Virus record (IMG/VR): IMGVR_UViG_3300021516_000010
Location: 1 to 43,465 of that record
Strand: one strand, 5' to 3'
From: a virus
Taxonomy: Duplodnaviria; Caudoviricetes
Length of the DNA stretch: 43,465 nucleotides
Positions 1-43,465 of the stretch are shown piece after piece (the stretch's first letter is position 1; every line of letters starts with the position of its first letter). Under the pieces are notes generated by a model, which ran no database searches, was not told where the DNA came from, and saw only the letters and a list, made by a program, of their open reading frames with translations. The position numbers and the translations under genes are program-made.

Positions 1-9
1 GCCTTCTAT
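1..9. repeat. Left copy of 9-bp terminal direct repeat GCCTTCTAT
   Basis: Bases 1-9 are identical to bases 43457-43465. Confidence 0.8.
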
Positions 10-45
10 TATCAGAAATGAAAAAATTATTTTTTGGCACACCTG

Positions 46-114
46 CGTCGTACGACGTGGGTGAGAGTCTCGTACGTCGCCCGTACGTCGCAGCGCAGGC
101 GGGTCGCACGTACG
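46..114. repeat. Cluster of CGTACG palindromes near the genome end
   Basis: Perfect palindrome CGTCGTACGACG at 46-57, CGTACGTCGC twice (71-80, 82-91), CGTACG at 109-114. Confidence 0.7.
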
Positions 115-116
115 GG

Positions 117-176
117 CGTGAGCGTGAGCGTGAGCGTGAGCGTGAGCGTGAGCGTGAGCGTGAGCGTGAGCGTGAG
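117..176. repeat. (CGTGAG)x10 perfect hexamer tandem repeat
   Basis: Ten exact copies read directly; non-coding, 7 bp past the stop of ORF 184..828. Confidence 0.97.
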
Positions 177-183
177 TGATCAT

Positions 184-828
184 TCATAGCGCCTTCAATC
201 GTTGCTGCAATTGCACGTAGAACTCCGCGAGTGGCTCTAAGTCTCGCATCACCGCCACTACGCGGTCTCTGTCCCAATGAATTGGCGGGTCTGCGGATAA
301 CGTCTGCTTACTGTAAGCTTTAAACCCGTTGACCACTGCCCCTATACCGACAGACTCGGGCGCTCTCTTTGTTGATGCTCGCAACTCTGCGGCGCCGCGA
401 ATATGACGACGCAACTCAGAGACGCTCCACTCTTCTTCAACAGCACGCTCTAACCAATCGCGTTGCTTATCGGGCGAGAGCTTACACACTTCGCGGTGGT
501 GAGAATAGGTGAGTTCTCGACGGCGTAATTCAGGCTGAACGTTGTTGCAGATGTATGCAATGTTGACCAGTGATTGGTATTCGTACTTGTCACCCAGCAC
601 CGTCAAAGCTTCGCGATATTTAGTCCCGTATATCCGTTGGCCAGCGTTGAGCCAATCACCCAACCAGAACAGCGAAGATTCTTGCAACTGCGTAATGCTA
701 GCGCCAAGTTTCTTCCATTCTGTGAATGTCATCGCCTGATCAATAGTGATACTGACTTCACCTATAGCGACACAATCGTGTGTGATTCCCGTTATTGCGA
801 GAGACGATTTATTTGACGAGCTTTTCAT
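184..828 (-). CDS. LmbU-like putative DNA-binding regulator
   Basis: FWLGDWL...Y...YQSLVNIAY...RRRELTYSHHREV...WLERA...W-S-SELRR resembles the LmbU family pattern (WWLGDW, YQTLRNYA, LSFxHHAEV). Confidence 0.6.
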   Translation of the reverse strand: MKSSSNKSSLAITGITHDCVAIGEVSITIDQAMTFTEWKKLGASITQLQESSLFWLGDWLNAGQRIYGTKYREALTVLGDKYEYQSLVNIAYICNNVQPELRRRELTYSHHREVCKLSPDKQRDWLERAVEEEWSVSELRRHIRGAAELRASTKRAPESVGIGAVVNGFKAYSKQTLSADPPIHWDRDRVVAVMRDLEPLAEFYVQLQQRLKAL

Positions 829-1273
829 TGCGGCGATTGCTTATAGCGTTCTCGGTATGTCCGCGTTCATCTGGGACTGGCAGTCCAAATTGAGCGCAGA
901 ACTTTTCAATGTGTGATCGCGCGGTCGTACGCGATACTCCATATTTTTGAGCGAGTGTGGCGCCAGTCCACCCATCACGCACTCGCAATCTTGATGAATA
1001 CGCTGCGACATCGGCGGCGAATCTAGCGTCTACAGCTTCAGTAATGTACGACAAAAGCGGGTGAAATCCAGTCATCACCATATCACGTGTTTGACTTTTA
1101 ACTTCGTCTAAAACGATTCGTCGAGCCTCATCATCGCGCCCGTGCCGAACTGCTTCGACAACTTCGTCTACCCAATCTTCACCACATGTGAATTCTTGAG
1201 TATACTGCGACAACGGCGACGTCGCTGAGTCTAGCTTGATTTCGACTTTGGGTTGGTACGTGGTTAAGCCCAT
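809..1273 (-). CDS. Hypothetical protein with C-terminal HTH
   Basis: 154 aa, overlaps both neighbours; TGATLAQKYGVSRTTARSHI is HTH-like. Confidence 0.6.
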   Translation of the reverse strand: MGLTTYQPKVEIKLDSATSPLSQYTQEFTCGEDWVDEVVEAVRHGRDDEARRIVLDEVKSQTRDMVMTGFHPLLSYITEAVDARFAADVAAYSSRLRVRDGWTGATLAQKYGVSRTTARSHIEKFCAQFGLPVPDERGHTENAISNRRNEKLVK

Positions 1274-2109
1274 ATTTCTCGAAGCTCAAGATTACTTAGT
1301 TTGCGTTGGTCATCTAAGAACTGAATGAATTTGTCAGGCGTCGCCCACTCTTTATGGACGCCATTTGGTTGTAGAAACTCAAGGTCGAACAGCAACATAG
1401 ACCGGTGTTGCTTCTCAATCTTCACATTGTAGTCGTAGACACACCGATGAGCTCCTTCGAAATCGCGATCGTACAGATGCATAGACCCGGCGGTGTAGTA
1501 CATATTACCCAATGTGAGATTCGCTAAGCGCTCGTCTGTTTGGCGTAACTCTAACAACATGTGGAACGACATGCAAGAGAACGAGAAAATGTCGTACGCC
1601 CATCCGAGCCAGAGATCGCTCGATCGCATATTGTATACCGCATGCAATGCGCCATCGCGGATGATCCATTGGATAGTCAATGAGCAAGGCAAGTCGCGAG
1701 TGTCTGGTGGATTCGCTACATCCCAAAACGTCAGCACGGCTTGACGAGTGTCATGATCTCGGCGAAGCGCTCGAAGAATTCGTTCTCGTTGCGCTACGTA
1801 ACGCTTTCCATACGCTCCGAAAAACGTCACTCCGTCGTCTGAATACGCTACGATGTTTTTCGACACTTCGTGAAGTGTGGCTACATCATCGCGACCAGTA
1901 AGCATCCACCAAGCTTCGGTGAACGCGAATTTCAACGAGAGCTTACGTTCAGGTAAGACGATCAGCGGATCGTTCATATCGACGACCGCGCGGCCTTGAA
2001 GCACTTCAAGAATTGGGAGTCCTCGCGGCACTCGCGCGGCGCCAGTGTTGAGCGTTAATTGGAGCAAGTCGCGCCAAATTTCAGTAACGGAAATAGGTCG
2101 AAGTTTCAT
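1264..2109 (-). CDS. Thymidylate-synthase-fold enzyme, probable dCMP hydroxymethylase (or dCMP methylase)
   Basis: TS motifs GAYG, DTRQA, DLPC (catalytic Cys), MRSSD, GSMHLY. The specificity position reads AYD (Asp) instead of the PFN (Asn) of dUMP-specific TS. Confidence 0.8.
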   Translation of the reverse strand: MKLRPISVTEIWRDLLQLTLNTGAARVPRGLPILEVLQGRAVVDMNDPLIVLPERKLSLKFAFTEAWWMLTGRDDVATLHEVSKNIVAYSDDGVTFFGAYGKRYVAQRERILRALRRDHDTRQAVLTFWDVANPPDTRDLPCSLTIQWIIRDGALHAVYNMRSSDLWLGWAYDIFSFSCMSFHMLLELRQTDERLANLTLGNMYYTAGSMHLYDRDFEGAHRCVYDYNVKIEKQHRSMLLFDLEFLQPNGVHKEWATPDKFIQFLDDQRKLSNLELREIWA

Positions 2110-2111
2110 GA

Positions 2112-3296
2112 TTAGATTTTGGTGACTGTCATTGCGGCTTTGTGCATCTTCTTGAAGACGACATTCGAATCACACATTTCGCGAGCTTGTTCCCACGCTT
2201 TCGTTCGATACTTTTCGTAAATGTCTTTGTGTGCTAAGTGCTTCATCGCCTCAATCGTCGCCATCATACCTTCGCGAGCGCAAGAAACTACGGCGAGTTT
2301 AGGAGCACAATGTTTGATCCAATGAGAGTCGAAGACGCCGACCGTTCCAACCGCAATCGCTTCAGCCATGGAATACTCCATCATGTTCTCTCCGTAATAA
2401 GAAGCATCGAGATGATAGAAGTCTGCGCCAAACATCGACTCAGCGAGACGAGGCAACCCGTCTTCGCCCATTCGAGTATACGGACCATACACCAACAGTT
2501 TGTCCTTGGGTATCGGCTTAGTGTGCTTTTCAACGATGCCGTTCTTGGGATGCACTTCGAAGATGCAATCGCGTTGCTTATCTCGAATCGCTGGGTCTTC
2601 ATAGAAGAGTTTAAGCGAACCAAGCGATCGTTCAACGCCTCGCATTTCGACGGCGAAGCCTGCATTTCTAAACTTATCAAAATGATCGACTAATCGTTGA
2701 GGGTCTTTGAATGTAGCGAAGCGCCCGAAGTACGTGATACACTTCTTCTTTTCTTCGAATGACCGCCACATCTTTCGGTAACCGTCGAAGTTGAAGCCAT
2801 TACCCACAGTCATGATGGGCAAGCCGGGAACGAACTCTCGCACCATTGTAGCATATTTGCACGTTTTCGTGAAGGTGAAAGTAGCATCGACATTCCGCAA
2901 CAACTCAAACATTCGGTAGTTACGATTGATCGAATGAATCTTGTGGTCGTTCTGATGGGCGATCTTAATGGGCTTAGTGATCTCTTGCATCATCTGCAAG
3001 AACCGAGTACAGAAGATTTGCGAATGATTCTTCGAAGGCCATGATTGAAAGTAAACGATGTCGTACTCTTCGTTGATCTTCTTAGCCGTAGCTGACGCAG
3101 TTGACGCATCGAACGTTCCGGCAAGTTCTAAAGGTTGGGCCAGTCGTCGTGGCCAAAGTTTGTCGGTGCTTGCGTAAACATCGCACACCATTTTTTGTAA
3201 GCGATACCACGCTTGTTCTTCAATGACGTAACGGGTGACGCCGCAGCCTTCGACGCCGCGACCGAGAATTATTGCTATTCGAGGTTGTGTTTTCAT
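2112..3296 (-). CDS. agt: DNA alpha-glucosyltransferase-like glycosyltransferase (GT-B)
   Basis: N-terminal IILGRGVEGCGVTRY matches T4 AGT (ARGLEGCGVTKF); also YFGRFATFKD and MEYSMAEAIAVGTVGVF (cf. EYTHLE...GTIPVF). Confidence 0.82.
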   Translation of the reverse strand: MKTQPRIAIILGRGVEGCGVTRYVIEEQAWYRLQKMVCDVYASTDKLWPRRLAQPLELAGTFDASTASATAKKINEEYDIVYFQSWPSKNHSQIFCTRFLQMMQEITKPIKIAHQNDHKIHSINRNYRMFELLRNVDATFTFTKTCKYATMVREFVPGLPIMTVGNGFNFDGYRKMWRSFEEKKKCITYFGRFATFKDPQRLVDHFDKFRNAGFAVEMRGVERSLGSLKLFYEDPAIRDKQRDCIFEVHPKNGIVEKHTKPIPKDKLLVYGPYTRMGEDGLPRLAESMFGADFYHLDASYYGENMMEYSMAEAIAVGTVGVFDSHWIKHCAPKLAVVSCAREGMMATIEAMKHLAHKDIYEKYRTKAWEQAREMCDSNVVFKKMHKAAMTVTKI

Positions 3297-3334
3297 AGTA
3301 AGGAAGTTGTCTAGGTGAGTGTTATAATTCGAAT

Positions 3335-3739
3335 TTAGCTAAAAGGAAACTCTTTCTTCATCAGATCATCAAATGATGGAGGGGACCAGTCGTCTGGTTT
3401 TCTCAAATCGAAGGGGTCATTCCGCTTCGATTCTTGCGCAGACGTCACTCGCTGCTTTTTCAAATTCGCTTCATGAACGCGCCTCCAACACTCGTTCAAT
3501 GGAATTTCAAGAATCGCGGCCATGCCACACAACACATAAATCAAATCGACGATCGCATCAGCCGCATCATGTCGTCCAAGCTTTTGGCTGAACAGCGCAT
3601 CGATCAACTCGGATCGCTCCTCATCCATGTGAATTGCTTTCTTGCGTACTTCATCCCACATCGTCGTTTCGTCGACGATCACATCATTCAATTGAAACTT
3701 AGCGCGGAACTCTCTCACATCATCATAGAACGTTTTCAT
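3335..3739 (-). CDS. MazG-like/PRA-PH all-alpha dNTP pyrophosphohydrolase
   Basis: EExxEL...DAIVDLIYV...VHEANLKK...KPxDWxPP motif set. Confidence 0.85.
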   Translation of the reverse strand: MKTFYDDVREFRAKFQLNDVIVDETTMWDEVRKKAIHMDEERSELIDALFSQKLGRHDAADAIVDLIYVLCGMAAILEIPLNECWRRVHEANLKKQRVTSAQESKRNDPFDLRKPDDWSPPSFDDLMKKEFPFS

Positions 3740-3749
3740 AGGTAATCAG

Positions 3750-4055
3750 GTGGCTTGGTCATTATTTGGTCATTATTGTGGCTTGGTCATTATATCCAGT
3801 GAAAATGGACATTCATAAACCGTTGGATATCAATAGCATTTTGAACAGAATGTCCATTATACCATTAAAATATATAGAGTCCTCGTACACACACTCCCCT
3901 GCTTGCATGCAGGTAGGGGTGGGTGCCTGTACAAAGAACTTCGAAATGAATGGACAAATGGACATAATGGCCATGATCCGCTTCAAAGCATTGGTGATTA
4001 GTGACTTAGACGACTTGGTCATTATTTGATTCAGTGTCCATAAGTCCATTATTTG
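3750..4055. repeat. Iteron-like TTGGTCATTAT repeats, candidate replication origin
   Basis: TTGGTCATTAT at ~3755, 3766, 3783 and 4015; related TCCATTAT and inverted AATGGAC copies; AT-rich patch; immediately downstream of the primase-helicase gene. Confidence 0.5.
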
Positions 4056-4259
4056 GGCCCTCCTTGTGCACGGTAGTGCGGACCTGCTCCCCAGCGAGGG
4101 TGTGCGACCCGTACCAGCACGACCCGCTCCCCAGTGCTGGTGCAGGAGGGTCGTAGGGTTGAAACTTTGCTCGAACCAGTCATTTCTGGCCCTCAGACTG
4201 TCGCCTATGATCTCGAACTGATTGTCCATATGGATTTATTAGTTTCTAACTAAGGCCTC

Positions 4260-6473
4260 TCAGGCCTTCTTCCGTGCTTTTGCCTTAATTTGTGTCATTT
4301 CTGACACTTGAGGTTGCAAGTTGTCGCAATATGCGATGAAATCTTTCTTCGTTATCGACCACATTCTGAGGCCGTCTTTTCGTATCTGAGTCAATGGAAC
4401 GCCTTGGCCAGCCAGTTGGGCAATGAAGCGCCCCACACCTCGCGGCGTATAATGCGAAGTGAGAGCTCGCATTCCGTCATCTCCCGCCATGTCTCGCAAC
4501 ATCGTACTAGCGTTGCCAATCCATTCATGCGTCTTGAACTCGTTAAACTGCGAGGACATGAACATGTGAAATGCTTCATAGAATGAATGCGAAGACGTTA
4601 CTTCTTTCGCAGCTTGGAGCAATTCAGGATGATGGAAGCTCGTCACGCCAAAGCGACTCGCTTCGATCGTAGCGTCTGGCGGCTCCCAATCTTCGAGCCA
4701 TTTCGCAAATGCCGGCAGTTCTTCAGCCAATGCTTTATCGAGCTTATGGAAATCGTAACCCTCTCTCGTCGGCGCCGCTTTATACAAACTCACTTTGTCT
4801 AACAGCGACTGTTCAATATCAGGTAGAATGCGTAACGATTCGTTATCCAAATTGCATGTCACGATGATACGACCGAGCCATGGGATCATGCGAGCTCGTT
4901 TGAATTTGTCGTCGAACAAGAAGAGTTGGTTGGCCGGCATCTTTTTGATCAACGCTGAGTAATTGGCGTGTGCTTTGTCCTGGCCCGGCCTCGTATCGTC
5001 AATCGTCCAAATGGGAACTGCGAACAAGTGCCCAGTGAATCGCGTTTCGCCAAGTAGATACGACGAACAATCAGACGAGCCACCCGCGAGTCTCGCTATC
5101 ACTACGTTGCTCATAAACGTTTTACCGCTCTGCACTTCACCTGCTATAAATACTACCTGGCCCGGCAACGGACGCTTTTCCTTGCACGACACGTAGAATC
5201 TTTTCAACCACGACAAGTAAAACTCCAACTGCGTAGCTCCGTGGCTCGCATCGATTTCATCAAAGAACCCGTCTAAGTAGTGGGCTAGCGTCGAGAAGCC
5301 GTCGCCCCACTTTTTGCACTTCGCGGCAGGTAGGATCAATTGGACAGACGCGACATTTAAGAACCGCTTCATCTGTACTAAGTTAATGCCCGTTGGAAAG
5401 TGTGGCATAGGCACCGCCGCATCGACTCTCATCGTCGTTTGCACCGTCGCTAACGCTTTTTCCATTTCAGAAAGTCCGCCTCCTTCTGGCGCCTCATGCG
5501 TCAGGCCACGTTGCTTAAGTTGGAGCTGAATATCTTGGCGACTGAAGTCAAACCAATCGTTGCCGAGCTTTGTCCAATAGGTCATTCCATCGAAGAACGT
5601 ATCTTCAATAGCGCCACCGACACGGTTGTCTTCGTAGTTTTTCGTGAAGTTGGATCCAAAGATTTCAGACCACGATACGAAAGACCTTGAGCCGGTGAAA
5701 CATTGCATTCCAGTTTCACGGACGATTGCGGCGGTATGGTTATCAGCAGACGCATCCCAGAAGCGAACGCCACGAGCTCCCAAATCAAATGGGCCTACCC
5801 AACGATTTGGGAAGCGCGATTCAAGCTCTTCGGCGACAATCCGAATCGGGAGAACCGGCGCTCCGCGCGGCCTCCATTTGACTTTGGACGAAGCTTCAAC
5901 CAAAGCGTGCATCAAAAGCGAATGTTGAATAGGCGTACCTTCTTCTAATTTCGTCCAATGAAGCGGTGCGCAATAGAGAAGCCCAGTGTCTTTTAGAGCG
6001 CTCTCGTCTAAGCCTTCGCAGATATGCCGGCAGCGAAAGTCTTTAGTCAACTGTTGAAGGAATGCTACGTGAGCTGGGCCGTGCACCATGATGGGCTTTT
6101 CAAATTCGTAGACAAAGCGTACTCCATTTGAAAAAGTCTTGGCGATTAAAGTAGGGACTGGCACGCCGCGGCGTTGGCATTGGCGAACCACGAACTGGCC
6201 CACCTCCTCTTGTGATTCTTCGACTGGCGAATCGAAATCAATCACCAACACTCGCATGGTGTGAGCAGGATTTGAGGAGTTGACGCGAGCGTTTGCTGCG
6301 ACTCCTTCATACGGCGAATACACCTGCCATTGAGTATTTGGGTCGGTGATCCACGTAGAGAAATCTTGCTTTGACTTTAAATTGGCTGGCCACGACGAAC
6401 GCTTCCATTTCGTAAGGCTCGAAGATTCTGATGTAGATGACGAGACATTTGCGAGAGTGAATAATTGCAACAT
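4260..6473 (-). CDS. Primase-helicase (AEP-like N-terminus, SF3/DUF5906-like P-loop C-terminus)
   Basis: VIDFD acidic motif; Walker A AGEVQSGKT, Walker B WTIDD, IIVTCN sensor; 737 aa. Confidence 0.75.
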   Translation of the reverse strand: MLQLFTLANVSSSTSESSSLTKWKRSSWPANLKSKQDFSTWITDPNTQWQVYSPYEGVAANARVNSSNPAHTMRVLVIDFDSPVEESQEEVGQFVVRQCQRRGVPVPTLIAKTFSNGVRFVYEFEKPIMVHGPAHVAFLQQLTKDFRCRHICEGLDESALKDTGLLYCAPLHWTKLEEGTPIQHSLLMHALVEASSKVKWRPRGAPVLPIRIVAEELESRFPNRWVGPFDLGARGVRFWDASADNHTAAIVRETGMQCFTGSRSFVSWSEIFGSNFTKNYEDNRVGGAIEDTFFDGMTYWTKLGNDWFDFSRQDIQLQLKQRGLTHEAPEGGGLSEMEKALATVQTTMRVDAAVPMPHFPTGINLVQMKRFLNVASVQLILPAAKCKKWGDGFSTLAHYLDGFFDEIDASHGATQLEFYLSWLKRFYVSCKEKRPLPGQVVFIAGEVQSGKTFMSNVVIARLAGGSSDCSSYLLGETRFTGHLFAVPIWTIDDTRPGQDKAHANYSALIKKMPANQLFLFDDKFKRARMIPWLGRIIVTCNLDNESLRILPDIEQSLLDKVSLYKAAPTREGYDFHKLDKALAEELPAFAKWLEDWEPPDATIEASRFGVTSFHHPELLQAAKEVTSSHSFYEAFHMFMSSQFNEFKTHEWIGNASTMLRDMAGDDGMRALTSHYTPRGVGRFIAQLAGQGVPLTQIRKDGLRMWSITKKDFIAYCDNLQPQVSEMTQIKAKARKKA

Positions 6474-6552
6474 ATAAAATGGTAGGGTTGGCGCGTCAGA
6501 GCGCCTTTGAGATCAAGGAACGCGGCGAAGATTTGAGGACGACAAGGAAGAC

Positions 6553-7215
6553 TCATGCCGACAGCGATTTGCGAGCTTTTTCTTGGGCGCGAAGTTTCTT
6601 CTCTTTCATTTCTTTTCGCGCCGCACCCACCAATCGAGTTCTAAAGCCGTCCATTGCTCTTAGTGGCTTGTCCCACTTATACATGACGCATTCGATCTTC
6701 TTTTCAAACGGGTATTCAGTGCTCGAACAATGAGATAGTAAGTCAGATAGATCGCACGCGGCGAGACAGAAAGATTGAACGCGGTCTGACACGCCACCTG
6801 CCATGTTCGCAAGTTCTTCATACAAAGGACCGGTGAATGTAGTCTTAAACGTCTGACCCGGTTTGCACACGTTGGCTTGCTTGATCAAATGTGGAACGAG
6901 CTTTTTCGCCATGATCATAGCGCGCGTTGGAGGGCGTTCAGCCCGCTCTTTCGCTTTTCGTTCTTGCCGACGAGCTTCGGCATCTTCGTCTGACTCGTCT
7001 GACTCGTCTTCATCGACTGGTTCAGGCACGGGTTGTTTAGTCTCCTTCGGTTCGCGAATAGGAGTGTCGTCGATCTTTTCGTCTTCTACTGTTGAAGCTT
7101 TGCGAGAGCCGAACGACAGTTTTACTTTTGGAGGTGGCGCACTTGGTTGAGACGATTCAGACGTCGTTATAGGAGAGGGCGGGAGAACAGATGCTTTTTT
7201 GAAGGTGAAGGCCAT
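6553..7215 (-). CDS. Hypothetical protein with low-complexity Pro/acidic N-terminus
   Basis: 220-aa ORF on the coding strand with a TTCCTTCCT-ATG leader. Confidence 0.75.
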   Translation of the reverse strand: MAFTFKKASVLPPSPITTSESSQPSAPPPKVKLSFGSRKASTVEDEKIDDTPIREPKETKQPVPEPVDEDESDESDEDAEARRQERKAKERAERPPTRAMIMAKKLVPHLIKQANVCKPGQTFKTTFTGPLYEELANMAGGVSDRVQSFCLAACDLSDLLSHCSSTEYPFEKKIECVMYKWDKPLRAMDGFRTRLVGAARKEMKEKKLRAQEKARKSLSA

Positions 7216-7256
7216 AGGAAGGAATTTGATTCTATCATTACCGAATCATTGTGGAA

Positions 7257-7484
7257 CTACTTTTTTCTATTTGACTTCAAGCGCATGATAAAACAATCGA
7301 TAGTGCCTGAATAATCGAGAACCACATCATGAGCTGAACACCACTTTTCGAGCTGTTCGCGTCTTGACAGATGAGTAAAGCCAGCGACGACAAGTGGCGA
7401 CTTATTCCAACTGCGCTGACTGAGCGTGATGTGTTCGCTACGTCGTTGAGTTAAACGTTCAAGGATGTTATCTAATAAAGTCAT
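7257..7484 (-). CDS. Hypothetical protein
   Basis: 75 aa; 4-bp overlap with the upstream ORF. Confidence 0.55.
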   Translation of the reverse strand: MTLLDNILERLTQRRSEHITLSQRSWNKSPLVVAGFTHLSRREQLEKWCSAHDVVLDYSGTIDCFIMRLKSNRKK

Positions 7485-7669
7485 TTGGTTAGAGTGATGT
7501 TGAATTCTTTAGCCCATTCGCGAATTGACCGCATAGACGCGTGTAGTCGCTTTTCGACGATTTTGCATCGATAACCACTACGACGTAAGTCGTTAGCTTT
7601 TAGTACGATAGCTCTACGCTCCTCGTCTGTGCGTTGCGAGTTATGAATTAGGATTCGATTGATGCTCAC
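7481..7669 (-). CDS. Small hypothetical protein, HTH-like
   Basis: 62 aa, coupled to the methyltransferase stop; basic helical sequence ending SIREW. Confidence 0.55.
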   Translation of the reverse strand: MSINRILIHNSQRTDEERRAIVLKANDLRRSGYRCKIVEKRLHASMRSIREWAKEFNITLTK

Positions 7670-8835
7670 GGTAGTAGTGCGAAGTGTTGATTGTGGTTAC
7701 GTTGAAGAGCAGCCTCGCCTTTTTCAAAAGGAAGCTCGCCGTTGAGATATTTGAGCACGCCTGTCGCCATGTCACGAGCAGTGACAACCGGGACATTCTG
7801 GCAGACATGGTTCAAGTTTCGTTTGGGGTCTAACAGCTCGAAGTCGTACGGCATGCCCATCAACGACATGCATTCGCGGTAAGTGAGGTGCCGGTCTTTC
7901 GTTGGGTGAGTGAGCAGCGTAGGGAAGTGTCCGACGAACGCTCCGATTTTGTGCTTAGGTATTTCAACGCCTCGCCTCATGACGTTCTTGCCTGACGCCA
8001 ATTTGGCATCCATCGCTTGACACCTCGCTGCGGCTTTTTCGTAACCCTCTTTCTTTAACCACTTTGCGGCTGGCCCAAATGTTCCGTCCTTGTCTTCAGT
8101 CCAATGGATCGGACCCATCGTCCTTGGAATAAGCGCGTGGAACTGTTTGTGAGTAATACCACCTTCAAGTTTCTCAAGAACGTAGCGATACATCGGGTCA
8201 TCTGACGGAGTCTTCTCATTTGTCACATCATTTTGAATAGCAGCGCGAGCTTCGCGATCGTGGCTAGAGAAGAATTGCTCAATTGTTTGCTCAGCTCGCT
8301 TGACGAATGGAAGCACAGGGATGCGATTCTTTTCGCGCCACAAGAAGTAGAACGAGCGCTCGCGGACTTGGGGCAACCCGTGCAACCACGACTGCGTCCG
8401 ATACAATGTCATCGTATACCCGTTAGCTTTAGCGATCGCTCGCATATTTGCTACGACTGGCTCGCCTAGACGTGTAGCGAGACACGGAGCGTTTTCACCC
8501 CACAGAACGCGTGGCCGAAGGTTTTCCACCACGTACTTCGTACTAATAGTCAACCAATCGTTTGTTTTTGAATCAGAACTAGGTGATGGAGACAGCGTGG
8601 ACAAACCGGCACATGGGCACACAGTATTGACCACATCGACTTTTGGGAGCTTGGGCACGTTGTCGACGTCGACTTGATAGTATGGAACGTCTTTGAAATG
8701 ATGGCGACAGTGCGAATCGTTTGATGAGAACGGCGAGTACGAGAGGAAGAAACTCGGGTCACTCCCGAACGCTTGAACTTGGCCGATGGTTTCTCCACCG
8801 ATGAGTGGAATGATAGAGGCGTGTTTGATGCTCAT
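7666..8835 (-). CDS. Divergent C5-cytosine DNA methyltransferase-like protein
   Basis: Motif IV CPCAGLS, VI GENAP, VIII QVRER, IX LTYRECMSLMGMP, X QNVPV; the motif I FxGxG is replaced by IPLIGG. Confidence 0.8.
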   Translation of the reverse strand: MSIKHASIIPLIGGETIGQVQAFGSDPSFFLSYSPFSSNDSHCRHHFKDVPYYQVDVDNVPKLPKVDVVNTVCPCAGLSTLSPSPSSDSKTNDWLTISTKYVVENLRPRVLWGENAPCLATRLGEPVVANMRAIAKANGYTMTLYRTQSWLHGLPQVRERSFYFLWREKNRIPVLPFVKRAEQTIEQFFSSHDREARAAIQNDVTNEKTPSDDPMYRYVLEKLEGGITHKQFHALIPRTMGPIHWTEDKDGTFGPAAKWLKKEGYEKAAARCQAMDAKLASGKNVMRRGVEIPKHKIGAFVGHFPTLLTHPTKDRHLTYRECMSLMGMPYDFELLDPKRNLNHVCQNVPVVTARDMATGVLKYLNGELPFEKGEAALQRNHNQHFALLP

Positions 8836-9167
8836 GAATTGTCTCGGTTTTTGAAAGAATTATCTTTGAAGTGACTGTACGTGAGTAGGAACGGGAGAAT
8901 CGGCGAAATGATAATTACTACGACGATAGCAATTGTGATTCCAACGAAGTAACCGACGACGCTAAATAAACGCGGAGTGACTGGCATTTCAAAGTGAGGT
9001 TCTTCAACGCTGCGCTGGACGTTCAACATGAAGTCGCACCATAGCGCGTCAACCCAACGAGAAGCTTTTGACGATTTGATGCATTCGTCGACCCATACTT
9101 TTGCGGGTTGACTCATTGCGAGTTCGACGAGGTCATCGTCTTTTGGTTTTATAGAACGGTAGGACAT
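8832..9167 (-). CDS. Hypothetical membrane protein
   Basis: 111 aa with a C-terminal hydrophobic segment; overlaps both neighbours. Confidence 0.55.
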   Translation of the reverse strand: MSYRSIKPKDDDLVELAMSQPAKVWVDECIKSSKASRWVDALWCDFMLNVQRSVEEPHFEMPVTPRLFSVVGYFVGITIAIVVVIIISPILPFLLTYSHFKDNSFKNRDNS

Positions 9168-9364
9168 GATTTGCGCGAGATGAAACGTGGACGTGGTTTG
9201 ACGTGGCAGACGCCAACACAGATGCGGTGGATCTGCGTCAGGTGAACGTGGAACTTTTTAGCAAGTTCGCGATACGTCGTATTGTAGGTTCGTCGTTCGC
9301 GTTTGATGGCGTCGACTTGATGGGCGGATAGTTTGTAGTTGGCCATAGAATCAAAATGGTTCAA
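9149..9364 (-). CDS. Small HTH DNA-binding protein
   Basis: KLSAHQVDAIK...TYRELAKKFHVHLTQIHRI; the true start may be MANY. Confidence 0.7.
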   Translation of the reverse strand: MNHFDSMANYKLSAHQVDAIKRERRTYNTTYRELAKKFHVHLTQIHRICVGVCHVKPRPRFISRKSCPTVL

Positions 9365-9635
9365 TGTCTTCGTTAATCAAGGTAAACGGTAATTCTTTGA
9401 CTGACTTTTTAATGTGGCAACGGCGACAAAGCAACTGCAGATTTTTAAGTTCATACTGTCGGCGGTAGAAGCTCGTGCACTTCACGTAGCCAAAAGTGTG
9501 ATGGGCGTGTCCTTGCGGGATGATGCAATCAAATTCTAGATTTCGAGAAGCGGAACATGACACGCACACTCCGCCCAGTTTGAACGTCAATTCAAACCGG
9601 GCGCTGCGAGCCCAATCAACTTGGCGTTTGCTCAT
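9351..9635 (-). CDS. HNH-like Zn-binding endonuclease
   Basis: CVSC...LEFDCIIP...NLQLLCRRCH..K; the first catalytic His position is Cys. Confidence 0.7.
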   Translation of the reverse strand: MSKRQVDWARSARFELTFKLGGVCVSCSASRNLEFDCIIPQGHAHHTFGYVKCTSFYRRQYELKNLQLLCRRCHIKKSVKELPFTLINEDIEPF

Positions 9636-9702
9636 TCAATTCAAGTTCAGGGTGAGATTGTTCAAGGCAATTGGGACAGATCATATGGGTGTGGTATTAG
9701 CG

Positions 9703-11547
9703 TTACTTCTTGTAGTATTTGGAGGCTTCGAACTCGACGTCCATAGGACAACCTTCGAGCCATTCGGGCGTCTGTCGAAGGATTTTAGCGATGGCTTGTG
9801 GATCCACCTTGTCGTCGACTTCGACAACGATTTCATCGTGAATCGACATTAGCGGGTCGTACCCGGCGTCAATCAAATTCAAGATGCCGTCGCGTAGAAC
9901 ATCTCGGGCAGTTGCTTGAATTAGGTTTTCAGTAAGCAACCCGCCATAAATAGACCGGTGAGCGTAACCCATCCACGACTGAGCCATGACTTGCGTCCCG
10001 AATTTGGGATGCTTCATACGCTTCAAGTTGAAGTACCGCAATGGACGGCCAGATGGCAACTCAATAATCCAAGCGCCAGACGGGTTGGTGACAGCGTTAG
10101 TTTTTGAAACAGCCTCAGCGTGCAACCTGTCCCATAAAGCTACGACACCTTTGTTTGTAGCGCGATACGCGAGGACTGTCTTTTTACTTTCGGCCAGTGT
10201 GATGTCGTAGTTCGCCATTGTCTTTGCGGCATGAACGAATTTCGGAGCGCCGCATTGGTAACCGAGTCCGAGGACACGCGCTTTTGCGAGACGATAGAGT
10301 AGGTCGTTTTCTTTCTTCAACACTCCGCCTTTCCAATCCATCGTCTGTCGAGCATGAGCTTCATACACGCTCATTCCGGTAGCGAGGAGTTTGAGAGCTG
10401 GTTCATCATCGGCAAACCACAACAAGATGCGAGCTTCGATTTGGGCCCAGTCAGCGATGATCAATTTCTTCTTCGGTCGCGAAATGATAATGTTACGTAA
10501 GTTAACGCCACAGATGGGTTCGCGTGGAAAGTTCTCCATGTTCAATCCACCGTCGCCAGAGAACCGGCCCGTATGGGCGCCGTAATACTTCTTAGAGAAA
10601 GTCAAGATGCCATCGCACTGACGCATTCGAATCGCATGCAACACGGCTAACACGCGGTTGACGCTTCGATATTCTTGCATCGCTTTGACGAATGGCGCTT
10701 TGTCAGAGTACTCATCGAGCCACATGTCAAAATCAACGGATGTCTTTGCCGTCGATTTGGGTGGAGGAATACCAACATCACGGCAAGCTTGGGCAAGAGC
10801 TTTCGATGACGTGGGTTTCGAATCTGAGTCATCATTCAACCACGGGATTATTTCACTGACTTCGTTGAGACGAGTCGATAACTTACGAATGCTTGTGTTG
10901 AGCAATTTGACGTCAATCGCCACGCCTCGCATCCCACTCTCAGTCGTCCATTGAGACAACCGCCACTCTTCAACGGGCATCATTTCGTGAAAGTCTTCAT
11001 AAAGTTGCCACGCATAGATTGAATCGTGCATAGCGTACTCAGCCAGCGCGTTGGCTTTGCCTTCACGTATGGCGTCGTTAAACGTCCGGCCCTTCATCCA
11101 ATCTCGCATGCCTTTTGACAACTCGATGTCGAACAGCGCTTTGCAAGCGCCGGCCAAACTACGAGGAGCGCCAAGGAATGCGGCAAGCGCGGCGGTATCA
11201 CGCCAAGACCCAAGGTCTAACGACTTCGGACATTTCTTCCACCAACTTTCTCGTTTGGCCGCGTTAAAGATCGTCCAATCAAACTGAGCGTTGTGGGCCA
11301 CGACTTGGCGACCTTTAAGACTCGCCCAATCAAAGTCTTTAGGGTGACCCACGTACTTGATAGACCCCTCTGGCCCGTCGTAGACAGACACCATGTAAGC
11401 TTCAAATTTGGGATGGCGAGTATATGCTTCGGCTCCGAGCGTGGAGACAGAGCATTCATTGTCATAGTAAGACTCGAAGTCTACGACGACGTGTGAAAGA
11501 GCGACGGGTTTTCGTGTCGCGACCGGTTTCTTTTTGAGCGTGGGCAT
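9703..11547 (-). CDS. polA: Family A DNA polymerase with 3'-5' exonuclease
   Basis: Exo motifs DFES, AHNAQFD, YAMHD; polymerase motifs HTGRFS, ADWAQIEAR, KARVLGLGY, SIHDE. Confidence 0.95.
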   Translation of the reverse strand: MPTLKKKPVATRKPVALSHVVVDFESYYDNECSVSTLGAEAYTRHPKFEAYMVSVYDGPEGSIKYVGHPKDFDWASLKGRQVVAHNAQFDWTIFNAAKRESWWKKCPKSLDLGSWRDTAALAAFLGAPRSLAGACKALFDIELSKGMRDWMKGRTFNDAIREGKANALAEYAMHDSIYAWQLYEDFHEMMPVEEWRLSQWTTESGMRGVAIDVKLLNTSIRKLSTRLNEVSEIIPWLNDDSDSKPTSSKALAQACRDVGIPPPKSTAKTSVDFDMWLDEYSDKAPFVKAMQEYRSVNRVLAVLHAIRMRQCDGILTFSKKYYGAHTGRFSGDGGLNMENFPREPICGVNLRNIIISRPKKKLIIADWAQIEARILLWFADDEPALKLLATGMSVYEAHARQTMDWKGGVLKKENDLLYRLAKARVLGLGYQCGAPKFVHAAKTMANYDITLAESKKTVLAYRATNKGVVALWDRLHAEAVSKTNAVTNPSGAWIIELPSGRPLRYFNLKRMKHPKFGTQVMAQSWMGYAHRSIYGGLLTENLIQATARDVLRDGILNLIDAGYDPLMSIHDEIVVEVDDKVDPQAIAKILRQTPEWLEGCPMDVEFEASKYYKK

Positions 11548-11571
11548 AAGGAAAGAGAAGTGAGAAGACGA

Positions 11572-11811
11572 TCAGTTTGAAATTGGTGAGAGACCGAGCA
11601 AAGCGAAACGCTTGCGGCGAGCCGCGGCTTCTTTGCTTCGATAATGGTTATGAAGAGCGACGGCGCGAGCTCGTTTTTCGAAAACTTGCATAGCGCCGGC
11701 ATCACCGAGTTTGTATGGACCACCTTTACGCTTTGGATTCGCAGCGGCTTTGGCGATGACGATGAGGTCACGTTTGGTAGGACCTTTGGGGTCAAGAACA
11801 GGAAGGGACAT
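11572..11811 (-). CDS. Small basic hypothetical protein
   Basis: 79 aa, CTTCCTATC-ATG leader, fills the gap between the SSB-like gene and polA. Confidence 0.6.
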   Translation of the reverse strand: MSLPVLDPKGPTKRDLIVIAKAAANPKRKGGPYKLGDAGAMQVFEKRARAVALHNHYRSKEAAARRKRFALLGLSPISN

Positions 11812-11914
11812 GATAGGAAGAGATGAAATTGGTGAGCCACCACATTGTCAGTAGGTTGCTCAGTCCCTGTTCGAGCGCGTTTGAATTTCCCAAAGCTAAC
11901 GCGCTTAGAATTAG

Positions 11915-12784
11915 TTACGCGGTCAAGTATTTCAGGAACTCGATGAACTCGTCTGGGTGAGTCCCGGTGCGCTTCATCACAGGGACGAAGACGAAGTTGC
12001 CGTTCACCTTTTCGCGTTTGGCTCCGAGGGCCCATGCACCAGCGACCAGTCCGCGGTTTTTCAAGTCGGACATGGCGACAGCGTTGAACACGAGTTTTGC
12101 AGCTCGTGTGTACGAGGAACCTTTAGTCTTATACAGTGCCAAAGCATACGAACCGTTGAGAGCTTTATTCGCTTTGTTCTCCGCTTCGAACTGATGCGGG
12201 AAGTTCGCGAGAATCGTTTCGTCAGACGTCTCAGGAGCTTTGACCACGACGAGCATAGTCGCAATTGGAGAGAATGGAGGCTTTTTGTTGTTCACCCACT
12301 CAGTGTGCCCGCCCGCTTCGATCACTTCGCGCTCGGTAGCAAAAATGCGCGGACGGTTTTCATCGCCGTACTCAATGTTCTCTTCGTATTCTTTTTTGAC
12401 GCGAAGCACCGTGATTTCGAGTGGAGTTGGGTTGTCCTTGTCTGGCTCGTCGGTGATTGGGATTTCGCCGTTGAGCACGATGACGCCACCGTCAAAGTTT
12501 TCAGAAAGCGGTCCGATGCTCTGAACGATTTTCAACGAAGGAGTCGTCAAGTCAGACCGGTTAATTTCGCCTTCCACATCGCCGTTTGATGGGGCCGACG
12601 ACCGTGAGGTAGTAGCCAATTGGCTCGTAGGTTCAGTGTCATCATGATGAACTGGAGGCGGAGTAGCATTTGGGCCCTTCAGCGAAGTTCGAGATGCCGG
12701 AGTGAGAGCGCGCTTGACGGGAAGAGTTGCGGGTTTTTTCGCAGGTTCAGCGACGGGTTTTTTCTTAGCAAGTTTAGTAGCCAT
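11915..12784 (-). CDS. Putative ssDNA-binding protein
   Basis: Likely start MATKLAKK after a CA-rich leader; GEINRSDL..PSLKIVQ core; lies between the nuclease and polA. Function inferred from synteny. Confidence 0.55.
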   Translation of the reverse strand: MATKLAKKKPVAEPAKKPATLPVKRALTPASRTSLKGPNATPPPVHHDDTEPTSQLATTSRSSAPSNGDVEGEINRSDLTTPSLKIVQSIGPLSENFDGGVIVLNGEIPITDEPDKDNPTPLEITVLRVKKEYEENIEYGDENRPRIFATEREVIEAGGHTEWVNNKKPPFSPIATMLVVVKAPETSDETILANFPHQFEAENKANKALNGSYALALYKTKGSSYTRAAKLVFNAVAMSDLKNRGLVAGAWALGAKREKVNGNFVFVPVMKRTGTHPDEFIEFLKYLTA

Positions 12785-12895
12785 GGTGTGTGTAGTGTGT
12801 TTGTTTACGTTTGTAATTGCTGTGTGCAATTAAATGGATTAGACCATATGTGGTTGAGATGTAAATCAGAACGTTCGTTATATTCTCGGCCGCAT

Positions 12896-14260
12896 TTAGT
12901 TCTTAAGCTTTGGATAGAATGAAGGTGAACCGTGGCCGATGAAGCCGCGTTGAGTTAGACGTCGTGTCAATTCAGAGTTCAGTTCACTCGCTTCTTCTTT
13001 CGACTTGCCACTCGCAATCAGTGCGTCTTTGACGCTCTCACCCGTTTTGTTGGGAGTGCGAGTGTCTAACAGATTGAAGACGAACTCGTCGTCGATGAGT
13101 TCTTTGTCAATGATCCCATTCAACAACCCCTTGTTCAATATTTCGTTACGTAACTCAAGAGGCGTAATGACTAAGAACGCTGAGCCGTCGCGGTCTTTAA
13201 GTTCAACGGATGGTAGATCGTATCCGGCCAACAACATTTGAGTCACTTGGTCTTTGACAGAGTCGTGAAGTTTCTTTAGTGGCGCCGAGATTGTGTACAA
13301 AGCGTTGAGCACATTTGGATCCACAATCGTCTCAGCGGTTTTTTCACGGAGCACCTTCAGAGCTTTTAGATGTTCGGGCGACAGCGTCTCAGACGTGTGT
13401 TCTACGAATTGAACTGTGGCTTTCAAGAACGCTGGGCACATGCTTTTGCGACCGCACCCATCGCACGTCGTGGGCACAAGGTTCACTGGCCTTTTGTCCA
13501 CTGGCAATTTCGTAGCGAGGTACGCGCCACTCAAGTACTCATACAATTCGTCAAGTCTTTTTGCGTCGAACTCTGCAGATGTCACCATGTCGCGCTTAGG
13601 TTGGACGAACCACGTTCTTACTCGAGGCGCCTTCATTTCAAATCGAAGTGAGGCGGCGTAACACCAACCTTGAGCATTCGTTTCAGCCGCTTCGACTAAC
13701 ACCTTGCCAAACTTCCAATCAACAACGTCAACGTGAACAACTTGGTTTTTTGAATCGCGCACGGCGATCAGCCAATCGATATAGCCATTGCTGACGCCTC
13801 GAAGAATGGGCAACTTAAGCTCTGTCGACTCGATGTGCGTGAACCCTTTCGACTTGGGATAACTTGTTTCAACAAGCTCTCGCAGTTGACGTTTGAATGC
13901 GATGCATGAGTGCACAAGCTTCGCAGCGTCTAGGTCGAGGCCTTTGACGTTGTCTGACTCAGTATGCTTGTGCAACTTCGTTCCTTCGTCTGCAGCGGAA
14001 CGGTCTTCAGTTGGGTCTTCCCACTCAGGATAGTACGACGAACAGTTGATGAAATGTTTAGAACCAGACGGCGTGAATCGTCCGATGTCCGTGGGCTTTG
14101 GGAGATGACTAATGGCCAATTTAGCTTGAGCAACGGCAGCAGGTCGAACCTCGTCGAGACGGACTTGTCGTGGGTTTGCTTTTTCAACTGACTTAGAGAC
14201 TGGCGTTTTGGTCACTGTAGAGGGCTTCTGTTTCTTGACGATGGTGGATACCTTAGGCAT
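12896..14260 (-). CDS. PD-(D/E)xK exonuclease (DUF2800/Cas4-like)
   Basis: TPSG...C, AADEGTKLH, GYID, VVDWKFG, NAQGWCY, CDGC...CP; likely start MPKV at CATATG. Confidence 0.85.
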   Translation of the reverse strand: MPKVSTIVKKQKPSTVTKTPVSKSVEKANPRQVRLDEVRPAAVAQAKLAISHLPKPTDIGRFTPSGSKHFINCSSYYPEWEDPTEDRSAADEGTKLHKHTESDNVKGLDLDAAKLVHSCIAFKRQLRELVETSYPKSKGFTHIESTELKLPILRGVSNGYIDWLIAVRDSKNQVVHVDVVDWKFGKVLVEAAETNAQGWCYAASLRFEMKAPRVRTWFVQPKRDMVTSAEFDAKRLDELYEYLSGAYLATKLPVDKRPVNLVPTTCDGCGRKSMCPAFLKATVQFVEHTSETLSPEHLKALKVLREKTAETIVDPNVLNALYTISAPLKKLHDSVKDQVTQMLLAGYDLPSVELKDRDGSAFLVITPLELRNEILNKGLLNGIIDKELIDDEFVFNLLDTRTPNKTGESVKDALIASGKSKEEASELNSELTRRLTQRGFIGHGSPSFYPKLKN

Positions 14261-14309
14261 ATGTTTGGATGGTTTGAGATGAGGTTGAGAGTGGGTGGCT
14301 GATAGCGAG

Positions 14310-14561
14310 TTAGTGGCGGAGGCGGCGGCGTAGATCAATAGTCGTTTTGATGTCCGCGACCAGCGCTTCGACTGAGTGACCTTGAAGCCCGCGGTCTTTG
14401 TTGTCATACGGATCCACATCAACAATACAATATCGATAAGTTGTATGATCCCACCCGTGTCGTCGGTGTCCGATGGTCACGTCGAGGATGTAGAGTTTGC
14501 TTTCGCGGTATGTGGTAAATAACGCGGTGCCGGGTAGTGGTGGTTGCTTTTGGTTGCTCAT
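14310..14561 (-). CDS. Hypothetical protein
   Basis: 83 aa, CATATG start, fits between the helicase and the nuclease. Confidence 0.6.
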   Translation of the reverse strand: MSNQKQPPLPGTALFTTYRESKLYILDVTIGHRRHGWDHTTYRYCIVDVDPYDNKDRGLQGHSVEALVADIKTTIDLRRRLRH

Positions 14562-14573
14562 ATGTGGTGTGGG

Positions 14574-16010
14574 TTAAAAGGAAATTCCAGAGGTAAGGTC
14601 TCCGTCGTTGAGGAGGTTGAGATTTTGAATTTTGCGACGGACGGCTTCACACGCTTGCTCTTCGATAGTGTCGGCGGCGAAGACGATTTTTTGAATGCTC
14701 TTCGACAGTCCTCCTTGGCGCCACACTCGTCCGATGGCTTGCTTCAATTGCACCGCCGAATAGTTGGGTGAGATAATGGAGAACCTTGGATGGTCACCGC
14801 TGAGATCATGTAAGTTGACGCCAGTGCCACCGGCCGCGATATTGCAGACAATCACACGGACTTCGTTTGATTGGAATGCTTCAATATTCTTTTCACGTTC
14901 GTCGCCACTCTGGCCACCTGCGATTTTTGATACGCGAATCTTTTTCTTCGTCAACCGTTCGGCGATAAGTTCAAGTGAAGGTGTGAAGTTGACGAAGATC
15001 GCAACACTGTGCCCATCTTCAAGAGCGTCCATGCACATTTCAACGTAGGCGCTGCACTTCAACAATTCAGCTCGTTGGCGAGCTTCAAGGAGGATCGCGA
15101 AAATCGACTGACTGTAATTCATGGTGCGCTCGTCCAACTTCGCTAAAGCTTGTTGCATATCAGCATAGACGTGATTAAGCTTCGAAGTCTCGCCGTTCAT
15201 TCCCGCAGCGACTGCTGTGACCTGACTTTCAGGGAAGCGGTCACCCAGTTCTGAGATGCGAATGCGGTAACCGCGGTTGGGAAATAATTGCTTGTGCAGA
15301 GCAAACATGATTGCCTTGTTTCTCGCATCGTTAGCGTCGAAGTCAAGGCCACCCCATTCGTTATTCTCCGCGCCATGAGACCTGGCCCATTGGAAATAGT
15401 TGGTGAGGTTGTGCAGACCGAGTGAGAATCCAATTGCTCGCATTTCAAGAGGAGACACCGCTAACGTCGCAGACGCCATGTAGATTCTCACGCCCTGTTG
15501 GCGAGCTGCGATCAACATTTTGGCGTTCTGTGAAGAATGAGCTTTGCAACGGTGAGCTTCATCAAACACCACCAAGGCGTCAGACGGGACGTGCCACACA
15601 AACTTTCCGTCGGCTTCAGACTTCGTCGGAGTCACCCATTTGAGATGCGGGAGGTTGCACCCTCTGAGCTTTTCGTAACCGACCACGTCAATCGCGGTGA
15701 GTTTGAATTTTGCAATGACTTTGCGCCATTCGGGAATCACAGACTTCGGACACACCACGAGCAAGCGGAGTTTCAATTCGCGAGCCACGCCACAAGCGAC
15801 GTAAGTTTTTCCGGTGCCAGTGTCTGATGCATCGACCGTCGCGTTGAAGGCCGCGATCGCTTTGGCATTGTACCACACTGCGGGTATTTGGTAATCCAGA
15901 AGGCCGGAAGGATTGACACGTGACGGGTCTGAGACGTTATACTCGACGCGGCCAAACGGGGACTGCGATGGAGCCGCCACGCCGGTGAAAGAGGAGAGAG
16001 ACATTTTCAT
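14574..16010 (-). CDS. SF2 (SNF2-like DEAH) helicase
   Basis: DTGTGKT, VVCPKS, FDEAH, SAT, AGGTGVNL, QAIGRVWR motifs. Confidence 0.93.
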   Translation of the reverse strand: MKMSLSSFTGVAAPSQSPFGRVEYNVSDPSRVNPSGLLDYQIPAVWYNAKAIAAFNATVDASDTGTGKTYVACGVARELKLRLLVVCPKSVIPEWRKVIAKFKLTAIDVVGYEKLRGCNLPHLKWVTPTKSEADGKFVWHVPSDALVVFDEAHRCKAHSSQNAKMLIAARQQGVRIYMASATLAVSPLEMRAIGFSLGLHNLTNYFQWARSHGAENNEWGGLDFDANDARNKAIMFALHKQLFPNRGYRIRISELGDRFPESQVTAVAAGMNGETSKLNHVYADMQQALAKLDERTMNYSQSIFAILLEARQRAELLKCSAYVEMCMDALEDGHSVAIFVNFTPSLELIAERLTKKKIRVSKIAGGQSGDEREKNIEAFQSNEVRVIVCNIAAGGTGVNLHDLSGDHPRFSIISPNYSAVQLKQAIGRVWRQGGLSKSIQKIVFAADTIEEQACEAVRRKIQNLNLLNDGDLTSGISF

Positions 16011-16058
16011 AAGGAAGAGGAAACGATACTAATTGGATTGAACGAGATGTAAACTGAA

Positions 16059-16084
16059 ATGCGTTGTCGGATGCGCATCCCCCG
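16059..16084 (-). ncRNA. Compact H-type pseudoknot element, copy 1
   Basis: CGGG-GG-AUGCG-CA-UCCG-ACAA-CGCAU; both stems pair, and copies 2 and 3 covary. Confidence 0.6.
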
Positions 16085-16093
16085 TTGTGAGTG

Positions 16094-16330
16094 TTAATCA
16101 AGGTCTTTCGTTTGGCACTCTTCGCACCATTGGCCGCCACCTTGCAACATGGAGAGCGGGAAACGTTCGCCGCAGTCGCGGCATTTGCATTCGATTTGTG
16201 AAAGCCACAAATCTTTACCGACGCAAAGACCGGCGATGTCAGCCGGAATAACTTGGCCAGTCGAGAGTTTCACAGCGCGTTCGCCTTGTGCGTTTTTGAT
16301 GATCTTGAACGACGGAGTAGTGTTTGTCAT
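16094..16330 (-). CDS. Small Zn-finger protein
   Basis: CRDC...CEEC; first gene after early promoter 1. Confidence 0.7.
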   Translation of the reverse strand: MTNTTPSFKIIKNAQGERAVKLSTGQVIPADIAGLCVGKDLWLSQIECKCRDCGERFPLSMLQGGGQWCEECQTKDLD

Positions 16331-16352
16331 ATTTTTGTTTTGTTAGTGTTGA

Positions 16353-16440
16353 GTGGCAGCGGCCACGATCAATATCTAACACACTCAAATCCTGCGTAAA
16401 ATCAATTATGCATATTTGCGCATTTAAGCAACGTACGGGC
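16353..16440 (-). promoter_or_regulatory. Repeated early promoter 1 plus +1 hairpin
   Basis: TTTACG-N16-TAGATA, upstream TAAATGCG..ATGCA box, hairpin GTGGC-CGCT-GCCAC; homologous to 18123-18210 and 19991-20077. Confidence 0.65.
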
Positions 16441-16665
16441 CAAACTCGTACTTCATACAAACTGGCCCGTACGTTCCGGTGTATGTGGAGTCCTATTGGA
16501 AGCGAGCGTCCGTGAGGCTCTCCGTGAGGTTGGTGAAGGACCGTGCCGGGCGATGGTGGTCAATCCAACGCTTCAACCAAGACTCACGACGGTCAGTTTC
16601 TTTAATAGCAAACCGACGGTCAGTGACAGTGGCTCGTGGGATGAGACGAGAAACAGTGGGAGATT

Positions 16666-16848
16666 TCATACGAGATTTTTGAGTTCGATTTTGCTGACGA
16701 GAGTGCGAGTGGAGACGAGGCCGATGCGTTCTTGAAGAATCCGACGAGCGGATTTCGGTGTGGATGCTTCGATAGTTGTGGTGCCGGTGGATCCAAATGG
16801 CTTCGACCATTTGAAGGTGTAGGAGTATAAAGGGCGTTGACGTTTCAT
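16666..16848 (-). CDS. Small basic hypothetical protein
   Basis: 60 aa with a CA-rich leader. Confidence 0.5.
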   Translation of the reverse strand: MKRQRPLYSYTFKWSKPFGSTGTTTIEASTPKSARRILQERIGLVSTRTLVSKIELKNLV

Positions 16849-16931
16849 AGCGTATGGGATGTTGAGGTTGTCGTTGAAGTGAGAAAAATAAAAGCACCAA
16901 CTGAACGTTGAGATTCAGTTGGCGCTCTGGG

Positions 16932-17270
16932 TCAGTCTGCGCGTTTCATCCAGTTTTTCAACCGGGTAATCCACGGCAGCTTCATAGGCACCGCATTCAC
17001 GGCGTCCAATTGGTTGTCCAATACGTAGACGCTGTTCGACGTAATGACGATTTTCGGAGCGACTCGCGTTATCGCTTCAACTCGAGCTCGTCGAAGTTCG
17101 ACTTGCTCGAGTGTTTCGATGCGCGGAGTTTTTGCGACGACCGTCGTCACTGCGAGTTTCGTAGGCTGTTGCACGAATACCATCGGTTGGCTCGCTGTGT
17201 GACGCAGAGTGAGTGCGGCAGCTGAGAGTTTATGACGGGTCGTCAACGGCATTGCAGTTTTCGTTTGCAT
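16932..17270 (-). CDS. Hypothetical protein
   Basis: 112 aa, CACACCCAC-ATG leader following pseudoknot copy 2. Confidence 0.6.
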   Translation of the reverse strand: MQTKTAMPLTTRHKLSAAALTLRHTASQPMVFVQQPTKLAVTTVVAKTPRIETLEQVELRRARVEAITRVAPKIVITSNSVYVLDNQLDAVNAVPMKLPWITRLKNWMKRAD

Positions 17271-17298
17271 GTGGGTGTGTGGTGTGTTGTATGTTGTT

Positions 17299-17324
17299 AC
17301 GCGTTGTCGGATGCGCGTCCCCCG
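17299..17324 (-). ncRNA. Compact H-type pseudoknot element, copy 2
   Basis: CGGG-GG-ACGCG-CA-UCCG-ACAA-CGCGU. Confidence 0.6.
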
Positions 17325-17335
17325 TGTTGAAATGT

Positions 17336-18079
17336 TTATGCAGACAGGGCGGGTGTATTGATACCAACCACTGAGTCTACGAGACGGTAGAGGTTGTCGC
17401 CACGGCGAGGAAGATCAAACACGTTGACGGACTTGAAGAAATCCGTGTAAGCGTTGAACAAGCGCCACATCGTCTTGCCATCGGCTGAGAATTCAGGATG
17501 ATCAGGAGTCCTCCACTGCTTGAGGATGTGTGGAACATCCGAGGCGCTGATGACGCTTTGGTCGATAGACTGGATCAAAATGTCGTGGGCCATCGAGTCG
17601 TTGAGTTCGAATTGACGGTAGGCGAGGAAGCGGTCGTCTTGGATTTTGTAGTCGCCCATCAGTTGTTCAACCACCGTTTCAACCTGCTGGTCGAGGCGAA
17701 GGTCGATTTTGCTTGTGTGACGTTCAGTGAACTTACGTTCGCCGCTGAAGATGCCGTTGCTGCACACCATCACTTGGCTACCAGCGACGCCACCAGCTGC
17801 ATACGTTTTGTCATGGGAATTGCGAACACCGACGACCAGTTGGAAGTCCTTGTTCGCATGGTCTTTCTTAGTGACGTTGATGCGGCCAAAATAACGTTTG
17901 TCGTTGTGGCTGGTCGTGTGAGAACCGCTGACGACTTTGAAGCCGCGGCGGACGATGGTTTTCGCGAACATTTCAAAAAGTTCGTGGTGAGCGACTGGCT
18001 GCCAAGTTTTCGTAGCGTGTGGCAACTTAATAGCAGCCAATTGAGTGTGTGTAAGGGAACGAGGAGCGTTGGTTTTCAT
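17336..18079 (-). CDS. DUF932-like protein
   Basis: TWQPVAH, GVRNSHDK, G.QVMVCSNG.F, HT, MWRLFNAYT motifs. Confidence 0.8.
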   Translation of the reverse strand: MKTNAPRSLTHTQLAAIKLPHATKTWQPVAHHELFEMFAKTIVRRGFKVVSGSHTTSHNDKRYFGRINVTKKDHANKDFQLVVGVRNSHDKTYAAGGVAGSQVMVCSNGIFSGERKFTERHTSKIDLRLDQQVETVVEQLMGDYKIQDDRFLAYRQFELNDSMAHDILIQSIDQSVISASDVPHILKQWRTPDHPEFSADGKTMWRLFNAYTDFFKSVNVFDLPRRGDNLYRLVDSVVGINTPALSA

Positions 18080-18088
18080 AGGATCGGA

Positions 18089-18120
18089 TGTTGATGTTTT
18101 GTTGATGTTTTGTTGATGTT
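18089..18120. repeat. 11-bp tandem repeat (TGTTGATGTTT) x~3 in a 5' leader
   Basis: Read directly between promoter 2 and the DUF932 start. Confidence 0.85.
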
Positions 18121-18122
18121 GA

Positions 18123-18210
18123 GTAGCGTCGGCTACAAACGGATACTAATAATTTACGCAAGAATGTAAAATCAATTGTGCATTCTTACGCATTTAGTCG
18201 GCGTACGAGA
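18123..18210 (-). promoter_or_regulatory. Repeated early promoter 2 plus +1 hairpin
   Basis: TTTACA-N16-TAGTAT; hairpin GTAGC-CGAC-GCTAC starts 7 nt after the -10. Confidence 0.7.
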
Positions 18211-18225
18211 GGTTGTTCGTACGTT

Positions 18226-18723
18226 CTAACCTATGTAATAACCTAGCCATTCGGGACGCGACTGAGCTTTAGCGTATGACAAGCCCAACCCTGCGATTTT
18301 TTCGACTGCGTAAAAGGCGCGATACGCGTCAACAGTATCCTCACGCTTATACGCGTCTGGCATGCATTGCGGCGGCAAAGTGAACGCCGCGACTGGGAGG
18401 TCGGGTCGATGTAGGTCTAACCATTCAACGACTGAGCGTGTCTTGTGGCGACGTCCGTAACGCTTTTCATACTCGTCAAGAATACTAAACGCGTGTTTGA
18501 CTAACCAATCATAGTTATTCGTAGACGCTCGCGCCCAAATAGTCGATGGATGGTTTGTGTGAGTTCGCTTATACGGCGCAGACCCGCCGTTCGACCAATG
18601 AGCTGTCGACAACATCTGAGCCGATTCGATTCCCATCTTTACTACGTGCTTGTCGCACAAGTAACTAGCGGCGACATTTGGATGTGGATCTAAAAAGAAG
18701 ATGTTCATGGTGTTAGCCGGCAA
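18226..18723 (-). CDS. Pyrimidine-dimer DNA glycosylase (DenV/Pyr_excise)-like protein
   Basis: MNIFFLD..P...A..LCDKHVVKM..ESAQMLST...YK.TH.NHP...W...NY.WL...PQCMPD.Y; probable start at MNIF. Confidence 0.8.
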   Translation of the reverse strand: MPANTMNIFFLDPHPNVAASYLCDKHVVKMGIESAQMLSTAHWSNGGSAPYKRTHTNHPSTIWARASTNNYDWLVKHAFSILDEYEKRYGRRHKTRSVVEWLDLHRPDLPVAAFTLPPQCMPDAYKREDTVDAYRAFYAVEKIAGLGLSYAKAQSRPEWLGYYIG

Positions 18724-18946
18724 TAGCCATTAGAAACTCACGGTTGCGAGACCGTATGGTCTTATGGATGACTTGATGTGAAAGCTTCAAGTCAGAAGCA
18801 AGACGGTCGACCGCGACTTGCATCGCAGACGTTAGCACTGGGTTCTTCCCCAACAAGTGAAACGAGCGAGTGAGTACATTTGACACGTCGGCGACGTTGG
18901 TTGACGTCAGTAAGACCGAAAGAGCTTGAGCGAATGAGTTTTTCAT
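18713..18946 (-). CDS. Hypothetical protein
   Basis: 77 aa, ACTCATATG start. Confidence 0.6.
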   Translation of the reverse strand: MKNSFAQALSVLLTSTNVADVSNVLTRSFHLLGKNPVLTSAMQVAVDRLASDLKLSHQVIHKTIRSRNREFLMAIAG

Positions 18947-18962
18947 ATGAGTATGTTGAGAG

Positions 18963-19163
18963 TTACGCCGCGCAATCGCCGTCGCAAGTTTCCTCTAGAC
19001 TTGGAAGTTCGGGAAGTTGGATAGTCGTCAATATGCGAAGCCCATAGTAATGATTGACTTGCGTGATTTTTGAAAGTCCGCATTCTGAACACTTACCGAC
19101 GTGTAAAACGTCGACTCCGTTGAATTCTTTGCGGTAGTGCGTAGGCTGTAATGAATTTTTCAT
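18963..19163 (-). CDS. Small Cys-containing hypothetical protein
   Basis: 66 aa with CSEC...C...C; ACTCATATG start. Confidence 0.6.
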   Translation of the reverse strand: MKNSLQPTHYRKEFNGVDVLHVGKCSECGLSKITQVNHYYGLRILTTIQLPELPSLEETCDGDCAA

Positions 19164-19174
19164 ATGAGTGTTGT

Positions 19175-19199
19175 GCGCGTTGGAGAGTCGCGCCCCTCT
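19175..19199 (-). ncRNA. Compact H-type pseudoknot element, copy 3
   Basis: AGAG-GG-GCGCG-A-CUCU-CCAA-CGCGC; stem sequences differ from copies 1 and 2 but pairing is retained. Confidence 0.6.
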
Positions 19200-19221
19200 G
19201 GGTTAGGTATTTCAACGTCAG

Positions 19222-19968
19222 TTACTTCAACAAGCCGGTGACACCGTTTCCAACTTTATCGTGGAGGCTCAGTGAAGCGCCATCCAATTTGCCTTGAGCG
19301 AAAGCGTTGTGGTCGAATGCTTTCTTAGACGCCTGTGTGACAGTAACTCGGAACGTCTTGTCGACGTATTGATCTACTACTTTTTTGACGTCCACGAGAA
19401 CCAAAGCATATCGCGAAGTGGAGTCGGCGTTAGCCGCGGCCATCGCTGCAGATTTCGCTTCACGGTTTCTTTCGACGAAACCTTGACGAAGGCCGCGATC
19501 GTATCCACGTTGAAGATCAGCATTCCACTTTTGGCCGGTGCGCTTGAGGTAACGCTTCATGCCAGAGAAGAACGCTTCACGGAGTTTGCCGTAGAACAAC
19601 ATAGCACAGGCGACTTGGTCAGCTTGGCCAATGTAGATCACCTTGAAGAATTTCTCAGGGCGACCGTTAGCATTCTGAGAGTAATAGTGAGACTTCAACA
19701 TGCGGATGGGCAGCATTTCCATGATGATCACCATGATAGCATTGTCACTGTAATGTTCGCGGCGGCCAAATTCAGAAGCATCATGCATGATGTCGTCCAT
19801 TGACGTTTTGCGGTCCATCACTTCAACTGCGTCAATGCCGTGCTCCGTCATAAGACGTTGGGCGGCGGCCATAGCCGTCTGCATTTCAGCGTCTGTAGCG
19901 CCACCAGCGGGATCCGCCATGGCCATGAGCTTTTTCAGTTTTTCGATGAGTTTGGATTTGTCGTTCAT
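19222..19968 (-). CDS. DUF2786-like protein
   Basis: N-terminal IEKLKKLMAMA...AT.AE...A...AQRLM..HGI; C-terminal AF.QG..DG. Confidence 0.75.
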   Translation of the reverse strand: MNDKSKLIEKLKKLMAMADPAGGATDAEMQTAMAAAQRLMTEHGIDAVEVMDRKTSMDDIMHDASEFGRREHYSDNAIMVIIMEMLPIRMLKSHYYSQNANGRPEKFFKVIYIGQADQVACAMLFYGKLREAFFSGMKRYLKRTGQKWNADLQRGYDRGLRQGFVERNREAKSAAMAAANADSTSRYALVLVDVKKVVDQYVDKTFRVTVTQASKKAFDHNAFAQGKLDGASLSLHDKVGNGVTGLLK

Positions 19969-19990
19969 ATTTTCGTTTTGTTAGTGGTGA

Positions 19991-20077
19991 GTGGCAGCGG
20001 CCACATACGGATACTAACAAACCGCGCAGGATCGTAAAATACTTTATGCATATTTACGCATTTAAGCAACGTACGGG
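19991..20077 (-). promoter_or_regulatory. Repeated early promoter 3 plus +1 hairpin
   Basis: TTTACG-N16-TAGTAT; hairpin GTGGC-CGCT-GCCAC; leader nearly identical to that of promoter 1. Confidence 0.7.
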
Positions 20078-20183
20078 ATTTCCCCCACACGTTGCTTAAA
20101 CTGCTCGTACGTCGACTGGCTCTCGCTAGATAATAGCCAACACACTAGATAATAACGGCGCTTCGCTGGTCAAAGCCTTTCGC

Positions 20184-20906
20184 CTATTGGAGTATGTTCA
20201 TCATTAGCTTTCGCCGGTTAAGCATTTCATTGCGGTCGGCAGCAGACTGCTTAGCGCGCCGATGAACGAGAGCGTCTAACGTGTCTAACGCGTCGGCCGC
20301 CGAAACAGGATGCTCAAAAATATCGTGGTGAACGACTTCGTATTGATGAGGAAACGTCGTACGCATCGAGCATAATCCACCGTGCTGCGACAGCCGATGA
20401 CCCAAACCTTTCGCGAAAAAGTTAACATCGTCAAAGTCGCGAGCATGGAATCCTACGACACGACGGTACAATTCAGCTGCGTGCTTGAGGCGGTCGTCGG
20501 ATTCATATAGTTGAGACACCCCTTGGCCGATCGTTCGATGGTAAGATTCAACAGCGTTAGCGACAGACGGGCAACACATGACGTACACCGTTGGGACTGT
20601 CATAAACATTTCAAACCACAACCGCGAGTAAATCGTCGATCGTGTTTGATTTGGACGATACACTGCAGAGTATACTTCCTCTGAAATCCAATGACGATCG
20701 ATGATGGTCAGGCCGCGGTGGTCAATGGCTTTCGACGTAGCTAAAAATTGAAACGGCGCTAAGTTGCGGCGCTCGCGTAGGTGCATTCGATGAACGTTTG
20801 AATAGCGCCAGTTTTTGCGACTCGTTGCTTCAGACTCGATTTGCGAAGCTAGTGTAGTTTTACCAGACGCGTCTGGCCCTTCTAAAATGATGATACCGCG
20901 GTGCAT
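20184..20906 (-). CDS. Deoxynucleoside monophosphate (thymidylate-kinase-like) kinase
   Basis: IILEGPDASGKTT P-loop and IIDRHWISEEVY. Confidence 0.8.
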   Translation of the reverse strand: MHRGIIILEGPDASGKTTLASQIESEATSRKNWRYSNVHRMHLRERRNLAPFQFLATSKAIDHRGLTIIDRHWISEEVYSAVYRPNQTRSTIYSRLWFEMFMTVPTVYVMCCPSVANAVESYHRTIGQGVSQLYESDDRLKHAAELYRRVVGFHARDFDDVNFFAKGLGHRLSQHGGLCSMRTTFPHQYEVVHHDIFEHPVSAADALDTLDALVHRRAKQSAADRNEMLNRRKLMMNILQ

Positions 20907-20933
20907 AGGAAGAATGGTGTGGATGACTAAATG

Positions 20934-20968
20934 AACGAGGGCCAGCGTTGTTGCCGGCCCTCGTTTTT
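20934..20968. terminator. GC-rich stem-loop, probable terminator
   Basis: AACGAGGGCC...GGCCCTCGTT arms; T-run on the + side, only a weak U-tail on the - side; follows the histone-like gene. Confidence 0.55.
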
Positions 20969-20993
20969 CGGTTATTGAACGACGCCGAAACGA

Positions 20994-21332
20994 TTACTTG
21001 TTCGGGTCGAATTGAGCGAAGAAGTCGTTGAGAGACTTCTGCACCACTTCGCTGTCTGCGCCGGAAGCTTCCACCACGCCGTCGAAGGTAGACGCACCGG
21101 ATTCTTCAATCGCGGTTTGAACTTCCTTGCGAGCTTTGCGGTAGGCACTGGTGGTCGAGCCGTTCTCTTCATCCGAAGTCACGCGGCTGTCGGCCACGGC
21201 GAAGCCGAGGGCTTTCGCGTAACGAGTCAGGATGTAGTTTTTCTTTTCGTTCGACTTTGCGGCGGGTTTCGCTGCGGCTTTCTTCGCGGCGGGTTTCGCT
21301 GCGGCTTTCTTGGTTGCGGATTTCTTAGCCAT
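20994..21332 (-). CDS. Histone H1-like Lys/Ala-rich DNA-binding protein (internal in-frame start)
   Basis: MAKKSATKKAAAKPAAKKAAAKPAAK, preceded by a CA-rich leader ending CATATG. Confidence 0.7.
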   Translation of the reverse strand: MAKKSATKKAAAKPAAKKAAAKPAAKSNEKKNYILTRYAKALGFAVADSRVTSDEENGSTTSAYRKARKEVQTAIEESGASTFDGVVEASGADSEVVQKSLNDFFAQFDPNK

Positions 21333-21884
21333 ATGGTTATGTAGTTGCGGTGTTTGTGTTGTTTGGTTTGTTGCGCCGGATTGTTTCCGGTTTACGAGAT
21401 TACTTATATAAAACTCACGAGATTCGTAAACACGTTTACGCAAAAGTTTCTCTCGACTCGCAAAACCCCAAGACGCAATCAAAACCGCATCGGCTACTTG
21501 ATTGATTATGCGAAATTGAGGATGCATTTTGCGAGCATACTCGACTAACAACTTTTTGTCGCCGCCAGATAGACACCCCAAATCACGTTGCCATTGCGCC
21601 GACATCACAAACTTTACTTTAGACGGATCTACCGACAGCGCGGCACATACGGGTCCGTAGAACCAACAACCCATCGTGAAGCCTCTACTAGCGAATGCCA
21701 TTTTGGCACCAGGGAACCAACCAGTCACGCGCTCAACGACAACTAAGTCGTGACTCTTCGTCAGTTCGTTAATCAACACGGTCATCCGCGCTGGACATTT
21801 GGGCATCTTATACGTCGTCAGTACCTCACCGTCGTACGAAGCAAACGCGCCATTTTTGCCAGGGTCTACTCCAAGAATTTTCAT
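20994..21884 (-). CDS. RuvC-like Holliday junction resolvase, reading through into the histone-like domain
   Basis: ILGVDPGKNGA, VVVE, QWQ, ADAVLIA motifs in the first ~145 aa. Confidence 0.8.
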   Translation of the reverse strand: MKILGVDPGKNGAFASYDGEVLTTYKMPKCPARMTVLINELTKSHDLVVVERVTGWFPGAKMAFASRGFTMGCWFYGPVCAALSVDPSKVKFVMSAQWQRDLGCLSGGDKKLLVEYARKMHPQFRIINQVADAVLIASWGFASREKLLRKRVYESREFYISNLVNRKQSGATNQTTQTPQLHNHMAKKSATKKAAAKPAAKKAAAKPAAKSNEKKNYILTRYAKALGFAVADSRVTSDEENGSTTSAYRKARKEVQTAIEESGASTFDGVVEASGADSEVVQKSLNDFFAQFDPNK

Positions 21885-22078
21885 CTATGCAATTTCACTC
21901 CTATTGAGTTCAAGCTTTGTCTGCGTTCTTCGCAAGATGCGCAGTCAGCCAGCTTGGTGCCCAACACTCGGTCAGACACGCGCACGACTGGTTCCAATAA
22001 CGTTTTCACCACGTCTCCGTACAACCGCTGTTGAGCTTTCAATTTGGCTTGCTTCAATATGTCAGGTAGTTCAATCAT
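21881..22078 (-). CDS. Small CxxC tail-associated protein
   Basis: GD.V...CASCEERRQSLN; last gene of the tail operon. Confidence 0.65.
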   Translation of the reverse strand: MIELPDILKQAKLKAQQRLYGDVVKTLLEPVVRVSDRVLGTKLADCASCEERRQSLNSIGVKLHR

Positions 22079-23502
22079 AACAACCTAGTTATTTCAATGT
22101 CGTAGATGTCTAAGCTAATTGTTCTATTGACTGGTGTGGTGTATCCGATATAGTCCCCTTCGGCGATAGCGCAAGTTGCAGATTCTCCTCCAATTAAACA
22201 GTCGAACGATTCCCCACCAGTGCTAGCTGGCCTAGAAAGAGTCAAGCGTAGACGAACTTGCGCGTGACCACCATCAACAAAAGATGGCAAGTTGCTATAA
22301 TCAGTTCCTTCATACGGGTATGGAGCACCGAGCTCCGGATAGAGCTTATACGATCCATCATAAGCCACCGTCGTCTTTTTGGTTTTAGCAAACTCAAGAG
22401 CACCGACTGTGTTTGACGCCTGCGCTAAATTATCTTCTATGCTTGAGATAGTTGAATAAAGACTCGCGAGTGTAGTCCCTTTCGCAAACACTAAGCCAAC
22501 TAAGTCTGCAAAATCTGGGTCAGACATTGCGGGAGTTCCAGCCGCTCGTTCTTCTTGTTCTGCTTGGTAGGCTGCGTGGTCTAAGGCCCAAGCGTCTAAG
22601 TAATCCGTCAATGCAGTTTCTGCGTCAGTTAAGTCTGATTCGATCGATGTTTGAGAAGCTGCAGCAGTGTCGATCAAGTCGTCTAACGCCGAAATTTCAT
22701 TGTTGTAATCGGTCGAGGTATTCCCGACTACACCGAGGCAGTCAGTCGAGTGGTCATACCGATTCAAAATCATTTCAATATCGCATCCCCAAGGAATGTC
22801 TGATATGCTAATGGATCCGAGGGCTTCAGCCAGCGTGTAGGTTGGATTGGCTGCGTCAGATAGTTCATCACTCTTGTCGAAAGTATTTGAACCGTGACTC
22901 CAAGTTTCAGTCACTAGAGTGGCCGTCACTGTTGTGGTTGGGTATCCCCACGTGGGACCAGCGTCGCAGTCGTATTCAGAACTACAAAACGAAGTAGTTG
23001 GCCAATATGCAAATTGTCCCGATATGGTTCCTCCTCCCGACCAAGGGGCGCTGCTCGATACGACGAAACCGGAAGCGGTCCACGAACCGGACATACACCC
23101 ATCGTCGTCTATCGAAAAAGATTCGCTGTAAGTAACGTCTCGAATCACTGGACTGGACCCCAACGTCATATGACTAGCGTCTAACCATGATCGAGACACA
23201 GTTCCAGTCGTGCAAACCACGTTGCCTTTGTCGTCATATTGCGTAGATACCTCTTCGCTAGCGTCCCAATGACCTGCACCGTTGAACGGCCCCACACTGG
23301 TGTTGGCGTAGGTCGTAGTCGCAACTCGCGTTTTGTATTTGTTGTCATTCAGAAAGTCGAAGGCCGAGTATCCTATTTGATACAACCTAGCGCTGATTGA
23401 TCTATATTCCAAACCGTAAGTCGGCATGGGGCATTCACAACTGCAAATGTCAGCGGGCGCCATCCACTCGTGAGTTCCCAAATTTGGAGGCCAGTTGCTC
23501 AT
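22075..23502 (-). CDS. Putative tail tip/structural protein
   Basis: 475 aa, acidic S/T-rich, N-terminal CSCEC, central coiled coil; downstream of the tape measure. Confidence 0.6.
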   Translation of the reverse strand: MSNWPPNLGTHEWMAPADICSCECPMPTYGLEYRSISARLYQIGYSAFDFLNDNKYKTRVATTTYANTSVGPFNGAGHWDASEEVSTQYDDKGNVVCTTGTVSRSWLDASHMTLGSSPVIRDVTYSESFSIDDDGCMSGSWTASGFVVSSSAPWSGGGTISGQFAYWPTTSFCSSEYDCDAGPTWGYPTTTVTATLVTETWSHGSNTFDKSDELSDAANPTYTLAEALGSISISDIPWGCDIEMILNRYDHSTDCLGVVGNTSTDYNNEISALDDLIDTAAASQTSIESDLTDAETALTDYLDAWALDHAAYQAEQEERAAGTPAMSDPDFADLVGLVFAKGTTLASLYSTISSIEDNLAQASNTVGALEFAKTKKTTVAYDGSYKLYPELGAPYPYEGTDYSNLPSFVDGGHAQVRLRLTLSRPASTGGESFDCLIGGESATCAIAEGDYIGYTTPVNRTISLDIYDIEITRLL

Positions 23503-23507
23503 ATCGG

Positions 23508-24083
23508 TTATTCAGTCCACACCAGCTGATACTTATTCAGAGCACAGCTGACGGCAACGGTCGACCTAGACAAAGCGATGTTAGTTTTAACTACTTGATC
23601 GATGTCTGAAATTTCCCCACTAACTGAAGTCACTTTGCACAACGGATAATAGGCTATGGTTGGAGCTGCATCGGCGGCAAACCATCCAGTCGGCGGAGTA
23701 GGTGGAGTGTTGTTTGATTGTAAAATCAAAGCCGTGATTGTTCCTTCTGAATTGAGTGTGGCTTTAATCCACACCCACTTGCCCGCCGTCGTAGCCGTGA
23801 ATGAAGCCGTCATATTGGACGGCACCATTGCATTGACAGTGCCTGATTTCAAAGTGAAGCTGGTGCCGCTCCCTCGAACGACTTTCCATGGATGACCAAC
23901 TGACGCTCCACTCCCACTCTTTTGCCCCGGCGTGAAAAGCACTTTACCTTTCGGAGTGCTGACCACTTCCACTTCGTGAGAAGACACTGGAGCATTTGCT
24001 TCAACGTGATCACCTAATTTAGCAATAGCTTCGCGCAACCAAATCGGACCGCGCGCCAATTTAGGCTTGTCAGTCGCTGGCAT
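23508..24083 (-). CDS. Putative tail protein
   Basis: 191 aa, HPWKV...GTVN..VP; tail operon position. Confidence 0.55.
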   Translation of the reverse strand: MPATDKPKLARGPIWLREAIAKLGDHVEANAPVSSHEVEVVSTPKGKVLFTPGQKSGSGASVGHPWKVVRGSGTSFTLKSGTVNAMVPSNMTASFTATTAGKWVWIKATLNSEGTITALILQSNNTPPTPPTGWFAADAAPTIAYYPLCKVTSVSGEISDIDQVVKTNIALSRSTVAVSCALNKYQLVWTE

Positions 24084-24739
24084 TATGATCCGCCCTCCAG
24101 CACGATAGCAACCACATCTTCATTGATCCAAATAGGAACTTCTACCGCTGCAAATGGAGTGCTCTTGTGTGAAACGACTTTGTGCACTTCTTCCAAAGTT
24201 GTAGCCGTTACCACTCCCACAGGAGCGTTGCCATACCACGTCTTGTCATCGCCTTCTACGTCTTTCGCAGTCACGACTGACTTGAGAACGGTGGTGGTCA
24301 CTCCGAATGTTGGGACGGTAGTATTGACTGCTGCATCTTGCTGGCTATTCGTGAAATAACTGAACGCACAAGTAGGCGCGCGATAGGTCACGTCTCGACG
24401 AATGTCTGTGTATCCACCAGACGCCGAGTCGACCCCAATTTGAGCGGTTTGAATTGACCAGTCAAGATCGCGTTTTGTCACTGAAGCTTCAACGAAGCCC
24501 AAATACGAAAGCGTAACTGTCGGATAGATCACGTTGTCGTCGACAGACCAGTCGTTCAAATGATAGTTGGTATACGGCGCGTCAGGGTATGCGTCGCCTT
24601 TTGACAACGTCGCTAGATAATCATCGAGCTCAGTCGCTGCACCTTTCCAGCGCACGGTCAAAGTAGTAGGTCCCCAATCCGGCGTGTTGAGTGCTGGATT
24701 TGAAACTTGAACGAATTCGGTTTGTCCTACATATGTCAT
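24083..24739 (-). CDS. Putative distal tail/hub protein
   Basis: Beta-rich 218-aa ORF directly after the tape measure. Confidence 0.55.
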   Translation of the reverse strand: MTYVGQTEFVQVSNPALNTPDWGPTTLTVRWKGAATELDDYLATLSKGDAYPDAPYTNYHLNDWSVDDNVIYPTVTLSYLGFVEASVTKRDLDWSIQTAQIGVDSASGGYTDIRRDVTYRAPTCAFSYFTNSQQDAAVNTTVPTFGVTTTVLKSVVTAKDVEGDDKTWYGNAPVGVVTATTLEEVHKVVSHKSTPFAAVEVPIWINEDVVAIVLEGGS

Positions 24740-26733
24740 TGCCAGGCTTCCTCCATAGTGTTGTTGATTTTTTCGAGCAACTCGTTTGTGCGATCGGCTG
24801 GGTCTTTAGACTTGGTTTTTCCGCGAGAGCGAATACCAGAAATCGTATCGGCTTTTCGCTGTTCGTAAGCTTCTTTAGTTTCGCCTCGCTTGCGAGCAAA
24901 TCCGATCCCTCGCTTCACTCCTCGCGACCAAATTGAGTTGGCTCCAATGAACCCACCTCGCGTCGGGTCGTCGTCGTCGCTACCGCCTTTCTTAGGTGTG
25001 TCTTTTCTGGGTGTGAGAATCTTTTCGCCGGCTTTGACGATCTTATCAAACGCTTCTTTGATTTTTGCTTTAGCTCGAGCAATTTCAGGGTCGGCCCATT
25101 TTCCAGCGTCCATAGACTCCCACACTTTAATCGCGGCGTCGCGGAAACTTTTCAACCGATCTTTAGTAGCCGTCGCTGCGCTGGCTAACGCCCCTTTCAC
25201 CGCTTCAAATATGGGCGAAACTTTGTCGGAAATCGCTTGACCCAACTCTGTGAGAGTCTCTTTAGCTTTCACAAATGGCTCGTCTCCGAATGCGCTTAAC
25301 CTTTTCATAGTCGTTTCTACTCCACCGAGCCCGGACGAAATGCGGCCACGCGCTTCTGCATACTTTTCGCTAATTGGTCGGTCATCGACTTCTTTCGCTA
25401 AATGACCAAGCCCTGGAATTTTGCTCAAACCAAGAACGACTTTTGTAATAGCCGTGTGGATAAGCGCGACAAACATCGCGGCCGCTGATTTCATTCCTTC
25501 GTAAATCGACACAACAAACTTTGCAGCGATGCCAAGCCACATATCTTTAAGCGTAACGGCGATCGCAAACAGCGCTTTCCCAAACCACGTGCCTACTTTC
25601 ACAAAGACATCCCATACAGACTGTAGCACAGACATAATTGACGAAGAGAAGTCAGACGAAAAGTACGCAGACAGTTGATCAATAATGCCTAACACGAGAT
25701 CGGCCACATATTTGAAAGCTTCTCCCACGTACCGACCGGCATCTGCTAGAAGCTTGCCAATCACTTGGCCCGCTTCGAGCAAGATCAAATACAGCGAGTA
25801 CCCAGCCAATTCGAGAACGGGCTTCATTTCATATAGAGCGCCGGTCACGCCTTTAATAATTGACGCGATTGAGACTCCGCCATCTGCAATAGCTTTATAC
25901 ATAGCCGTGCCAGCGCTTTTCAACAGCGAAAGCCATCCAACAAAAAACGTAGCAGTCTTCGCTAGCACTTGACCAAACGCTAACCCAGCGTCAACGAAAT
26001 CGATGGCCGATAGTTTGTCAGCGATAGCGTTCCACAACGGAGCTAATTTAACTGCGATGCCTACGAAGAATCCGCGACCGACTTTGAGTAAGTGGTTGAA
26101 CGAATCAGACGCCGCGCCTAGCGCTTCAGCATTCGCCGCCATCACTTGCGCTTGCTTGTCGGTCTTAGTTCCAAGCGCAGCGAACGCTGGGTCAGAAAAC
26201 ACGGGAATCAATTCTTTGCCCATGCGGCCGAACAGCGCAGTCGACGCCGCGATGCGGTCCATAGGATTCTGAATCGCTCCAATTTTCTTGCCGATCTCAT
26301 GGAACATTTTCTCAGGGCTCAACCGCTTCAATTGGTTGATGTTCAGCCCGAGCTTACCGAACATTTCGACGCCTTTCTTCGAAGAGAACGCTCGATTCAA
26401 TGACATTGTGGCCATGCCGAGCATCGACACTGAAGCTCCATTATCGTCAAACACTTGCCGCATTTCAAGGAGCGCTTGAACTGCCACTCCAGTTTTTCGA
26501 CTGAGCTCGTCCATGCCATCGACTAAATCAAAAATGCCCTTCACTGAAGCGGTTGAAAACACCAACCCCATCGCGACGGCTAACGGAGCTACGAACTTAG
26601 CGAGTGTAGCGAATTGCGCTTTGATCTCCATAGACATTTTACGAACAACCGCGATAGCTTGACGAGAAGCTTGTTTAAGCGGCGTCAAGTCTAAACCGAA
26701 CTTAGCGACGATAGCATTTTTTGTAGAAGTCAT
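24736..26733 (-). CDS. Tail tape measure protein
   Basis: 665 aa, Ala/Gly-rich and helical; LS.KTG, ALFGR.GKELIP motifs; follows the chaperone. Confidence 0.85.
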   Translation of the reverse strand: MTSTKNAIVAKFGLDLTPLKQASRQAIAVVRKMSMEIKAQFATLAKFVAPLAVAMGLVFSTASVKGIFDLVDGMDELSRKTGVAVQALLEMRQVFDDNGASVSMLGMATMSLNRAFSSKKGVEMFGKLGLNINQLKRLSPEKMFHEIGKKIGAIQNPMDRIAASTALFGRMGKELIPVFSDPAFAALGTKTDKQAQVMAANAEALGAASDSFNHLLKVGRGFFVGIAVKLAPLWNAIADKLSAIDFVDAGLAFGQVLAKTATFFVGWLSLLKSAGTAMYKAIADGGVSIASIIKGVTGALYEMKPVLELAGYSLYLILLEAGQVIGKLLADAGRYVGEAFKYVADLVLGIIDQLSAYFSSDFSSSIMSVLQSVWDVFVKVGTWFGKALFAIAVTLKDMWLGIAAKFVVSIYEGMKSAAAMFVALIHTAITKVVLGLSKIPGLGHLAKEVDDRPISEKYAEARGRISSGLGGVETTMKRLSAFGDEPFVKAKETLTELGQAISDKVSPIFEAVKGALASAATATKDRLKSFRDAAIKVWESMDAGKWADPEIARAKAKIKEAFDKIVKAGEKILTPRKDTPKKGGSDDDDPTRGGFIGANSIWSRGVKRGIGFARKRGETKEAYEQRKADTISGIRSRGKTKSKDPADRTNELLEKINNTMEEAWQ

Positions 26734-27350
26734 GAGCGTGAGAAGAATCCAGGGTATTTAGACGCGACGCGCGAAATGTCTTTAAACACTCCTCGAGCGA
26801 CGTTGATTTCGAAGTATTTCGCTCTATACGTAATCGCGTTTTGCAAATCACGGACGGAGTTGGGTAACAAGTTGATTGTCGGCTGAGCGTTCGTTACTTC
26901 GATGCCGATCCCATTACGAGATTCTTGAACCATTACGCGAATGTTGTTCGAATACGCTCGACCCGTCGACGGCATCGCGTTTTTCACAAAACCAGATACG
27001 GCGAATGGCTCACCCATTTCTTTAGACGCTAGCCACCACGACTGACGCGCTAATCCGCGAGCTCCTAACTTAGCTGCGAGCGAGCGTTTGCGAGCGACTA
27101 ACAGTTCAGACCACATCGCGTTTGAGTACTCGTTAGCTAAATTGTAAATCTTGCCGTTCATCGTCACGTACTCTGCTGCAATATGCGCTTCACGAATTTT
27201 ACCGGCTTTCGCAACTGGCACAGTCTTCGCCGCTCGCGCCAACACTCGAGAAGCTTCGGTTTTGACTATCGTCTTCACCGGCACGCTAGGAACTAACTCG
27301 CCTAAGCGAGTGCACATTGCGTTAAACTGTGAAGTGTCGATAGACGTCAT
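26730..27350 (-). CDS. Basic tail completion/morphogenesis protein (HK97 gp10-like?)
   Basis: 206 aa basic protein; IDTSQFN start, G.ARQSW; 4-bp overlap with the tape measure. Confidence 0.5.
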   Translation of the reverse strand: MTSIDTSQFNAMCTRLGELVPSVPVKTIVKTEASRVLARAAKTVPVAKAGKIREAHIAAEYVTMNGKIYNLANEYSNAMWSELLVARKRSLAAKLGARGLARQSWWLASKEMGEPFAVSGFVKNAMPSTGRAYSNNIRVMVQESRNGIGIEVTNAQPTINLLPNSVRDLQNAITYRAKYFEINVARGVFKDISRVASKYPGFFSRS

Positions 27351-27535
27351 AATCCGCTAGCTTGATATTTCACTCCGCGATGATGCGATAGATAATAGTT
27401 CTGATATTGTAAACCTTCAGCGTATGGCAGTTCCCATTCAATTTCGTTTTTGTGTAACCCAGTAACTGCATGGACCATTGACACGTACTCGACTAACCAA
27501 CTCCATGGCGTCTCGTCGTCACTGACTACTTTTTT
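27347..27535 (-). CDS. -1 frameshift extension of the tail assembly chaperone (gpGT-like)
   Basis: After A AAA AAG the -1 frame reads KKVVSDDETPWSWLVEYVSMVHAVTGLHKNEIEWELPYAEGLQYQNYYLSHHRGVKYQASGL*; its stop overlaps the next ATG. Not in the ORF track. Confidence 0.8.
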   Translation of the reverse strand, partial: KKVVSDDETPWSWLVEYVSMVHAVTGLHKNEIEWELPYAEGLQYQNYYLSHHRGVKYQASGL

Positions 27536-27990
27536 TCAGTAGCGGTTCCCTCCGACGCAGACGATTCTGCGATGGTGTTAACCGCTTCGACGAAGCTCTC
27601 CAACATTTGGCGGCCGGCTTCTGATGTGATTGAAATCTCATTCTTGTCGGCCCAAGCTAAAACTTGTTCCAGAGCCCATTGGCGATTCAGCGTAGCTCGC
27701 ACTAAATTCTTGTTGTCTTGAAGACGCAGCCACGTCACTGTAGCCGCGTCTAGCAATAGGCCGTCGTACATGGACGCTTCGTCGTCTAACGACAATCGCT
27801 CGAGCTGCGTCTGTGAAAGACTAAACAGTCGTAGACCAATAGACTGAGCCACCAGCATCATACGGCCGTTGAACACGCGCAATGGGGAACCGAAGACCGA
27901 CGTAGTTTCGCCTGCGCGCGCTAGCGCCATGTCTAACTTCGTTGCTTGATTCAAATCTGGGTCTATGTATTCGGTAGGATCGTCGCTCAT
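27526..27990 (-). CDS. Tail assembly chaperone (gpG-like)
   Basis: 154 aa ending GAA AAA AAG TAG, between tail tube and tape measure. Confidence 0.8.
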   Translation of the reverse strand: MSDDPTEYIDPDLNQATKLDMALARAGETTSVFGSPLRVFNGRMMLVAQSIGLRLFSLSQTQLERLSLDDEASMYDGLLLDAATVTWLRLQDNKNLVRATLNRQWALEQVLAWADKNEISITSEAGRQMLESFVEAVNTIAESSASEGTATEKK

Positions 27991-28505
27991 TTAGTTGTTT
28001 GGTTAGTGGGTGTCGTTGCGTGGACTAGCGACCAAGCTTTTCCGCCGCGCTTTTTGAATTCCATTGGTATTGCTTTGCGCCACCAATCGAGAATGCGTTC
28101 GCGATTTTCCATGCCGGCTCGCATATAGCACATGATGGCGGGAGCAAACATTTTTTCAAGAGCTGTAATCTCTTTAACGCAGACATCCCGCTTGACCAAT
28201 TCGGCTTTCAGTGAAGCGAACGCGTCATCGAACTCAGAATGAGCAGCATTGCGCTCCCACTCTTCTGCGAGTTTTTGAGGAGTGGGCGCTCCCGGAACTG
28301 TCGCCACAGGCGTCGCTTCAAAGTGATAGAACACGCGACCTGGTACGTCTTTACGCTCGAACGGGCGCTGAGCCGTATAGATATTAGACACCGGTTTGAC
28401 TCGGCGCGGGCGACACCCGAGAGTGATTAGCCCGGCCGCGACTTTCGTCGTCTGCGTGCTAGTTATTTGCTCATTACGAGCAACGACTTCGTCAGTAGCA
28501 TTCAT
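27987..28505 (-). CDS. Hypothetical protein in the tail operon
   Basis: 172 aa, 4-bp overlap with the chaperone gene. Confidence 0.7.
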   Translation of the reverse strand: MNATDEVVARNEQITSTQTTKVAAGLITLGCRPRRVKPVSNIYTAQRPFERKDVPGRVFYHFEATPVATVPGAPTPQKLAEEWERNAAHSEFDDAFASLKAELVKRDVCVKEITALEKMFAPAIMCYMRAGMENRERILDWWRKAIPMEFKKRGGKAWSLVHATTPTNQTTK

Positions 28506-28537
28506 GGGATCACGATGAAGATGAAGTTAGCGTAACG

Positions 28538-28909
28538 CTACGTTAACACAATGTTTTTATTGCGAGAGAGTTTCGCGCTCAAGCTGCGCCAAGCGCCGCG
28601 GCCTTGAGAAATAGAAGCTTCATCGAGGAAGACCGTGCCGGTAGTCAAGTCCAAATAGTTCTTGTCGTTCGCGATAGTCACCGCTGACACGAAATCAGAA
28701 ACCGGCAGAGCTCCATTGATTTCGCCGGCTAGAGAAATTTCTTCTTCCGCATCGCCGACGGCGAAACCGATTTTGGTATTCGTCTTATCTTGCAGAAACT
28801 CTTTGTATTCCGGACGAACCGTAACGTCAAACTGCGAAATGTTAATGCCCGATTCATCGGCTTCGACGCCGTATTGATACCCCGACAAATTGATAAGCGT
28901 TGCGGCCAT
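28538..28909 (-). CDS. Putative major tail tube protein
   Basis: 123 aa, beta-rich and acidic; located before the chaperone and tape measure. Confidence 0.6.
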   Translation of the reverse strand: MAATLINLSGYQYGVEADESGINISQFDVTVRPEYKEFLQDKTNTKIGFAVGDAEEEISLAGEINGALPVSDFVSAVTIANDKNYLDLTTGTVFLDEASISQGRGAWRSLSAKLSRNKNIVLT

Positions 28910-28920
28910 GATGAAAAGAA

Positions 28921-29418
28921 TTATGAGTTGATTCGATGAACGATCGCTGACACTGCGACGCCATATAGTATATGGTCGTTGTCAACCTCGTACGTGCTGC
29001 CAGTTACTTCTGAAATGACCAACAAGTCGAAGAGCTCGAGAAACTGAGGGTCAATCGTCTGCACTTGGGCCGGCGTCGGCGACACCAACTGCGAGCCAGT
29101 CTGATCAATAGCCGTTTGGTAGTCTGCTGGCTGAGCTCTCGAGTCACTTGAGGGCACTTCAATCACGACTGATATGGCATACACTTTAGCTATAGTGCCA
29201 TCTATCACGACAGTCTGGTCGTCAGACTGCATCCGCGCGGTGACGACCACTCGCGGGTCTTGAGCTTTAGTCGCACGGTCGCTCGCAACACATAGTCGAA
29301 TCGCTCCAACGCTCGGCAAAGCATCGGACAACAACCCTTGCGCGAGTGTTCCAATCAACCGCTCAAGACACTCTTCTGTCGAAAGGTTAGTGCTCATACA
29401 AGTATTCGCACGCGACAC
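28921..29418 (-). CDS. Putative tail terminator/completion protein
   Basis: About 160 aa (probable start MSTN), P.VVV.A motif, directly upstream of the tail tube. Confidence 0.5.
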   Translation of the reverse strand: MSRANTCMSTNLSTEECLERLIGTLAQGLLSDALPSVGAIRLCVASDRATKAQDPRVVVTARMQSDDQTVVIDGTIAKVYAISVVIEVPSSDSRAQPADYQTAIDQTGSQLVSPTPAQVQTIDPQFLELFDLLVISEVTGSTYEVDNDHILYGVAVSAIVHRINS

Positions 29419-29915
29419 TCTACTTGGTTAATGCTTCGACGTTTATGTGGAGACTTACGATGAACGACTTCATAGCCTTCGCGTCCACCATCATCATTGG
29501 TGTTACCTTCGACTGTGTCGAAATGACCATCTGGATCCACGCCACTCGCCACAATCGCAGTATGCGAAAAGTCGCGAAACGTGATAATGTCGCCCGGAAG
29601 CAAGTCTCGTCCAGGTGACATCTTAGTGTGCGTGCTCTTGTCTTGTCTGCATGACCAAGCCGCAATTCCAGAAGCTCCTCGAACTGAACCTGTTCTCATT
29701 CGAGAAAACGTATACGGCTTTTCGTGCGGAAGTTCCATCGCGGTCTTCATGCAGAAGCACACAAAAGCTGCACACCACGCTCCCCAATCTTTGGGCTCGA
29801 GCCAAGTGGCTCGCTGATAGTCATCCACGCGAGGTCCGCGATTAGACCCGCGTGGATGCTCTTCGACGCCGGCTTCCGCCAGCGCGACTTTCAACATTTT
29901 AAGAGCTAAGCTCAT
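29394..29915 (-). CDS. CHAP-domain endolysin
   Basis: GV.E.P.GSNRGP.V, WCAAFV (Cys), PGDI, SHTAIV (His), TVEGNT. Confidence 0.9.
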   Translation of the reverse strand: MSLALKMLKVALAEAGVEEHPRGSNRGPRVDDYQRATWLEPKDWGAWCAAFVCFCMKTAMELPHEKPYTFSRMRTGSVRGASGIAAWSCRQDKSTHTKMSPGRDLLPGDIITFRDFSHTAIVASGVDPDGHFDTVEGNTNDDGGREGYEVVHRKSPHKRRSINQVECRVRILV

Positions 29916-30286
29916 GGATTGACTGGTGTTGAGGGTGGATTTTTAGCAGAAGTCTTGGGCCCGTATTTGACAAGGATTTTGTCTTCCAATTTTCCCAATT
30001 CGTTGGCTGCGACTTGACTAAATACTCGACCTGTTGGAGACGTAACGAAAGCCACGAATGGCGCGCAACTAGGAATCAGCAGCAGCGCTCCCGAAAGCAA
30101 AAGCACTTGAGCCTTGTCTTTGACGACTAGACCGATGTGCTTCAACCCGTCGACAATCGTTTCAAGAAACGTGTCGTCTTTTGGCGTAGGCGTGAGCTTG
30201 ACGACGATGCGAGCGAGGTTAACGGTGAGAGCAACGGCCGCTCCGATAGCAATCCAATTTTCAGTGATCCAATTTATGATGTTCAT
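29912..30286 (-). CDS. Holin-like membrane protein with an internal lipobox
   Basis: N-terminal TM, LTPTPKDD, second hydrophobic stretch ending LLIPSC; adjacent to the endolysin. Confidence 0.6.
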   Translation of the reverse strand: MNIINWITENWIAIGAAVALTVNLARIVVKLTPTPKDDTFLETIVDGLKHIGLVVKDKAQVLLLSGALLLIPSCAPFVAFVTSPTGRVFSQVAANELGKLEDKILVKYGPKTSAKNPPSTPVNP

Positions 30287-30600
30287 TTTGTTGATGTGGT
30301 GTTGTGTGCATGTCTGGCTTCAAGACTAACTTCATTGATCGCTAGCCTGAGACTAGAAATTGCTTCGGATAGAACGAGGTTGGATGTCGCTTGTTTTTCT
30401 ATCTGTGAAAGGAGTCTTTCGTTGGTTACCTTGTGGTCAGCATACAGTGTGACAGCCGCATAGGATGCCATCCCCGTAGCTATCACGATGCCACCGAATC
30501 GGCCTATCGCCCAGACCATCAGAGCTTGCCACGAATTAGGGACTGACACGTTTTGAGGTGTATCTGTTTCTGCGATTTGATGAAGTGTATCTTTGCTCAT
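30283..30600 (-). CDS. Membrane protein (TM plus coiled coil), holin/lysis accessory
   Basis: Hydrophobic segment followed by a heptad-like tail; part of the lysis cassette. Confidence 0.55.
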   Translation of the reverse strand: MSKDTLHQIAETDTPQNVSVPNSWQALMVWAIGRFGGIVIATGMASYAAVTLYADHKVTNERLLSQIEKQATSNLVLSEAISSLRLAINEVSLEARHAHNTTSTK

Positions 30601-30615
30601 GGGTTTGAAATTTGT

Positions 30616-32049
30616 TTAAGTCCATCCGCCATTGGTGCCTATATTGCCTGCGCTTCCGTTGTTTCCGTTGTCCATGTAAGCTGTTCCGTCCGCACCTGAA
30701 GCGCCGTCTGATCCAGAACCAATTCCCATCCCGCCTGCTCCACCTGTTCCGGCTGTGGCTGTTCCGTGCGTCCCACCTGCCCCACCACTGCCTCCGCTAC
30801 CTGCTGCGAAATATGCGCCGATGACCGTGACATCGACTCCCTTTACCCACTCGCCTCCGTTGCCTCCGTTGCCTCCGTTGCCTCCGTTTCCGCCGTTTGC
30901 GTAAGCTGATTCGCCGTTGCTTCCGTCTCCACCGTTCACGTCGTTATTCTCATATTCATCTACGCCTTCAGATAAAGCACCGGACAAATCAAGAGGGGCA
31001 TCAACAGATTTTGATAATCTGATTTTAGCGCTCTGACTAACATTGTTATTGACGAAATACGCATTCAAGCCTGCTTGAAAAGTTCCAAGATTTGGTATGG
31101 CGGTGTAGGTCCCAAGAATACCTCCAATCATCGCAACAATCGCCGCTGCAACGTCATTAGTTGATCCCGTGCTACTGGTATCTATCCAATGATCGTATCC
31201 GTTGTCAGTCCCATCAAATGTCAGAACAAAATCAACTGAAGACTGCAAATAGTCAAAACCAACGGTCAATGTATCTCCGTTGGCTGGGATACTGATTACT
31301 CCAACATACAGTTGGTATGGTGAAGTCGCTGGAACTATTTCCGGTTCTGCATTCCATCCAGCATTACCATCCTCTCCGAGAGCGATACCACCGTTTCCAC
31401 CTATTCCGCCTGTGTAACCGTCGTTCGCGTTAGCATACAGAGCGACCACGTTAAGCAGACCGCCCAGATTTCCGTTGGCAGCATCTTCCCCATAGTTTCC
31501 ACCTGAACCTTCACCGCCGTTAGCCACCGGACTATAAGGCTCACCGGTGTTCCCGTGTCCTCCCATGTTACCTTCGTATCCTACAGGCTCTCGCGATGCG
31601 TAGATGTAACCAATCGTTGTGCCATCTCCACCTGTGAGTCCTGTGATGGTAGGAGTGTAGGCTCCTACGAAACTCAGACCTAGGACACCAACGTAGAAGT
31701 TTCGGAGTTTGAGTTCTGCGAAAGAGTTTGCAGGAAATGTGATGTTGCTGATGCTGCGTTGAACCACATCATCAGCAGAACGAAGAATCAACGTGCCGTG
31801 AAAAGTTTCTGGTATCGTGAATGTCGTATCATACGCGATACTCAGCAAGGACAGTGTAGCTGTCACAAAGCCATCAGCAGACGCTATGATGGCGAGTATA
31901 GCAGCCTCCATCGTTTGGAACGGCAGAGAGCTATTTCCCAACGCTCCTGTTTCGTCGTTACCTGTGCCGATATTAACGAACGCATAAGAAGGATCACCAT
32001 CTCCTTCGTAGCCACTGGCGGTCTGGTATACAAAAGGGTTTAAGATCAT
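30616..32049 (-). CDS. Glycine-rich fibre/spike protein
   Basis: MILNPF start, GNDETG..G....PF.T motif, GxG/GGNG repeats; (GCCTCCGTT)x4 at 30853-30888. Confidence 0.7.
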   Translation of the reverse strand: MILNPFVYQTASGYEGDGDPSYAFVNIGTGNDETGALGNSSLPFQTMEAAILAIIASADGFVTATLSLLSIAYDTTFTIPETFHGTLILRSADDVVQRSISNITFPANSFAELKLRNFYVGVLGLSFVGAYTPTITGLTGGDGTTIGYIYASREPVGYEGNMGGHGNTGEPYSPVANGGEGSGGNYGEDAANGNLGGLLNVVALYANANDGYTGGIGGNGGIALGEDGNAGWNAEPEIVPATSPYQLYVGVISIPANGDTLTVGFDYLQSSVDFVLTFDGTDNGYDHWIDTSSTGSTNDVAAAIVAMIGGILGTYTAIPNLGTFQAGLNAYFVNNNVSQSAKIRLSKSVDAPLDLSGALSEGVDEYENNDVNGGDGSNGESAYANGGNGGNGGNGGNGGEWVKGVDVTVIGAYFAAGSGGSGGAGGTHGTATAGTGGAGGMGIGSGSDGASGADGTAYMDNGNNGSAGNIGTNGGWT

Positions 32050-32453
32050 GTTGTGCGATATCCGATGAGGGCTATCTTGAGTCCTGCGCCAGCAATAGTT
32101 GAACCTACTTGAGAGATGTCCACATGAATTTCTTCGTCATCAGTCAATGACCATGTGCTAATCGATGCCGGAGTTCCAGACCCCACTGAAGTCCTCGTCC
32201 CATCGTCTATGTTAAGTGGAATGCTTAGAATGGAGCCTCCTGTGTTTCCAACATCTACAACTAGATTACAACTAGTTGGTGCAACGGATACACTCGCTCG
32301 AATATCGGTTAGCGTCATTGCGAAGGGCATTCTGAAAGCGACCTTATTTGACCCTATTGTGAGTGGAGTAGTCTCGTCTGACACAGCCAACTGAATGACT
32401 TCAGGAAGTGGAACCCCTAGTAGTTTAGCGTTGAACTCTGCTAATGTGCTCAT
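32046..32453 (-). CDS. Fibre-associated beta-sandwich protein
   Basis: SDETT.LT.G..KV.FRMPFAMTLT..RAS...DI.QVGSTIAGAGLK. Confidence 0.65.
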   Translation of the reverse strand: MSTLAEFNAKLLGVPLPEVIQLAVSDETTPLTIGSNKVAFRMPFAMTLTDIRASVSVAPTSCNLVVDVGNTGGSILSIPLNIDDGTRTSVGSGTPASISTWSLTDDEEIHVDISQVGSTIAGAGLKIALIGYRTT

Positions 32454-32677
32454 GTAAGTGAATCTACGGTTGATTTAACTGCGGTATAGTCAGAACCCAA
32501 GAGAGACACAACCTCGCTTTTCAGAATCTCACCTTTAACAAATGCCACCCCTTCATTGTAGCCAGATTGTAAGGCAGAATTATTCCCAAATGAACGAACT
32601 TTTGGACGAATGGAAAGAGAACGGACGAGTTTGATGAACATGTCTTTGCGTATAGTTTCTTCTTGTGTGAGTTCCAT
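32450..32677 (-). CDS. Hypothetical protein
   Basis: 75 aa, tightly packed between fibre genes. Confidence 0.55.
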   Translation of the reverse strand: MELTQEETIRKDMFIKLVRSLSIRPKVRSFGNNSALQSGYNEGVAFVKGEILKSEVVSLLGSDYTAVKSTVDSLT

Positions 32678-32681
32678 ATTA

Positions 32682-34421
32682 TTAGTCTTCGCTTTCTACA
32701 GTTGGACCCTGAATTGGTCCTTTGAGTGTCCAATAACCGCCACGTTTTAACAGTTGGAATGAATACGAGCGCCAAGTATCAAGATCGATTGGCATAAGAG
32801 AAGATACCCCGTACGGCATCTTAACCATAGAGCCAAGAGAAAGTCTAGGGTTCGATTGAACCCACCCAATTGCTACCTCAAGCCTATCCATGTTGCAACC
32901 GCTTTCTCCATTGCTGGATATATCAAAAGTAGTCGTTTCACTAAGGTATCCGTAGTAGAACCTAGAACCGCTATCAATATCAATTGTGACATTGCCTGTC
33001 GCAAAGGGAATATGCACCACCCCCGCATCAAGTATCGTTACACGCCACATTAAGTCATCACCGAGTTGAATACGAACACGAGATCGTGAAGGTACAGCAA
33101 ACCAATCACGTTCAGAACCACTAGGGGGCAAAATGGTGGTACCATCAACGCCAGTATAAAATCCGTTGGTGTAGCCATTGGAGTTGTATCCATAGAAATC
33201 AATGATCGTGCCAACACGGGAGGCAACCACTTCTGGTAGCTGAACCCACTGATCGTTACCGTCGTAGCGAATCGCCTTATCGTTGTAAGTGACTACGTCT
33301 CCATCGCTAAGAACGCGGAAATTTCCAACAATACCCCAACCAGTCGAATCTTCTGTATTATCTACGCACTCCCAGCGCACTCCATTCTTAGACTCAAACA
33401 CAGTTCCTACTACCACACCCTTAGTCCTATCAAGAGTTGGCTGAGGTATTTCCTCCCAAGTTGATTTAATTATACTTACAGCATATGGCGAGTCGGCGCT
33501 TAAATACCACATGCGTCCTTCTCTCCAGCGTGCAACTACAGCAGCAGAGCACACAAGATCAATGCCAGTGCCGCCTGGATTGGCGCGGAGTGAAGAGAGG
33601 TTGTCGAAGGCGATGACTGCGCCAGAGTCCATGGTGCCACCCGCGAGAGGCAACTTGGCATCTAAGTCATCTTGTAGATCAGTGACGTCAGCGATAGAAT
33701 GCGTGTGGCTTGAAGCAGCCTTGGCATCTAAGTCATCTTGTAGATCAGTGACGTCAGCGATAGAATGCGTGTGGCTTGAAGCAGCCTTGGCATCTAAGTC
33801 ATCTTGTAGATCAGTGACGTCAGCGATAGAATGCGAATGAGACGACGGCGGAAAAGTCGAAGGCTTACCTGTTACATCTGACCACGCTACAGCTACCGAC
33901 AACGTGATTGTTTTTAACGTATCATTTACCACGCGAGTTATGAGTCCACCCGCTACGAGAATTCTTGCTTTGAGCCAGGTCCACAGCAAATCTTCAGAAG
34001 CCGTTGGTGGTTCAGTTCCGTCGCGCACTACAGAATTGATCACGCGAGTCGGCAACAGTTTTGACGTAACTAACTCTGACGAATGCGTCAAATACAGTTG
34101 AGCGACTGCGTCAACATGAGAAGTCGTACCGAGAGCTGTCCGCATTTCGGTTGTGTCGACTGTGACGGCCATCGCAGCCGACTTACTATCATTGGTTAAC
34201 GACCACGACTCTGCCGTAGCTAAGACGCTCGTAAACGAGGGAAACGTTCCTATCGCGAATGAAGCTGTCGCGCCAGACAGCGCTAACTCGCCACCTCCTG
34301 GCGCTACAAAAACGATCGTCAAGCTTTCAATCGAACTCGTCAAATACAAAACGGCGCTCACGCGCTCGTCAGTCAGACTCTTAACAAACCGCCGAAGAGA
34401 TGGTGAATAATAAAGAGTCAT
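32682..34421 (-). CDS. Tail/neck fibre protein with His-rich phage tail repeats
   Basis: WSDVTGKPSTFPPSSHSH plus (SIADVTDLQDDLDAK)x3 and LPLAGGTM. Confidence 0.8.
   Translation of the reverse strand: MTLYYSPSLRRFVKSLTDERVSAVLYLTSSIESLTIVFVAPGGGELALSGATASFAIGTFPSFTSVLATAESWSLTNDSKSAAMAVTVDTTEMRTALGTTSHVDAVAQLYLTHSSELVTSKLLPTRVINSVVRDGTEPPTASEDLLWTWLKARILVAGGLITRVVNDTLKTITLSVAVAWSDVTGKPSTFPPSSHSHSIADVTDLQDDLDAKAASSHTHSIADVTDLQDDLDAKAASSHTHSIADVTDLQDDLDAKLPLAGGTMDSGAVIAFDNLSSLRANPGGTGIDLVCSAAVVARWREGRMWYLSADSPYAVSIIKSTWEEIPQPTLDRTKGVVVGTVFESKNGVRWECVDNTEDSTGWGIVGNFRVLSDGDVVTYNDKAIRYDGNDQWVQLPEVVASRVGTIIDFYGYNSNGYTNGFYTGVDGTTILPPSGSERDWFAVPSRSRVRIQLGDDLMWRVTILDAGVVHIPFATGNVTIDIDSGSRFYYGYLSETTTFDISSNGESGCNMDRLEVAIGWVQSNPRLSLGSMVKMPYGVSSLMPIDLDTWRSYSFQLLKRGGYWTLKGPIQGPTVESED
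33654..33835. repeat. Perfect 66-bp tandem repeat, ~2.8 copies
   Basis: Units start at 33654, 33720 and 33786 and are identical at the DNA level. Confidence 0.95.
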
Positions 34422-34765
34422 AGCACAGGTTCAAATTCAAGAGTAGACGTAGCGTCGTTAAGATTATTGACTCGACGCAACACCCACTTCGTAGGGTCCG
34501 TTAGCGGAGTCTCAGTATTATACCCGTACGTAAACTTGACTTGTGACTCGAGTTCGATTGAGTTCGCTGCAAACTCAGAAGACTTGACTCGTAGAGACAG
34601 CGAAGACCCGCGTTCGATAGACCCACCGAACTCAATAACGCGGGCGTTGATTCGACGGTCGGGCAAACCGGAAAACACATACGCGTCATCAACTAACACA
34701 CCGACTTGGGGCCAGTCGGACATACCGGCTTCTGCGTCACTCTCAAGTTGGTCTTGATCAATCAT
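34418..34765 (-). CDS. Putative head-closure/head-tail joining protein
   Basis: 115 aa directly after the major capsid gene; assignment from synteny. Confidence 0.5.
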   Translation of the reverse strand: MIDQDQLESDAEAGMSDWPQVGVLVDDAYVFSGLPDRRINARVIEFGGSIERGSSLSLRVKSSEFAANSIELESQVKFTYGYNTETPLTDPTKWVLRRVNNLNDATSTLEFEPVL

Positions 34766-34802
34766 ATTTGGGATCGCTAAAGCTTATACTTCCAAAAGTA
34801 TA

Positions 34803-34858
34803 ACCGTCTCTAAACCGCCTGCGGGTGGACTCGAGACGATCGTCTGTCGTCCACCCGC
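34803..34858 (-). other. Structured element after the capsid gene (10-bp stem, possible pseudoknot)
   Basis: GCGGGTGGAC/GTCCACCCGC stem; loop ATCGTCTC is complementary to downstream GAGACGGT. Confidence 0.5.
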
Positions 34859-34883
34859 CGCAGCCTCCTTCCTTACGGGATTC

Positions 34884-35843
34884 TTATGCGTAGTTGGTCG
34901 TAACCAATTCGCCGGAAGTTCCGTCGATAACCTTCTCCGTGGTGTGCTGGCGGACACGAACCACATCAGAGCGATTCGTATCGGCGCGGTACGTTTCGGT
35001 GATAAACAGTCCACCTTCAGCGTTCCACACCAGCGTACGACCGGCGCCACCATTGTGAGGATCGCCGTCTTTGACTTCACCAATCCAGAAGTATGAGGTG
35101 GGCCAGATTGCGGTCGTGACAGTCGCTTTGCCTTTCTTCGCCGTGTTCTTCGGAGCGCGCGCAACGATGACTTCCTCAAGATCAAAAGCCGCGGCGATGT
35201 CGGCCGCTTTAAGATTGAGATCGACATCGGATGGGCGATTACCGCGGAGGAAATTTTGAAGTTTCGTAGCGCGGCGCAGGCGAGTGAACATCAAGTGGCT
35301 GATCACCATCTTGTTGGGCATGACACCGCGTCCGTTGAGACGATCAACTGCGTCTTGAATGTCGGCGACAGGATCAAGCGTTCCGTTAGCGACGTTAGCC
35401 GCAGTGTAGTTCACAGCCGCTGCAGTCGCGTTAAATGCGCCAGTATCAAACAGCGCAGCGGCGACACGGATTTCGTAGGCGATCTTCATGCGGCGAAGCA
35501 CGAATTTAGCAGCTGCGACTTCCTGGTCGAAGAAGCGAGCGTTGTCGCGCTTTTCTTCGTCGTCCACCAGCTCTTCAAGACCGCGGTCTTTCGTAGAGTA
35601 GGTGTCCATGGTGAACGTGCGTTCAACGCGCTTGTACGAACCTTTGGGGGCGCGCTCAGAGACATCGCCGTCAAGAAGTTCAGAGCCACCCGACAGAGTA
35701 AACTTCGGGTAAGTTCCGTCCTTAACGTCGACGGAGTATTCAGGGAACACGCGGTTCCCAATAAACAGCGCATCCACCGCTGAAGCTTCTTCAACGAAGG
35801 TATTGAGGTCGGTGCGCACGACGGCGCCGGAGGAGTTATTCAT
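34884..35843 (-). CDS. Major capsid protein (lambda gpE-like)
   Basis: 319 aa; FIG.RVFP...V, RAPKG.Y.R, E.RVA, DP..DI, PN.MV; follows the decoration gene. Confidence 0.88.
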   Translation of the reverse strand: MNNSSGAVVRTDLNTFVEEASAVDALFIGNRVFPEYSVDVKDGTYPKFTLSGGSELLDGDVSERAPKGSYKRVERTFTMDTYSTKDRGLEELVDDEEKRDNARFFDQEVAAAKFVLRRMKIAYEIRVAAALFDTGAFNATAAAVNYTAANVANGTLDPVADIQDAVDRLNGRGVMPNKMVISHLMFTRLRRATKLQNFLRGNRPSDVDLNLKAADIAAAFDLEEVIVARAPKNTAKKGKATVTTAIWPTSYFWIGEVKDGDPHNGGAGRTLVWNAEGGLFITETYRADTNRSDVVRVRQHTTEKVIDGTSGELVTTNYA

Positions 35844-35897
35844 ATTCTAATGTGTGAGTTGATTGTGCAGGTAGCGTTAGCTCCGTAGGAAGTTGGA

Positions 35898-36425
35898 TTA
35901 AGAAGCCGTCATGAGACCAGCCGCAACCAGCGCGGCATGCATTGCGCGAACGTCGTCACCGATTTTTTCGGCTTCGACTTTGAGAGCGGCAAGGTCGGCG
36001 GCGGCCGCGGCTGTGCCGTTAGTGCTCGTAAGAACGACCGCTATAGGGTCACTCAAACCAGCGCCGTTAGGAACAGTTTCGATCACGTCGCCATCGGCCG
36101 ACGCAGCTTCGTTCGAAGAGAACGGAATTGCTGCAGCACCTTCTTCGGCGTTGTTGACTTTGCCATCGTTAGCGACTTTCAACTGCAGAGCATCGGCGAT
36201 AGCCGAATCAGCAGTGAAGAAGAACGAGCCGGGAGAGTTGCGAAGACGCACGGTCACTTGGCGACCGGAAACTTTAGCGTGGATAGTCACGCCGATCCAG
36301 TTGTTGCCGTCGACGGCGTCTGCGTAGACGACTTCTCCAGCGTTACCGCGTTTCACACGGCGATGAGCCGCGAGGTCTTCGCCGGCAGTAAAGGACATGT
36401 GGCCTGATTCGTTGATTGCACTCAT
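35898..36425 (-). CDS. Capsid decoration/cement protein (DUF2190-like) with C-terminal helical extension
   Basis: SFTAGEDLAAHRRVK...IGV...A..DGDVIE. Confidence 0.7.
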   Translation of the reverse strand: MSAINESGHMSFTAGEDLAAHRRVKRGNAGEVVYADAVDGNNWIGVTIHAKVSGRQVTVRLRNSPGSFFFTADSAIADALQLKVANDGKVNNAEEGAAAIPFSSNEAASADGDVIETVPNGAGLSDPIAVVLTSTNGTAAAAADLAALKVEAEKIGDDVRAMHAALVAAGLMTAS

Positions 36426-36468
36426 GATGATGTATTAGAGATATTGATAGTGTGTGTTGTCAACGCAA

Positions 36469-36960
36469 TTACAGAGACCGGAGAGCGGATTGGCCTGCGG
36501 AACCTGCGGCGATGAATTCTTTGTGAGCGTCAGGCGCCGTTTGCACAGTCTTGCGGACAGCTTCACTTTTCGCAAGTTTGTTGTCGCCAGTCATGAACTC
36601 GCGGACTTTCGCGACGAACGCGAACTCTTTCTTGTCGGCAGGTTTGTCTTCGACTTTCTTCACGTCGTCTGCAGGAGACGGTTTCGCTGGGGCGCCGAAT
36701 TGACGAAGTTTACCGAGAGCTTCGACTTGCGCGCTCAGTTGTTTGACCGAATCGAGAACGGACGCGAAAGTCTTTTCGTCGTCGGCGTCAGGTTCTTTTG
36801 GGTCGCTTTCTTTAGAAAGTTTCTTTTTCTTGTCGTCCTCTTTAGGATCGGTGATAGCGTCTTCAATTGCGGAGAAGCGCTTGTCGGATGCTTCGACGAA
36901 AGCGCCAAATTGGCGAGTCAGTTCGGCGATAGGGTCTTTAGTATTATCTGGTTCGGCCAT
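36469..36960 (-). CDS. Capsid scaffolding protein
   Basis: Charged, coiled-coil 163 aa between protease and decoration/capsid genes. Confidence 0.7.
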   Translation of the reverse strand: MAEPDNTKDPIAELTRQFGAFVEASDKRFSAIEDAITDPKEDDKKKKLSKESDPKEPDADDEKTFASVLDSVKQLSAQVEALGKLRQFGAPAKPSPADDVKKVEDKPADKKEFAFVAKVREFMTGDNKLAKSEAVRKTVQTAPDAHKEFIAAGSAGQSALRSL

Positions 36961-37042
36961 ATTGGTGTGAGTTGAGTTTTGAAGACGCTCTAGGCGTATA
37001 CCTATAGCGCGATTGTCAACTACACACCAATTAACGCTACGT

Positions 37043-37687
37043 CTAAGACTTCAACATCTCATGGGCGTCTTTCGAAGAACCGCCACCTTTACGAGGACCT
37101 GACCCAGGTCCACCAAATTGCTTAAGAGCAAAGCGACTCGCGGCCAGCCCAAAACCGCGAGTCGCCCCAACAACCGCCTCACCCAACGAGGCCATCTTTT
37201 TCACAGACGGGTCTTCGTCTTTAGCAGAAAATAGTCCATGCTTGTTCGCAGCAGGTTCAGTGACGATGTCTGCCGAAAACAACTCGCTGCACCGCGCGAA
37301 TGTGAGTGATCCAACTTTTTGATCTTCGCCAGCAAAATTCACTGAGAGACCGAAGGTGTCCGGAATTTTCTCAGCCATGTCGAAAAGCTTTTCGCCGTCT
37401 TTCTCAGATGCGAAGATTTCAAAGTCAGCGCGAAGTTGATTGCCGTCAAGCTGAAAGTTCTTCAAGAATCCGACGGTGGATAGAACTCCACTTCCATGAT
37501 CGGCTTTCACTTTCACGCCGCCACCGTATTTCATAGCACACTCTTTCAATTGGTCAAGAGTAGTCGCGTCGACATGCAACCCGTGCCCGCGGGCTTCTCC
37601 GATAGTCGCTACGGAGACTCCGTGAATAGTGCGAGTTCCGCGATCGATGCCTTTGTGGACGAATTTAGATTCGAGAGTGTGTTTCAT
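37043..37687 (-). CDS. Prohead maturation protease (HK97/assemblin-like)
   Basis: GEARGH, KADH, VG, LRAD, FGLSV (Ser), SADIV.EPAAN; C-terminal KQFGGPGSGP tail. Confidence 0.8.
   Translation of the reverse strand: MKHTLESKFVHKGIDRGTRTIHGVSVATIGEARGHGLHVDATTLDQLKECAMKYGGGVKVKADHGSGVLSTVGFLKNFQLDGNQLRADFEIFASEKDGEKLFDMAEKIPDTFGLSVNFAGEDQKVGSLTFARCSELFSADIVTEPAANKHGLFSAKDEDPSVKKMASLGEAVVGATRGFGLAASRFALKQFGGPGSGPRKGGGSSKDAHEMLKS
37065..37123. repeat. 59-bp direct repeat, copy A (encodes KQFGGPGSGPxKGGGSSKDA)
   Basis: Matches 40461-40519 with 4 mismatches. Confidence 0.9.
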
Positions 37688-37713
37688 ATAGCTGTGTTAA
37701 CGCGTTTAAATAG

Positions 37714-38196
37714 TTATTTGTTAAGTTCTTGTTTGTATTCGTCTAACTCGTCTTGCATATCGTCGACATAATTTTGTGGAGTCTCTCTGCGCAACGCGTA
37801 AGCACTATTTTTTGGAGCGTACGTTACATCTGAACTTTTAAATTGACTTTTGGTCGGGTCGATAATTTCGCCGTCTGCGGTCTCAATCCAAACGTGGTCG
37901 ACCTCATTTACTCCGTCGAGTACCCCACCACTGACTACGCTAAACCTAACCACGCCCGCTTCCAACGCGGCTTCGCTCACTCGAGCCACTTCTACCGCGC
38001 AATCGCCGTATTCAAACGAGCCGGCGCTATTCACAAAATCATTTATTTTGTGAAATACCGCCGATTTGGCTTCTGAGTCTTTTGTATTGTACGGCCCGCG
38101 AGACTCGCCCTCGCGAGGTCCCGATCCTGGGCCGCCGAACTGTTTGAGCTTAAACTCAAGCGCGTTCAATTCAAACTGGTAAAGTTGACGAATCAT
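37714..38196 (-). CDS. Transglutaminase/papain-like Cys-His-Asp domain protein with KQFGGPGSGP leader
   Basis: YGDC...DHVWIE...IIDPT..QF. Confidence 0.65.
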   Translation of the reverse strand: MIRQLYQFELNALEFKLKQFGGPGSGPREGESRGPYNTKDSEAKSAVFHKINDFVNSAGSFEYGDCAVEVARVSEAALEAGVVRFSVVSGGVLDGVNEVDHVWIETADGEIIDPTKSQFKSSDVTYAPKNSAYALRRETPQNYVDDMQDELDEYKQELNK

Positions 38197-39899
38197 AGTG
38201 TTGTTTTCGTGAGAAGAGAAAGTTCCTTGATGAGATGCGATTCCAAAATAGACCCAGGTTGAGCGCCCTTAAGAGACTCCTCAAGCCAAACTTGACGATA
38301 CGTTGGATCCATATCAACTGTATCTGTGTGGTGGGCAGACACTGACCGACGTTGAAATTCTTTTTGCTGGGCTTGAGCTGCTACCGCGGCGTCTTCGGCG
38401 TCGGCGCCATGAATGCCTTGCACTGGATCCGCGTCAGTACGACCTTCTTTAGCCAGCGTTTGAATCATGCTGACTGGTACATCGTACTTTTTAGACAGCG
38501 ACAAAAGATTCGCGGCTTCGACAGCGAGTTGCTCTTGCTCATCGAAGACATTCTGTCCTTGCTCGCCGTAGATGTTCAACGCGGTTTTCAAACCTTGACG
38601 ATTTTCAGCAAGGTTCGCTTGAGACTCGCGGCCAATGTCAACAGTAGGATGCGCAGCGAAGAGGAACGTACCATTGTAAGGGTTGGGAGTCGCTCGAATC
38701 TTTTTCGTGGCAATACCTACTGCGATGACCGCATCTTTGAGAGGTTCGAGCCAACTTGCGCGCCCGTTTCGCTGATGCCGATAGAACGCTCGAGCGGCTC
38801 GAGCCGAATCCAATCGAGTAGCCGTCCCCATCACTCCCGAAGCATCGAACAAGAAGGAGTATGGAATACCAGTCCCCATCGACCCCAACCGCAGCATGAG
38901 TTGGATAAAGCCCTGCCATGCCGCCGCTGGTCGCTGGTTGGAAAACTGCTGAAACTTTTCGTTGGCCTCAAGGTACTCGATTCGTCCGTGTTCAAAGCGC
39001 TCGAACTTCGTGGCGCCTGACAAAGCCGGCGAATCGCCGTCGCTGAAATAATCTTCATCTTCTACCGCGCCGCCAGACTCGCGTTGGACTACGCCAGCGA
39101 TGTTAGACGCCCATTTCACCGCTGCGATTTCAGCTTCGATGATCTCTTTACTGTCTCGGATGTGAGTGACAATAGGTCGGTAACCTGTCACGCCTCGGTA
39201 CGCGTCAAACCGAGTCAAATGCGTCCAAAGCAAAAATTGATTGCCGGGAAGCGTCGTGTCGTAGAGGTAATAAGAATCGTTTCGGTTGTAGACGTCAACT
39301 CCTGTGACTTCGCCACGATCACCAAGGTGCAAACCCGAAACGAAGCTTGGACTATACGCCACCGACGAGTTCATTGCGCCGATGCGATCGCATTCGTAAG
39401 GAATCACTCGGGGTAACCCATTATCGTTCGCATAGCCTTCAACGATGTGAATACCAACGTCGCCGTCTCGGCAAGATGAAGACGCACCCATCTGAGCAAG
39501 CCGTTCGAGCGAGAACCGCTTATCGCTAGTCACAGACTTCGCCCATTCGGCGAAATACTGATTGTATTCGCGGTCGGCTTCCAATCCGCCGCCTGTGCGA
39601 GCGCAGTATTGAACTTTGCCGAACCCATACTCTTCGATCGCCATTTGAATTGCTGCGGCGACCGACGAATTTTCTTCAAGGTCGCGAGCCTCTAACATCA
39701 ATTTGACTCGGTCGCGCGAGTAGACGCTACTTTCCGGATTCTGTTGGGCTGGTGAAATGGGCGACTTACGATCGCGCGTGGACATCGCGGCTTCCGCTCG
39801 GAACATCTTAACGCGAGATTTGGCGCGCTTTTCCATCCACCCCGGAAAAACCGTGGCTAGTTTCTTTTCCCAATCATGAAGAATAACGCGTGAGGCCAT
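38193..39899 (-). CDS. Portal protein, lambda family
   Basis: 568 aa; ARDLEEN, RDGDV, R...YRGV, IEYL...E, G.GIPY, .D...E..A. Confidence 0.9.
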   Translation of the reverse strand: MASRVILHDWEKKLATVFPGWMEKRAKSRVKMFRAEAAMSTRDRKSPISPAQQNPESSVYSRDRVKLMLEARDLEENSSVAAAIQMAIEEYGFGKVQYCARTGGGLEADREYNQYFAEWAKSVTSDKRFSLERLAQMGASSSCRDGDVGIHIVEGYANDNGLPRVIPYECDRIGAMNSSVAYSPSFVSGLHLGDRGEVTGVDVYNRNDSYYLYDTTLPGNQFLLWTHLTRFDAYRGVTGYRPIVTHIRDSKEIIEAEIAAVKWASNIAGVVQRESGGAVEDEDYFSDGDSPALSGATKFERFEHGRIEYLEANEKFQQFSNQRPAAAWQGFIQLMLRLGSMGTGIPYSFLFDASGVMGTATRLDSARAARAFYRHQRNGRASWLEPLKDAVIAVGIATKKIRATPNPYNGTFLFAAHPTVDIGRESQANLAENRQGLKTALNIYGEQGQNVFDEQEQLAVEAANLLSLSKKYDVPVSMIQTLAKEGRTDADPVQGIHGADAEDAAVAAQAQQKEFQRRSVSAHHTDTVDMDPTYRQVWLEESLKGAQPGSILESHLIKELSLLTKTTL

Positions 39900-39904
39900 G
39901 AGTA

Positions 39905-40141
39905 TTAAAATCTACGGAAATCGGTGAAGGTACGACGCGACATTTTACCGCTCTTCTTTCGTTGCGCCATAGTAATTTGATCAATCGTCTGTTTGACTTT
40001 ATCAAGATCGGCGCGAGTGAAGGACCGACCGTCAATGGAGTAGGATTGGCCAGCAGTCGCAATCGCTTCAAGACACGCAAGATACTTCGTCCTCAGAGAG
40101 GCGAGTTCCGGCGACGTGAGGTTGTAGAAGGGGTTGGCCAT
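39905..40141 (-). CDS. Head-to-tail joining protein (gpW-like)
   Basis: GQSYSIDGRSFTRADL; immediately before the portal. Confidence 0.8.
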   Translation of the reverse strand: MANPFYNLTSPELASLRTKYLACLEAIATAGQSYSIDGRSFTRADLDKVKQTIDQITMAQRKKSGKMSRRTFTDFRRF

Positions 40142-40570
40142 TTAGTTGTCGTCGGGATGAATGCCGTGTTTCTTCAAAAACTTGTCGACTTTATACTTGG
40201 GCCCAGTGAACTTAAACACTGGGTTCCCGCCACCAGGTCCGTTTGGGTTAGTCATTACCGCTTTCACGCCCGCGTCATCTGCTGACCGCATGAAATTATC
40301 TTCTTGCCTCGAATTCTCAAACGCTACATCAACGTCGTCAATCGTTGTCGGTTCGACAGACAAGCCATTCTTTTCGGCGAATGCGGCGTCTTCTGCGTCC
40401 ATCAACGCTTGAATTCGAGCTGCTTCTTTTTCACGATACGTCGTAGCCGCTCGTGGATTCGCGTCTTTCGAAGAACCGCCGCCTTTTTGAGGACCTGACC
40501 CAGGTCCACCGAATTGCTTGAGTTTGAACTTAGACGCGTTAAGATTGAATTGCTGAAGTTGAGTGACCAT
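40142..40570 (-). CDS. Hypothetical protein with KQFGGPGSGP leader (putative capsid-internal protein)
   Basis: N-terminus aligns with that of 37714..38196; the rest is unrelated. Confidence 0.7.
   Translation of the reverse strand: MVTQLQQFNLNASKFKLKQFGGPGSGPQKGGGSSKDANPRAATTYREKEAARIQALMDAEDAAFAEKNGLSVEPTTIDDVDVAFENSRQEDNFMRSADDAGVKAVMTNPNGPGGGNPVFKFTGPKYKVDKFLKKHGIHPDDN
40461..40519. repeat. 59-bp direct repeat, copy B
   Basis: Matches 37065-37123. Confidence 0.9.
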
Positions 40571-40579
40571 AAGAATTAT

Positions 40580-40888
40580 CTAATCAGATGTTGTCAAAAG
40601 AGGAAGATCGAGATGAAAACTGCTCACTGATGGGGAGAAACGAGTCCACCGCCATCCGCAATCGTCGACAATACAATTCGGTTTTGACAAAATGAAACTG
40701 AAAAGTTCAGTCACACCAAACTTTGTCGCGGCCGCTTTCGCATATTCGACGCCTCGCATCGACCAAAGAGTAAGAACGTACCCACGAGATTTCTGACGCT
40801 TCAGCCAATCAACGAGTTTAACGTTCAACACGTCGTTTCGCACGAGTGTTCCGTCGACGTCTACGTAAATGTTATTCGACATGCTCAT
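40580..40888 (-). CDS. Minimal HAD-superfamily hydrolase
   Basis: IYVDVDGTL, LWS, KP..IVDD. Confidence 0.8.
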   Translation of the reverse strand: MSMSNNIYVDVDGTLVRNDVLNVKLVDWLKRQKSRGYVLTLWSMRGVEYAKAAATKFGVTELFSFILSKPNCIVDDCGWRWTRFSPSVSSFHLDLPLLTTSD

Positions 40889-42791
40889 ACTCTTCGGCGT
40901 CTATATTTGCGCCAACTGGCGCGGTTAATTCTTCTGTGTTGCCACCAATTTCAACATCATCACCGATCAACCCGGAGAGAGAAGCCATCGCGACGATCAT
41001 GCACTCGCAATCTCGAAGATGCGCTCCGTTCTTACGATCTACTAAAACATATTTCACGCGGCCACGACCAGTCGCCGGATCCACTTTAACTTGCGGAATT
41101 TCAGCTTTGAGTTGCTTAAACCAGTCTGCGGGTGTGTTTTCAGGAATGTCCCAAGCTTTTCCGTTGCCCGCCCATAGATTATCCAAGATTTTTTTGATCG
41201 TAGGATTCGACCAACGAAAGAGCGCACACGCTCTCATACGCATCTTAGATTTGTCATACGAAGACACATCAGACGTTTTAGCGCCTCGCATTGGATCACC
41301 CAACATTTTTTTGCTGATCGGGCGTTGCGTGACTTTACCGTCAGCTCTCGCGACTGAATATGATATCTTGTCGTCGCCCATGAGAGCCGTCCAACCGAAC
41401 CTACAGCACTGATAAAAGACTGCGCGCGGTCCTTTGCCACCCGGTCCGAACGACGCATCGACTCCCACGCATTTGTCAGCGACTCGCGCTTTTAGCTGAA
41501 CTGCTCTTACGTCGTCCCACGAACCAAGAATTTTGCCACAATAGAGCAACCGGCTTCTTCCATCAGTAGCAAAAGCTCGCACTGCGTACCAAAAGTGGTC
41601 GGCTTGAACGTCGACAGACATATACAACCTGTATTCATCAGCCCATGGGTCTCCCGCGCGGTAGTTGGCCGTGACTTTTTCAACTTCACTGTGCGTGTCT
41701 TGTAACTTCCAAAATTCGCCAAGACGTTTTTGAATAAACTCTTGAAGAGGAAGGAACGCTCCGAATTTAGACGCGCTGACTGCTTTCAAGAACTCAACGA
41801 CCAATTTAGACCACGAAACCCACTCAACGCAGATCGCATTAAAGTGAAATGACTTGTTTCCCGGCAACGGGTTAGTATTTTGAGCTACGTACCGAGACCG
41901 TAGATTCATATCGCGTCTAGACGCTACTGAATCGTAGTACCGATGAGTGCAGTCAGAGTTTGAACATTCATAGTACGCGGTCTTCGCTAGCTCCATGTAG
42001 TTCCATTCGCCGTCAGTATTCTGCGTCAGTTCATTAGTCTCCCACGTCAAGCCGCCAGTATACTTCTTGTTGCGTCCTTTGATCTGGTACGGCTGCAACA
42101 TTTTACAAGCCGGACATTCAAACATCCACTCACACTGATCACCGTCGCTAAACGCTCCATGAGAATCGTCGTTCTCCACACCGCCAGTTGACGTGTTGAG
42201 TATGAACCTATTCCAAAACGCGGTCGTTCGTTTTTCAGCTTCGGCCAGATGTCCTTGGGGCCACAACCATATTTCATCGTTCAACAACCAACGAATAGAC
42301 TTGCTTTGCAGATTCGCTCGAGTCTCGGCGCCTTGAATGATAGCGAACATGTGACCGAAGTCGATGTGCTTCGCTCGGTATCTATCTGGCAACAACTTAG
42401 CAATCGGCGGCGTAGCTTTGAAGATGCGGTCAATTCGTTCGCGTACCGCTTCGTCAGCGTCTCCGTCTGTCTGAAAGTTCCACATCAGAGGGCCCGGTTC
42501 TTCTGCAACCGCGTAACTTGCTACGACTTCTTGCAACGTAGACTTCGCCGATTGAACGGACCCAACCACCGTAACGCGCTCGATGCGATGACCATTTTGC
42601 ATCGCCGATCCTGTGCAGAACCTCATGGGCTCGCGCAAATACGGAGTGGGAGTGCATGAGAATCTGGACGAGATCGCCGAGAAGGGTAGCCTTACATTCT
42701 CTTCTGCCCATACATCAAGCGTGACGTCCGTCACTGGCTTGATGATAGACGTGACGATGTCGTCGATAAACTGTTCGTCGGTCTTAATCAT
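40872..42791 (-). CDS. terL: Terminase large subunit, GpA family
   Basis: TPYLREPM, SVQSAKST (Walker A), LLNDE (Walker B), TST, CPAC, SVDVQ nuclease, H.RDC. Confidence 0.93.
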   Translation of the reverse strand: MIKTDEQFIDDIVTSIIKPVTDVTLDVWAEENVRLPFSAISSRFSCTPTPYLREPMRFCTGSAMQNGHRIERVTVVGSVQSAKSTLQEVVASYAVAEEPGPLMWNFQTDGDADEAVRERIDRIFKATPPIAKLLPDRYRAKHIDFGHMFAIIQGAETRANLQSKSIRWLLNDEIWLWPQGHLAEAEKRTTAFWNRFILNTSTGGVENDDSHGAFSDGDQCEWMFECPACKMLQPYQIKGRNKKYTGGLTWETNELTQNTDGEWNYMELAKTAYYECSNSDCTHRYYDSVASRRDMNLRSRYVAQNTNPLPGNKSFHFNAICVEWVSWSKLVVEFLKAVSASKFGAFLPLQEFIQKRLGEFWKLQDTHSEVEKVTANYRAGDPWADEYRLYMSVDVQADHFWYAVRAFATDGRSRLLYCGKILGSWDDVRAVQLKARVADKCVGVDASFGPGGKGPRAVFYQCCRFGWTALMGDDKISYSVARADGKVTQRPISKKMLGDPMRGAKTSDVSSYDKSKMRMRACALFRWSNPTIKKILDNLWAGNGKAWDIPENTPADWFKQLKAEIPQVKVDPATGRGRVKYVLVDRKNGAHLRDCECMIVAMASLSGLIGDDVEIGGNTEELTAPVGANIDAEEYEHVE

Positions 42792-43347
42792 TTAGAGTGT
42801 CTGTTTTAGATGAGAACTCCGCTTTGATGCGGCGATACGCGGCCTTCAACTTTTCACGAATCTCAATAGCCGACAAGCCTTCTAATACTTGGGGCAACTC
42901 TTGCTCAAACTGCCGGCGGAAATTCATGTCGAGATCGGTGAGAAAGCCAGACAGTTTAGATTGGAGCGTTTGACGAGAGACGTAGTCTCCCCGTTCAATA
43001 GCCATCTGCTGTTCGATCTTTGCGATCTGTGCCAACATCTGTTTTGCTCGGATACTGACAATGTCGAACGTCATAGGTTGACCCGCAGACGATGGGAGAG
43101 AATCAAGCGTGTCAGACGATTTACCGAAGTGAATTTTCGCGAAGTCGATAAACTTCTGAACGTGAAATCCTCGAGCGTTTGGTTGCGGACACCCAGGTAT
43201 TTTGAGAAGCCGGTCGATCACCACGCGGCTGATGCCGATGCGATGAGCCAACATCACTTTCGTCCGCGCAAACTCTGACGTCGCAGGATTCTCAGTCGCT
43301 CGAGCCTTCTTCGAGTGAGGTTTGGCGCTCTTAAACTTGATAGTCAT
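42784..43347 (-). CDS. terS: Terminase small subunit (Nu1-like)
   Basis: N-terminal HTH (LAHRIGISR), coiled coil with ERGDYV; overlaps the terL start. Confidence 0.75.
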   Translation of the reverse strand: MTIKFKSAKPHSKKARATENPATSEFARTKVMLAHRIGISRVVIDRLLKIPGCPQPNARGFHVQKFIDFAKIHFGKSSDTLDSLPSSAGQPMTFDIVSIRAKQMLAQIAKIEQQMAIERGDYVSRQTLQSKLSGFLTDLDMNFRRQFEQELPQVLEGLSAIEIREKLKAAYRRIKAEFSSKTDTLND

Positions 43348-43456
43348 GGTTATATACTGGTTGAGCTCGAGTGCACGAGTGCCTTCAGGATTCTCACACG
43401 GGTGTAACAGCGCGGTTTCGCTCGTCGTAAGAGAAACGAGGTGATTCGATATACCT

Positions 43457-43465
43457 GCCTTCTAT
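43457..43465. repeat. Right copy of 9-bp terminal direct repeat GCCTTCTAT
   Basis: Identical to bases 1-9. Confidence 0.8.

Follow-up and report, generated by a model that had tools for sequence, protein, structure and literature searches.

Can a small phage that replicates with a family A DNA polymerase (PolA) encode a route to glycosylated 5-hydroxymethylcytosine (hmC), as known from T4, and if so, from where would it have drawn the genes? The question is raised by a lake phage, in which genes for a MazG-like pyrophosphohydrolase, a homolog of the T4 alpha-glucosyltransferase (AGT) and a thymidylate synthase (TS)-fold enzyme lie next to each other. The preliminary description had singled out these three genes, along with those for a dNMP kinase and a PolA; all are intact and encoded on the minus strand, at the positions given for each below. 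The window, i.e., the whole stretch of DNA analyzed here, is 43,465 nt in length.

A complete siphovirus genome

The window closes to a circle of 43,456 bp via a 9-nt overlap of its two ends (identical copies at 1..9 and 43457..43465, with no strand assigned), the closure point lying ~110 nt upstream of the small terminase gene. In a second strain, one 3004-nt contig runs across the junction of the right and left ends and has the same 9-nt overlap; this strain, from another study, keeps the entire block on a single 16,871-nt contig. CheckV gives a completeness of 69%, but an incomplete fragment is ruled out by the closing contig of the second strain: the lake phage genome is complete at 43.5 kb. 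We do not claim the 9-nt overlap as a cos site because Tn5 adapter ends are present in sequencing run X1, and Tn5 leaves 9-nt duplications. Pfam and PHROG scans of the 53 ORFs recovered a lambda-type terminase, a portal and a tape-measure protein, with no match for a sheath, a combination that supports the lambda-like siphovirus of about 43 kb proposed earlier. A predicted primase-helicase (4260..6473, minus strand; weak DUF5906 match) serves as a lineage marker; its relatives are found in records titled Verrucomicrobia or Kiritimatiella, and the host is likely a member of the Verrucomicrobiota. Promoter and terminator scans stayed at chance level (11 versus 9.7 and 14 versus 10.5, respectively), dinucleotide ratios were uninformative, and a 138-aa ORF (3813-4229) matches no family and is probably not a gene.

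The TS-fold enzyme is a predicted dCMP 5-hydroxymethylase

The TS-fold enzyme (1264..2109, minus strand; 281 aa; PF00303, 69 bits) displays the full catalytic set, namely C142, E65, R162, H211 and Y213, equivalent to the catalytic Cys, Glu58, Arg166 and His207/Tyr209 of the E. coli (Ec) enzyme. Its specificity residues D139, S163, D165, D173 and R122 align with Ec L143, S167, D169, N177 and R126, such that the Asp previously noticed at the base-specificity site is indeed D173 at Ec N177. In E. coli numbering this configuration (D143/S167/D169/D177/R126) is that of T4 gp42, unlike those of ThyA, Xp12, RB69 gp48 and SPO1 gp29, and the D-S-D-D signature recurs in 118/120 TS homologs among the matches listed. 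According to published residue rules for the products of TS-fold enzymes, an Asp at Ec N177 specifies cytosine, an acidic residue at Ec L143 specifies hydroxymethyl transfer, and D169N marks the 5-hydroxy-dCMP synthase RB69 gp48 (PMC13326640); the CMP hydroxymethylase MilA/BcmA uses Ala176 and Lys133 as its sugar-selecting pair (PMC5175136). A 5-hydroxy-dCMP synthase of the RB69 gp48 type is ruled out by D165, where D169N would be needed. The closest PDB entry is MilA of the mildiomycin pathway (E 5e-22), which shares D143 and D177, but a MilA/BcmA-type CMP hydroxymethylase is ruled out by S163 and R122 at the Ala176/Lys133 sites, Ser and Arg being the deoxyribose-selecting pair. The acidic D139 at position 143 and the lack of a dihydrofolate reductase (DHFR) both depart from the 5-methyl-dCMP synthase of Xp12. 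Hence, the signature argues against dTMP, 5-methylcytosine (5mC), 5-hydroxycytosine or CMP products and predicts a dCMP 5-hydroxymethylase, with the choice between methyl and hydroxymethyl depending mostly on a single position, occupied by D in this enzyme and by N in that of Xp12.

In the TS tree, the phage enzyme falls in a clade (support 99/97) with those of the phages AXL3 and HTVC200P and apart from Xp12; the gp42 clade (100/100) excludes it, which rules out a gp42 ortholog. A DHFR gene adjoins the TS gene in the 5mC phage Xp12; such a gene was found in 0/80 loci of the phage's TS family, and a search of the closed genome recovered no DHFR (the positive control matched in 10/14). A deaminase is present in 58/80 loci of this family, and in the closed genome neither a dCMP deaminase nor ThyX was found; hence, dTTP must be supplied by the host. 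AGT adjoins this TS family in only 2/80 loci, suggesting that glycosylation is optional in the family. Our literature search found no TS of the AXL3/HTVC200P subfamily with a measured product.

Nucleotide-processing and replication genes

The putative MazG-like all-alpha NTP pyrophosphohydrolase (3335..3739, minus strand; PF01503, 40.3 bits against a cut-off of 21.3) is separated from the AGT gene by 38 nt, and the latter from the TS gene by 2 nt. It has no detectable similarity to T4 gp56 (BLAST E 0.35; no tblastn match for gp56 in the closed genome). A structure search gave weak matches to DR2231 alone (E 0.014-0.12), which we take to be a dUTPase. Judging from its context, the enzyme likely depletes dCTP, or else dUTP. 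A thymidylate-kinase-like dNMP kinase (20184..20906, minus strand; phrog_761 thymidylate kinase, E 6e-10; P-loop at residue 10) belongs to a family that adjoins TS in 66/80 related loci. The PolA (9703..11547, minus strand; PF00476, 73 bits) combines a 3'-5' exonuclease domain with intact motifs A, B and C, and the T4 clamp genes gp45 and gp44 have no tblastn match in the closed genome at E 0.01. A DenV-like Pyr_excise protein (18226..18723, minus strand) is an uncertain member of the module; its homologs lie directly upstream of MazG-TS-AGT-MTase arrays in several T4-like loci.

An AGT of the T4 family

The AGT homolog (2112..3296, minus strand; 394 aa; GT-B fold) matches PF11440 with 40.4 bits (cut-off 25) and phrog_2888 with E 5e-52. 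Its RGVEGCGVT motif spans residues 13-21, and it retains T4 G15, E22, R46, D115, H116, R204, K209, E306 and E311 (the UDP-binding and catalytic residues being G19, E26, R192, K197, E307 and E312 in its own numbering). Identity to T4 AGT is 22%, and the model superimposes with a TM score of 0.86; the best nine Foldseek matches are all T4 AGT (TM 0.81-0.86), other GT-B enzymes reaching at most 0.64. Profile, predicted fold, and UDP-binding and catalytic residues thus jointly place it in the T4 AGT family. His114, His116 and His140 of T4 AGT are reported to contact glucose (PMC6024577); the phage enzyme has N116, H118 and F142 at these positions, i.e., H114N and H140F with H116 kept. These positions vary among 94 AGT homologs, Asn at 114 being the commonest state (75/94) and the Phe seen as F142 occurring in 22/94. 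Neither Pfam nor tblastn detected a sugar-nucleotide gene (epimerase, dehydrogenase or nucleotidyltransferase) in the closed genome. Glucose, from host UDP-glucose, is the likeliest sugar, and the earlier suggestion of a different one has a thin basis given the prevalence of Asn at 114 and the lack of such a gene. TS is present in 39/80 AGT loci. Relatives of these proteins call for alignments: single-protein scans of viral contigs gave 0 AGT relatives and one distant MTase. A complex prediction for AGT and the MTase described below scored 0.00 and counts neither way.

A fourth recurrent member: an odd C5-MTase-fold protein

Missed in the preliminary account of the pathway was a gene for a C5-cytosine-methyltransferase (C5-MTase)-fold protein (7666..8835, minus strand; 389 aa; PF00145, 63.2 bits against a cut-off of 22), for which Foldseek gives MET1, DIM2 and M.HhaI as the best matches. 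The catalytic P74-C75, E114 and Q156-x-R158-x-R160 are intact. The SAM motifs are altered: motif I, with the consensus FxGxGG in C5-MTases, reads IPLIGG, and motif X reads CQNV in place of the IGNAV of HaeIII. The protein thus has the fold and catalytic motifs of a SAM-dependent C5-MTase and lacks the FxGxGG of motif I and the GN of motif X. A bulky residue replaces the motif I Gly in enzymes of this phage, T4-like phages, S-TIM5, XG4, phage G and the loci L088, L094 and L274; in most of these the motif X Gly is replaced by Gln, with PC, E and RxR kept.

In quick trees of the AGT and the MTase, made without bootstrap, the MTase nests among enzymes of uncultured aquatic T4-like phages (47-54% identity, SH-aLRT 98), which on this sequence evidence are its source clade. 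A clamp-type C-terminal tail is present in 76/79 of the T4-like MTases and absent from that of the phage. Where long flanks are available, MTase loci also carry TS (24/24), MazG (22/24) and AGT (17/24). The odd MTase adjoins AGT in T4-like loci, co-occurs with AGT in L088 and L094 and with another glycosyltransferase (GT) in L274, and in L170 two MTases accompany two GT-like genes. Within the primase lineage, 3/3 loci with the odd MTase also carry a GT; L109 has the odd MTase with no GT in the stretch examined. The sole PF00145 gene of S-TIM5 belongs to this family, and the DNA of S-TIM5 is reportedly methylated at C after purines. The odd MTase most likely modifies, after replication, cytosines that escaped substitution; an intact C5-MTase would find little substrate if cytosine substitution were complete.

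Palindrome usage in the phage lineage

The window shows no avoidance of 6-bp palindromes that contain C (615 observed versus 642 expected, O/E 0.96), whereas it does avoid those made of A/T only (24 versus 44 expected, Poisson p 8e-4). Among de-duplicated relatives, the O/E of C-containing palindromes is 0.81-0.99 with the cassette (n=8, including the window) and 0.38-0.82 without it (n=18), a contrast of p = 2.6e-6 that is inflated by relatedness and in which the loci without TS are partial stretches. It has this direction at all three separate positions on the primase tree (3/3). The loci without TS also avoid A/T-only palindromes (pooled 0.75), and for 4-mer palindromes there is no such contrast (0.89 in the window, 0.92 in the pool without TS). 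Protection by the MTase alone would center on RC, a pattern not seen in the palindromes (0.97 with RC, 0.92 without). The contrast is indirect support for cytosine modification, and fits hmC, 5mC and glycosyl-hmC alike.

Relationship to known systems

The T4 glucosyl-5hmC pathway (gp56, gp42, gp1, alpha-gt, gp43/gp45) shares with the phage the predicted chemistry, the AGT homolog and the gp42 diagnostic residues. However, gp42 is not orthologous to the phage TS and gp56 is unrelated to its MazG by BLAST; T4 uses a family B polymerase with gp45, whereas the phage has a PolA, lacks gp45/gp44, beta-gt and the deaminase, and bears the additional C5-MTase-fold gene in a genome a quarter of the size. 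Of the pathway proposed earlier, dCMP hydroxymethylation, glycosylation of the AGT type and incorporation by a replicon with PolA are supported by sequence features. The epithet T4-style applies as a functional analogy only: the TS groups with AXL3/HTVC200P-type enzymes, away from gp42, and the MazG has no detectable gp56 similarity.

Such genes in a small phage are also less surprising in that small PolA phages with this TS, kinase and MazG are common, some of them cultured. The Stenotrophomonas siphovirus AXL3, PW916 and the Pelagibacter podoviruses HTVC200P and HTVC119P have the same TS family (40-42% identity, 41% for AXL3; D143/D169/D177) and the kinase, with MazG also in AXL3 and PW916; the stretches examined contain neither AGT nor the odd C5-MTase. 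Unlike the lake phage, AXL3 encodes a dCMP deaminase, a class I methyltransferase and ThyX. DNA of cultured AXL3 was cut by only 2/37 restriction enzymes, both with A/T-only sites, in a paper that does not identify the modified base (PMC7504290). Bacillus phage G resembles the lake phage in joining a TS (gp319; D143/D177), AGTs (gp306/gp313) and an altered-motif C5-MTase (gp301) in one region, along with a kinase (gp315), a deaminase (gp317) and a nucleotidyltransferase (gp309), and supplies the best cultured AGT match (27%, E 4e-40); it differs in being a jumbo phage of 498 kb that encodes DnaE, a pair of AGTs and sugar-nucleotide enzymes, and the sugar specificity of gp306 is uncharacterized (PMC6024577). 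The uncultured aquatic T4-like phages follow the same four-gene logic (MazG, gp42-like TS, AGT and IPLIGG MTase), but with a gp42-type TS, a family B polymerase and clamp-type MTase tails. LuckyBarnes (TS, GT-A and PolA) was rejected as the same system because its N177 makes it a hmU-type parallel, and Quenya because L143/D177 with a DHFR makes it 5mC-type.

In the Pyle preprint, ~28% of GT-B contigs are ThyS-linked, and its GT-B profiles derive from beta-GT-like enzymes. The MetaGPA work lists TS, PRA-PH (MazG-like) and PolA among the top domains beside deaminases on modified-C contigs (PMC8670742; 10.1101/2024.12.05.627091). The accessible passages of these works describe neither a small siphovirus with an enzyme of the AGT family nor the odd MTase. 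TS+GT clusters and modified phages with TS, MazG and PolA are already published as classes. Our literature search, mostly outside subscription journals, found no report joining at least four of five themes, namely hydroxymethylcytosine, a siphovirus, a family A DNA polymerase, a glucosyltransferase and a dCTPase.

A proposed mechanism and its rivals

As a whole, the explanation that we consider best, and probable, is as follows: The TS-fold enzyme would convert dCMP to 5-hydroxymethyl-dCMP, which the phage's own kinase and PolA would bring into DNA as hmC, with the MazG-like enzyme likely draining dCTP (or dUTP). The AGT homolog would then glycosylate the hydroxymethyl group, the sugar most probably being glucose taken from UDP-glucose of the host, and this would protect sites that contain C against restriction. 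The gene set seems to have a dual origin: its TS, kinase and MazG are of a family widespread among small PolA phages, and the C5-MTase-fold gene, less certainly also AGT, came from phages of other types. The MTase, acting on leftover C, would have lost its clamp-type tail, which matches a replisome without gp45. What the analysis establishes are the genes, residues, folds, genome closure, trees and palindrome statistics; all enzyme activities, the sugar and the part played by the MTase are inferred.

Among the rivals, one retains the hmC step and assigns SAM-free chemistry to the odd C5-MTase-fold enzyme, which would either hydroxymethylate leftover C for the GT or join hmC to a nucleophile in an undescribed base. 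C5-MTases are capable of SAM-free chemistry with aldehydes and thiols, and the altered motif I (and mostly X) Gly beside retained catalytic residues, together with the tracking of GTs by the odd MTase across T4-like phages, L088/L094, L274, L170 and the primase lineage, would be explained. However, the fold is that of an ordinary C5-MTase, L109 lacks a GT in the stretch examined, and the reported S-TIM5 methylation fits an ordinary activity, although 5mC and hmC would look alike in bisulfite-type reads; we regard this alternative as rather unlikely. A bolder version, to which we give a similarly low probability, has the phage carrying the smallest clamp-free hypermodification module, with a SAM-independent MTase, and Verrucomicrobiota PolA phages rebuilding the GT and odd-MTase pair on three or more occasions, with genes drawn from different donors. 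About as improbable is that hmC is made and the AGT homolog transfers another host sugar (e.g., GlcNAc or galactose): H114N and H140F at the reported glucose contacts, the Phe shared with other homologs, and the diversity of sugars installed by phage GTs according to the Pyle preprint speak for it. Against it stand the retention of H116, E22, R204, K209 and E311 and the lack of any epimerase, dehydrogenase or nucleotidyltransferase gene, unlike L274, L170, XG4 and phage G.

Far less probable is an Xp12-type 5-methyl-dCMP synthase yielding 5mC DNA, with AGT idle or acting on another acceptor. D177 is common to methyl- and hydroxymethyl-type enzymes, the palindrome signal fits 5mC equally, and five of the seven deaminase-linked D177 TSs assayed gave 5mdCMP, according to a preprint (10.1101/2024.12.05.627091); a deaminase is frequent in loci of this TS family. 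Conversely, position 143 is acidic here (N in Xp12, L in L265 and Quenya), DHFR is missing from the genome and from the TS loci, and the TS tree separates the enzyme from Xp12. Moreover, the AGT is intact and conserved and depends on a hydroxyl group as acceptor; Pfam/PHROG scans of the 53 ORFs found no TET-type dioxygenase, nor did a PF12851 search, whose control matched nowhere. The least probable option, very unlikely in our estimate, is a nucleotide-supply set of dUTPase, thymidylate synthase and TMP kinase in a phage with canonical bases only. It would accord with the database labels (thymidylate synthase/kinase), the resemblance of MazG to DR2231 and the first interpretation of the AXL3 genes, but conflicts with N177D and L143D, the lack of DHFR, the neighboring AGT, the palindrome contrast and the restriction resistance of AXL3.

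Implications

The six genes of the hmC-glycosylation proposal are short, occur in single copy and carry no clamp tails, and hence form a simple test kit that could show the product of a very common, apparently unassayed TS family, whether a PolA can copy hmC as well as insert it, and the role of the widespread odd C5-MTase. Within one phage lineage, the palindrome contrast can also serve to indicate cytosine modification from sequence alone. More generally, our findings suggest that a phage can do without a large genome, a family B polymerase and a sliding clamp and still have glycosyl-hmC protection of the T4 type, and that such protection may be pieced together from the hm-dCMP cassette of small phages and imported DNA-modifying enzymes.

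Genome closure and layout of the modification genes

The minus strand carries every long gene of the window; in gene order the left arm has the primase-helicase (4260–6473), a MazG-like gene (3335–3739), the T4 alpha-glucosyltransferase (AGT) homologue (2112–3296) and the TS-fold gene (1264–2109). The last three do adjoin, as the preliminary description had it: they are intact, 38 nt (MazG–AGT) and 2 nt (AGT–TS) apart, and score above the curated cut-offs of PF01503, PF11440 and PF00303, respectively. Its assignment of an own PolA and dNMP kinase also holds: in the PolA (9703–11547, minus strand) the exonuclease and the A/B/C motifs are intact, and a P-loop is present in the kinase (20184–20906, minus strand). 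Motif B of the PolA reads AKARVLGLGY, with a Leu at the site matching E. coli F762. The 53 ORFs scanned include a terminase gpA, a lambda portal and a tape measure, with no match to a sheath or an integrase; this fits a siphovirus with lambda packaging, in line with the lambda-like siphovirus originally proposed.

The IMG/VR record is classed as linear and 69% complete. The first 9 nt of the window equal its last 9 nt (chance 4.5e-6), and two runs of a different study (X3 and X4), in which a second strain ~88% identical to the window occurs, yield a 3004-nt contig with positions 3–2892 corresponding to window 40576–43465 and 2884–2975 to window 1–92; both matches are taken as one contig from their equal size and depth. 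As this contig bridges both ends, they join via the 9-nt overlap into a complete genome of 43,456 bp, agreeing with the 43-kb size claimed earlier. Gene absences are thus readable: DHFR, dCMP deaminase and ThyX were not found in the closed genome (controls positive in 10, 12 and 5 of 14 genomes, respectively), and tblastn against it with gp45, gp44, gp56, beta-gt and TAGT, or RmlA-like, epimerase and UDP-glucose dehydrogenase queries gave no match. TET gave no match in it either, a weak negative given that the search's own control was silent. A single contig of the second strain (16,871 nt) covers 185–9162 with two short stretches replaced; AGT and TS proteins for which the longest contig is of this same length are 93% and 89% identical to those of the window.

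Upstream of the five modification genes (2109, 3296, 3739, 8835 and 20906) a purine run resembling a Shine-Dalgarno sequence is absent. An LmbU-family regulator-like protein with a ParB-type HTH (184–828; NF038070, 120.9 bits, below the cut-off of 125) is also encoded between primase and terminase in the relatives L276 and L351. Between this gene and the terminase start lies a non-coding perfect (GCGTGA)x10 array (116–176), preceded at 1–115 by repeated CGTACG/GTACGTCG words; the array recurs in the second strain and may serve in packaging or regulation. Three head-region genes (37043–37687, 37714–38196 and 40142–40570) have a common ‘FKLKQFGGPGSGP’-like segment, which also appears as a joint at 40461–40519 in contigs, and a tail-fibre gene with a PTR domain carries a 66-nt repeat in 2.8 exact copies (33654–33835).

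A gp42-like active site in a small-phage cassette

Aligned with enzymes of known product from GenBank records, the TS displays C142, E65, R122, D139, S163, D165, D173, H211 and Y213 at the positions of E. coli C146, E58, R126, L143, S167, D169, N177, H207 and Y209. One study ties N177D to dCMP selection, an acidic residue at 143 to hydroxymethylation and D169N to hydroxylases (PMC13326640), and another ascribes deoxyribose selection to S167/R126 (PMC5175136). The diagnostic pattern is that of gp42 and differs from those of ThyA (L, N), Xp12 (N143), RB69 gp48 (N169), SPO1 gp29 (N177) and MilA; D-S-D-D is common to 118 of 120 homologues among the matches listed (728 found), the other two being pattern mis-hits. 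The window TS very probably makes hydroxymethyl-dCMP, although a single site, with D rather than N, carries most of the distinction between a methyl and a hydroxymethyl product.

The closest solved structure is MilA (E 5e-22; gp42, 4.5e-8), and a 51-row tree groups the TS with AXL3, PW916 and HTVC200P (99/97), separate from the gp42 clade (100/100). The MazG-like protein has the acidic motif of its family and matches best the MazGs adjoining this same TS family; it shows no resemblance to T4 gp56 (E 0.35) and a weak structural match to DR2231, and from context would hydrolyze dCTP. IMG/VR has 559 loci with a TS of this family, and the best 80 of them carry the kinase family in 66 cases, a deaminase in 58, MazG in 52, PolA in 30, AGT in two and an Xp12-type DHFR in none. 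By these neighbor counts TS, kinase and MazG are a native small-phage cassette, to which AGT is an add-on. In 58 of 80 loci the TS is also accompanied by a class I SAM methyltransferase family (e.g., L003 9668–10492; L089 10847–11704).

The glycosyltransferase

The AGT model (pLDDT 88.7) matches T4 AGT with TM 0.81–0.86 in the top nine matches, other GT-B folds reaching at most 0.64. G15, E22, R46, D115, H116, R204, K209, E306 and E311 are kept, while H114 is changed to N (seen in a majority, 75, of 94 homologues) and H140 to F (22 of 94); the T4 histidines at these sites are reported to contact glucose (PMC6024577). With no sugar-nucleotide gene in the window a host sugar donor is needed, most simply host UDP-glucose. 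T4 AGT binds gp45 (PMC13216743), a protein that the window phage lacks.

Among the best 80 of 271 AGT loci, 39 have a TS within the retrieved stretch, 26 any C5-methyltransferase and 18 one of the IPLIGG type. The nearest AGTs (39–46% identical) are spread over mixed phage types, including a 151-kb contig with a family B polymerase (L009) and 34-kb contigs with the order AGT–TS(D)–MazG (e.g., L012); hence, the donor phage is not pinned down, and small phages with AGT and TS are not unique to the window. Contigs L012–L025, of up to ~34 kb, have a distinct D143/D177 TS directly after AGT, joined in L012 by MazG, and are a second group of small phages with the same logic.

An additional C5-methyltransferase-fold protein

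The preliminary gene list lacked 7666–8835 (minus strand; PF00145, 63.2 bits, above the cut-off), whose product folds as a C5-MTase with PC, E114 and QxRxR intact, IPLIGG as motif I and CQNV as motif X. An alignment-based scan recovered at least 562 relatives, and the window protein is nested among the best of these (SH-aLRT 98, quick tree). The best 80 (38 clusters at 90%) neighbor AGT in 55 cases, TS in 43 and MazG in 27, the corresponding counts for the 24 loci with long flanks being 17, 24 and 22; UvsX and family B polymerase also occur as neighbors. An LxxFF-like tail resembling that of gp43 ends 76 of 79 complete relatives versus 78 of 617 other ORFs; the window protein, ~11 residues shorter, lacks it. 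Related PolA phages encode AGT (26–28% identical to the window's) followed by the odd MTase (21–22%; L088, L094), or primase–MazG–odd MTase–sugar enzymes–another GT–kinase–TS (L274).

The cultured phages G, S-TIM5 and XG4 also encode an odd MTase and a GT. The protein could support a new chemistry or simply provide back-up methylation of leftover cytosines; we rate the latter above the former, given that the only PF00145 gene of S-TIM5 is of this type and its DNA is reportedly methylated at C after purines. S-TIM5 also has an AGT and a C143/H147/D177 TS (L001 11775–12611), and its base may be other than plain 5mC. Locus L170 (1234–13066) encodes two odd C5-MTases, each adjoined by a GT-like gene, alongside a sugar isomerase, an epimerase, nucleotidyltransferases and a D177 TS.

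Palindrome usage and host

If the cytosines of a phage are modified, C-containing restriction sites need no avoidance. For the 56 C-containing 6-bp palindromes the window gives a count of 615 versus 642 expected (0.96), and for the eight A/T-only ones 24 versus 44 (0.55; Poisson p 8e-4); none of 10,000 randomly drawn sets of A/T hexamers that are not palindromes had a count as low. A TS is present in 14 of 92 primase-family loci. The 47 loci that reach 12 kb and have a nearly complete primase were reduced to 26 clusters, in which observed/expected ratios for C-containing palindromes were 0.81–0.99 in cassette loci (seven plus the window) and 0.38–0.82 in 18 without the cassette; L265, a 5mC-type locus (0.94), was left out. 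The direction is consistent at all three separate places in the tree, and the p of 2.6e-6 is inflated by relatedness, with stretches being partial and hosts differing. A/T-only palindromes are avoided without the cassette too (0.75), 4-mers show no such contrast, and the palindrome test does not name the base. It agrees with the restriction resistance of AXL3, whose DNA was cut by only two of 37 enzymes, TasI and Tru1I (PMC7504290).

In the primase lineage L261–L278 cytosine cassettes are swappable within one phage lineage: TS, kinase, Nudix and deaminase occur alone, with a class I methyltransferase, with AGT and the odd MTase, or with another GT, the Nudix hydrolase occupying the site of MazG in the window; the L265 variant has a 5mdCMP-type ThyA. 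Of 12 primase relatives in genome contigs, 11 bear titles with Verrucomicrobia, Chthoniobacterales, Akkermansia, Pontiellaceae or Kiritimatiella, which, the contigs being from MAGs, suggests a Verrucomicrobia-type host. The runs in which the stretch occurs are from lake water; X1 may be its source, and X3 and X4 contain the related strain.

Relationship to the T4 system

In earlier surveys, ThyS-linked GT-B contigs were published in bulk (about 28%; 10.1101/2023.12.21.572611), D177 TS was associated with modified-C contigs (PMC8670742), and PRA-PH and PolA were among the top deaminase neighbors in such contigs (10.1101/2024.12.05.627091). A literature search with few subscription papers in its scope gave no match to a pathway of the AGT type in small phages or phages of Verrucomicrobia. 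The T4-style pathway first proposed is probably right in function but not in descent: the gp42-type TS residues and the AGT fold make it probable that the whole chain works like the T4 glucosyl-5-hydroxymethylcytosine system, but with a TS outside the gp42 clade and a MazG unlike gp56 it is not a member of that system by descent. Judged from its genes, the window system is a predicted chimeric, clamp-free, minimal version with an extra enzyme of predicted C5-MTase fold.

Follow-up and report, generated by a model that had tools for sequence, protein, structure and literature searches.

A compact predicted pseudoknot at gene boundaries in viruses of bacteria and archaea

What use might a phage have for three copies of one very small RNA fold, each lying just beyond a stop codon? 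The question arises from a 43,465-nt stretch of DNA (IMG/VR record IMGVR_UViG_3300021516_000010; 'the window' below means this whole stretch) from a virus of the Caudoviricetes whose polymerase matches run at 28% or less. The initial annotation pointed to three minus-strand strings of 25–26 nt, read them as a covarying pseudoknot and took them for a cis-acting RNA. The strings are present where it placed them, and a cis-acting RNA on the sense strand, just past stop codons, seems the most likely reading.

Three copies in one phage

All features of the region described here lie on the minus strand. Copy 1 (16058..16084) sits between a 78-aa ORF with two CxxC pairs (16094..16330), for which HypA/zinc-finger matches are weak only and below cut-off, and an SF2 helicase gene (14574..16010) that starts 48 nt past the motif. 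Copy 2 (17298..17324) separates a DUF932 gene (17336..18079) from a 112-aa ORF (16932..17270) that starts 28 nt on and has a terminator-like hairpin with a U run on its 3' side (16891..16928). Copy 3 (19174..19199) comes between a DUF2786 gene (19222..19968) and a 66-aa ORF (18963..19163) starting 11 nt beyond it. The 78-aa ORF, the DUF932 gene and the DUF2786 gene are the first genes of units 1, 2 and 3, and the copies follow their stops by 9, 11 and 22 nt, as had been reported. Ahead of each unit is a repeated block, putatively a promoter: 16337..16440 for unit 1, 18107..18210 for unit 2 (with TTTACA-16-TAGTAT at 18143-18170) and, for unit 3, the ~104-nt block at 19975..20078, in which TTTACG-16-TAGTAT is followed by a short 5' hairpin. 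A further promoter-like site (16026..16053, TTTACA-16-TAGTAT), between copy 1 and the helicase gene, scores 9/12 in a scan that finds equally many sites in shuffled sequence; both its hexamers and their spacing are identical to those of the unit 2 site.

Each copy is found both by a descriptor and by a covariance model. The strict H-type descriptor has exactly these three matches in the whole window; applied to 81 distant loci (1.55 Mb in total, both strands), it gives five unrelated ones. A covariance model built from 90 sequences outside the window ranks the three copies 1–3 among its seven window matches, with E-values of 2.6e-6, 4e-5 and 0.18. Copy 3 is divergent, with GAG/CUC for stem 1 and a single A for loop 2, and in the window copies loop 3 exceeds the usual length in the family by one base. 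No difference is listed across copy 1 in comparison with a relative at ~92%. The remark that the copies have no U-tract needs an exception for copy 1, after which comes UUCAGUUU (5 U in 8 nt). The nested fold predicted for each of the three copies is stem 2, not the local GGAUGCGCAUCC hairpin that had been feared as the real structure; the prediction considers nested pairs only, without pseudoknot energy, and its z-scores are only -0.8 to -1.3.

A family nearly confined to viruses

We gathered 199 instances in 112 unrelated flank groups, with the 24-nt consensus NNG-GG-NNGCG-CA-UNN-NACA-CGCNN-R. The motif is common to viruses of many bacterial phyla and to one archaeal virus record: its carriers are uncultured viruses and phage-like contigs, relatives of the window phage, the cultured phages Silvanus and Shagrat, and a Methanosarcina virus record (MetMV). 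A microvirus or RNA-virus origin for six small contigs was considered and rejected, the two inspected (L212 and L215) resembling fragments of larger phages by their helicase and nuclease ORFs, read by eye. Among 185,579 genomes (596 Gb) the strict pattern occurs in 30 stretches, mostly short MAG contigs, with one or two matches each. The motif is nearly confined to viruses and nearly missing from host chromosomes, and most carriers have one copy within the stretch examined.

The exact pattern of the window copies has no match in viral contigs, and a locus search with the DUF932 protein alone returned none; alignment searches with the helicase and DUF932 proteins found only distant viruses, all lacking the motif, and a metagenome scan (28 of 64 parts) yielded two close relatives among 80 loci. 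A single 36-nt query had no match in plasmids, and window copy 2 only a weak one in isolate phages, within a coding region. The sequencing runs listed include no RNA run, a listing that carries no information on expression. Rfam 15 gives no gathering-level match in the window and, at E<=10, none over any window copy, in a search that very short motifs can escape; nor does it match the motif in 20 canonical loci, with STAXI, preQ1, SAM-II, guanidine-III and the type III antitoxins among its families. Ribozymes behind the motif were considered too, and rejected for lack of an Rfam match. We found no description of the motif in the literature searched, and its strings returned 0 papers: the main texts of the Minerva preprint, Weinberg 2010 and Weinberg 2017, in the parts consulted, do not describe it, and four supplementary files of Fremin 2023 (PMC10690425) contain no match, although the alignments of that study may include it. 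A motif of this length is below the reach of BLAST-seeded RNA surveys. The initial annotation had recognized no named family, and Rfam bears it out; judged by its sequences, the motif appears to be an RNA family new to catalogues, and a well-supported one.

The fold

The pairing pattern comprises a 3-bp stem 1 that includes a G-U pair, a GG loop, a 5-bp stem 2, a CA loop and an NACA loop. The outer pairs of stem 2, left free in the search, are both Watson-Crick in 111 of 128 matches (chance, 1/16), and the first pair of stem 1, also left free, is G-C or A-U in 117 of 121. The stem 2 core, when free to vary, is GCG/CGC in 97 of 103 sequences, the variants including GUG/CAC (4) and CAG/CUG (1). 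The top three pairs by APC-corrected mutual information are predicted pairs, and 7 of 9 pairs have two-sided changes in a selected alignment of 90 sequences. When the middle pair of stem 1 was forced to vary, compensation was found in 9/9 variants with an intact stem 2 and in 1/12 of the rest (Fisher p 3e-5); all nine middle-pair variants keep a G-U pair although G-C was permitted. Covariation in both stems is that of an H-type pseudoknot, the fold itself being a prediction.

That much of the first description stands, with two amendments. Stem 1 has three pairs family-wide, not four, the proposed fourth being unpaired in 54 of 90 sequences; and the supposedly fixed CAA linker gives way to a loop 3 that is usually UACA (146/199). 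Conservation is limited to 24–26 nt and the two stems, and the flanks hold no further conserved helix. Some 15 of the 24 positions hardly vary, an invariance that in the loops was built into the search patterns. We infer that near-invariant loop and core bases may form base triples that stabilize the very short stem 1. GGGGG is rejected as an internal Shine-Dalgarno sequence: the variants ACG, GCG, CCG and GAG lose it and keep stem 1.

Position relative to genes

The motif starts 5–12 nt past a stop codon in 149 of 189 cases and in none at under 5 nt. Some copies lie 20–45 nt away, and that of Silvanus, at 38 nt, comes after another hairpin and an AU-rich linker. On its other side the motif adjoins the next ribosome-binding site, just upstream: an ORF starts within 45 nt in 168 of 195 cases, and copies that lead into a Shine-Dalgarno sequence end 10–17 nt upstream of the start codon in 53 of 76, never under 10. 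In non-SD hosts the upstream stop is a tighter anchor than the downstream start. The spacers are C/A-rich and G-poor, and in some copies the 3' strand of stem 2 abuts or touches the Shine-Dalgarno sequence, an overlap that is not conserved. Of 87 neighboring genes scanned, 33 have a PHROG match, mostly unknown or recombination/replication, and no gene class is shared on either side of the motif.

Two familiar roles for structure near stop codons can be set aside. As an intrinsic terminator the motif lacks the U run, with at least four U among the next 8 nt in just 20 of 199; a terminator-like hairpin follows it in 0/195 cases, compared with 27/324 control gene ends. Readthrough or frameshifting would suit the 5–12 nt spacing, which is of the recoding type (structure ~5–9 nt after the A-site codon), but the frames of the downstream ORFs (0/1/2 = 40/29/43 of 112) have no bias, the stops are mixed (UAA 64, UGA 26, UAG 17), and the last 12 nt, by eye, contain no shared slippery site.

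The placement first described, behind the opening gene of an early transcript, holds in the window and fails as a family rule: the upstream gene is itself preceded by a gap of at least 90 nt in only 19/85 cases, and in several genomes the motif flanks consecutive genes. A nut/put-like antitermination or Rho-blocking signal of early operons would fit the window, where each copy follows the first gene of a promoter unit, and would fit the composition of the spacers as well. It is very improbable, given that first-gene placement is not general, that the motif recurs between consecutive genes and that an archaeal virus record carries it.

We give as little credence to a primary role in DNA, as a recombination or cassette boundary. 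Relatives of the window phage do have their gene order reshuffled at these repeats and at the promoter blocks, and the PeSLs of T4-type phages are described as a precedent (PMC2839356). Covariation, however, keeps pairing rather than identity, down to the G-U pair retained in 9/9; spacing on the sense strand tracks both stop codons and ribosome-binding sites; and most carriers have a single copy in the stretch examined.

A few copies depart from the usual layout. Promoter-proximal leader copies with no upstream ORF are clear in two records, MetMV and L463 (TTGACA-17-TAAAAT), and weaker in L309 and L235, the promoters being predicted only. L235 has one copy inside a tRNA array, with no close ORF start behind it; in L211 a tRNA-like RNA lies 7 nt downstream; and promoter-like sites follow window copy 1 and one copy in L220.

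What the motif might do

Tentatively, we favor the idea that the motif acts in mRNA as a compact roadblock to 5'-to-3' decay, shielding the downstream cistron. Scanning by RNase E/G or digestion by RNase J would be slowed there, whether it set out from an upstream cut or from the original 5' end of the transcript, and each early cistron might then decay more independently of the others. An offset of at least 5 nt from the stop would be expected because a terminating ribosome would presumably unwind anything closer; the motif's end would lie just outside the next initiation site. Gene shuffling at the repeats would be a by-product. We count for this reading the covariation, the position between stop codon and ribosome-binding site, the close downstream ORF start, the lack of a terminator, the leader copies and the copy of Silvanus. 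RNase E scanning is reported to be hindered by H-type pseudoknots, one of them of 8 bp, and to bypass plain hairpins (PMC9943677); xrRNAs are reported to stop RNase J1 (PMC8374639); and in dnaX a 5-nt spacer follows the slippery site, with stimulators described as acting at the mRNA tunnel entry (PMC8861025).

RNase J is above cut-off in 16 of the 21 carrier genomes tested (from 30 loci), and among the other five RNase E/G is above cut-off in three and appears as a split match in a fourth. This is weak evidence, because one or other of these enzymes is, to our knowledge, present in almost every prokaryote, and the MAG contigs are possibly mis-binned. RNase J is rejected as the sole target: it is absent from 3/3 Verrucomicrobia MAGs tested (incomplete genomes), and a Stenotrophomonas phage also has the motif.

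Other observations sit less comfortably with a roadblock. Pseudoknot protection is said to scale with length, an 11-bp one giving merely modest protection, and composition to be minor (PMC9943677); by that measure an 8-bp motif should hinder RNase E only weakly, and its conserved sequence would be left without explanation. Downstream of window copy 1 and the L220 copy, the promoter-like sites mean that the next gene may not need the motif. Clear leader copies are few. And tight anchoring to stop codons is no less to be expected of a ribosome role or of 3' protection.

A ribosome role is possible, if on balance doubtful: the motif, placed at the mRNA entry of a terminating ribosome, might insulate against re-initiation by scanning in the manner of RTS, or serve as a 30S dock (S1 standby/enhancer) for the next gene. 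The hard 5-nt lower limit, the 5–12 nt peak and the closely fitted ribosome-binding site all speak for it, and cross-phylum sequence conservation would follow if the target, like the ribosome, were itself conserved. RTS are described as centering 5 nt past stops and curbing re-initiation (PMC7518266), and S1 as binding H-type pseudoknots, one of which the tisB standby site needs (PMC7708055). Leader copies, however, have no stop codon to insulate, the copy in the L235 tRNA array has no close ORF start to serve, and some copies are 20–45 nt from the stop. The archaeal virus record counts against the S1 form; we know of no S1 in archaea.

Protection might instead run the other way, the motif being a REP-like 3' barrier to the 3'-to-5' exonucleases PNPase and RNase II/R that yields more gene 1 than gene 2 output. 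The L211 copy, before its tRNA-like RNA, suits such 3' protection of the upstream message, as do the tighter stop anchor in non-SD hosts and the U-rich tail and promoter-like site after window copy 1; stop-proximal REP hairpins are reported to stabilize upstream mRNA (PMC12306157). We consider this unlikely: a leader copy has nothing ahead of it that it could protect, terminator-like ends follow in none of the 195 cases, and a plain hairpin already suffices as a 3' barrier, which leaves the conserved pseudoknot pairing unexplained.

Less likely again is a minimal aptamer or binding site, through which a conserved small molecule, ion or host protein would tune early genes. The layout is one we take to be similar to that of small riboswitch pseudoknots, and the near-fixed positions and core, constant across many phyla, would suit a ligand, as would contact between stem 2 and the Shine-Dalgarno sequence; motifs so conserved are said typically to serve biochemically demanding tasks (PMC5737381). 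That contact is not conserved, however, the invariance of the loops was built into the search patterns, no riboswitch family in Rfam matches, and the 87 neighbors scanned have no gene class in common.

It is also conceivable, if unlikely, that the motif is a universal viral gene-boundary device whose target, the ribosome mRNA channel or a small molecule, is conserved from bacteria to archaea. It would then rank with the smallest functional RNA folds in nature, and could provide host-independent ribosome hand-over between early genes, or sensing of the infected cell. Should the motif block decay, as we favor, viral xrRNAs would have a natural counterpart in prokaryotes, and synthetic operons could be given a portable insulator of 24 nt; a role on ribosomes would instead have direct bearing on how the genes of operons are coupled or insulated. 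Silvanus and Shagrat, being cultured, make it open to experiment now.

Comparison with known systems

The comparisons below draw on what the cited papers describe in the parts consulted. In STAXI (RF01728), too, a pseudoknot recurs in two or three copies close to DNA-handling or antirestriction genes, in tandem units, often with UUCG loops, in Enterobacteriales (PMC2864571); copies of our motif are whole genes apart and have no UUCG. PeSLs are repeated regulatory cassettes in the early accessory regions of T4-type phages, where genes are shuffled, and the ~104-nt promoter blocks of the window resemble them; each consists of a sigma70-like promoter and a terminator stem-loop, and the pseudoknot has neither (PMC2839356).

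The T4/T2 gene 32 operator (PMC3014915) and the tisB standby site (PMC7708055) likewise have an H-type pseudoknot ahead of an unstructured leader and the start codon. Each serves one gene and one protein from 67–100 nt upstream, whereas the genes downstream of the motif are unrelated to one another, and it lies right beside the ribosome-binding site. RTS and REPs, like the motif, place structure a few bases past the stop, with re-initiation control, stalling and mRNA stability as candidate roles (PMC7518266, PMC12306157). The motif resembles RTS in having structure directly past the stop in gaps of at least 25 nt; RTS are a folding-energy trend without sequence, and the motif has a fixed sequence and crossing pairs (PMC7518266). 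REPs are palindromic hairpins present many times over in host chromosomes (PMC12306157), whereas the motif is nearly virus-confined, and among the window copies only copy 1 has a palindrome.

Closest to the role we favor are pseudoknots that obstruct nucleases. Those that impede RNase E, about as large as the motif (BWYV, 8 coaxial bp), shield sites downstream of them in reporters in E. coli; they were inserted by experimenters, and that paper, in the parts consulted, describes no natural dedicated phage family (PMC9943677). The xrRNA-D of plant viruses, likewise viral, intergenic and pseudoknot-based, can lie 5–20 nt before a start codon and is proposed to protect downstream coding RNA from 5'-to-3' decay (PMC6299227, PMC8374639). 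The xrRNAs belong to RNA viruses of eukaryotes and are larger, with P1 and P2 helices and a pseudoknot ring round the 5' end (PMC6299227, PMC8374639); the motif, by comparison, is a bare 24-nt predicted H-type fold of just two stems, carried by DNA viruses of prokaryotes.

Predicted pseudoknots in the window

The window ends in an identical short repeat at both termini of its 43,465 bases, and carries terminase-like, structural, polymerase and helicase genes. The sequencing run that matches it best is a lake-water metagenome, which could be where it comes from. The three pseudoknot strings reported in the initial annotation are present exactly as described, on the minus strand at 16059–16084, 17299–17324 and 19175–19199. 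A strict descriptor of the motif—a predicted 24-nt H-type pseudoknot with a 3-bp stem 1 and a 5-bp stem 2—gives three matches here, which share one strand, fall between genes and span 3.1 kb, versus five unrelated ones in 81 distant loci. No named RNA family had been recognized, and the three copies return zero matches in Rfam 15. Each lies in a unit headed by one of three ~104-nt promoter-like repeated blocks, where it separates the unit's first gene (DUF2786, DUF932 or a 78-aa ORF) from the gene that comes next. Placement after the first gene of an early transcript holds for all three window units; it does not hold family-wide, there being promoter room, by crude ORF calls, before only 19 of 85 upstream genes.

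The window’s PeSL-like blocks (16337–16440, 18107–18210 and 19975–20078) have an inverted repeat upstream and a TAAATGCG...ATGCA segment that is conserved, together with promoter hexamers and a short 5' hairpin. L083, another locus that carries the motif, also has such blocks, and in a close relative of the window phage genes are swapped from block to block. Among the ORFs at 1264–3296 and 7666–8835 are some that resemble, by eye, a glycosyltransferase, a methyltransferase and a homologue of thymidylate synthase, which suggests DNA base modification. The early accessory region includes a pyrimidine-dimer glycosylase (DenV-like, PF03013; 18226–18708), and the motif-bearing locus L082 has a gene that resembles it, by eye, in the same region. 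Near the genome end, positions 1–180 contain CGTACG palindromes and a tandemly repeated GCGTGA.

In a ~92% identical phage there is no listed difference over copy 1, the flanks of which are variable. Contig breaks fall at the motif, and a 32-nt contig with roughly double the depth shows that it is repeated; genes are rearranged around it, DUF932 having a copy on each side (an order deduced from where contigs end). The relatives whose helicases are 75% and 55% identical have two copies and one, respectively, after other genes. One copy in L083 has a mismatched first stem 1 pair, and the second unit of L082 has no copy behind its first gene.

Covariation and consensus

Covariation supports a sense-strand H-type pseudoknot as the predicted structure, and compensatory change in both stems, claimed at the outset, is borne out at positions that the search patterns left free. 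A pattern derived from the copies of the window and its relatives found 130 stretches in 28 of the 64 parts of IMG/VR (~280 estimated). Both unconstrained stem 2 pairs are Watson–Crick in 111 of 128 distinct contexts and not in 17, with C-G, G-C, A-U and U-A each represented. Once sequences were dropped in which the inner free pair was broken, or one pair was broken and the other wobbled, and the window and relatives were added, 127 remained. Of these, 121 have the standard length; there the first stem 1 pair, between the base just ahead of the G run (unconstrained) and position 13, is G-C in 99 sequences and A-U in 18, leaving four exceptions. When the middle base in stem 1 was required to be non-standard, 21 matches resulted: where stem 2 was intact, the compensating partner was present in nine of nine, some of them kin (C-G eight, A-U one), and the G-U pair was retained in all; among the other 12, which include duplicates, the compensating partner was present in one. 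When stem 2 was left free (44 of 64 parts scanned), it was intact in 103 of 124 distinct matches: GCG/CGC in 97, GUG/CAC in four, and GCG/UGC and CAG/CUG in one each.

Among 90 descriptor-selected sequences, the alignment of which leans toward the structure, seven of nine pairs show two-sided changes, with shuffles and slides all far below. A covariance model built from these 90 places the window copies first to third. The fourth stem 1 pair initially proposed is unpaired in 54 of them, and falls away. The consensus is NNG-GG-NNGCG-CA-UNN-NACA-CGCNN-R. Near-fixed positions would suit ligand or protein binding, a reading we consider improbable; because every search pattern fixed the loops, their constancy has been put to only a partial test.

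Distribution

The family extends beyond the window. A descriptor applied to the pattern loci, the window and two relatives returned 199 instances, of which 164 are viral, 30 lie on genome contigs, two are metagenomic and three are the window's own; 197 of the 199 form 112 flank groups. A strict pattern run on 596 Gb of prokaryote genomes yielded just 30 stretches; they hold 33 matches, 27 of them having both free pairs. These carriers are mostly short MAG contigs labeled Verrucomicrobia, Chloroflexi, Bacillota, Cyanobacteria, Deltaproteobacteria and others, labels that may reflect wrong binning. The Verrucomicrobia copies resemble the window leaders, which are Shine–Dalgarno-free and AC-rich. 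Three carriers bear names: Stenotrophomonas phage Silvanus, Rhodococcus phage Shagrat and Methanosarcina virus MetMV; in the last, the two copies belong to a duplicated block. Of 87 neighboring proteins hand-picked from loci L082, L083 and L162–L238, 33 match a PHROG, chiefly RecE/RecT, helicase, SSB or unknown.

Placement between genes

An ORF-closing stop lies ≤60 nt upstream in 189 of 199 instances, at 5–12 nt in 149 of the 189 and at <5 nt in none; an earlier nearest-stop rule made two calls below 5 nt, and both copies have another stop 6–17 nt away. An ORF starts ≤45 nt downstream in 168 of 195. The motif ends 10–17 nt ahead of the start in 53 of 76 Shine–Dalgarno-bearing copies; the median is 23 nt for the 98 without. 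These spacings support a seat wedged between the expected footprints of a terminating and an initiating ribosome. The pseudoknot might insulate or dock ribosomes there, an unlikely reading but one to be taken seriously: the lower limit of 5 nt coincides with the edge of the ribosome’s mRNA channel (PMC8861025), but would be expected of any structure that has to survive termination.

Protection of 3' ends, for which most copies are suitably placed after a stop, is rather doubtful; leader copies with no upstream ORF occur in MetMV (in a divergent gap, after a TATA-like box) and at locus L463, and more weakly at L235 and at L309, where the promoter scan made no call. A terminator-like hairpin follows none of 195 copies, versus 27 of 324 control gene ends. 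By the tests applied, the motif is not a terminator. Antitermination, one of the roles first suggested, seems most improbable. The downstream frame is unbiased (40/29/43), and by this test the motif is not a recoding signal. Downstream of the motif at L203, L205, L230 and L448 come long CAC-rich low-complexity tracts, and for 80 nt no ORF start is called.

Several neighboring elements deserve mention. In MetMV, the next intergenic gaps contain different H-type pseudoknot candidates (L471:4497–4525 and 5039–5067) and a hairpin (~4760–4785), behind each of which come CGAAG and a ribosome-binding site; the different candidates suggest that several pseudoknot families may share this intergenic role. 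At L211 the motif directly precedes a ~115-nt tRNA-like RNA (2880–2992, minus strand), which begins 7 nt past it. This RNA has a T arm and an acceptor stem of alanine type, in which G3-U70 was identified by eye; ARAGORN makes no call, and Rfam gives only weak tmRNA/mascRNA matches. At L235:900–5660 the motif lies between tRNA-Asn and tRNA-Ser in an array of 13 tRNA genes, five of them serine. A longer conserved intergenic module occurs in Silvanus (L470:1129–1237), L198 and L259: the stop is followed by a branched hairpin, which an AU-rich linker joins to the pseudoknot. L200, L238, L270, L271, L286 and L188 form a subgroup in which the word TAAAAACTAG, possibly a second signal, borders the pseudoknot at one end or at both.

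A possible roadblock to decay

Because its orientation is sense, its spacing is kept and its G-U pair is retained, we infer that the motif acts as RNA, not DNA. A DNA cassette boundary, with which the rearrangements in the ~92% identical phage might agree, is correspondingly far-fetched. We tentatively favor, at somewhat less than an even chance, a roadblock: in mRNA the pseudoknot would slow 5'-to-3' decay, and so shield the downstream cistron. We prefer this because it would account for the leader copies, for the absence of copies followed by a terminator and for crossing pairs instead of a plain hairpin (PMC9943677), and because it fits hosts that have RNase J as well as those that have RNase E/G. 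It has its weak points: eight base pairs should be a modest obstacle, and the sequence conservation would presumably have to stem from tertiary contacts. Against a purely downstream role stand the L211 copy, ahead of a tRNA-like RNA, and window copy 1, which has a promoter-like site downstream and a stem 2 that can extend into an 8-bp hairpin in competition with stem 1.

Relation to known systems

Rfam scans did not find the motif, and by the tests applied it is not STAXI, REP or PeSL. Literature searches found no published description, although the Fremin 2023 alignments could contain it. The observation is real, and its structure well supported by covariation; the roles are proposals from sequence. 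The motif lacks the architecture of intergenic xrRNA (PMC6299227), but if the roadblock reading is right the two would act in a similar way.
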